In this document: positions 1 to 24,000 of the stretch, one piece after another | How the letters are laid out: each line of letters starts with the position of its first letter | Position numbering within the stretch: position 1 is the stretch's first letter | Assembly (NCBI RefSeq): GCF_042675605.1 | Contig: NZ_JBHTJF010000025.1 | Location: 12,944 to 36,943, forward strand | Origin: Savagea faecisuis | GTDB lineage: Bacteria; Bacillota; Bacilli; Bacillales_A; Planococcaceae | Reading direction: 5' to 3' | DNA: 24,000 bases | Made by a program: the position numbers and the translations under genes | The notes under the pieces: model-generated | Seen by the model: only the letters and a program-made list of their open reading frames with translations | The model's database searches: none | What the model was told of the DNA's origin: nothing

Positions 1-2224
<2,224 letters not shown>

Positions 2225-2234
2225 GAATGAACGC

Positions 2235-2267
2235 CCCCGTTACTCATATGAGAGTAGCGGGGTTTTT
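2235..2267 (+). terminator. Rho-independent terminator after eno
   Basis: CCCCGTTACTC / GAGTAGCGGGG stem (one G-U pair) followed by TTTTT, 10 nt after the eno stop. Confidence 0.7.
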
Positions 2268-2358
2268 CGCTTGAACGAGAATCGAAAATGGTTGCTTCAT
2301 CGTTTAGAGTTTGTTAAAATAAGGAGTGTTGTTAGTATTAATCAGGAGGTGGAAGAAA

Positions 2359-2586
2359 GTGCATTCTTTATTAGTGACTTTATTATTAATCGTGGCAATC
2401 GGCCTCATCGTTGTAGTTTTATTACAGTCTGGAAAAAGCGCAGGTTTGTCAGGAGCCATCTCTGGTGGTGCTGAACAACTATTCGGTAAACAAAAAGCAC
2501 GTGGGTTAGACTTAGTCTTACAACGTGTCACAATTGTATTATCTGTCTTATTTTTCGTATTAACTTTAGCTGTGATGAAATTTTAA
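2359..2586 (+). CDS. secG: preprotein translocase subunit SecG (75 aa)
   Basis: GTG start at 2359, 8 nt after GGAGGTG (2345-2351) and in frame with track ORF 2326..2586. The product [50 protein letters not shown] closely matches my recollection of Bacillus SecG. Confidence 0.9.
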
Positions 2587-2597
2587 TAAAATGATCC

Positions 2598-2634
2598 AAG
2601 CCGAGCCAATATCCGTTGGTTCGGCTTCTTTTTT
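2598..2634 (+). terminator. Rho-independent terminator after secG
   Basis: AAGCCGAGCCAA / TTGGTTCGGCTT 12-bp stem followed by a T-run. Confidence 0.7.
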
Positions 2635-2695
2635 AAAAAAAGTAGCGGGAACTGTTACACTAGATGTAAATGGATGAGAAGGAGAGTATGGGAAT

Positions 2696-3445
2696 ATGAA
2701 AATCGTTCAACCGAAGCCGTTTTTCTTTGAACACGGACCACGTGCGGTGTTATTGTTACATGGCTTTACAGGAACATCAGCAGACGTGCGCATGTTCGGG
2801 CGTTATTTGGAGAAAAAGGGGTATACCTCTCATGCCCCACATTATCGCGGACACGGTGTCCCCCCGGAAGAATTGATCCAAACGAACCCGGATCAATGGT
2901 GGGAAGATGTCGTCGAAGGGTATGAATTTTTGCGCTCGAAAGGGTATGAAGAAATTGCGGTAGCGGGATTATCGTTAGGAGGCGTCTTTTCATTGAAATT
3001 GAGCATAGAATATCCAGTGCTCGGCATCGCTCCGATGTGTGCGCCGATGTCGATGAAAACGACAGACCTCATGTATGAAGGAGTCCTGCAATATGCGGAA
3101 CAATACAAAAAATACGAAGGGAAATCCGAAGAAGAAATCGAACGAGAAGTAGCAGCATTGCGCGAACAGACGATGGATTCCCTTCCTGAATTACAACAAC
3201 TTGTAAAAGATACACGCGCTACATTGGATGAAGTGTACGCTCCGGCATTCGTCGTACAAGGACGACTCGACCGCGTCATCGATCCACAATCTGCGCAAGT
3301 TATTTACGATGATCTTTCGTCATCGGACAAAACATTAAAATGGTATGAGGAGTCAGGACATATTATTACATTAGACAAAGAGAAAGAACAATTGCATGAA
3401 GATTTATTTGCATTTTTAGAACAATTACCTTGGACAGTTTCATAA
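2696..3445 (+). CDS. est: alpha/beta-hydrolase carboxylesterase (Est/YvaK type), 249 aa
   Basis: LLLHGFTG oxyanion region and GLSLGG nucleophile elbow (GxSxG). The secG-est-rnr position is conserved in Bacillales. Confidence 0.75.
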
Positions 3446-3462
3446 TAGAAAGGAGGAGAACA

Positions 3463-5787
3463 ATGGAAGAACAATTACAAGAGCGCTTACTCGACTTGAT
3501 GCGTCACCCGAAGTATTCACCGAGTACAGTCGCACAAATCGAAGAACATTTACAACTCGATGGTGCAGAACAGTTTAAGCAGTTGGTGAAAACATTAGTT
3601 CAGTTAGAACAGAGAGGGGAGATTGTACGTTCCAGAGCGAATCGTTACGGCGTACCAGAGCGGATGAATCATTTGAAAGGCCGCTTTATCGGACACGCAA
3701 AAGGGTTCGGCTTCGTCGCGCCGATGGAAGAGAAGATGGATGACATATTCATTCCACCGAACGCAACGAATGGCGCACTAGATGGTGATACCGTTCTCGT
3801 ACAAGTAGCTGAACATTCTCACGGAGATCGTCGAGAAGGGGAAGTGACGAAAATTGTCGAACGTCATAAACGTTCCGTCGTCGGAACATTTTACGGTTCG
3901 GAAGAGTATAGCTACGTCGTACCCGATGACAAAAAGATTCCGATCAACATTTTCATCGAAGCGGGCAAAACGCTCGGTGCGATGGAAGGACATAAAGTTG
4001 TCGTCGAAATGACGAGCTATCCGACTGAAATTTCAGGCGCAACTGGTTATGTGACGAAAGTGCTCGGTCATAAAAATGACCCAGGCGTCGATATTTTATC
4101 GATCGTTTACAAACATGGCATCCCGACAGAATTTCCAGAAGAAGTGATGGAACAAGCGAACGCTATTCCAGATCACGTCTTACCTGAACAGATGGAAGGA
4201 CGCATGGACTGCAGACAAGACTTGACGATTACGATTGACGGAGCGGATGCGAAAGACTTAGATGACGCGATTTCGGTCGAACGAATGGAAGACGGCACGT
4301 TCATTTTAACGGTGCACATTTCAGACGTCAGTTATTATGTGACGGACGGTTCACCGATGCAGGAAGAAGCGTATGAACGTGGAACGAGTGTCTACTTAAT
4401 CGACCGCGTCATCCCGATGTTGCCACACCGACTTTCGAACGGAATTTGTTCGTTAAATCCAGGCGTTGATCGCTTAACGATGTCATGTCGCATGCATATC
4501 GACGAATCAGGAAAAGTGCTCGACCACGAAATTTTCGAATCGGTCATTAACTCGAAAGAGCGTATGACGTACGATGATGTGTATCACATTATCGACCACC
4601 ATGATGCGGAATTAATGGAGAAGTACGAACATGTCGTTCCGATGTTATTCGATATGGCGAAGCTTGCGAAAATTTTACGAACACAACGCTTCGGACGCGG
4701 GGCAATTGACTTCGACTTTAAAGAGTCGAAAGTGATCGTCGACGAAGAAGGATGGCCGACAGAAATCGAAATGATTGAGCGTACCGTATCAGAACGCTTA
4801 ATCGAAGAGTTTATGCTAGCAGCGAACGAAACTGTCGCCGAACATTTCCACTGGATGCAGTTGCCGTTTTTATACCGAATTCACGAAAATCCGAAAGAAG
4901 AAAAATTACAACGTTTCTTTGAGTTTATTACCCATTTCGGTATTTCGGTGAAAGGGGTCGGCAATACGGTACATCCACGTGCCTTACAAGAAATTATCGA
5001 CTCGATCGCAGGCTTACCAGAAGAAACCGTCATTTCTACGATGTTGCTTCGTTCGATGCAACAAGCGAAATACTCGGATCAAAGTCTCGGTCACTTCGGA
5101 TTATCGACAGAGTTTTATACGCACTTCACGGCGCCAATTCGTCGATACCCAGACTTAATCGTCCACCGTCTCAGTCGCACGTACTTGTTAAAAGGCGAAA
5201 CGGACAAAAAGACGACGGAATATTGGACGAAAGAATTGCCGGAAATTGCGACACATACGTCGAGCTGTGAACGACGTGCCGTTGATGCAGAACGCGACGT
5301 AGAAGCGTTGAAAAAAGCGCAATTTATGGTCGACAAAGTCGGCGAAAACTTCGAAGGTGTCATTTCAAGCGTGACGAATTTCGGTATTTTCATCGAATTG
5401 GACAATACAGTAGAAGGACTCGTCCACGTTCGCGATATGCGGGATGATTACTACAACTTCGACAGTCGCACGATGATGATGATTGGCGAACGTACCGCAA
5501 AACAGTACCGCATCGGAGATAAAGTCGCAATTAAAGTGACGAATGTCGTCCCAGAAGAAGGAACGATTGACTTCGCTTTATACAATCCGAATGAACCGGA
5601 ACGTCAATTTACGAAAAACCGTAAACCACGCGTCATTCAAACGGAAAAGAAACCGCGTCAACGCGCGAAGAAAAAAGGCAATGCGCCGATTGAACGCACG
5701 GAGCGCAGCGGTCAAAAAAAAGAACGTAAATTTTACGAGACGATCGCTAAAAAATCAGCGAAAAAACGTCGTCGTAAACGAAAATAA
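3463..5787 (+). CDS. rnr: ribonuclease R (3'-5' exoribonuclease), 774 aa
   Basis: ATG at 3463 after AGGAGGAG (the track ORF starts 33 nt earlier in the same frame). RNB catalytic region (DGADAKDLDDAISV), C-terminal S1 domain (FEGVISSVTNFGIFIEL) and a K/R-rich tail. Confidence 0.93.
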   Translation: MEEQLQERLLDLMRHPKYSPSTVAQIEEHLQLDGAEQFKQLVKTLVQLEQRGEIVRSRANRYGVPERMNHLKGRFIGHAKGFGFVAPMEEKMDDIFIPPNATNGALDGDTVLVQVAEHSHGDRREGEVTKIVERHKRSVVGTFYGSEEYSYVVPDDKKIPINIFIEAGKTLGAMEGHKVVVEMTSYPTEISGATGYVTKVLGHKNDPGVDILSIVYKHGIPTEFPEEVMEQANAIPDHVLPEQMEGRMDCRQDLTITIDGADAKDLDDAISVERMEDGTFILTVHISDVSYYVTDGSPMQEEAYERGTSVYLIDRVIPMLPHRLSNGICSLNPGVDRLTMSCRMHIDESGKVLDHEIFESVINSKERMTYDDVYHIIDHHDAELMEKYEHVVPMLFDMAKLAKILRTQRFGRGAIDFDFKESKVIVDEEGWPTEIEMIERTVSERLIEEFMLAANETVAEHFHWMQLPFLYRIHENPKEEKLQRFFEFITHFGISVKGVGNTVHPRALQEIIDSIAGLPEETVISTMLLRSMQQAKYSDQSLGHFGLSTEFYTHFTAPIRRYPDLIVHRLSRTYLLKGETDKKTTEYWTKELPEIATHTSSCERRAVDAERDVEALKKAQFMVDKVGENFEGVISSVTNFGIFIELDNTVEGLVHVRDMRDDYYNFDSRTMMMIGERTAKQYRIGDKVAIKVTNVVPEEGTIDFALYNPNEPERQFTKNRKPRVIQTEKKPRQRAKKKGNAPIERTERSGQKKERKFYETIAKKSAKKRRRKRK

Positions 5788-5803
5788 ATGAGAGGTGAGC
5801 CAG

Positions 5804-6271
5804 ATGGCAAAAGGACAAGGGAAGGTCGTCGCCGTCAATCGTAAAGCGAATCATAACTTTGCGATTGAGGAGACGATCGAAGCAGGACTCGTTTTACAAG
5901 GAACAGAAATTAAATCGATTCGCGCAGGCAAAGTACAAATCGCCGATGCATTCGTACTTGTGCGAAACAACGAAGCGTGGGTATCGAATATGCACATTAG
6001 CCCGTATGAACAAGGGAATCGATACAATCACGATCCCGTCCGCGCACGTAAACTGTTGTTGCATCGTCATCAAATCGATAAACTGCAAGGCAGTGTCCAA
6101 CAAGACGGTTACGCGATCGTTCCGTTGAAAGTATATTTGAAAAACGGCTTTGCGAAATTGTTAATCGGACTCGGAAAAGGGAAGAAATTGTACGACAAGC
6201 GTCACGACTTACGTAAAAAAGATGCACAACGTGAGATGGAACGTGCCTTCAAAGCAAAACAGCAATATTGA
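5804..6271 (+). CDS. smpB: SsrA-binding protein SmpB
   Basis: ATG at 5804 after GAGAGGTGA. The product [42 protein letters not shown]... is a typical SmpB, and the gene sits immediately upstream of tmRNA. Confidence 0.93.
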
Positions 6272-6296
6272 TACTTGGCTGGAAATTTGTTATACT
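6268..6296 (+). promoter_or_regulatory. sigma-A type promoter for ssrA precursor
   Basis: TTGATA (6268-6273), a 17-nt spacer ending in TGT (extended -10), then TATACT (6291-6296). Confidence 0.6.
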
Positions 6297-6362
6297 ATTG
6301 GAGTACGTAGAGCTTTGCCTCTATTTCTGTATACGTGTAGAGTGGAACACTCTCCCAATTGC

Positions 6363-6723
6363 GGGGACGTTACGGATTCGACAGGGGTACTTGAGCTTGA
6401 GCTGCGCGTCGGAGGGATCGGCTCCGTCAGAAACGTCAAGCCAATAATAACTGGCAAACAAGAACAAAACTTAGCTTTCGCAGCGTAAGCTGACGAAACT
6501 GCCTTTACTGTCTATCGCCCATGTAGTACGGATAAAGGCTCAACTTTAGTGGGATACGTCTTTTCGCTTCCTTCTGTAGCGAGAGAAAGAGAATAATCAG
6601 AATAGCACGCGGGACGCCTTGATTGGTGGCATAACGACGTGTGAAATGTAAGTAATCAATCTACACGCGTAGACGCTTGGGTGGCAGGGCCTTTGGACGC
6701 GGGTTCGACTCCCGCCGTCTCCA
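6363..6723 (+). ncRNA. ssrA: tmRNA (SsrA)
   Basis: 5' end GGGGACGTTACGGATTCGACAGGGG and 3' end GGACGCGGGTTCGACTCCCGCCGTCTCCA (tRNA-like domain). The internal tag frame at 6453-6488 encodes GKQEQNLAFAA followed by a stop. Confidence 0.92.
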
Positions 6724-6738
6724 TACATCGTGATGGAC

Positions 6739-6775
6739 GAAAGCATCGATTTCTGAAAAGAGATCGATGCTTTTT
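6739..6775 (+). terminator. Rho-independent terminator after ssrA (also copy 1 of a three-copy repeat)
   Basis: AGCATCGAT / ATCGATGCT 9-bp stem followed by TTTTT. The same ~39 nt recur at 19151-19190. Confidence 0.75.
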
Positions 6776-6989
6776 GTGTTTAGAAAATATTACAGAACCA
6801 ACATGGTCTATAAATAACTACTATTTGCACGTTCCATAAAATCAGCATGACATAATTAGTGAACAAACATAATCAGCTTGGGGTCCCGTCACATACCTAT
6901 CAAGCTAAGCACATCAATACCCCCAACATGAAAAAAAACGCTATTCTTTCTGTAACATCAATAGTTTACAAGAAAGGATGGCGTTTTTG

Positions 6990-7151
6990 ATGAATCGAAT
7001 TCTATCCAATGAATTGCATCTTTTCGCACAAGAATTACGCGATTGTTTATCTCCAGCAGTGCTACAAGAAATCGCCAAACATGTGGGCTTTGTCAAACGC
7101 AAAAGTAAATATCAAGCCAATGAACTCCTTTTGAAATTCTTTATTACTTAA
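6990..7151 (+). pseudogene. N-terminal fragment (53 codons) of an IS4-family-like transposase
   Basis: My own translation gives MNRILSNELHLFAQELRDCLSPAVLQEIAKHVGFVKRKSKYQANELL... This resembles the N-termini of IS4-family transposases as I recall them. The frame dies at 7151 and no DDE domain follows. Confidence 0.45.
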
Positions 7152-7203
7152 ACTATCGGCTAATATATCTTGTAGTTAAGTTAGTATAAATGATGTGGGA
7201 CAT

Positions 7204-7243
7204 ACAAAAAAACATTCCCAAAGCGGGATTGTTTGGGAATGTT
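7204..7243 (-). terminator. Rho-independent terminator of the blaI/M56 operon
   Basis: AACATTCCCAAA / TTTGGGAATGTT perfect 12-bp stem. On the minus strand it is followed by a T-run (A-run at 7205-7212 on +). Confidence 0.65.
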
Positions 7244-7338
7244 TAAAGGCTAAAATTTAGATTTTAAAATTCATCAAATGAATAACTGGAGTGACGCTAA
7301 GTCCATTAATCATATATAAAGACTCAGCATCACAATTT

Positions 7339-8871
7339 CTATGGTGTAGATTTCATATAACGTGGTGTAGTAGCTATAGGATACTGATTTAGGGCAGGTA
7401 AATAATTATTATTCGTTGCCAATCCGCTAAAACTAAAATAAAATGCCACACGTTCGTCTATGTTCTTCTGATCAATTGCTTGTATAAAGTCTGCCAATCT
7501 ATTTTCTACATAATTTGGTGCGGTGAAATCTGCAAAGGATACCGATTTCAACTCATTAACAGGCAATAAATAAGATTCAATTAGGCTATTGAGCTCATCA
7601 AGTTCGATAGGTGCTAGTAATTCATAATCATAGTCAATATAGATGACTGTTGTAAATTTTTCTCCATATTCTTTGTGTACAATTTCAACCGGATAACGAT
7701 ATCTTGCTTCCGTTCCAATGACACCAGCTGAGAATCTGTTTTGGTAGCGTTCGTTATTAAGAGAAGGCTCTGCTGGTACAGTTTTTTCACCCTTCGTTGA
7801 ATCAACAATCAAATAATCCGTAGTAAAGTTACCTCTAGACGCACCGTTTAAAATGGATTCTTTCATAAATGTTTCATCTAGATAGTTAATTGGCGTACTT
7901 GAAACAGCAAAGGCTGAGCTAATAGCAGTACCACCTGTTATTAATAAAATAATGATTATAAGTATGAAGATGCCCGATTTTTTCTTTCCACTGCTCATAA
8001 TTGCGTGAATTCTTTTTTGTAAAAAATGTGAGTTGCCCGCAAAATTAGTAGAAAAAACACCGATTGGTTTTTTCGTCATTTCGGTATGAAGAATGGCTTG
8101 ACTATATGTTTTTCTTAATGGGTCATCTGAATTTTTTATTACTTCATCATCACAAGCTAATTCACACAGTTGATCTAACTCTTTTGCGAAACGATAAAAG
8201 AGTGGGTTGAACCAATGAATTGCGCTTACGAATAGAATGAAAGCCTTAAACCATAGATCCTTTCGTTGTAAATGCACGAGCTCATGCTTCAAAATCATGT
8301 TTAACTCTTGCTTTTCATAGTCATTTATAGGAAGCCAAATCGTTTGCTTTATAAATCCTGTTAACATCGGTGAATGAATACAACTGGATTGTTTTAAGCT
8401 AATTTCCTTCGTAATTGTCATTTCCTCTTTCACTTGCTCTAGCAATTGAAGCGTATGAGGTTCAACAACCAATTGCCCCCATCTGTTTACTGTTTGCATA
8501 AAGCGATAGTGTTTAAATAGATGCACTGCTAAAAATAGGATGATTCCTCCAATCCAAAGCGACATCAAAACGTGCCAAATTGAAAGTGAGGACATTGTTT
8601 CAACAGTGGATGCCATAAGTGTTATCTCACTACTCTTTGCTGGAACCAGTTCCATCGAAGGCAGCTGCATAGGTTCAGATAGATGAACAATCTTTTTAGA
8701 AATTTTGAAGGTAAATGGCAATATAAATCCAATCAAAATAGCAAGCCAGCTATAATAAAGCCATTTCGCACTGTATCGCTTCAAAAGGAAAGGTGTAACT
8801 ACTACATACAGTATGCCAATAAACGTCATGATGACGGATTTAAACAGTAAACCTACCATGATACTTTGCAT
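7339..8871 (-). CDS. M56-family (BlaR1/MecR1-like) membrane metalloprotease / signal transducer with a non-PBP extracellular C-terminal domain, 510 aa
   Basis: N-terminal multi-TM region with HELVH (HExxH) followed by QRKD, as in BlaR1 peptidase domains. A further TM segment (GIFILIIIILLITGG) precedes ~200 aa that lack an obvious SxxK penicillin-binding motif. The gene abuts a BlaI-family gene upstream (1-nt intergenic gap). Confidence 0.8.
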   Translation of the reverse strand: MQSIMVGLLFKSVIMTFIGILYVVVTPFLLKRYSAKWLYYSWLAILIGFILPFTFKISKKIVHLSEPMQLPSMELVPAKSSEITLMASTVETMSSLSIWHVLMSLWIGGIILFLAVHLFKHYRFMQTVNRWGQLVVEPHTLQLLEQVKEEMTITKEISLKQSSCIHSPMLTGFIKQTIWLPINDYEKQELNMILKHELVHLQRKDLWFKAFILFVSAIHWFNPLFYRFAKELDQLCELACDDEVIKNSDDPLRKTYSQAILHTEMTKKPIGVFSTNFAGNSHFLQKRIHAIMSSGKKKSGIFILIIIILLITGGTAISSAFAVSSTPINYLDETFMKESILNGASRGNFTTDYLIVDSTKGEKTVPAEPSLNNERYQNRFSAGVIGTEARYRYPVEIVHKEYGEKFTTVIYIDYDYELLAPIELDELNSLIESYLLPVNELKSVSFADFTAPNYVENRLADFIQAIDQKNIDERVAFYFSFSGLATNNNYLPALNQYPIATTPRYMKSTP

Positions 8872-8872
8872 A

Positions 8873-9241
8873 TTAATCCCTCTTTTCTTCCACCCATTTC
8901 AGTAAAGATGCTAAATCCTCATCGGAAATATGATCTGATTTATAAAGTGTATTGACCAAATTCAAAACAGACTTTTTATGATAAAGCTCCATAAAATGCT
9001 CCGTTTCAAAACCTAGGTAAGCCTCTTTTTCGATCAATGGATAGTAAAATCTCTCTTTACCTTGTTTTTCACTGCGAAGAAACCCACGCTCCGTTAATCT
9101 TTTCATAAGCGTTACGACCGTTTGGATTTTCCAGCCTTTTTCCTGACCGATTTGCTCCATGATGATTCCAGTTGTAATAGGTGGATGGCTTTCCCAAACA
9201 ATCTTCATCACTTCAAACTCTGTTTCAGGTAATCTTTTCAT
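8873..9241 (-). CDS. BlaI/MecI/CopY-family winged-helix transcriptional repressor, 122 aa
   Basis: MKRLPETEFEVMKIVW...ITTGIIMEQIG...WKIQTVVTLMKRLTERGFL is the typical penicillinase-repressor family N-terminal domain. The gene is paired with the M56 gene. Confidence 0.85.
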   Translation of the reverse strand: MKRLPETEFEVMKIVWESHPPITTGIIMEQIGQEKGWKIQTVVTLMKRLTERGFLRSEKQGKERFYYPLIEKEAYLGFETEHFMELYHKKSVLNLVNTLYKSDHISDEDLASLLKWVEEKRD

Positions 9242-9260
9242 GTATATTCCCCCTTATCCA

Positions 9261-9313
9261 TTTAAGTCAATTGTCTTAAATGTAAATATACAACTTCCTT
9301 AAATATTTTTCAA
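9261..9313 (-). promoter_or_regulatory. promoter plus palindromic operators of the blaI/M56 operon
   Basis: On the minus strand: TTGAAA (9313-9308), 17 nt, then TATATT (9290-9285). The 20-bp near-palindrome TTTAAGTCAATTGTCTTAAA (9261-9280) and the TGTA-n4-TACA dyad (9281-9292) overlap and follow the -10. The TACA/TGTA motif is typical of BlaI/MecI operators. Confidence 0.55.
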
Positions 9314-9769
9314 TCTTTTCCCACTGATTAAAGTAAATTCAACTTGGTATTGATACACCAGCTATCCCTCCATTCATTTTTTCTGGAGTATAGAAGATAG
9401 CGGTCACAACGTGCAAAGCGCTGTTTTTTAAATTTATTTAGATTTTTTTACTTGAAGGTGGTATTAACAAGTAGAAGATTTATTGCGAACAATGTTAAAC
9501 GAGGAAAAAAATCAGGCGAAATAATAAAACCATACTAAGTAATTTTAGCCGTACAGTTTTATGAAGTACTGTAATAGTGATTCTACAAAATTATAATTTT
9601 GTAATTCTGCACCAAATAAACAACACAATATAACCAAGCCGATAATCATAATCATGAAAATAAAAATCAAAGTGAATGTATAAATCATAAAAGAAAAATG
9701 GGAATCTGTTTAGCTGTAGCATTACAGATGTGAGGAATAGTTGTATATTGAAATACAATTTATTAAGAA

Positions 9770-10021
9770 TTGAAGGTGAAAACAAAAGAAGCCCTTGAAA
9801 ACGAGCACCTTTCAACACTTTATGCCAAACATAAAGCAGATATCGAAAGTGCGTTCGGTAATCTAAAGGTGACGCTCACACGATTCCTACCGCGTGGCTT
9901 ATTAAAGACCCAAACAGAGTTTTGGGTTGATTCCATGGCTCATAATTTGAGGAAGTTGGCGGGCAAACGCCTCGCCAATTCTTCCAATACAGCAAAGGTC
10001 CTTGCTACCTTTTTCGCTTAA
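9770..10021 (+). pseudogene. C-terminal fragment of an IS1182/IS5-superfamily-like DDE transposase
   Basis: ...ADIESAFGNLKVTLTRFLPRGLLKTQTEFWVDSMAHNLRKLA fits the C-terminal (E..FG.LK....F..RGL.K...EF.....AHNL.KLA) pattern of such transposases. No upstream catalytic domain is present. Confidence 0.45.
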
Positions 10022-10045
10022 TAATCAAAATTTCTAAATTTAAGA

Positions 10046-10534
10046 TTAGTTATATGCGCCATTAGCATATATAAATAACGATATTGTACCCCCACCTGTT
10101 TTACCATTTGAACCAGTATAGGATACTGTAGAATTAACTTTTGCAAGACGAGTGTTGTTATCTATAATAGAAGTATTTGTTGCTTTCAAGTTAGAGCTAG
10201 TTGGTCTATAAAGTATCTCTGTTTTAGGTTTTGTAACTGCTACCACTTTTCCATCATATACAGCAGTTGCAGTTATTTTAACTGTGCCAAGTCTTGCATT
10301 ATTATAAAGATCAGTCATTTCAACGCTCTTAGATGGATATACTAGACCTCGCGTTAATGTAGGAAGAACTCTAAATTGAATCCCGTCAATTATGTAAACT
10401 TGCTCAGAATTATCTGAAATATTAATTTCGAGAAGGAAGCCTTCGTCTTCTAATTCTTCATTTTGTGCAAAAGCAGCTACTGGTGTTAGGATACATAAAA
10501 TCATTGTTAACATACTAATCAGCCATTTTTTCAT
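10046..10534 (-). CDS. secreted protein of unknown function, 162 aa
   Basis: Sec signal peptide (MKKWLISMLTMILCILTPVAAFA/QNE) and RBS AAAAAGGAGAG. I recognise no domain. Confidence 0.6.
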   Translation of the reverse strand: MKKWLISMLTMILCILTPVAAFAQNEELEDEGFLLEINISDNSEQVYIIDGIQFRVLPTLTRGLVYPSKSVEMTDLYNNARLGTVKITATAVYDGKVVAVTKPKTEILYRPTSSNLKATNTSIIDNNTRLAKVNSTVSYTGSNGKTGGGTISLFIYANGAYN

Positions 10535-10562
10535 TGTTAAATTCTCTCCTTTTTATTCTTTC

Positions 10563-10698
10563 TTGTATAACGGTTTGAAGCTTCCAGACTTTATCACTCC
10601 CTATCTTCTCCATCAGAATCCTGTCGTAATTGGAGGATTTATTTTCCCAAAACAATCTTCATAGCTTCAATCTCTGTTTCAGGTAACTTATTATTCAC
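10563..10698 (-). pseudogene. decayed 5' remnant of a second blaI-family gene
   Basis: GTG start at 10698 after GGGAGGT. The product NNKLPETEIEAMKIV parallels MKRLPETEFEVMKIV of the intact gene. An extra T (GTTTT vs GTTT) shifts the frame. After correction, WENKSSNYDRILMEKIGSDKVWKLQTV aligns with WESHPPITTGIIMEQIGQEKGWKIQTV. Homology ends about 30 nt before the secreted-protein ATG. Confidence 0.65.
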
Positions 10699-10706
10699 AC
10701 CTCCCG

Positions 10707-10759
10707 TTTAAGTCAATTGTCTTAGTTTGTAAGATACAGCTATCTTAAATGATTGTCAA
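10707..10759 (-). promoter_or_regulatory. second copy of the BlaI-type promoter/operator
   Basis: TTTAAGTCAATTGTCTTAG (10707-10725) matches 9261-9279 at 18 of 19 positions. On the minus strand: TTGACA (10759-10754), 17 nt, then TATCTT (10736-10731). Confidence 0.55.
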
Positions 10760-11054
10760 TATAGATTTGTAATAATAAATAAAAAAAGAGTATATTAAAC
10801 ATTTTTAATAAAAAGTTACAGTAAAATAAAATCTCTTATAAACTAGATAAAATTAGATGTGAGGTCATTATGGTTGTAATTGTTGTTCAAGGTCCATGAT
10901 GGGAGATTGAGTTTTGGGCCACGGCACTATTGATACTTGGAAAATTTATAAGTGAATAAAGATGGAGGATGCTAGTGAATTGGAAGCCCTTTTTAAAAAA
11001 TTTAGTGATTAAATTTATTTTTTTATACAACTCAAATACAAATAACGTTCCCCA

Positions 11055-11479
11055 ATGACACTTGAACTGCACCCCAATTTTAACGGTGAAATCATTACCT
11101 ATACAATTGGATCTAGACCTACGTATTCATTAGTTTCGGAGATGTTAGAGAAGACTTTGGAGAGATTGCCAGAGGAACATCAGCTACTGATGCATTCCGA
11201 TCAAGGCTGGTATTATCAAATGAAACAATATCGCCCTACTCTTAAATCAAGAGGCATTGTGCAAAGCATGTCTCGTAAAGGCAACTGTTACGATAACTCG
11301 GGGATGGAGAATTTCTTTGGCATTATGAAGTCAGAATTCCTCTACTTCAAGGAATTTGCGCGCATTTTAAAGAAGAACTAAAAAAATATATCAACTATTA
11401 CAACACGAAACAGATCAAGGCAAAATTAAAAGGCATGAACCCGATACAATATCGAACACATGCCCAACTAGCTGCCTAA
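11055..11479 (+). pseudogene. IS3-family transposase (OrfB integrase core), C-terminal fragment with frameshift
   Basis: NGEIITYTIGSRPTYSLVSEML...HSDQGWYYQ...SMSRKGNCYDNSGMENFFGIMKSEF is the IS3/IS150-type DDE core. The tail TKQIKAKLKGMNPIQYRTHAQLAA continues in another frame to 11479. An IS3-like right end ...GTGTCTAATTTTTGGGGGTCACTTCA runs to about 11512. The N-terminal two-thirds is missing. Confidence 0.75.
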
Positions 11480-11585
11480 ATTAACCGTGTCTAATTTTTG
11501 GGGGTCACTTCATGTTGGGAAACATTTGATTCTTAACCTACCAATTTCCAAAAGGTGGGCTGTAGCCTTGTTAAAAAAAGATTAC

Positions 11586-11786
11586 CTAATCATTAAATTC
11601 CCAAAATAATTCATCGAATGTTTTATTCAGTGCTTTGCAAATAGATATACAAACAGATAGTGTTGCGTTGTATTTTCCTAATTCAATCAAACCAATCGTT
11701 TGCCTTGTGACCCCAACTTTTTCTGCTAAATCGCCTTGTGACATATCCAATGCGATTCGTGCTGTCTTCATTCGTACATTTTTCAT
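11586..11786 (-). CDS. XRE-family helix-turn-helix transcriptional regulator, 66 aa
   Basis: RIALDMSQGDLAEKVGVTRQTIGLIELGKYNATLSVCISICKAL is a canonical Cro/C1 HTH. Confidence 0.8.
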   Translation of the reverse strand: MKNVRMKTARIALDMSQGDLAEKVGVTRQTIGLIELGKYNATLSVCISICKALNKTFDELFWEFND

Positions 11787-11807
11787 TGCTTATCTTTTTC
11801 CAATTCT

Positions 11808-12086
11808 TCAAGTGTTTTTCCACTTACACGCTCGCTCTTTTCCTTTCGTATTCCTAACTTCTTCCGAAAAGATACCCAAATTTGTCGAACGTACTAGATA
11901 ATAAATCGCCCCAGTAATTAAAATAATCATTTCTGTTCCAAGATTTTCAAATCCACCTTTTCCAAAAATGACTTTCAATACCATACTGCCACTACAAATC
12001 ACTAGCACAAAAACATAAATTTCTCGATAAATTTTGTTTTGCAAATTTGTAATACGCTCATCCTGAATCATTTGACGCTTAAACAT
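11808..12086 (-). CDS. small membrane protein (2 predicted TM), co-oriented upstream of the XRE gene
   Basis: The ORF has two hydrophobic stretches (IYVFVLVICSGSMVLKVIF, MIILITGAIYYLV) and lies 21 nt upstream of the XRE gene. The pairing resembles common Firmicute membrane-protein/XRE two-gene units. Confidence 0.5.
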   Translation of the reverse strand: MFKRQMIQDERITNLQNKIYREIYVFVLVICSGSMVLKVIFGKGGFENLGTEMIILITGAIYYLVRSTNLGIFSEEVRNTKGKERACKWKNT

Positions 12087-12306
12087 ACCTCAACCTCCAT
12101 CTCTCGAATTAACTTTAAATATACAATATACATTGCAAATAAGTTTATCCATTTTTCTATAAAATGAATATTGCAGATGAGAAAGGCCATTAAGAATGTA
12201 CTTCAATGCCCCAATTGTTGAATAAGAAAAATGCACCCAAACCGACGTTTGGGAACATTATCTCCCTTAACGTTGTAAACTCGCATTTTTCTGACGGGAC
12301 GCCAGC

Positions 12307-12618
12307 TTACACAACCATTTTGCCCAAGCGGTTAATGTACCAGACGAGTATGACAATGCCCAATACAATTAAAATAGAAATCATTTGAGCTGCAATTGAG
12401 CCGGCAACTGCTACACCGAACGGCAAAATAAGTGTAAGTACCCCACAAATCATAAGAAAAAGCCCAACTGCTTTAGCTAATTTGTTTTTATCTCCTTTAA
12501 AAGTTTCTTCTTTAAATCCTGCAATGAGTGTAAATTGTTATTTCTTCCATATCATGTAACTAAAAAAGAAAAGCAAACTACTTGTGAAAAGGCAAACTAT
12601 TACCCCACCTATAATCAT
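12307..12618 (-). pseudogene. DUF3784-like small membrane protein interrupted by an in-frame TAA
   Basis: My own translation: RBS GGAGG, then ATG (12618-12616) MIIGGVIVCLFTSSLLFFFSYMIWKK, TAA at codon 27, then in the same frame QFTLIAGFKEETFKGDKNKLAKAVGLFLMICGVLTLILPFGVAVAGSIAAQMISILIVLGIVILVWYINRLGKMVV and a stop. 104 codons in total. Confidence 0.6.
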
Positions 12619-13010
12619 AAAAGAACCTCCTAATTCACTTTAATCAATCAGGACTTAGTCATGAACGTCGTATTTAAAATTTAGAAATCAAATGTATAAA
12701 GAAGAGTTTAATATGTTATTTGGAAGCCTTTGTATAGAAGTGAATCTGTCTTCTGATGAAATCATTTAAAGGATGCTAGGTGATGAGAAAAGTAGCATTG
12801 CTTAATTATAAAGGGTTATCTTTAGAAACCGTTAGAGTATACATTGCAAGAGGAGAATATTTGATTAGCATTTTATAATGTTATAGCCATTCGAAGCTCT
12901 TATTCATTACAAATTTATTATTGAATTTGAAAATGCATATTTTCGTTGAATGCGGATCTAGATAATGATTTTCCCCTATCAAAACGCGATGGTAAAAGAA
13001 AGCTATTCAT

Positions 13011-13050
13011 TTTTAAGATTATACCTTATACTAGGACTATAATCTTAAAA
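13011..13050. promoter_or_regulatory. perfect 13-bp inverted repeat (candidate operator) containing a TATAAT box
   Basis: TTTTAAGATTATA (13011-13023) and TATAATCTTAAAA (13038-13050) are exact reverse complements separated by 14 nt, ending 7 nt before the 13058 ORF. Confidence 0.4.
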
Positions 13051-13057
13051 AGGTTGT

Positions 13058-13360
13058 ATGTCCATGATAATTAATATCAATCCTGATGTGATAGAAACTC
13101 AACTAGTAGGATTTGTTCCCGAGTGTATCATCAATTATTATGCCATTCAGTGTGCGAGCCTTGCAGTATATATGCCTCCAGGTGTTTTAAAACATTTAAA
13201 AAAGCGTGATTATTGGGATGATTTCCTCAAGTACTATCAAGATATACCTAGCATAATTGCAACACCTGATTATGCTGGACAAAATCCAAAAGAACCTAAT
13301 ACGATAGAAATATATAAAGGTTATTTGAGGTGGGAAAGGTTCCCCACGCGCTATCTGTAA
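13058..13360 (+). CDS. hypothetical protein, 100 aa; possibly the N-terminal part of a PBECR/Barnase-EndoU-like phage/ICE nuclease-family protein
   Basis: ORF with a weak RBS. The stretch GVLKHLKKRDYWDDFLKYYQDIPSIIATPDYAGQNPKEPNTIEIYK resembles (from memory only) the H-containing N-terminal region of small PBECR-type proteins. The last ~13 residues look unrelated. Confidence 0.4.
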   Translation: MSMIININPDVIETQLVGFVPECIINYYAIQCASLAVYMPPGVLKHLKKRDYWDDFLKYYQDIPSIIATPDYAGQNPKEPNTIEIYKGYLRWERFPTRYL

Positions 13361-13382
13361 AAATAGTTACCAGAGATCAGGA

Positions 13383-13410
13383 TTGCCGCCCTGCTGATAG
13401 CCTTTATAAT
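13383..13410 (+). promoter_or_regulatory. candidate sigma-A promoter for the RT leader/ncRNA
   Basis: TTGCCG (13383-13388), 16 nt, then TATAAT (13405-13410). A second candidate, TTGTAA (13667-13672), 18 nt, TATAAT (13691-13696), lies nearer the RT. Confidence 0.4.
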
Positions 13411-13545
13411 CAATAAGCCTCGTTCATTTATTATGAAGGAGGTATTTTATATTTTGTACTAGATAGTAAACAACAAAGTGTAAAATTTGCTTTTTATCCA
13501 CTTAAATGGGATAATATAGTTGTTCTGTGAAAATAGTCGCAGAAG

Positions 13546-13557
13546 TGTTGAGTTTCA
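13546..13557 (+). repeat. left copy of a 12-nt direct repeat (TGTTGAGTTTCA)
   Basis: Matches 13696-13707 (TGTAGTGTTTAA) at 10 of 12 positions, at an offset of exactly 150 nt. Confidence 0.5.
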
Positions 13558-13695
13558 CGCTTGTCAAGGTTATAAATATTTATAACCTCAACAAGCAACC
13601 TAGTGAAATCTACCAAGAACAGCACAAGCTGGATCTCTGAAGAAGAACTAGACAAACTTAGCAGCATTGTAATTACCTCCATATGGTAAGTATAA

Positions 13696-13707
13696 TGTAG
13701 TGTTTAA
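13696..13707 (+). repeat. right copy of a 12-nt direct repeat (TGTAGTGTTTAA)
   Basis: See 13546-13557; pattern TGTnGnGTTTnA. Confidence 0.5.
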
Positions 13708-13799
13708 GAACAAGAACTCCGTTTTATACGGGGATAGTGGTCAACAGAGCATTCATCTCGGATGAATGACACCAAATTAGGCTAGGAGGTTTTCTGGTT

Positions 13800-15203
13800 A
13801 TGAATCAGAGTAATGGACCACAACACCAATTACATAACCTCTCTAGCTCTTCTATTATTAAATGGGAGAAGTACAAGACTAAAGGTTATTTGCATTTTGA
13901 TGAACGGATACATATAGGGCATATGAAGGCTAATCTTTTGAATGAAGATTGGGTCGCTTCGTATGCTTTTTTACCGTTTATACATTTTGAGATGAATTCT
14001 AAAAGATATGTAACGATTAAAGAAGTGGATGAATTGGGTCAGGTAATTAAAAGAAAAGAACAAGGGAAGCCTAAAAGCCGTAAAATATTTTATGCTGCCC
14101 ATAAGGATGGCTACATCTATAAATATTATGGTGACTTATTAAACAATGCTTATAATAAATATGCAGTTGACAATCATATTGATGACAGCGTGATAGCATA
14201 TAGAAATAATAAACCAGGAAAAAACAATATTGATTTTGCGTTTGAAGTATTCAATCATCTGTTTAAGTTTGAAAATGCAGTAGTCATCACAAGTGATTTC
14301 ACTAAGTATTTTGATAACATATCACACCAAACATTGAAACAGAATATAGGAAGAGTACTAGGTGTAGAAACCTTAAAACGAGATTGGTATCAAGTATTTA
14401 AGAATCTTACACGATTTACATATGTCGATAGGAAAGATATTGATATGTTTTTAGAAGCAAAGCATGGAAGAACATTGAACAAAAAAATCAAGACATATAA
14501 AATTAATCGAATTATGACTTCAAGTGAATTTAGGACGTTTAAAAAAGAATATTTAAAACATAATCCCAATCCTGATTCTTATGGAATTCCACAAGGATCA
14601 AGTATGAGTGCAGTTTGTTCTAATGTACATCTGATTGACTTTGATAAAGAAGTAATTGACTGGTGCAATAAAAGGTCTGCTAATGCAATGTATAGAAGAT
14701 ATTGTGATGATTTAATAGTAATTATTCCTCTTGAAAGACAAAATACAAGAGAGTTTGAATCAATCCGAAATGAGTTATTTGAAATCATTGATAAATATAA
14801 AAGTGACGGATTAGATGTGCAACCTGAAAAAACAGAAATACGGTTATGGGATGGTGACTATATACTAGATGAGCAATTACAGCCATCTAAATTAGATTAC
14901 TTGGGGTTTGTGACTGATGGACAGATGATTCAATTAAGGGAAAAAAGCCTTTTCAATTATTATACTAGAGCATATCGCAAGGCCAAAACAGTAAAACGTA
15001 TTGAATATGCGACAGGACGACCGGGACCCAAAAGGTCATTGTATGATTTATACACCCATCTGGGATTCGATTACAAAAATCGTGGGAACTTCGTTACTTA
15101 TGCTTATAGAGCACATAGGAAAATGTGTCAGTTGCCAGTGAAGAGTCTGATTAAGAAGCAGGTTAAGAGGCATTGGGGCAAGATACATAGAAGATTAAAT
15201 TAA
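13800..15203 (+). CDS. stand-alone reverse transcriptase (defence-type UG/Abi/DRT-like), 467 aa
   Basis: RT motifs:
- SDFTKYFDNISH (motif A, residues 165-176).
- GIPQGSSMSAVCSNVHL (motif B, residues 262-278).
- RRYCDDLIVI (YxDD box as YCDD, nt 14700-14711).
- KTEI and YLGF (motifs D/E).
There is a ~165-aa N-terminal extension and a ~90-aa basic C-terminal tail. No maturase, endonuclease or other fused domain is recognisable. RBS AGGAGG lies 10 nt upstream of the ATG. Confidence 0.9.
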   Translation: MNQSNGPQHQLHNLSSSSIIKWEKYKTKGYLHFDERIHIGHMKANLLNEDWVASYAFLPFIHFEMNSKRYVTIKEVDELGQVIKRKEQGKPKSRKIFYAAHKDGYIYKYYGDLLNNAYNKYAVDNHIDDSVIAYRNNKPGKNNIDFAFEVFNHLFKFENAVVITSDFTKYFDNISHQTLKQNIGRVLGVETLKRDWYQVFKNLTRFTYVDRKDIDMFLEAKHGRTLNKKIKTYKINRIMTSSEFRTFKKEYLKHNPNPDSYGIPQGSSMSAVCSNVHLIDFDKEVIDWCNKRSANAMYRRYCDDLIVIIPLERQNTREFESIRNELFEIIDKYKSDGLDVQPEKTEIRLWDGDYILDEQLQPSKLDYLGFVTDGQMIQLREKSLFNYYTRAYRKAKTVKRIEYATGRPGPKRSLYDLYTHLGFDYKNRGNFVTYAYRAHRKMCQLPVKSLIKKQVKRHWGKIHRRLN

Positions 15204-15471
15204 ATTTTATTAATACCGAGGGAAAGAAGCCTTAGCAACAGGAAAATCTGACAATTACCTAGGATAAACATTGAATTTGTAATCGGTATTTCTATATGGG
15301 CTAAGACATGGATTGTAATCATTGTAACGACATTATTACTTTAGCCTAACACCACTAAAACATGAAGCACAACTGATCCTAAGTATGATTATAAGTTTTG
15401 GTGGAATAGCAATTTATCTTTGGATCTTGTCTAAAATAGAAAAAGTAAGTGAAAATTGACGATTACAAAGA

Positions 15472-15676
15472 TCGTACGAAGGAGACTTTACCTGCATGAA
15501 GTGCTCGCTCGTTATATTTGAATGGTTAGTGTAGTTGGAGCATTGCTCGTCGTGTTGTTTATTGGTTTAAGTATCCGGATGTTGTCTGTGAAGTGTGCGA
15601 TGGATGAAGAGTTCCGCTAGTGATTTATTGTTAAAGAGAAAGTATCAGTTTCTGAAAACAAAATTGGTGCTTTTCT
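15472..15676 (+). pseudogene. decayed copy of the small membrane-protein gene at 18938-19135 plus its terminator (copy 2 of the repeat)
   Basis: Aligns with 18925-19190. Differences from the intact copy:
- The start is lost (CTGCAT vs ATGAAT).
- CGA is changed to TGA at codon 10.
- A 69-bp in-frame deletion lies between two TTGCTC direct repeats.
- The terminator stem is degenerate. Confidence 0.75.
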
Positions 15677-15803
15677 CGTTTAAGTTTAGCTTTTTCATTA
15701 TTTTAGACATTTCGTGTCGATGGGATTAGGCAAGGAAGAACCATTTTCATTCTGCTCTAAACACTCTACTTTCTTTATTTTCTAAAAATTTAAATAAAAT
15801 CTG

Positions 15804-15832
15804 TTGACATTGTTAAAAAGACAGGATATGAT
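15804..15832 (+). promoter_or_regulatory. sigma-A promoter of the S-box leader
   Basis: TTGACA (15804-15809), 17 nt, then TATGAT (15827-15832). Confidence 0.65.
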
Positions 15833-15860
15833 AACAACTAATTTCATAAATTAACGATAA

Positions 15861-16023
15861 CTCTTATATCGAGAAGCGGAGGGACTGGCCCTGTGAAGCT
15901 TCGGCAACCATTGATTTTTTATCAAACGGTGCCAATTCCAGCAAGGGAAACCTTGGAAGATGAGAGGAGCAGTGCATATTTCGTATGACGCGACCTCTTT
16001 TTATATAGGGGTCGCTTTTTACT
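15861..16023 (+). promoter_or_regulatory. SAM-I (S-box) riboswitch with terminator expression platform
   Basis: CTCTTATATCGAGAAGCGGAGGGACTGGCCCTGTGAAGCTTCGGCAACC...GGTGCCAATTCCAGCAAG...GAAGATGAGAG matches the S-box consensus. A GCGACCTC/GGGGTCGC hairpin plus T-run follows at 15989-16023. Confidence 0.9.
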
Positions 16024-16061
16024 TTTAATGCACGTTCTACATAAAAGAAGGAGGGGTGTTT

Positions 16062-16205
16062 ATGGGAAAAGAAAAGGATGAAGTGCTTGCAATTATTGAA
16101 CAAGCCTTGCAAGAATTGCAGTTTGGAGAGGTTCATATTACCATTCATGAAGGACAAGTTGTGCAAGTTCATCGCACAGAAAAATTTAGAATATCCACGT
16201 CGTAA
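16062..16205 (+). CDS. YezD-like (DUF2292) small protein, 47 aa
   Basis: Not in the ORF track (<60 aa). RBS AAGGAGGGG, then ATG at 16062. The product MGKEKDEVLAIIEQALQELQFGEVHITIHEGQVVQVHRTEKFRISTS fits the G.V.I.vH.gqvvq...tEK.R pattern of YezD proteins, which are commonly linked to sulfur/methionine operons. Confidence 0.65.
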   Translation: MGKEKDEVLAIIEQALQELQFGEVHITIHEGQVVQVHRTEKFRISTS

Positions 16206-16227
16206 GAAGCTGACTAGACAACTAGAG

Positions 16228-16286
16228 GCCTCTTCGTTTGAAGATTTGTGCTCCTAAGCACGTCATCTTCATCGAAGGGGCTTTTT
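16228..16286 (+). terminator. compound hairpin plus T-run between the yezD-like ORF and metQ
   Basis: Outer stem GCCTCTTCG (16228-16236) / CGAAGGGGC (16273-16281) with one mismatch. Inner stems GAAGAT/ATCTTC and GTGCT/AGCAC. TTTTT follows at 16282-16286. The metQ ATG lies 25 nt downstream with no obvious promoter of its own. Confidence 0.5.
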
Positions 16287-16310
16287 ATATGGAGAAAAGG
16301 AGAATGCATA

Positions 16311-17141
16311 ATGAAACAACTACTAACATGGTTCCTCGTATTGAGTACTGTTCTTATATTTACAGGATGTGACGGAGAAGCAAAGGGTGAAACAAATCAA
16401 ACCATTACGATTGGAGCTACAGCTGGTCCATATAGTGATCAATTAAAAGAAGGAATCGCACCGATTTTAAAAGAGAAAGGATTCACGTTAAACATTATTG
16501 AATTTCATGATTATATTCAGCCGAATAATGCATTAGAAGAAGGGGATGTCGATGCGAATTTATTCCAAAACCGTTTATACTTATCGAATTTTAACGAGCA
16601 TCAAGGGACGAAGCTTACTGCGCTTTTTGCTGTCCCGACTGCTCCCATTGCGATGTATTCAAAACGACATCAATCGCTCGACGATCTTGAGCCAGGAATG
16701 ACGATTTCATTACCGAACGATACGGTGAATTTAGCTCGTTCGCTCAATATGTTAGAGAGCTACGGGTGGTTAACAGTTGATCCAAATGTTAACCCGATTA
16801 CAGCCTCTGAAAAAGATGTTATCGATAATCCGTATCATCTAAAGTTGAATCCGTTAGAAGCGGCAGCGACCCCTCGTTCTCTTGAGGATGCTGATTTTGC
16901 TTTCGTCAATGGAAATTATGCGATTGCTTCTGGATTGAAGTTGACAGAAGCAGTGGATGTTGAACAAACATCGGAAGATTTTTTAATTTATTTAACGATT
17001 CGTGAAGGAGAGGAAGATGAGCCGTTCGTTCAAGCATTAAAAGAAGCGTATGAATCGGAAGAATTTTATACTTATACACTAGAACATTCCCAAGGGTACG
17101 TCTTACCTCCATATCAACAAGAACAGGAGGCGAAAAAATGA
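16311..17141 (+). CDS. metQ: methionine ABC transporter substrate-binding lipoprotein (MetQ/NlpA family)
   Basis: ATG at 16311 after AAAAGGAGAA. Lipoprotein signal MKQLLTWFLVLSTVLIFTGC. NlpA-family body (IGATAGPYSD..., FVNGNYA). The stop overlaps the metN start (ATGA). Confidence 0.85.
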   Translation: MKQLLTWFLVLSTVLIFTGCDGEAKGETNQTITIGATAGPYSDQLKEGIAPILKEKGFTLNIIEFHDYIQPNNALEEGDVDANLFQNRLYLSNFNEHQGTKLTALFAVPTAPIAMYSKRHQSLDDLEPGMTISLPNDTVNLARSLNMLESYGWLTVDPNVNPITASEKDVIDNPYHLKLNPLEAAATPRSLEDADFAFVNGNYAIASGLKLTEAVDVEQTSEDFLIYLTIREGEEDEPFVQALKEAYESEEFYTYTLEHSQGYVLPPYQQEQEAKK

Positions 17142-18139
17142 TTGAAGTACGCCAAGTAACGAAACGATACGGTAATGTGCTCGCATTGGATGATGTATCG
17201 GTAACGATTGAACGCGGTGATATTTTTGGCATGATTGGCTACAGTGGAGCAGGGAAAAGTACATTGCTTCGTTGTTTGAATGGATTAGAGCAACCGACTT
17301 CAGGTGAAGTTATTATTGATGGCATCGACATTACAAAAGTATCTAAACGTGCATTGCGTCAAATACGACAAAAAATTGGAATGATTTTTCAACATTTTCA
17401 TCTTATTCAAACAAAAACCGTATACCAAAATGTGGCTTTTTCTATGAAGGTAGCTGGAAAATCAAATGCTGAAATTGCCGAACGTGTGCCAGAACTGTTG
17501 CATCTTGTCGGACTGTCAGATCGAGCGAATCATTACCCTGCTCAACTTTCAGGAGGACAGAAGCAACGAGTGGGAATCGCGCGAGCGTTAGCAAATAATC
17601 CAGATATTTTATTATGCGATGAAGCGACATCCGCTCTCGATCCGACAACTACAGCATCTATTTTGCAGCTTTTAAAGAAAATTAATGAAGAACTCGATAT
17701 TACGATTATTCTCATTACGCACGAAATGGAAGTCGTACAAACGATTTGCCATCGCGTTGCGGTAATGGAAGACGGGAAAATTGTAGAGGAAGGGGATGTG
17801 TATCATATTTTTGCCTCCCCCGAACAGCCACTGACAAAGCAGTTTGTTGATACTGTTCATTCATTAACATTGCCTGCTCGATTGTTAGAGGAGCGGACAG
17901 GAGACATTTTACAATTAACGTTTCGAGGAGATGATGCCGAGCAAGCAATCATTTCAAAGGCGGCAACTCGTTTTGCAGTTGATCTCAATATTTTACATGG
18001 ACAAATTACGTACATTCAAGATCGAGCGCTCGGAACGTTGATTGTCGAGTTGTTAGGTGAACCGAAAGAACGAAAACGGGCGGCGGCTTGGTTAACGGAA
18101 CGAACGAATCGATTGGAGGTGCTCGGCTATGCTAGTTAA
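17138..18139 (+). CDS. metN: methionine ABC transporter ATP-binding protein with C-terminal NIL domain
   Basis: Walker A GYSGAGKST, signature LSGGQKQR, Walker B ILLCDEATSALD, and a C-terminal NIL-type domain (...VDLNILHGQITYIQDRALGTLIVEL). Confidence 0.92.
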   Translation: MIEVRQVTKRYGNVLALDDVSVTIERGDIFGMIGYSGAGKSTLLRCLNGLEQPTSGEVIIDGIDITKVSKRALRQIRQKIGMIFQHFHLIQTKTVYQNVAFSMKVAGKSNAEIAERVPELLHLVGLSDRANHYPAQLSGGQKQRVGIARALANNPDILLCDEATSALDPTTTASILQLLKKINEELDITIILITHEMEVVQTICHRVAVMEDGKIVEEGDVYHIFASPEQPLTKQFVDTVHSLTLPARLLEERTGDILQLTFRGDDAEQAIISKAATRFAVDLNILHGQITYIQDRALGTLIVELLGEPKERKRAAAWLTERTNRLEVLGYAS

Positions 18140-18791
18140 TATGGCGGATGAATTTGTTCAAGCATTCATTGAAACAGGCTGGATGCTTGGAATCGCGACA
18201 TTCTTTTCGATTGTGGTCGGTGTACCATTAGGTGTCTTTTTATTTGTAACGAGTGAAGGGATGTTTTGGCAAAACCGAATCGTTCAATCGATTGCTGGCA
18301 CGACGATTAATATTATTCGGTCGCTCCCGTACATTATTTTACTTGTTTTGCTCATTCCATTAGCGAAAGCATTATTAGGGACATCGACAGGACCGACGGC
18401 GGCAAGTGTTTCACTCGTGTTCGCAGGTATTCCATTTTATGCGAGACTCGTTGAAAGCGCGCTTCGAGAAGTGGACCGCGGTGTCATTGAAGCAGCCGAA
18501 TCATGCGGGGCTTCCCCATGGCGTATCATTTGGGATGTTTTATTACCCGAAGCGAAGTCTGGCATGATTGCGGGTCTTACGGTGACGGTTATTAGTTTGC
18601 TTGGTTACTCTGCAATGGCCGGCATGATAGGTGGCGGTGGCATCGGAGACTTAGCCATTCGGTACGGATATCACCGCTTCCAACAAGAAGTGATGATTGC
18701 GACAGTTATCATTTTAATTATCGTCGTTCAATTGATTCAATCGGTAGGGGATCGACTATCCAAAAAAGCGAATAAAATGAATGTAACGTGA
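18129..18791 (+). CDS. metI: methionine ABC transporter permease
   Basis: Multi-TM ORF with a MetI-type EAA loop region (ESALREVDRGVIEAAESCGASPWRIIWDVLLPEA). Overlaps the end of metN. Confidence 0.9.
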   Translation: MLVNMADEFVQAFIETGWMLGIATFFSIVVGVPLGVFLFVTSEGMFWQNRIVQSIAGTTINIIRSLPYIILLVLLIPLAKALLGTSTGPTAASVSLVFAGIPFYARLVESALREVDRGVIEAAESCGASPWRIIWDVLLPEAKSGMIAGLTVTVISLLGYSAMAGMIGGGGIGDLAIRYGYHRFQQEVMIATVIILIIVVQLIQSVGDRLSKKANKMNVT

Positions 18792-18937
18792 AAAAGTGAC
18801 CATTACCCTGGTATATATTTAGATATTCCACTTAAATAATTTCAGTTTTCCGATGTGACAGCAGTAGCGCTAAGGTATAAGATGAGAGTGATATGCTTGA
18901 TTGATGCATGTTGTTAATCATCGGAAGGAGAATTTCC

Positions 18938-19135
18938 ATGAATGAAGTGCTCGCTCGTTATATTCGAATCGTTAGTGTCGTCGGGGCATTGCTCATCGTG
19001 CTCATTCCTTTTTTATTTCGCACACCGACACCTGTCGCGTTAAAAATTATATTCGGTTTGCTCGTCGTGTTGTTTATCGTTTTAAGCATTCGGATGTTGT
19101 CTGTGAAGCGTGCGATGGATGATGCGCCGCGTTAG
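18938..19135 (+). CDS. small membrane protein, 65 aa (2 TM)
   Basis: ATG at 18938 after GGAAGGAGA. The product MNEVLARYIRIVSVVGALLIVLIPFLF...IIFGLLVVLFIVLSIRML is intact, unlike the decayed copy at 15472-15676. Confidence 0.6.
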   Translation: MNEVLARYIRIVSVVGALLIVLIPFLFRTPTPVALKIIFGLLVVLFIVLSIRMLSVKRAMDDAPR

Positions 19136-19150
19136 TTTACTGCTCATAAG

Positions 19151-19188
19151 GAAAGCATCGATTTCTGAAAAGAGATCGGTGCTTTTTT
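19151..19188 (+). terminator. Rho-independent terminator (copy 3 of the repeat)
   Basis: AGCATCGAT / ATCGGTGCT stem plus TTTTTT. Near-identical to 6739-6777 (one substitution and one extra T). Confidence 0.7.
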
Positions 19189-19287
19189 GTATGCATTTGC
19201 AGAACAGAAGGAGGTATTTTTGAAAAATGTTTAATGTTATGTGAGGAGGGCATCGGTAGAGTAATCATTCAAAAAGGAGAGATGGCA

Positions 19288-20166
19288 ATGACGAAAGAAT
19301 ATTATGAGGAAGTCGATGAAGCTGTTGGTCGTCAACAGCAACAACAGCAACCTGGAATTGAATGCGACATGGAACCAGCTCCGATTTTTGACAATGGAAC
19401 AAAAGGCGCTGGTCGCTTACGTGGCAAGAAAGCATTAATTACAGGAGGGGATAGCGGAATCGGGCGAGCTGTCGCATTAGCGTTTGCGAAAGAAGGAGCG
19501 GACCTTGCGATCGTCTACTTAGACGAAAGAGAACGTAAAGATGCGGAAGAAACGTTGCGTGCGGTGGAACCGTACGGGGTTCAAACGTATATGGAACAGT
19601 TGGACGTGAGTCGCGAAGAAAATAGTGCACCGCTCATTCAGCGTGTGCGTCAACAGCTGGGCGGATTAAATATTTTAGTTAATAATGCGGGAAAACAATT
19701 TCCACAATCGACAATCGCAGACATTTCAAGTGACCAACTGCATGAAACATTTGAAACGAACTTTTTTGGCTTGTTTTATGTGACGAAGGCAGCGGTTGCA
19801 GAGATGAAGCAAGGCGATGTCATATTGAATACGACATCGATTACTGCTTATAACGGTTCACCTGAACTGATGGATTATGCGGCGACGAAAGGAGCGATTA
19901 CCGCTTTTACTCGTTCGCTCGCTTTAAATCTCGTCGATCGAGGCATTCGTGTAAATGCCGTGGCGCCAGGACCGATTTGGACGCCTTTAATCCCTGCGAC
20001 ATTCGATTCGGAAAAAGTCGAACATCACGGGGAAGATACTCCGATGGAGCGACGAGGACAACCGGCGGAAGTTGCAGGAGCGTATGTCTTTTTAGCATCC
20101 GATGAAGCGAGTTATATGACGGGGCAAACGATTCATGTGAATGGCGGAGATTATACGAGTTCTTAA
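19288..20166 (+). CDS. SDR-family NAD(P)-dependent oxidoreductase (YhdF/YghA-like)
   Basis: ATG at 19288 is better spaced from AAAGGAGAG than the one at 19282. TGGDSGIGRA cofactor motif, NNAG, and Y-x3-K (YAATKGA). Confidence 0.85.
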   Translation: MTKEYYEEVDEAVGRQQQQQQPGIECDMEPAPIFDNGTKGAGRLRGKKALITGGDSGIGRAVALAFAKEGADLAIVYLDERERKDAEETLRAVEPYGVQTYMEQLDVSREENSAPLIQRVRQQLGGLNILVNNAGKQFPQSTIADISSDQLHETFETNFFGLFYVTKAAVAEMKQGDVILNTTSITAYNGSPELMDYAATKGAITAFTRSLALNLVDRGIRVNAVAPGPIWTPLIPATFDSEKVEHHGEDTPMERRGQPAEVAGAYVFLASDEASYMTGQTIHVNGGDYTSS

Positions 20167-20208
20167 ATCGCGTGAATGATGTATTCCTGTTAGATCGATG
20201 AAAAAATA

Positions 20209-20243
20209 AACCGTTTGAATCTCTAGTTTTGATTCAAACGGTT
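20209..20243. terminator. bidirectional terminator between convergent genes
   Basis: AACCGTTTGAATC / GATTCAAACGGTT perfect 13-bp stem, flanked by an A-run (5') and a T-rich stretch (3'). Confidence 0.75.
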
Positions 20244-20249
20244 CATTCG

Positions 20250-20429
20250 TTATTCAAGCTCTTTCGGGATGTGAATAATCGTTTCATTGGATAGTTTGTC
20301 CACTGCGTTCCATCGTTCCGCTGTCGTTTGTTTATCGAGTTCTGTCGAAAGGATAGTGGAAGCGGAATAGGCGTTAAACGTTAAAGCGAAAGCGCCGATG
20401 AGGATTAATGGTTTTAAGTGTGGCATCAT
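20250..20429 (-). CDS. small secreted protein, 59 aa
   Basis: ATG at 20429 after GGAAGGAG. Signal-like N-terminus MMPHLKPLILIGAFALTFNAYSAS. The longer track ORF (to 20531) has no RBS. Confidence 0.5.
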   Translation of the reverse strand: MMPHLKPLILIGAFALTFNAYSASTILSTELDKQTTAERWNAVDKLSNETIIHIPKELE

Positions 20430-20581
20430 GATTACTCCTTCCATTTCCTTTTTCTTCAATATACGTGGAATGGCTTGTGGAATCAAGAGAAGGGAGTCGT
20501 ACGCTTCATTATTTTTGACATCTCGTGTCAATGGCGTATCGTGTAAAGGGAAAGCTTAATTTTGAGAACGGAGGAATGAAA

Positions 20582-21595
20582 ATGAATGTAACAAATGAAC
20601 AAATTCAACTCGCACGACGTCCTGTCGGCACACCGGTGATGGAAGATTTTGCGTTTGTCGAAGCGCCGATTGCGTCACCTGAAGACGGCGAATTGCTTGT
20701 ACGCACGGTGTACGTGTCGGTCGATCCGTATTTGCGTGGTCGCATGCAAGATGCGAAGTCGTACATCCCACCTTTCCAGTTAGGTGAAGTGATCTCAAGC
20801 GGTGTCATTGCGCAAGTTGTCGAGTCTAAATCGGACCAATTCACAAAAGGAGACCTCGTCCTCGGCGCATTAGGGTGGCAACGTTATACGATTACACGTG
20901 CGGAAGCAGTGCGCAAAATTGATGCGTCAATCGAGCCCGTCACGCTTCACTTAAGCATGCTCGGGATGACGGGATTAACGGCTTATTTCGGATTGCTCGA
21001 TATCGGACAACCGAAAGAAGGCGAAACGGTCGTCGTCTCTGGAGCAGCTGGAGCGGTCGGTTCGACGGTCGGTCAAATCGCTAAAATTCACGGCGCGCGT
21101 GTTGTCGGCATCGCAGGAACAGCAGAAAAATGCGACTACTTAACCGAACAACTCGGTTTCGATGTGGCGATTAATTATAAAGAAGAAGAAGTGAAAGCTG
21201 CATTACGTGAAGCATGTCCAGACGGCATCGACGTATATTTCGATAACGTCGGGGGTACCATTTCGGATGCGGTATTCCCACTCCTCAACAAATTCGCTCG
21301 CATTCCTGTATGTGGCGCGATTTCGTCATACAATAACACGGAAGTCGAAATGGGCCCACGTGTCCAAACGGTACTCATTAAAACGAGCGCACTGATGAAA
21401 GGCTTCACAGTCGGCGACTACAGCGATCGCTACGGCGAAGGCTTAACAGCATTGACGACATGGTATAAAGAAGGCAAATTAAAATATGAAGAAACAATCA
21501 CAGAAGGATTCGACCACATCATCGACGCCTTCCTCGACCTCTTCAAAGGCGCCAACCTCGGCAAATCCATCGTCAAAGTCTCAGAGATTGAATAA
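20582..21595 (+). CDS. NADP-dependent oxidoreductase, MDR superfamily (YfmJ/CurA/leukotriene-B4 dehydrogenase type)
   Basis: ATG at 20582 after GGAGGA. The N-terminus NEQIQLARRPVGTPVMEDF...LVRTVYVSVDPYLRGRM and the GAAGAVGS cofactor motif are typical of this family. Confidence 0.85.
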   Translation: MNVTNEQIQLARRPVGTPVMEDFAFVEAPIASPEDGELLVRTVYVSVDPYLRGRMQDAKSYIPPFQLGEVISSGVIAQVVESKSDQFTKGDLVLGALGWQRYTITRAEAVRKIDASIEPVTLHLSMLGMTGLTAYFGLLDIGQPKEGETVVVSGAAGAVGSTVGQIAKIHGARVVGIAGTAEKCDYLTEQLGFDVAINYKEEEVKAALREACPDGIDVYFDNVGGTISDAVFPLLNKFARIPVCGAISSYNNTEVEMGPRVQTVLIKTSALMKGFTVGDYSDRYGEGLTALTTWYKEGKLKYEETITEGFDHIIDAFLDLFKGANLGKSIVKVSEIE

Positions 21596-21653
21596 CCAAA
21601 ATCGCATTTTGTAGACGAAATGAAAGGTACATCATACAATAGGAACAACAGAA

Positions 21654-21696
21654 CCCACCACGCCTCTTTCCAATGCGTACCACGGTGGGATTTTTT
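21654..21696 (+). terminator. Rho-independent terminator
   Basis: CCCACC-ACGC ... GCGT-(bulge)-GGTGGG, followed by ATTTTTT. Confidence 0.5.
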
Positions 21697-21817
21697 ATGT
21701 TTTAATAGCACTCAAAGCTATCATTACTTATATGTGAAAAACGTGTCTAATATGACCTTTTTTCGCATCTTTAAGTGACCGTATCAAGTCTTCGTGATAG
21801 GATAATGTTATATAGGT

Positions 21818-23169
21818 ACTCACAATGAGCATTTTTAGATACAAATTTTACCACATAAAAAGAAACGATAGCCACCCTATGCCACAAATAGCTCTTTTTT
21901 GATTTGGTCCAGTGATGTGCCTTCTTGCGCTTCGTTGTACACAAACTCAATGATGCCGCTGAATTGGGCGCGTCTCATTTGGTGAATCGCGACTGAAAAT
22001 GGCTGAAGCTGGAGCGCACCGATGAGTAAGTAAGCGAATTGAATTAATAGCCAGTAGCGGTAAATCGCCCGTTCATGACGCACTTGAACGCCTTGAAAGC
22101 CAAGGTAGCCTTTCACTTGTTTGAAGTACGTTTCAATCGCCCAGTGTTCACTGTAATAATCGAGAATTTGTTGGGTAGACAATTCGGTATCTGTGCTTAA
22201 AAAACAGCGTAAATGCTTGGTTTCCATCGGTTCATTCGCTGGCCAACAGAGGACGACCACACCGCAATCTAAATCGTTTAACGCACCTTCATAGCGGTAC
22301 ACACGGTACGTTTCTTGCCCGACCGTCACGATATCGGTTTCTTGTGCAGAAATGTGTGTCGCAAATTGTTTGACCTGTGTGCGAATGCCTGCTGGATAAA
22401 TGATGCGATTCGTTTTCAGCGCACCGATGACATGCATGCCTTGCCCAAATGCCGCTTCGATGAGTGCCTTTGACGTATACCAACTATCGCATAACACATA
22501 CGTTGGCTGGGTGGCTTGTGGTAAATCTTGAATGAAATCGACCGAGAGCTGGATTTTACTTTCATCCTTTTCTTTTTGAAAATGACGAAAATCATACGGA
22601 AACGCTTGTTCACCTGATTTCATCATCACCTGCAGCACTTGGTGTCCCCAAACGACCTTGCCTTCCGTGTGTGAAAAATGGAATCCGCAGCCCTGAATCG
22701 GGTGCTGTGCCTGTGACGAAGGCTTCTTTTTCTTGGCAAGCGTATCATCGAAGAGCCAAAATAACGGCTGCTTCGGATCAATTTGGCGACGCACATAGCG
22801 CTGACATTGTTGCTGTAAATAGCTCTCGTTCCAAGGACTTTTTTGAAGAAAGTGACTCAGCGTGGTGCGGTGTTTCGGATGATGGCTATACGCATGAATC
22901 TGCGTAAGTTTTCCTGTAAATCCGATGCTCGACATGCCATCGATAAAGTGCGTAAAATGACGCAAAACAGGCTTCGAAAAGTAAAATGGCAATTGCCAAT
23001 CAGAAAACCCTTTGTTGATTTTTTCATGATGTGATAAACTGTTCATCAGACAGACGCTCCTTTGGTGAATGGTGGTGTAGGAACTTTCATTTTACCTAAA
23101 GGCTGGCGTTCTGTCTTTTTCTATTTTATTATATGGTAATTATTTGAAGTGAATTTACTCATTGTGAGT
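21818..23169 (-). mobile_element. complete insertion sequence (1352 bp), IS701/IS4-superfamily type
   Basis: 12-bp terminal inverted repeats ACTCACAATGAG (21818-21829) and CTCATTGTGAGT (23158-23169), with sub-terminal ACCA(C/T)ATAA matches. A single transposase ORF fills the element. Confidence 0.75.
21877..23046 (-). CDS. DDE transposase, IS701-family-like, 389 aa
   Basis: DDE-type signatures WLFDDTLAKK, VLCDSWYTS and HWAIETYFKQVKGYLGFQGVQVR, with an N-terminal region typical of IS701-like transposases. Family assignment is from memory. Confidence 0.8.
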   Translation of the reverse strand: MNSLSHHEKINKGFSDWQLPFYFSKPVLRHFTHFIDGMSSIGFTGKLTQIHAYSHHPKHRTTLSHFLQKSPWNESYLQQQCQRYVRRQIDPKQPLFWLFDDTLAKKKKPSSQAQHPIQGCGFHFSHTEGKVVWGHQVLQVMMKSGEQAFPYDFRHFQKEKDESKIQLSVDFIQDLPQATQPTYVLCDSWYTSKALIEAAFGQGMHVIGALKTNRIIYPAGIRTQVKQFATHISAQETDIVTVGQETYRVYRYEGALNDLDCGVVVLCWPANEPMETKHLRCFLSTDTELSTQQILDYYSEHWAIETYFKQVKGYLGFQGVQVRHERAIYRYWLLIQFAYLLIGALQLQPFSVAIHQMRRAQFSGIIEFVYNEAQEGTSLDQIKKELFVA

Positions 23170-23432
23170 TTCACAATGAATAAACCAATAGAAGTTCTAA
23201 AAGGTTACATTTAGGTGAGCGGACCAAGCACACAAGCCGCGAAGCCACGTTTTGAGCGTGTCTTCACGACTTGTCTTCGTACTTTGTGTAAGGTCTGCTC
23301 ACAAGTAGATCTAGCTCCTAATCTTTCGAATTATATGGGCGGCTTACAGTGGTAGGCCGCACTTTCTAAAATTAGGCTATTCTTCTGTAACGTTTATACT
23401 TAAAGAATTGTTTAATAGAAGGTCTTTTTCAA

Positions 23433-24000
23433 TCACAATCGCTTTGAAATGTGGTCGATAATGGCTGTTGGTGTGATGCCATAGTTTGACTGTTCTTTCC
23501 CTAATTGTTCAGCGCTCGTTGCGTGATAGTAGCTAGCTGCCTGCATTGCTTCTAGTGGAGTGGCGCCTTGTGTAGTAAAAGATGTGAGAAGTCCTGTTAA
23601 TACATCTCCACTACCACCTTTTCCTAAAGCGTCATTTCCATAAGGGTTAATCCATAGTTTTCCTTCGGGTGTTGCAATAATTGAACGATGCCCTTTTAAT
23701 AACAAATACACTCCATATTTGACGGCGAATTGTTTTGCTACATCAATTCGGTTTTTCTCCACTTCTTTTACCGACACCCCTGTTAATGTCGCCATTTCTC
23801 CAGGATGAGGTGTTAAAATGATATCCCCTTCATAATCTTTCAATTTATGCAAATGGTTTTTAATAAAATAAAGTCCATCCGCATCGATAATAATTGTTTG
23901 ACGATTTAATTTGGATAGTAATGTTTCGCATATTTTTTCGCCGTCTACTTCACGACCAAGTCCTGGACCGAAAGCGATTACTTTAAATTTTGAAAAGTCT
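23433..24000 (-). CDS. nnrD: ADP-dependent NAD(P)H-hydrate dehydratase (YjeF C-terminal/YxkO type), N-terminus outside the window
   Basis: My own extension of the frame upstream of the track start stays open to the window edge (...VIAFGPGLGREVDGE...IIIDADGLYF...). Downstream motifs are LTPHPGEMATL and GGSGDVLTG. Confidence 0.8.
   Translation of the reverse strand, partial: DFSKFKVIAFGPGLGREVDGEKICETLLSKLNRQTIIIDADGLYFIKNHLHKLKDYEGDIILTPHPGEMATLTGVSVKEVEKNRIDVAKQFAVKYGVYLLLKGHRSIIATPEGKLWINPYGNDALGKGGSGDVLTGLLTSFTTQGATPLEAMQAASYYHATSAEQLGKEQSNYGITPTAIIDHISKRL

Follow-up and report, generated by a model that had tools for sequence, protein, structure and literature searches.

A probable decayed tmRNA-targeted island behind ssrA in Savagea faecisuis

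The 3′ ends of tmRNA genes are classic landing sites for mobile islands; islands that tyrosine integrases target to tRNA and tmRNA genes include the Islander class and are reportedly the subject of "Traffic at the tmRNA gene" by Williams. The ssrA islands of Dehalococcoides use a serine integrase (DsiB), and a 20-bp ssrA repeat still bounds each of them; 15 islands lack an integration module, and it was proposed that older islands become fixed while deletion and amelioration wipe out the signs of transfer (PMC3146451, PMC2764846).

The stretch of DNA analyzed here (the window, 24,000 nt) belongs to a draft assembly of 56 contigs, referred to as G000, and its sister genome, G004, was the sole close relative on hand for comparison. 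An initial annotation had read 6779–15470 of the window as an island in decay behind tmRNA. That reading was supported as a whole, and each test it had named against itself, namely shared core DNA in relatives and the lack of a GC step, went in its favor. Positions 6727–15276 are most probably a horizontally acquired, decayed remnant of at least one tmRNA-targeted integrative element at the ssrA 3′-end hotspot, scrambled by IS insertions and deletions.

Borders, composition and contents of the block

The features of the window are collected in Table 1. G000 and G004 match at 97–98% identity as far as 6725 and once more from 15277 onward, with unrelated DNA in between, and the match of the tmRNA region (tag peptide GKQEQNLAFAA) to every relative ends at 6725–6728. 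This comparison moved the left border from the annotated 6779 to 6727 and the right border to 15276/15277, 194 nt left of the annotated 15470; the island itself was retained. Homologous replacement through the conserved tmRNA would likewise place the left border at the tmRNA end. Between the shared flanks, G004 holds a different, live element with a tyrosine integrase 130 bp from tmRNA, an HTH protein, replication proteins, a MobL relaxase and attL/attR repeats of 21–22 nt of the tmRNA 3′ end (repeat at L002:14189–14212). Where the match to G004 resumes, at 15277, the sister genome has an intact HAAS_TM gene (257 aa) with its PadR partner, and in G000 tblastn reaches only residues 195–255, split over two frames. 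As judged by sequence alignment, the right border is an illegitimate junction within a truncated HAAS_TM gene, and because an independent metagenome contig of 3.1 kb (L015) spans 12430–15539 at 99.3% identity, this junction is real.

Table 1. Features of the window around the block behind ssrA
Feature	Position	Strand	Evidence and remarks
tmRNA (ssrA)	6363–6723/6726	+	ARAGORN; Rfam RF00023, 183 bits; 3′ end is left anchor
Island proper, G000-specific low-GC mosaic block	6727–15276	.	8550 bp (~8.5 kb)
Intrinsic terminator hairpin, copy A	6739–6779	+	16-pair stem (terminator scan); 13 nt after tmRNA
IS 5′-end fragment, DDE_Tnp_1 transposase	6879–7151	+	~57 codons left
BlaR1-type M56 membrane sensor-protease, 510 aa	7339–8871	-	Pfam Peptidase_M56, E = 3.9e-54; frame uninterrupted
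BlaI-type repressor, 122 aa	8873–9241	-	Pfam Penicillinase_R, E = 8e-26
DDE_Tnp_1_6 transposase, C-terminal fragment	9770–10021	+	Pfam PF13751, E = 5.5e-8, profile positions 63–124 of 125 only
162-aa ORF	10046–10534	-	73% identity to L013:11455–11982
Second blaI promoter/operator and decayed blaI 5′ remnant	10563–10760	-	Direct repeats D4, D6
IS3-family (rve) transposase fragment	11055–11512	+	Pfam rve, E = 1.2e-11
Xre-type HTH regulator, 66 aa	11586–11786	-	Pfam HTH_3, E = 2.8e-15
DUF6773 gene remnant, N-terminal half only	11808–12086	-	Pfam PF20563, profile positions 2–76 of 163
DUF3784 gene remnant	12307–12534	-	Pfam PF12650, E = 7.8e-9, profile positions 21–92 of 94
Small PBECR3-like nuclease-fold ORF, 100 aa	13058–13360	+	Pfam PF18812, E = 5e-9
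Skipping-rope RNA motif	13320–13401	+	Rfam RF02924, 55.9 bits vs gathering score 36.7
DRT2 cassette: promoter, ~330-nt non-coding leader, RT	13470–15207	+	PADLOC Drt2, E = 1.2e-135
HAAS_TM membrane-protein gene, 3′ remnant	15277–15470	+	Codons ~195–257 of 257, frameshifted; right island junction
Degenerate copy B, small-ORF end and terminator module	15471–15674	+	80–86% identity to 18917–19136
SAM-I riboswitch and extra metQ-metN-metP transporter cassette	15861–18791	+	Rfam RF00162, 94 bits; Pfam NlpA, ABC_tran/NIL, BPD_transp_1
75-aa small membrane ORF and terminator copy C (19151–19190)	18908–19190	+	Repeats D1–D3; A/C alignment
SDR and zinc-ADH genes	19234–21595	+	Pfam; 97% identity, G004 only; G004 match stops at 21595

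The block was absent from the other genus members and was not found as a block among 200 family genomes. One genus member (G006) gave a weak RT match, located elsewhere, and the best matches of the block's parts were spread over other genera. With different DNA between the same flanks in G004, the relatives do not share the block as core DNA, the finding that would have counted against an acquired island. Because no genome with both flanks and an empty middle was available, we infer insertion from replacement rather than from direct sight of it.

In 500-nt windows, GC fell from 0.45–0.48 to 0.34–0.35 between 6500 and 6750. The block has a GC of 0.339, compared with a genome mean of 0.413–0.415 (sd 0.020, 8.55-kb windows), and just 0.58% of same-size genome windows are as low; its dinucleotide signature distance (δ*) was 175 vs 44 ± 26 in genome windows (top 0.2%). 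GC3 was 0.19–0.37 in island ORFs and 0.37–0.48 in left-flank ORFs. The step seen by sliding-window GC and GC3 is therefore real and extreme for this genome. On the right, GC climbs gradually (0.35–0.38 until ~16250), and the mean over 15277–19187 is 0.405, ordinary for the genome. The abrupt fall behind ssrA that had been estimated by eye was thus borne out, but the abrupt recovery near 15470 was not.

Profile searches with PF00589 and PF00239 found no tyrosine or serine recombinase on the contig, tblastn with three tmRNA-island integrases as queries gave no window hit with E below 3, and Pfam searches of the remaining small frames yielded no recombinase or recombinase remnant. A relaxed search of the whole genome (up to 4 mismatches in 24) returned no second tmRNA 3′ end, bar one tRNA-like chance match on C8, and the block contained no arm-type site (AACGTAGTCA-like). 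The annotated lack of a recombinase and of a duplicated tmRNA 3′ end was confirmed on both counts; since G000 has neither recombinase nor attR, self-excision is not possible.

The three transposase fragments that had been annotated are indeed unrelated by Pfam and nucleotide matches. The first is 96% identical to L014:9557–9807, where a 480-aa DDE_Tnp_1 ORF comes next, and the IS3 fragment shares ~80% identity with IS3-like elements of the ISBth10/ISBce19 family, which occur in multiple copies in many genomes and plasmids. Pseudogenes are present, but the annotated count of two was too low, as remnants of four genes (blaI, DUF6773, DUF3784 and HAAS_TM) were found; that of DUF3784 is a stop-to-stop frame without a start codon, its N terminus gone. 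Together with the missing recombinase and attR, the three IS fragments and four gene remnants fit the claim of an old, decaying island.

Cargo in uninterrupted frames comprises the BlaI/BlaR1-type pair, a second BlaI-type operator with the 162-aa ORF, the Xre-type regulator, the PBECR3-like ORF and the DRT2 cassette. The BlaR1-type gene is 71–73% identical in DNA to the blaI-blaR operons of G018 and G095, and the blaI promoter/operator lies at 9258–9314 (promoter-like site at 9313–9285). The regulatory module is duplicated, as had been noted (9190–9314 vs 10644–10760, 77–88% identity). Its second copy closely precedes the 162-aa ORF, in the same orientation, with a promoter-like site at 10759–10731 and the blaI remnant itself at ~10563–10690; it aligns with the 5′ part of blaI in L012 and L013. 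The 162-aa ORF matched no Pfam family; its homologue in G018 directly follows blaR in a blaI-blaR-orf operon. The skipping-rope motif falls outside the conserved DRT2 cassette, whose match begins at ~13470.

The DRT2 cassette and traffic at the tmRNA 3′ end

The annotated RT locus was assigned to DRT2 with PADLOC, and its reverse transcriptase is intact (467 aa, 13800–15203). Conservation of the cassette starts at the -35 region and stops at the RT stop codon, with DNA identities of 86–87% in G133, G205 and G068, which represent three other genera, and 81% in G197. Because smpB and tmRNA of G068, the one genome checked, are only ~68% and ~74% identical to those of G000, the cassette identity across three genera argues for its horizontal transfer. 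By homology, DRT2 would be predicted to make repetitive cDNA from the leader RNA on infection. It is, by profile assignment, the sole recognized anti-phage system in the block; of the annotated "defense/accessory island," the word accessory holds, and defense is generous.

DRT2 adjoins a tmRNA 3′ fragment or sits 1.7–13.5 kb behind tmRNA at 8 of the 12 loci with close homologues and at 9 of the 20 loci in total, and Exiguobacterium has an intact version of the arrangement, in the order tmRNA, integrase, RM genes, attR, IS3 and DRT2. The cassette often travels with tmRNA-linked islands of Bacillales. Additional copies of the tmRNA 3′ end were observed in G009, G018, G005, G133, Ureibacillus and Exiguobacterium; the DNA that directly follows the common ...TCTCCAT (the bases immediately after the tmRNA 3′ end) differed in all seven loci compared, and G006 and G001 have other genes downstream of ssrA. 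At the level of sequence, these copies and the attL/attR-bounded integrase element of G004 demonstrate that the tmRNA 3′ end is active as an integration site in this lineage, in line with the role that had been proposed for it.

The larger variable region and the origin of the block

Terminator copy A was absent behind tmRNA in every relative compared. It forms a direct repeat with copy C (1 mismatch and 1 gap over 41 nt, 97% identity, 12.4 kb apart), a likeness that a simple island model leaves unexplained. The copy B terminator is 65% identical to copy A, and copy B also occurs in G004. The metQ-metN-metP cassette, of ordinary GC, is common to G004 only, with a best outside match of 69% in G060; a second, different metNPQ lies on C34 of G000. 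The 75-aa ORF has weak, single-copy homologues only (29–38%) in 9 other genomes of the 200 family genomes searched, and the SDR/zinc-ADH region gave no DNA match in G001, G003, G005 or G006. The 40-nt terminator repeat (6739/19151) and the broken synteny thus indicate a larger variable region behind ssrA that runs past 15470, of which the block is evidently the youngest, G000-specific layer.

For a decayed tmRNA-targeted island, a tyrosine integrase would have joined an element attP to the last ~21 nt of tmRNA, a step shown only for the different element of G004 and for relatives, from which we infer it for G000. Cargo would then have built up, later arrivals displacing older DNA away from tmRNA, and the integrase and attR, the distal copy of the tmRNA end, may have disappeared through deletion. 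The right border is a deletion-type junction at which the first ~194 HAAS_TM codons and the PadR partner were lost. The remnant would now be fixed, with further change only by deletion or by homologous replacement through conserved flanks.

It is possible, if unlikely, that no integrase ever acted in G000. Transformation or transduction would then have brought in an already integrase-less block from another strain, and homologous recombination in the conserved flanks, with smpB-tmRNA to the left and shared accessory genes to the right, would have exchanged it for the resident DNA. Such an import would account for the spread of the block but not for its building, and is compatible with a decayed island. 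Its classic picture, flanks 97–98% identical to G004 around an unrelated middle, is what was observed, the block lacks an integrase, attR and an arm-type site, and the second sample (L015) has the same junction; the right border, however, cuts a gene that is truncated and frameshifted instead of lying in intact shared DNA, a sign of deletion, and integrase-driven traffic occurs at exactly this site in relatives. A reading of the block as an assembly artifact or as AT-rich DNA of an ancestral core is barely plausible. Although the assembly is a draft of 56 contigs with one close comparator genome, this reading is largely refuted by the different DNA in G004, the absence from all other genus members, the extreme composition and the support of contig L015 for 12430–15539; the IS fragments also speak against it, and so does the identity of the DRT2 cassette across genera, which is at HGT level.

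The hairpins allow a further reading, rated quite unlikely, in which the true unit is the 12.4 kb between 6739–6779 and 19151–19190. Hairpin and preceding small-ORF end would act as a recombination site at which a recombinase encoded elsewhere successively captured the low-GC mosaic, then PadR-HAAS_TM, then riboswitch-metQNP, with copy B (15471–15674) as inner boundary. The near-exact repeat was found at these genome sites only, and the three copies lie at junctions of differently derived DNA: the PadR-HAAS_TM match to Ureibacillus (88.6%) stops at 15472, where copy B begins, and the metQNP match to G060 covers 15860–18776, between copies B and C. In addition, metQNP, SDR and ADH were not found by DNA in other genus members, and other genes stand behind ssrA in G006 and G001. 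G004, however, shares 15277–21595 with copies B and C, yet lacks copy A and has a different left part, and the end of the G000-specific block, at 15277, falls within a gene and does not coincide with a module boundary. The GC of 15277–19187 is ordinary, the hairpin module has no similarity to tmRNA, homologues of the small ORF are weak and single-copy in those 9 genomes, and an exact-word scan of metagenome contigs gave no further hairpin copy. Three copies in two genomes are thin evidence, and Campbell-type homologous insertion or local duplication would produce the same picture.

Comparison with known systems

A decayed tmRNA island, the preferred reading, shares with tRNA/tmRNA-targeted islands with tyrosine integrases, such as the Klebsiella ssrA islands (bioRxiv 10.1101/2020.11.02.365908), the exact tmRNA 3′-end position, foreign composition, strain specificity and accessory plus defense cargo, and at this site G004 has a canonical member, complete with integrase and 21–22-nt repeats. 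Unlike these, the G000 block has no integrase and no tmRNA 3′-end repeat, and it ends distally in a deletion junction within a gene, as in a remnant and not a functional member. It resembles the Dehalococcoides ssrA islands (PMC3146451, PMC2764846) in its acquired layers in tandem within tens of kb downstream of ssrA, but keeps no ssrA repeat; the one boundary that recurs is a terminator hairpin with no relation to tmRNA.

The RT fits the PADLOC Drt2 model and, as in the described DRT2 (UG2) with its non-coding RNA (PMC12039810, bioRxiv 10.1101/2024.05.08.593200), is accompanied by a conserved ~330-nt leader in 10 of 10 aligned homologue loci. It differs in being a Bacillales version (RT of 460–468 aa in intact homologues) with a predicted function, and its frequent siting behind ssrA is not mentioned in those two papers. 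As in defense islands and integration-hotspot "archipelagos," clusters of defense genes occupy the same site in relatives: GmrSD, QueC-like/TatD, DRT2, an OLD-TOPRIM ATPase with a UvrD helicase (Gabija-like) and Cas3 in G068, RM with DRT2 in Exiguobacterium, and a TIR protein with DRT2 in Salinicoccus. G000, by contrast, has one recognized defense system, the remainder being a signaling pair, regulators and debris. The block most likely represents a known, ordinary and well-understood kind of genome feature, the decayed tmRNA island.

Composition and borders of the DNA behind ssrA

The low-GC mosaic block directly behind the tmRNA gene (ssrA) of the source genome, G000, is the remnant of an island that has decayed and lost its mobility, at an integration hotspot that is well known; features of this kind have been described before. 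Upstream of the tmRNA lies the usual gene row gpmI-eno-secG-esterase-rnr-smpB, and just past it GC in 500-nt windows fell from 0.45–0.48 to 0.34–0.35, staying at 0.29–0.37 until ~15500. With the whole genome as reference (2.56 Mb, 41.3% GC), the block (6727–15276) had a GC content of 33.9%, which is matched or undercut by only 0.58% of 8.55-kb genome windows. Its dinucleotide-signature distance (delta*), at 175, ranked in the top 0.2% (genome windows, 44 ± 26), and GC3 was 0.19–0.37 in block ORFs and 0.37–0.48 in left-flank ORFs. On these measures the GC step behind the tmRNA is real and extreme for this genome. The abrupt drop estimated by eye in the initial annotation was therefore borne out by the GC and codon-usage checks that it had proposed; the recovery that it placed near 15470 is gradual, 15277–19187 having an ordinary 40.5%.

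For placement of the borders, the window was searched against 30 relatives, and loci of five of them (G004, G006, G001, G012 and G009) were aligned to it. DNA on both sides of the block was common only to the sister genome G004, the one close comparator, which was 97.4% identical to the window over 5716–6725 and 97.3% identical over 15277–21595, with nothing common between. Homology to all relatives stopped at 6725–6728, 0–2 nt past the tmRNA, and seven of seven compared loci diverged directly past a common ...TCTCCAT; with G004 homology ending at 6725, the left border is the tmRNA 3' end itself. The right border (15276/15277) falls within a HAAS_TM gene, which is intact in G004 (257 aa, with a PadR partner) and reduced in G000 to codons ~195–255, in two frames by tblastn. 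An independent 3.1-kb metagenome contig (L015), 99.3% identical over window positions 12430–15539, spans this right junction, which is therefore not an assembly error. The contig (DATBUC010000059.1, 3111 bp, metagenome-assembled) is labelled Erysipelothrix sp.; its source is most likely a close relative of the G000 organism, wrongly binned. The block was absent from G004 and all other genus members, and 200 family genomes held scattered pieces of it only; the right flank was again common to G004 only in that sample, and no empty site with both flanks and nothing between was found among the 30 relatives or then the 200 family genomes. The proposed comparison with relatives thus upheld the position of the island and its absence elsewhere and, by way of G004, corrected its borders from 6779–15470 to 6727–15276, but yielded no empty site.

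Content of the block and its missing mobility functions

Coordinates of features in the window, and positions of DRT2 loci linked to tmRNA
Feature	Position	Strand	Remark
tmRNA gene	6363–6726	+	ARAGORN; Rfam 183 bits
DDE_Tnp_1 IS fragment, first ~57 codons	6879–7151		96% identical to full copy in relative G062
BlaI/BlaR1-type pair	7339–9241		reading frames uninterrupted
DDE_Tnp_1_6 C-terminus	9770–10021		
162-aa ORF behind second BlaI promoter/operator copy	10046–10760		frame uninterrupted
IS3/rve piece	11055–11512		resembles multi-copy IS3 elements of Bacillus plasmids
Skipping-rope RNA motif	13320–13401		55.9 bits
tmRNA-linked DRT2 locus, G000			
tmRNA-linked DRT2 locus, G068	7.6 kb from tmRNA		
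tmRNA-linked DRT2 locus, G133	13.5 kb from tmRNA		3 kb past attR
tmRNA-linked DRT2 locus, G111	6.1 kb		
tmRNA-linked DRT2 locus, G212	7.4 kb		
tmRNA-linked DRT2 locus, Salinicoccus	1.7 kb		
tmRNA-linked DRT2 locus, Exiguobacterium	7.4 kb		2 kb past attR
tmRNA-linked DRT2 locus, Ureibacillus			attR-like fragment 2.4 kb beyond RT

The three transposase fragments in the block belong to unrelated families (DDE_Tnp_1, DDE_Tnp_1_6 and IS3/rve), as had been proposed, and four gene remnants were counted where two pseudogenes had been named: the 5' part of a blaI gene, one half of a DUF6773 gene, a DUF3784 piece lacking its start, and what is left of HAAS_TM at its 3' end. Reading frames were also uninterrupted in the DRT2 reverse transcriptase, in an Xre regulator and in a PBECR3-like small ORF, the end of which overlaps the skipping-rope RNA motif. 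This motif lies ~70 nt upstream of the conserved DRT2 cassette, outside it, and so does not belong to the unit that other genera have in common. The duplicated regulatory module noticed initially proved to be a second BlaI promoter/operator copy. In the related genome G018, blaI, blaR and orf162 follow one another in one operon (L013:9351–11982); G000 7339–10760 holds blaI-blaR without the ORF and then a second operator and blaI remnant directly before orf162. Given the gene order in G018, the two partial G000 copies look like complementary leftovers of a tandem-duplicated operon. Among known plasmids and phages, matches to the block were confined to the IS pieces. PADLOC recognised the DRT2 reverse transcriptase (RT) alone among seven proteins tested, rather than the several clustered systems of a defence island; the description of a decaying defence or accessory island unable to excise itself is thus supported with one recognised defence system only.

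The block resembles functional tmRNA-targeted islands in lying at the tmRNA 3' end, in having a foreign composition and in being absent from close relatives; neither a site-specific recombinase nor attR, the distal repeat of the tmRNA 3' end, was found. A whole-genome Pfam search gave no match to PF00589 (Phage_integrase) or PF00239 (Resolvase) on the window's contig (C25), tblastn of three tmRNA-island integrases against the window returned nothing below E = 3, and no recombinase domain was detected by Pfam in leftover small frames. The whole G000 genome held no second tmRNA 3' end at ≤4 mismatches in 24; the identical search recovered attR in G004, G133, Ureibacillus and Exiguobacterium. A putative arm-type integrase motif, AACGTAGTCA, present near the att sites of G004, G009 and G012, was absent from the block, and its sole match in the window was a 1-mismatch chance match in eno. 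Both absences noted from the sequence alone, of a tyrosine or serine recombinase and of a duplicated tmRNA 3' end, accordingly withstood domain searches and relaxed matching.

At the same position in G004, a tyrosine integrase lies 130 bp past the tmRNA and is followed by an HTH protein, phage-type replication proteins and a MobL relaxase; a 21–22-nt copy of the tmRNA 3' end (L002:14189–14212) is found on the contig that runs into the common right flank. G004 apparently carries a complete integrative mobilisable element at this position. The element (L001:1–10292 and L002:14189–18001) also carries Phg_2220_C, IstB-like and Schlafen/AlbA_2 proteins, and AACGTAGTCA-like motifs lie close to both of its ends. 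Additional tmRNA 3'-end copies occur in the relatives G009 (20.7 kb downstream), G018 (~17 kb downstream) and G005 (on another contig), and also in G133, Ureibacillus and Exiguobacterium. The tmRNA 3' end is an active landing site for elements.

The DRT2 cassette and its linkage to tmRNA

The RT locus of the initial annotation was identified as DRT2 (PADLOC PDLC03757, E = 1.2e-135; Pfam RVT_1), and the RT falls in the UG2 class. A leader of ~330 nt, beginning at the promoter, accompanies the RT as a conserved element in ten loci and is a candidate for the structured non-coding RNA that serves DRT2 systems as cDNA template. Over ~13470–15207, identity was 86–87% in three other genera (G133, G205, which is Lysinibacillus sphaericus, and G068) and 81% in Ureibacillus, the homology beginning at the promoter and ending at the RT stop codon between unrelated flanks. 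In G068, identity to G000 is no more than ~68% for smpB and ~74% for the tmRNA, which, set against 86–87% for the cassette, shows that DRT2 has moved horizontally. No repeats flanking the cassette, whether target duplication or inverted ends, were found above shuffled controls.

Eight of 12 close-homologue loci lie 1.7–13.5 kb behind tmRNA or adjacent to a piece of its 3' end; they include L008, L010, L017, L019, L020, L029, L030 and L034 and come from Planococcaceae genera, Salinicoccus and Exiguobacterium. The Exiguobacterium locus has the intact form, with tmRNA, integrase, RM genes, attR, IS3 and DRT2 in order. A wider sample of 400 genomes, drawn evenly across the class, yielded nine further DRT2 loci, and tmRNA was within ≤16 kb in two of these, both from the Exiguobacterium family; one was the Exiguobacterium locus already counted, so that tmRNA linkage was seen overall in 9 of 20 distinct loci. 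A constant association of DRT2 with tmRNA was accordingly rejected, and the link is specific to certain lineages. The best explanation for it combines vehicles that target tmRNA with a site that is a hotspot for defence genes in general, as indicated by the defence genes beside DRT2 in G068 (GmrSD, QueC-like/TatD, an OLD-TOPRIM ATPase with UvrD helicase that is Gabija-like, and Cas3) and in Salinicoccus (a TIR protein). The G068 locus (L010:1–19060) is an integrase-less defence island behind tmRNA that also holds ISL3 and IS66 fragments and a SUKH protein, and its DRT2 copy is without a full-length ORF.

This Bacillales lineage of the putative anti-phage cassette DRT2 thus crosses genera at 86–87% identity, with roughly half of the examined loci located behind ssrA, and the linkage offers a simple route to further DRT2 variants and vehicles.

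The larger variable region and its terminator repeats

Beyond the block, which is its most recent layer, extends a larger variable region. The accessory stretch that follows it (15277–21595) is common to G004 only. Within it, a riboswitch-controlled metQ-metN-metP cassette (15861–18791) is 69% identical to the relative G060 over 15860–18776 and common at high identity to G004 only; it is a second, divergent copy, with 34–50% protein identity to a set at C34:229–232 kb. The PadR-HAAS_TM pair of G004 (L002:8086–9361) is 88.6% identical to that of Ureibacillus (L049:9526–10769) and is another small cassette that has moved horizontally between genera. Homology to G004 ends at 21595, and an abiF RNA motif (21654–21690; Rfam 40.1 bits) is followed by an IS that looks complete, its 389-aa DDE_Tnp_1 transposase gene lying with imperfect inverted repeats of 44 nt (21818–21861/23126–23169). 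The interval 21596–23169 is a second strain-specific patch. Synteny was followed on contigs C25 and C21 of G000, C18 of G004, C12 of G006 and C141 of G001. In G006 and G001, conserved genes orthologous to G000 C21:~40–53 kb occur ≤~6 kb after ssrA; in G004 the same genes lie ~46 kb beyond attR, on the contig bearing the window's right flank, and in G000 the corresponding distance would be ~59 kb, provided that C25 and C21 adjoin as G004 suggests. Part of this additional DNA in G000, C21:1–24 kb, is also low in GC.

A terminator hairpin 13 nt past the tmRNA (6739–6779) recurs at 19151–19190, after a 75-aa ORF, with one mismatch and one gap over 41 nt, and a degenerate ORF end with hairpin lies at 15471–15674. 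The copies are positioned at joins of DNA of differing origin, and the PadR-HAAS_TM homology to Ureibacillus ends at 15472, exactly where the degenerate copy starts. One reading of this arrangement, weakly supported and in our view very improbable, is that the hairpin and small-ORF end form a recombination site at which a recombinase encoded elsewhere captures cassettes successively; 6739–19190 would then not be debris but a gene-capture array anchored by terminators and lacking an integrase. Against this, the copy next to the tmRNA is missing from G004, the G000-specific block stops inside a gene and not at a module, and a Campbell-type homologous insertion, or local duplication followed by deletion, would yield the same picture. 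The hairpin was found in G000 and G004 only, no other copies turned up when metagenome contigs were scanned for an exact 24-mer, and the boundary element does not recur at unit borders in related genomes. Units of a tandem ssrA array would each carry a tmRNA 3'-end copy, and none was found; the module as a diverged tmRNA end was likewise rejected, its similarity to tmRNA not exceeding that of shuffled controls. The small ORF as a family-wide cassette boundary was rejected as well, its homologues being weak and single-copy; exact-protein matches for SmpB, the small ORF and the RT were absent from the record. Still less likely than such capture is that DRT2 could owe its position behind ssrA-smpB to a functional tie between its stop-codon-less neo mRNA and trans-translation, which finds no support here. 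In the DRT2 literature, tmRNA appears solely as a factor that might rescue neo mRNA without a stop codon (PMC12039810; 10.1101/2024.05.08.593200), and the cassette physically adjoins the ribosome-rescue genes already discussed there.

Read as a decayed remnant, the block alone is a routine example of tmRNA genes collecting foreign DNA and of islands decaying and becoming fixed, useful for annotation and as a strain-difference marker. The live element of G004 and the dead remnant of G000 at one site make a natural pair for studying island turnover. In Dehalococcoides, 15 ssrA islands without integration modules have been described, and fixation was proposed for older islands (PMC3146451); the layered and partly ameliorated DNA of those tandem islands resembles that behind ssrA in G000.

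Follow-up and report, generated by a model that had tools for sequence, protein, structure and literature searches.

The locus at positions 13487-15203 of the window, the 24,000-nt stretch of DNA analyzed here, is very probably a complete DRT2 (UG2) anti-phage system working like that of Klebsiella, as judged here from computation alone. The reference for this comparison is KpnDRT2 of Klebsiella pneumoniae, a UG2 enzyme within the class 2 UG/Abi reverse transcriptases (RTs) (Wilkinson et al. 2024 Science, PMC12039810; Tang et al. 2024, bioRxiv 10.1101/2024.05.08.593200; PDB: 9c0i). Our analysis establishes the family of the RT, a conserved and covarying RNA structure upstream of it, and the template geometry, open frame, and junction promoter together with their conservation. 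The original prediction had proposed a DRT2 (UG2) RT and noncoding RNA (ncRNA) module, with which profile, sequence, fold, and Neo signature all agree; the key feature of the locus, an antisense Neo frame, went unnoticed in it. As far as sequence can tell, all hallmarks of the published Neo mechanism appear to be present, save that the template is bracketed by GTT and not by ACA.

By profile, sequence, and fold, the RT belongs to DRT2/UG2 and to no other family. Both the 467-aa ORF and its YCDD box lie where they had originally been located, and RVT_1 is the sole domain returned by a Pfam search; the protein lacks any domain of the maturase, endonuclease, or effector type, as had also been claimed. 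Placement against UG/Abi/DRT, retron, and group II profiles, an analysis that the original prediction had called for, gives 451 bits for the PADLOC Drt2 profile (E = 1.2e-135) and 302 bits for a second Drt2 model. Among the best 25 of 40 PADLOC matches, the non-Drt2 models reach at most 65 bits and no Abi model occurs; the retron RT models score no higher than 43 bits and Drt9 scores 48 bits. The only PDB sequence matches at E <= 1e-5 are the KpnDRT2 chains, which align end to end (E about 1e-51) with about 31% identity by sequence and 28% in the fold alignment. An AF2 model of the RT (pLDDT 77) superimposes on 9c0i with a TM of 0.76/0.83, the next fold match being DRT9 at 0.41. Against the NCBIfam Drt2 model (NF041746) the RT scores 356.8 bits, under the equivalog cut-off of 390 bits, yet Drt2 leads every other family by about 290 bits. 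It seems that this model was tuned to proteobacterial members; the shortfall concerns an annotation threshold and not architecture.

The region upstream of the RT, 13361-13799, contains no credible sense ORF, as originally noted, but it is not the single leader of ~440 nt that had been described. A full-length skipping-rope RNA (Rfam RF02924, E = 1e-12) occupies 13320-13401, and the first 41 nt of the proposed leader are part of this unrelated RNA, which is missing from 16 other DRT2 loci. Apart from it, the Rfam search gave no match in the DRT2 leader, whether to a group II intron, a retron msr, or any other RNA family. The DRT2 ncRNA itself is predicted to be about 280 nt long, with its 5' end at about 13522. 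Of the two promoters first cited, the 10/12 consensus match holds, but such matches occur in the leader region at chance level (14 found versus 14.0 +/- 3.9 expected); the TTGCCG of one falls within the final hairpin of the skipping-rope RNA, and the other, TTGTAA-18-TATAAT, lies inside the template as the sense-strand mirror of the antisense Neo -10. The putative promoter listed in the table, which a simple consensus scan missed, carries a TG two bases upstream of its -10, and most homologous loci keep a -35/-10 pair at the corresponding place in the alignment (e.g., TTGACT...TATAAT in locus L006). An alignment of RT-upstream regions recovers the conserved blocks and the promoter in 21 loci.

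The leader RNA folds with a z score of -6.34, and none of 200 shuffled sequences folds as well. Covariance analysis across homologous loci, likewise suggested at the outset, revealed compensatory changes in three helices of the ncRNA (RNAalifold). In the 5' handle hairpin, which is found at the same place as the 5' handle/SL1 of KpnDRT2, 7 of the 8 pairs are maintained by two-sided changes in at least one locus. All three hairpins originally proposed (13560-13596, 13717-13733, and 13750-13768) are real: the first corresponds to a covarying helix, and the other two fold as described. A further hairpin at the template's 3' end (13664-13698) comprises eight pairs, several with compensatory changes by RNAalifold, and is analogous to the "template hairpin" of KpnDRT2, in which the -10 region takes part. 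Run on the 3' scaffold by itself, RNAalifold yields only an invariant 5-bp stem, because hairpins whose loops vary are misaligned by MAFFT; the two scaffold hairpins were instead judged by per-sequence folding anchored on the invariant blocks. The variable one could possibly be the counterpart of the KpnDRT2 "tower", by analogy with that structure.

The GTGGTCA block of the scaffold is probably an RT contact or engaged in tertiary pairing; a pseudoknot partner for it was sought by eye and in the minimum free energy (MFE) fold, and none was retained. GCTAGGAGG, with which the scaffold ends, is more conserved than a ribosome-binding site alone would need to be. A UGUUGA/UCAACA pairing in the MFE fold of the window was dropped, as the changes in loci L002-L004 do not support it. 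Neither RNAalifold nor single-sequence folding detected a conserved SL2-like basal stem that would pair the stretch ahead of GTT-1 with GTT-2, and the best candidate found by eye amounts to 3-4 A/U-rich pairs (UUGA 13548-51 with UUAA 13704-07).

Features of the proposed DRT2 locus (positions in the window)
Feature	Positions	Strand	Remarks
Putative promoter for ncRNA and RT transcript, TTGCTT (13487-92)-17-GATAAT (13510-15)	13487..13515	+	proposed function
5' handle hairpin	13523..13544	+	13523-13530 paired with 13537-13544; 8 pairs by RNAalifold
Template region, 150 nt (50 codons)	13552..13701	+	opens with GTT-1 at 13552-13554
Neo coding unit (predicted)	13552..13667	-	ATG at 13667-13665; resumes at 13701 in the next repeat
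Template hairpin with TGTCAA (complement of Neo -35)	13559..13596	+	covarying helix 13559-68/13587-96
Neo -35 (predicted), TTGACA	13562..13567	-	10 nt from template 5' end; in 21/21 loci, which are related by descent
Template hairpin, complement of Neo start region with complement of -10	13664..13698	+	13664-71/13691-98
Neo ribosome-binding site (predicted), GGAGG	13676..13680	-	8 nt past the -10 (most loci) and 8 nt ahead of the ATG
Neo -10 (predicted), TATACT	13689..13694	-	7 nt from template 3' end
GTT(T)-2, predicted acceptor for the template jump	13702..13705	+	role by analogy with the KpnDRT2 mechanism
Variable, optional scaffold hairpin	13717..13733	+	in 10/17 loci with differing sequence and length; absent from 7
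GTGGTCA block of 3' scaffold	13737..13743	+	invariant or nearly so across the clade
Conserved 3' scaffold hairpin	13750..13768	+	in 17/17 loci; stem sequences differ
GCTAGGAGG, end of scaffold	13781..13789	+	includes RT ribosome-binding site; unchanged in every aligned locus
DRT2 reverse transcriptase, 467 aa	13800..15203	+	YCDD (TAT TGT GAT GAT) at 14700-14711

When the template is read as a head-to-tail concatemer, exactly one stop-free frame of 50 codons runs through its antisense strand and none through the sense strand. The circular 50-aa unit of this Neo frame is MLLSLSSSSSEIQLVLFLVDFTRLLVEVINIYNLDKRETLHYTYHMEVIT, and in the leader as a whole, too, the longest run without a stop is antisense (13497-13703). 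GTT-1 is invariant at its alignment column, and homologs keep GTTT(A/T)A exactly one unit length past it, at the position of GTT(T)-2, which is the counterpart of ACA-2 in KpnDRT2. In an unbiased scan of 13300-13799, the 150-nt unit emerged as the top solution, scoring 11/12, with nothing in the opposite orientation and no ACA...ACA bracket; GTT (13552 and 13702) stands at the equivalent positions. Plausibly, GTT keeps the role of a three-nucleotide microhomology for the jump despite its changed sequence. The junction promoter TTGACA-17-TATACT, whose -10 matches the consensus at 5/6 positions, exists solely across the junction between successive repeats. The encoded peptide is a hydrophobic repeat with a helix-loop-helix predicted at low confidence, as in KpnDRT2, and a three-repeat AF2 model (pLDDT 45) is usable only as "helical repeats".

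Conservation of this signature was evaluated by the criteria of Wilkinson 2024 (PMC12039810) and Tang 2024 (bioRxiv 10.1101/2024.05.08.593200). The unit lengths across 21 loci (138, 141, 144, 147, 150, and 159 nt) are all divisible by 3. A GTT...GTT unit of 138-159 nt is present in 18 of the 21 close loci; the strict rule fails in the other three (L019-L021), which have GT...GT brackets 147 nt apart. Each of the 21 antisense concatemers holds exactly one open frame, compared with any open frame in just 6.8% of shuffled units. A -35/-10 pair with 17-bp spacing forms across the junction in 21/21 loci, a count that overstates independence, as do others of its kind, because the loci are related by descent. 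The two half-spacers are 10+7 in nine loci and 9+8 in eight, both totaling 17. The template of the window is 3 nt longer than in its closest relatives and still in frame, and substitutions within the Neo frame are depleted at second codon positions (108 versus 182 and 199). For the scan we used junction-promoter scores of at least 11/12, which 95 of 2496 control tiles (3.8%) reach, with 12/12 in 2 of 2496; a threshold of 10/12 carries no information, since 27% of the control tiles reach it. Of the regions upstream of RTs, the majority score 11-12/12, at identities as low as about 35%.

The cDNA synthesis, GTT jumping, phage trigger, Neo toxicity, and defense phenotype of this locus would, by analogy, be those of the published system. 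The structured ncRNA (about 280 nt) and the RT would both be expressed from a single promoter, and the RT, bound to the 5' handle as well as to the 3' scaffold, would reverse-transcribe the 150-nt template (13552-13701). In the published DRT2 mechanism the ncRNA primes itself, its 3' end being extended on a primer-binding site located at the template 3' end, and the cDNA grows by rolling circle. At the template 5' end the nascent cDNA would terminate in AAC, templated by GUU-1, and this end could re-pair with GUU-2 just beyond the template 3' end, so that synthesis would go round again and generate head-to-tail repeats with the predicted junction 5'-TTGACAAGCGTGAAAC/ACTACATTATACT-3' (slash, junction). 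Phage infection would then lead to a double-stranded concatemer, every junction of which would create TTGACA-17-TATACT and give rise to an mRNA bearing a GGAGG site plus the ATG that opens the stop-less frame. The predicted Neo peptide reads ...KRET/LHYTYH... across the junction, and the resulting protein of hydrophobic 50-aa repeats may arrest the infected cell (abortive infection).

Could the product of this DRT2-related RT and its ncRNA be something other than a translated concatemer, that is, a single-copy cDNA or a noncoding repeat as in DRT9/DRT10, with the antisense ORF (13494-13682) either arising by chance or being a normal small gene with chromosomal expression? We regard this as unlikely. 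It would fit with an RT just about 31% identical to KpnDRT2, with a GTT bracket in place of ACA and no clear SL2 stem, and with the report of Tang et al. 2024 that Neo annotation is harder in divergent DRT2 clades, for which "alternative mechanisms" are raised; a linear coding ORF would likewise force indels in multiples of 3. A linear gene leaves the compensating half-spacers (10+7 or 9+8) unexplained, however. On the chromosome about 120 nt separate the -35 from the -10, and the -35 is placed downstream of where the ORF starts; the 17-bp spacing arises only across the junction, in 21/21 loci related by descent. The stretch from GTT-2 to the start codon is also stop-free in frame, though it would be an untranslated leader in a linear gene, and the RT fold is DRT2-specific and not DRT9-like. 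Still more improbable, and effectively refuted by profile scores and fold, is an Abi-type (AbiK, AbiA, Abi-P2) protein-primed untemplated polymerase, which the original prediction had kept as an alternative, or a retron or group II intron RT. The RVT_1 core is common to all of these, and there are weak profile matches to group II RT (TIGR04416, 65 bits) and retron St85 (43 bits), far under the respective cut-offs of 300 and 235 bits; the fold TM to all three classes is 0.55 or less, and neither the RNA nor the accessory domains of such elements are present in the leader (Rfam) or the protein (Pfam). An Abi-type RT would carry a C-terminal alpha-repeat or HEPN domain serving protein priming, a retron RT would have an msr/msd RNA next to it, and a group II intron RT would have a maturase domain and be encoded within a ribozyme with domains V and VI.

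A further reading, that the locus is a decaying, nonfunctional DRT2 relic within a degraded AT-rich island, draws on its surroundings. Transposase fragments (9770-10021 and 11055-11381) and a short PBECR3 nuclease ORF are among its neighbors, no terminator-like site was found in 13000-15900, including the stretch downstream of the RT, and the exact RT protein is absent from the gene-position index. Since the island is crowded with decayed mobile-element genes, activity in vivo cannot be assumed. It had been described as adjoining tmRNA, which in fact lies 7 kb from the RT locus (6363-6726), and no att direct repeat derived from the tmRNA was found at the island's borders. Generic helix-turn-helix matches aside, PADLOC reported no other defense genes in the island; the ORF listing bears out that the RT has no co-oriented partner gene, and the decayed gene suspected downstream could not be confirmed, with ORFs of merely 27-44 aa in 15204-15860. 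Against decay, the RT is full length and retains every column invariant across 21 homologs, and a 100% identical RT is present on an independent contig (L001). The template has stayed in frame despite its private 3-nt insertion, and the -35, -10, ribosome-binding site, ATG, and both GTT motifs are intact, all of which makes a relic quite unlikely.

Read as a functional DRT2 system, the locus is a clean Gram-positive example of a published mechanism and conceptually nothing new; both the mechanism and, in Table S1 of the preprint, the presence of this Bacillales clade have been reported (Tang et al. 2024). DRT2 is among the most unusual mechanisms of bacterial gene expression, in that a gene arises when reverse transcription joins template copies, and its sequence requirements are kept here in a Bacillales clade about 31% identical to the studied enzyme, with an altered jump motif (GTT) and unit size (50 codons). 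With the rule of GTT...GTT plus a 17-bp spacer, exact template limits and the expected junction sequence can be given for Gram-positive systems. Homologs of the RT in this clade carry in NCBI only the name "reverse transcriptase domain-containing protein"; given these generic names and the NCBIfam score below cut-off, a count by that route is likely to miss some of the clade's Drt2 systems in Firmicutes. The best-scoring units of two more distant clades begin with GUG (mostly 159 nt, range 156-162) and with GUA (mostly 135 nt, Lachnospiraceae). We see about an even chance that Gram-positive DRT2 clades in general set the rolling-circle jump by a GU-initial trinucleotide and not by ACA/ACA, seemingly with no obvious SL2 stem. 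If so, template boundaries in Gram-positive DRT2 would be set otherwise than in KpnDRT2, and a simple rule combining a repeated GTN, a 17-bp junction spacer, and a 3n length would correctly annotate Neo genes in cases that gave the published pipeline trouble.

Other class 2 UG RTs with an ncRNA, DRT9 and DRT10, share with this locus the combination of an RT and a cis-encoded ncRNA template and the synthesis of repetitive DNA for defense. They make poly-dA or short tandem-repeat DNA, are protein-primed, and yield noncoding products, and DRT10 requires a SLATT effector; unlike theirs, the template here encodes an ORF and a promoter. KpnDRT2 and the system described here both consist of a lone RT gene with YCDD and no added domains, preceded directly on the same strand by an ncRNA of about 280 nt that apparently shares one promoter with the RT, and in both a 5' handle hairpin is followed by a template of low conservation and then by a structured 3' scaffold that is conserved. 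A repeated trinucleotide brackets a template whose length is divisible by 3, the antisense frame is stop-free, a promoter with a 17-bp spacer forms only across the junction, and a ribosome-binding site as well as a start codon follows shortly past the -10. The protein fold is common as well (TM 0.76-0.83). The RT here is larger than that of KpnDRT2 (467 versus 425 aa), with a clade-conserved 24-aa N-terminal extension; its bracket is GTT...GTT as opposed to ACA...ACA, its unit 150 nt (50 aa) as opposed to 120 nt (40 aa), and its half-spacers 10+7 as opposed to the 12+12 nt from the template ends described for KpnDRT2. An SL2 basal stem, whose right half holds the second jump motif in KpnDRT2, could not be demonstrated here, and the host is Gram-positive, with Bacillales-type relatives.

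The closest published comparison comes from the Bacillales DRT2 loci in Table S1 of the Tang et al. 2024 preprint, such as Lysinibacillus sp. A1 (WP_082011579.1), whose row gives a putative ncRNA and "Neo identified = TRUE". This RT belongs to the same clade, with a clearly homologous N-terminus, and its ncRNA shares several blocks with ours (the GTCTCC..GTGAGAG handle, AGTTTCG, TTAGCAAG, CTCCTTA, GTGGTCA, and GCTAGGAGG). The unit published for it in that table is 156 nt long and contains no open frame, its two-unit translation reading ...RETS*NECY.... Applied to the same locus, a single row of the clade in the preprint version, the GTT...GTT rule instead yields a 144-nt unit with a single open frame (...KLRNECYTYHKE...). 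The GTT bracket in place of ACA is the only refinement over the published predictions, and with it the in-frame stop is gone from one of them.

The open reading frame at 13800..15203 (+) encodes a reverse transcriptase (RT) of 467 aa, with a YCDD box (TAT TGT GAT GAT, 14700-14711) and RVT_1 as its sole Pfam domain. Profile placement, a check proposed with the original prediction of a DRT2 (UG2) system, puts Drt2 first: the RT scores 451 and 302 bits against the PADLOC Drt2 models (E = 1.2e-135), and Drt2 is also its top NCBIfam family at 356.8 bits, under the 390-bit equivalog cut-off. The Abi-type RT that had been offered as an alternative is rejected, as the best 25 of 40 PADLOC hits include no Abi model and every non-Drt2 RT model among them scores ≤65 bits against 451 for Drt2, and the protein falls far under the cut-offs of the NCBIfam group II intron and retron models. 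Chains of Klebsiella pneumoniae DRT2 (KpnDRT2; 9c0i and others) are the only solved structures similar in sequence at E ≤ 1e-5, aligning end to end (E about 1e-51) with 31% identity over 405 aligned positions. An AlphaFold2 model made with 21 homologs as input (pLDDT 77) matches 9c0i_A in fold (TM 0.76/0.83, E = 2.7e-31), with DRT9 next at TM 0.41. Profiles, sequence and fold thus all support the DRT2 reading. Homologs with 50-98% identity are frequent among Lysinibacillus, Solibacillus, Ureibacillus, Bacillus and their relatives, labeled by NCBI only as 'reverse transcriptase domain-containing protein'. An RT 100% identical, with identical leader geometry, lies on a 3.1-kb contig binned as 'Erysipelothrix sp.' (L001, DATBUC010000059.1); because all other close relatives are Bacillales, mis-binning or recent transfer is likely.

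The core of the original observation, an RT preceded by a structured non-coding leader, is real, given the intact ORF with its YCDD box and lone RVT_1 domain, the absence of a credible sense ORF in 13361-13799, and the fold energy of the leader RNA (13522-13802), which is -86.8 kcal/mol vs -58.9 ± 4.4 for shuffles (z = -6.34). The longest stop-free stretch of the leader, both strands considered, is antisense (13497-13703, 207 nt). Of 80 homologous loci fetched, the leaders of 21 close ones were aligned; the alignment yields the layout tabulated below and, as the proposed covariance analysis had sought, compensatory changes in the 5′ hairpin and further covarying hairpins.

Layout of the leader, 5′ to 3′, in window positions
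Feature	Position	Basis or remark
Conserved promoter	TTGCTT 13487-92, 17 nt, GATAAT 13510-15	21-locus leader alignment
5′ hairpin	13523-30/13537-44	Compensatory changes at 7/8 pairs
First GTT	13552	Invariant in aligned leaders
Hairpin with TGTCAA, after first GTT		Covariation
Template middle		Conservation poor in alignment
Covarying hairpin	13664-71/13691-98	Conserved block; antisense reading gives -10, GGAG, start codon
Second GTTT	13702	Leader alignment
Optional variable hairpin, 3′ of second GTTT		Found in 10/17 loci
GTGGTCA, 3′ of optional hairpin		Invariant
Hairpin 3′ of GTGGTCA		17/17 loci, stems differ
GCUAGGAGG, last block		Invariant

The borders first drawn around this leader need adjustment. 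Of the region claimed from 13361 onward, the structured RNA part stands, and the first 41 nt are instead occupied by a full-length skipping-rope RNA (RF02924) at 13320-13401 (+) (Rfam; 55.9 bits, E = 1e-12). The -35 originally proposed, TTGCCG, lies inside the last hairpin of that RNA, and the proposed promoters do not hold up, as 13000-15900 has no more promoter-like matches than chance predicts (14 observed vs 14.0 ± 3.9 expected). Skipping-rope, an orphan motif, is reported to accompany particular neighbouring proteins (PMC5737381); here it directly follows, and overlaps the end of, a 100-aa ORF (13058-13360) in which Pfam identifies a PBECR3 nuclease domain (E = 5e-9). It was found at none of 16 other DRT2 loci searched, so its adjacency to this one is incidental. 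Downstream of the RT, where a decayed gene had been read, 15204-15860 contains only ORFs of 27-44 aa.

Mechanistic criteria were taken from Wilkinson et al. 2024 (PMC12039810) and Tang et al. 2024: a ncRNA of ~280 nt that precedes the RT, ACA-1 and ACA-2 on either side of the template, a unit (one template copy) divisible by 3 in length, a stop-free antisense frame (neo), -35 and -10 elements that only the repeat junction brings to a 17-bp spacing, and, after the -10, an RBS and start codon. The two GTTs in the window are spaced exactly 150 nt apart. Across the 21 loci the bracketed unit measures 138, 141, 144, 147, 150 or 159 nt, each a multiple of 3, and the antisense concatemer has exactly one open frame at all 21, with any open frame present in only 6.8% of shuffled units. 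The window unit is 3 nt longer than in its closest relatives, yet in frame. Every locus (21/21) has a -35/-10 pair spaced by 17 bp across the junction; when the hexamers are picked independently, the half-spacers still sum to 17 in 17/21 (10+7 in nine, 9+8 in eight), a compensation that an ordinary linear antisense gene would not be expected to show. An unbiased scan of 13300-13799, covering every start and every length of 90-200 nt in multiples of 3, returned the same GTT-bracketed unit as its top solution (score 11/12) and nothing in the opposite orientation. Control tiles across loci reach ≥11/12 in 95/2496 cases and 12/12 in 2/2496; most RT-upstream regions score 11-12/12, down to about 35% RT identity. 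Among close relatives, substitutions are depleted at the second Neo codon position (108 vs 182 and 199), which is supporting evidence only because the compared pairs are not independent.

The predicted junction reads 5′-TTGACA AGCGTGAAAC|ACTACAT TATACT-3′, with GGAGG (13680->13676) and then ATG (13667->13665) on its 3′ side. The predicted circular Neo unit of 50 aa is MLLSLSSSSSEIQLVLFLVDFTRLLVEVINIYNLDKRETLHYTYHMEVIT (GRAVY +0.48). Its conserved residues overlie DNA elements, LDK the -35 and YTY/YNY the -10, as likewise reported for KpnDRT2 Neo. AlphaFold2 models three Neo repeats as a helix-loop-helix array at low confidence (pLDDT 45), which agrees with the published description but is weak evidence. 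By analogy with KpnDRT2, we infer that this locus would support cDNA synthesis, jumping at GTT, a phage trigger, toxicity and defence. The template also contains CCUCC (13676-13680, complement of the Neo RBS), complementary to an invariant GGAGG ~105 nt downstream (13785-13789) that is the RT's own RBS; long-range pairing between them could conceivably couple template state to RT translation.

An AT-rich stretch (about 6.7-15.8 kb; GC 31-36% vs 42-47% outside) has the DRT2 locus at its right end and also carries a BlaR1/BlaI pair, transposase fragments, an XRE regulator with DUF6773 and the short PBECR3 nuclease ORF; neither another PADLOC defence system around the locus nor an att repeat was found. 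The tmRNA gene (6363-6726), described originally as adjacent, lies 7 kb upstream of DRT2, at the left edge of this island. At a homologous Salinicoccus locus (L005), the tmRNA gene (1643-2008) is just 2 kb upstream of the RT, and the occurrence of tmRNA near DRT2 at both loci is probably a result of ssrA serving as a hotspot for integration. Neo mRNAs, having no stop codon, would be substrates of tmRNA, but a functional link between the two is conjectural. Within the island, the start and upstream region of the blaI-like repressor gene are duplicated (9190-9314 vs 10644-10760, 77-88% identity, about 1.45 kb apart), apparently because the regulatory region once had a second copy that has since decayed; this copy precedes a 162-aa ORF (10046-10534, -) that is unannotated and has no Pfam match. 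To the right, a strong near-consensus promoter-like site (TTGACA-17-TATGAT, 15804-15832), a SAM riboswitch (15861-15966, 94 bits) and, 3′ of it, a methionine ABC transporter operon with MetQ-like lipoprotein and MetN-like ATPase genes (16248-18139) mark the resumption of the core genome. Farther on, an abiF RNA motif (RF03085; 21654-21690 (+), 40.1 bits vs a gathering score of 37) has an oxidoreductase gene (20525-21595) on one side and an IS-type transposase (21877-23046, -) on the other. No abiF gene lies close by; the motif may be a remnant, or the 37-nt model may match here by chance.

The locus is an intact, unannotated DRT2 member, and the mechanism of the system is already published. 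Wilkinson et al. limited their analysis to the 42 orthologs closest to Kpn (PMC12039810), and Tang et al. 2024 called Neo annotation 'more challenging' in divergent clades. The presence of DRT2 and Neo in this group is itself already published, since Table S1 of the Tang et al. preprint (PMC11100668) has entries for Bacillus and Lysinibacillus loci that carry a putative ncRNA and the mark 'Neo identified = TRUE'. We compared one row of this clade in that preprint version, WP_082011579.1 from Lysinibacillus sp. A1: its putative cDNA unit is 156 nt, with an in-frame stop ('*') at the junction in the two-unit translation. This published unit has zero open frames; with GTT...GTT as the bracket, the unit becomes 144 nt long and has a single open frame. 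The present analysis contributes a corrected junction rule, checked on that single preprint row, and a further intact member.

Compared with KpnDRT2, the window locus is bracketed by GTT rather than ACA, and the unbiased scan of 13300-13799 gave no ACA-bracketed solution; its unit is 150 rather than 120 nt, its half-spacers are 10+7, its RT carries a conserved 24-aa N-terminal extension, and an SL2-type basal stem is not demonstrable. In more distant loci (L023-L066, whose RTs share about 35-42% identity with that of the window), the units that score best begin with other trinucleotides, as judged from the scan rather than from curated alignments. GTG-start units, mostly 159 nt (range 156-162), occur in Bacillus, Cytobacillus and Oceanobacillus (RT about 41% identity), and GTA-start units, mostly 135 nt, in Lachnospiraceae and Roseburia (about 40%). 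Most of these distant units have junction promoters scoring 11-12/12 at 17 bp in the scan, and their sequences suggest that the jump motif may be GU-initial across Firmicutes.

Follow-up and report, generated by a model that had tools for sequence, protein, structure and literature searches.

A probable template of a DRT2 neo-type system upstream of a reverse transcriptase gene in Savagea faecisuis

The window, i.e., the whole stretch of Savagea faecisuis DNA that was analysed (24,000 nt), carries on its plus strand a reverse transcriptase (RT) gene and, ahead of it, a leader with its own likely promoter. The features of the sense strand that bear on what follows are:

13487-13515, plus strand: likely promoter of the sense transcript that carries the ncRNA and the RT gene (-35 TTGCTT at 13487-13492, 17-nt spacer, extended -10 TGgGATAAT at 13507-13515)
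13522 to ~13850 (~330 nt), plus strand: putative DRT2 ncRNA with a 5' handle, a template and a 3' scaffold, delineated by its fold, by covariation and by identity to the RNA of Lysinibacillus sp. LK3
13800-15203, plus strand: DRT2 (UG2) reverse transcriptase, 467 aa, assigned by PADLOC, Pfam RVT_1 and PDB matches

The RT matched the Drt2 family of PADLOC with E = 1.2e-135, the runner-up family reaching 2e-18, and the gene at 13800-15203 also matched Pfam RVT_1. In the PDB, residues 25-457 matched the solved DRT2 structure 9c0i ('Antiviral reverse transcriptase Drt2') with E = 1.3e-51. The catalytic YCDD, read from the sequence, is intact (TAT TGT GAT GAT at 14700-14711), and in 22 homologues Y301, D303 and D304 are invariant and C302 almost so. 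We conclude from these matches that the RT encoded at 13800-15203 is a member of the DRT2/UG2 clade.

The locus occupies a variable stretch, with RNase R, SmpB and tmRNA upstream and a SAM riboswitch and metQ downstream; the same 3.1 kb is present at 99.3% identity in a MAG contig (L001). A skipping-rope RNA situated just upstream was considered as a component of the system and rejected: it is absent from 20/20 homologous loci and is therefore a mere neighbour of the DRT2 locus. The sense promoter is missing from the list returned by a consensus promoter scan because its -35 element is weak. Its TTG...TGnTATAAT blocks are conserved in the leader alignment, and the LK3 ncRNA of Tang et al. begins at the base equivalent to 13522, so that the ncRNA-RT transcript probably starts near this position.

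The neo mechanism of DRT2 systems was published in 2024 by Tang et al. (PMC11100668) and Wilkinson et al. (PMC12039810). In this pathway, the ncRNA-bound RT jumps from the 5' end of its template to the 3' end via a short repeat, and tandem cDNA is produced (PMC11100668, PMC12039810). An earlier, sequence-only reading of the window had proposed the same for the strand antisense to the leader, namely, a gene in pieces that gains its promoter and an endless reading frame when a 150-nt unit is copied head-to-tail. Every element on which that proposal was built (the antisense frame, TATACT, GGAGG, two ATGs, TTGACA and a direct repeat) was found in the sequence at the positions claimed. The elements are:

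13552-13701, minus strand: proposed template, equal to one neo unit of 150 nt or 50 codons (MLLSLSSSSSEIQLVLFLVDFTRLLVEVINIYNLDKRETLHYTYHMEVIT); its circular frame is open and its junction spacer measures 17 nt
13567-13562, minus strand: -35 element TTGACA of the predicted junction promoter; translated as L-D in the neo frame
13694-13689, minus strand: -10 element TATACT of the predicted junction promoter, 8 nt before GGAGG
13680-13676, minus strand: putative neo ribosome-binding site GGAGG; the corresponding CCTCC block of the plus strand is conserved in most leaders
13667-13665, minus strand: likely neo start codon ATG, 8 nt after GGAGG; ATG or GTG in homologues
13546-13557, plus strand: 5' direct-repeat copy TGTTGAGTTTCA, with the GUUU core at 13552-13555; 5' half of the basal stem
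13696-13707, plus strand: 3' direct-repeat copy TGTAGTGTTTAA, with an unpaired GUUU core at 13702-13705; offset 150 from the 5' copy

The linear antisense frame (13703-13497) comprises 69 sense codons between TAA at 13706-13704 and TAA at 13496-13494, and contains another ATG at 13682-13680. In the chromosome, the two promoter halves are in the wrong order, TTGACA lying 127 nt downstream of the -10 element. The hexamer found 17 nt upstream of TATACT is GTTCTT; there is therefore no native -35 element, and the consensus promoter scan returned no minus-strand promoter-like site in 13400-13800. When the 13552-13701 unit is concatenated, exactly one frame is open, and the head-to-tail junction reads TTGACA-AGCGTGAAACACTACAT-TATACT, with a 17-nt spacer. 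The spacer, the single stop-free frame and the peptide that the sequence-only reading had quoted were all reproduced. The predicted join of the array is GCGTGAAAC to ACTACATTATAC, i.e., GACAAGCGTGAAAC to ACTACATTATACT. Any join within 13552-13556 yields an identical product, and the in-frame antisense TAA at 13706-13704 is excluded by the proposed join. The direct-repeat copies are identical at 10/12 positions at the offset of 150; the contiguous microhomology at the unit ends is only 4 nt.

At this single locus, the evidence for a neo unit is weak, as had been suspected from the start. When the unit was shuffled by mononucleotides, 8.4% of the shuffles likewise closed into an open circular frame. 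Inside the 207-nt open stretch, open circles also result from many alternative boundary pairs, and 150 nt is singled out solely by the 17-nt spacer together with the offset of the repeats. Promoter-like sites in the region are no commoner than in shuffles. A scan of metagenome contigs for the junction pattern CTTGACAAGCGTGA N0-10 TACAYTATACT, with any join allowed, gave 0 matches; since tandem cDNA is seldom retained in assemblies, this result is uninformative. An AlphaFold2 model of three Neo repeats was all-helical but had a pLDDT of 45 and was likewise uninformative.

To place the window among its relatives, 80 DRT2 loci were fetched from species-representative genomes; ca. 25 of these belong to the Bacillales clade of the window, with RT identity of 47-86%. 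The antisense strand of every leader has an open stretch of 52-122 codons at the equivalent place. The split promoter, whose conservation the sequence-only reading had made a test of its proposal, was found in relatives: the -35 element is TTGACA or differs from it by one mismatch in 17/18 aligned leaders (L014 has TTGCTA, with two mismatches), and the -10 element is TATAAT, TATACT or TACAAT, also in 17/18. The distance between the two antisense elements in the 18 leaders is 118, 121, 124, 127 or 136 nt. Combined with a 17-nt spacer, these distances correspond to units of 141, 144, 147, 150 and 159 nt, all multiples of three.

An automated search was then run on the 25 near-clade loci. Choosing junctions by the longest microhomology gave spurious pairs in several loci, and the search was anchored instead on a conserved GTTT...TGTCAA block. 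The full design, defined as a -35 element, a -10 element, a 17-nt spacer, end GTTTs at the unit offset and one open circle, was recovered in 22/25 loci and added a 138-nt unit to the list. Two further expectations of the original proposal held in these 22 loci: the boundary spacing is a multiple of 3 in each (138, 141, 144, 147, 150 or 159 nt), and the antisense GUUU-anchored unit is stop-free, with an open circular frame, in 22/22. In the wider family, a split promoter, a length divisible by 3 and an open circle occurred together in 55/77 antisense leaders (71%), versus 9/77 sense leaders and 49/1002 control pieces (5%). Judged by these counts, the neo design is conserved across relatives far beyond chance. 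The single-locus figures given above, i.e., the 8.4% of shuffles and the ordinary frequency of promoter-like sites, would be those expected had an AT-rich structured leader acquired its open stretch and promoter-like hexamers by coincidence. Such a coincidence would have to be repeated in 22 loci with six unit lengths, and to produce 71% in antisense leaders versus 5% in control pieces. We therefore regard coincidence as effectively refuted by the comparative data; as an explanation of the locus it is hardly credible.

Some variation was observed within the clade. The G, T and T of the 5' GTTT core are invariant in the 18 leaders, and the fourth T is nearly so. In one locus (L013), both copies of the repeat read GTTC and the stem partner reads GAAC instead of AAAC, a matched change that speaks for the proposed design. 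In the L019-L021 subclade, the 3' repeat is weaker and a Shine-Dalgarno sequence is not clearly recognisable, which counts against it. The Neo peptides predicted for the relatives have a common hydrophobic core. Some of their residues are imposed by the signals that the frame runs through: L-D-K by the -35 element, Y-N by the -10 element, and E-V or E-A by the ribosome-binding site. The neo frame reads the ribosome-binding site as (M/V)-E-V and the -35 element as L-D (CTT GAC), just as in the Vibrio/Klebsiella-type units that Tang et al. give in Table S1.

The same relatives bear on a more conventional reading, in which the antisense ORF is an ordinary small chromosomal gene of 62 aa, e.g., a toxin gene, that extends from ATG 13682 to TAA 13494. 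This ORF does appear in a mechanical ORF list, and it has GGAGG followed by ATG. There is, however, no promoter-like site in native order, with GTTCTT at the -35 distance, and the product has no Pfam match. Past 13552, the ORF runs through the 5' handle hairpin and into the sense promoter. In four relatives (L002, L003, L004 and L018), the linear antisense ORF stops where the unit does, at -247/-248 from the RT start, versus -303, i.e., 55 nt further, in the window. Since its end differs among close relatives, the linear ORF is not the conserved object. On account of the unconserved end and the missing native promoter, we reject the 62-aa ORF as a conventional gene and consider this reading extremely improbable.

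The leader was next considered as an RNA. Its fold z-score is -5.05. The structure tested was the minimum-free-energy fold of the window, which was scored on 19 homologues: 85.9% of cells were paired, versus 34-43% with partners slid, and 43 ncRNA pairs were changed on both sides. On this evidence, we conclude that the leader is a conserved, covarying structured RNA. Rfam has no family that covers this ncRNA, be it in the window or in the 20 homologous loci examined. Towards its 3' end, the ncRNA extends over the ribosome-binding site of the RT gene and roughly the initial 17 codons of that gene. Its predicted structural elements are:

13523-13544, plus strand: 5' handle hairpin (TTCTGTGA / TCGCAGAA); 8/8 pairs with compensatory changes, 97% of cells paired
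13546-13555 with 13654-13663, plus strand: basal stem of 10 bp, which contains the 5' GUUU; 86% paired, 5 pairs changed on both sides
13664-13698, plus strand: template hairpin in which the start-codon region is paired with the -10 region; 86% of cells paired, 6 pairs changed on both sides
13717-13733 and 13750-13768, plus strand: 3' scaffold hairpins with the conserved block GTGGTCAACAGAG between them, as given by the minimum-free-energy fold
13780-13848, plus strand: long-range helix GGCTAGGAGGTT / AACCTCTCTAGCT, also written GGCUAGGAGGUU / AACCUCUCUAGCU; 94% of cells paired

In the 3' scaffold, compensatory changes were found in 8/8 pairs of the 13750-13768 hairpin, and a GTGGTCA block is conserved across leaders. 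Most positions of the long-range helix are invariant, 3 of its pairs having changed on both sides, and both the start codon of the RT gene and its ribosome-binding site lie between the two strands of the helix. The complement of the neo ribosome-binding site forms the loop of the 13664-13698 hairpin. The template also has internal hairpins; the complement of the -35 element lies in one of them.

Both promoter hexamers thus lie inside conserved RNA helices, and part of their conservation could stem from RNA structure. It may be asked on these grounds if tandem-repeat DNA is made but acts untranslated, as a decoy or a signal, the ORF and the hexamers being by-products of RNA structure. Precedents exist: the repeat DNA made by other DRT systems, e.g., DRT10, is non-coding (PMC12632851). 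Pairing alone would, however, leave unexplained why every indel keeps the unit a multiple of 3. It is also difficult to reconcile with one frame being stop-free in 22/22 loci despite ~50% nucleotide divergence, with GGAGG being followed by ATG or GTG at a fixed distance, and with a circular spacer that is always 17 nt. In Klebsiella DRT2, moreover, defence is lost when stop codons are introduced or the promoter is mutated (PMC11100668, PMC12039810). We consider untranslated DNA a very unlikely end product of this system.

Given the DRT2 assignment of the RT, the covarying leader, the design kept among relatives, and a Neo predicted for LK3 by the authors of the DRT2 work themselves, the proto-gene reading of the sequence-only analysis stands, and we conclude that the stretch is very probably the template of a DRT2 neo-type system. 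The system would work as follows. The ~330-nt structured RNA and, after it, the RT gene would be carried on a single sense transcript. The RT would bind this RNA and copy the template, from ~13701 down to 13552, into DNA. The last bases to be copied would be GUUU 13552-13555, leaving AAAC at the cDNA end; this end could re-anneal to GUUU 13702-13705, just outside the template, whereupon copying would restart and a head-to-tail array of 150-nt units would be produced. Once the array is double-stranded, each junction would set TTGACA 17 bp from TATACT and so create a promoter. Transcripts from the junction promoter would carry GGAGG, 8 nt, ATG and a stop-less 50-codon repeat, Neo, whose translation is expected to arrest the infected cell. 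Sequence comparison establishes the RT family, the conserved RNA structure and the conserved permuted design of promoter, ribosome-binding site and ORF. Synthesis of cDNA concatemers and of the second strand, triggering by phage, transcription, translation and toxicity are expected by analogy with the Klebsiella work (PMC11100668, PMC12039810), and the exact join is placed within the GUUU repeat by microhomology and promoter spacing.

The nearest experimentally studied counterpart is the Klebsiella pneumoniae system (KpnDRT2). In both cases, a single-gene UG2 RT is preceded on the same strand by a structured ncRNA, and the template appears to be flanked by a handle hairpin on its 5' side and a scaffold on its 3' side. 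In both, the antisense -10 and -35 elements are out of order and come to lie 17 bp apart at the junction; GGAGG and a start codon are present, the length is divisible by 3, one frame is stop-free, and this frame reads through the -35 element (L-D) and the ribosome-binding site (E-V). The Neo proteins of DRT2 systems have no known domain and are predicted to be repetitive and helical; here, the linear ORF is without a Pfam match. There are also differences. The unit is 150 nt (50 codons) here and 120 nt (40 codons) in KpnDRT2, the spacer divides into 10+7 here and into 6+11 there, and the flanking repeats are GUUU rather than ACA (ACA-1/ACA-2). Unlike in KpnDRT2, the 5' GUUU copy is paired here with an internal AAAC in the 10-bp basal stem. 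The folded 3' scaffold of DRT2 neo RNAs is made of a tower, a buttress and a pseudoknot; the two 3' hairpins and the long-range helix seen here, which covary as the 5' handle does, may correspond to these elements. The host is Gram-positive, unlike that of KpnDRT2, and the present locus is known from sequence alone.

Closer relatives are to be found in Table S1 of Tang et al. (PMC11100668), where Lysinibacillus sp. LK3 and AR18-8 are listed with a putative ncRNA, cDNA and Neo 'TRUE'. The RTs of LK3 and AR18-8 are ~85% identical to that of the window, and the LK3 ncRNA, which Tang et al. located with their covariance model, is 86% identical to window positions 13522-13853. The Neo peptides are nearly equal (published, MLLSLSSNLEVQLVLFLIEVTSLLVEVLNIYNLDKR..; window, MLLSLSSSSSEIQLVLFLVDFTRLLVEVINIYNLDKR..). 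Compared with these loci, the template of the window has a 3-nt insertion and the 3' repeat has one T fewer. Both the mechanism and its presence in Lysinibacillus relatives are, then, already published, and the finding is a correct rediscovery. It reveals no new mechanism, and the new points, the GUUU motif and the unit boundary, are small.

Read from the sequence, the template ends of the window have no ACA pair at the 150-nt offset; such a pair is characteristic of the Klebsiella-like sequences. In the LK3 row of Table S1, the positions aligned to ACA-1 and ACA-2 are TCA and AGA, and a clade without ACA motifs was included in the DRT2 family by Tang et al. themselves (PMC11100668). Different short repeats again are found in other Firmicute clades. 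From the repeats present, the jump motif here appears to be GUUU and not ACA, and comparison with enterobacteria, where it is ACA, suggests that the motif is clade-specific. If so, neo prediction should therefore be anchored on local microhomology and promoter spacing rather than on alignment to Klebsiella RNA.

The published LK3 unit was derived by alignment to the Klebsiella RNA (Tang et al., PMC11100668). It is 150 nt long and has a 20-nt spacer; the GUUU-anchored unit of LK3 is 147 nt, with a 17-nt spacer. The published boundary thus seems, by promoter spacing, to be one codon too long for this subclade. The mechanism may of course be the same and the unit another, with boundaries as in the Klebsiella alignment, about one codon longer, and with GUUU copies that are not jump sites. 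The 150-nt unit given for LK3 in Table S1 (…GACAAGCGTGA joined to TAAAACATT…) is indeed open and scored Neo 'TRUE', and other multiples of 3 also close into open circles in the window. That unit, however, has the 20-nt spacer, and its ends share almost no homology at offset 150. Transferred to the window, the LK3 boundaries (13555-13706 or 13555-13707) delimit 152 or 153 nt and no open frame. When the published boundaries were emulated, in our own reconstruction, across the relatives, the frame was open in 9/22 loci and failed in 13, compared with 22/22 for GUUU-anchored units. We consider the longer unit unlikely.

For the GUUU-bounded unit, a more specific proposal can be made, which we think equally apt to prove right or wrong. 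The register of copying in this subclade would be set by the 4-nt GUUU pair, and not by ACA-1/ACA-2; the cDNA AAAC, the internal AAAC and both GUUU copies would compete for pairing, and melting of the basal stem could gate each jump. If this is true, published units derived by alignment would be one codon too long, and that pipeline would overlook loci such as that of the window, whose frame is broken by the published boundaries.

Raw sequence was sufficient here to recognise a probable neo proto-gene that is invisible to standard ORF callers, and the design (permuted promoter, 17-nt spacer, unit length divisible by three, stop-free circle) holds across Bacillales DRT2 loci with six unit lengths. 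A similar arrangement is known from circular intermediates of IS elements and transposons, in which -35 and -10 elements at opposite ends of the unit form a promoter upon end-joining, a likeness drawn in both DRT2 papers (PMC11100668, PMC12039810). Unlike in those circles, the ends here would be joined by reverse transcription into tandem repeats and not by excision and circularisation of DNA. Re-alignment of the product end by a short repeat at the template edge is likewise a feature of the template/alignment region of telomerase RNA and of DRT10, the repeat units there being 4-8 nt and non-coding, whereas the unit at this locus is 150 nt and would be coding.

The permuted design, in which the antisense -35 and -10 elements of neo are out of order in the genome and form a promoter only at the junction of template units, was also found in other Firmicute DRT2 clades (fetched loci L026, L027, L031, L032, L035, L052 and L038-L049), with unit lengths of 123-162 nt. 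The junction microhomology differs among these loci, the cDNA end being TCAC or TTCAC in some of them; at the Lachnospiraceae loci among them, the cDNA end is ATAC or AATAC. Judging by these differences between clades, the jump motif, a short repeat at both template ends (apparently GUUU in the clade of the Savagea locus), seems to be clade-dependent among Firmicute DRT2 loci. In the subclade L019-L021, the -35 element, the -10 element (TACAAT) and a 147-nt spacing are retained. Its 3' repeat, GTGTAA or GTGGAA, is weaker, and the neo start is not preceded by an obvious GGAGG. The 147-nt circle of L019 is nevertheless open; an automated search returned no unit for L020 and L021.

At the Savagea locus, the end of the ncRNA extends over the beginning of the reverse transcriptase (RT) gene:

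13780-13848, + strand: ncRNA 3' helix, GGCTAGGAGGTT / AACCTCTCTAGCT, enclosing the Shine-Dalgarno site and start codon that serve the RT itself

Since both translation signals are enclosed by this helix, RT translation and ncRNA folding may be mutually exclusive on a single transcript. The helix also fixes RT codons 12-17, and the RT protein alignment shows no variation at H12, S16 and S17. The antisense -10 region is close to a palindrome, so that TATAAT appears on the sense strand as well. TTGTAA lies 18 nt upstream of it (13667-13696, + strand), and the pair, with 10/12 matches in a promoter scan, could be an internal sense promoter directed at the RT gene.

Two features lie immediately upstream of the ncRNA:

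13058-13360: 100-aa ORF with a PBECR3 nuclease domain
13320-13401, + strand: skipping-rope RNA (Rfam RF02924, 55.9 bits, E = 4e-11)

The RNA overlaps the end of the ORF and ends ca. 120 nt before the DRT2 ncRNA. It was not found at 20 homologous DRT2 loci and was therefore rejected as a DRT2 component; it is a mere neighbour.

The wider surroundings contain the following features:

3430-6726: RNase R, SmpB and tmRNA (tmRNA, 6363-6726)
7339-13360: variable stretch with a BlaR1/BlaI-like pair, an rve integrase fragment, DUF6773 and the PBECR3 ORF, followed by DRT2
15861-15966, + strand: SAM riboswitch (94 bits)
16248-17141: NlpA/MetQ-type lipoprotein gene
21654-21690, + strand: abiF RNA match (RF03085, 40.1 bits, barely over the gathering score)
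21877-23046, - strand: DDE transposase gene

The variable stretch and DRT2 after the tmRNA look like an island at an ssrA hot-spot; in Salinicoccus (L005), DRT2 lies near the tmRNA too, at a distance of ca. 2 kb. The riboswitch preceding the lipoprotein gene is ordinary methionine-transport regulation, and the abiF RNA match adjoins the transposase gene.
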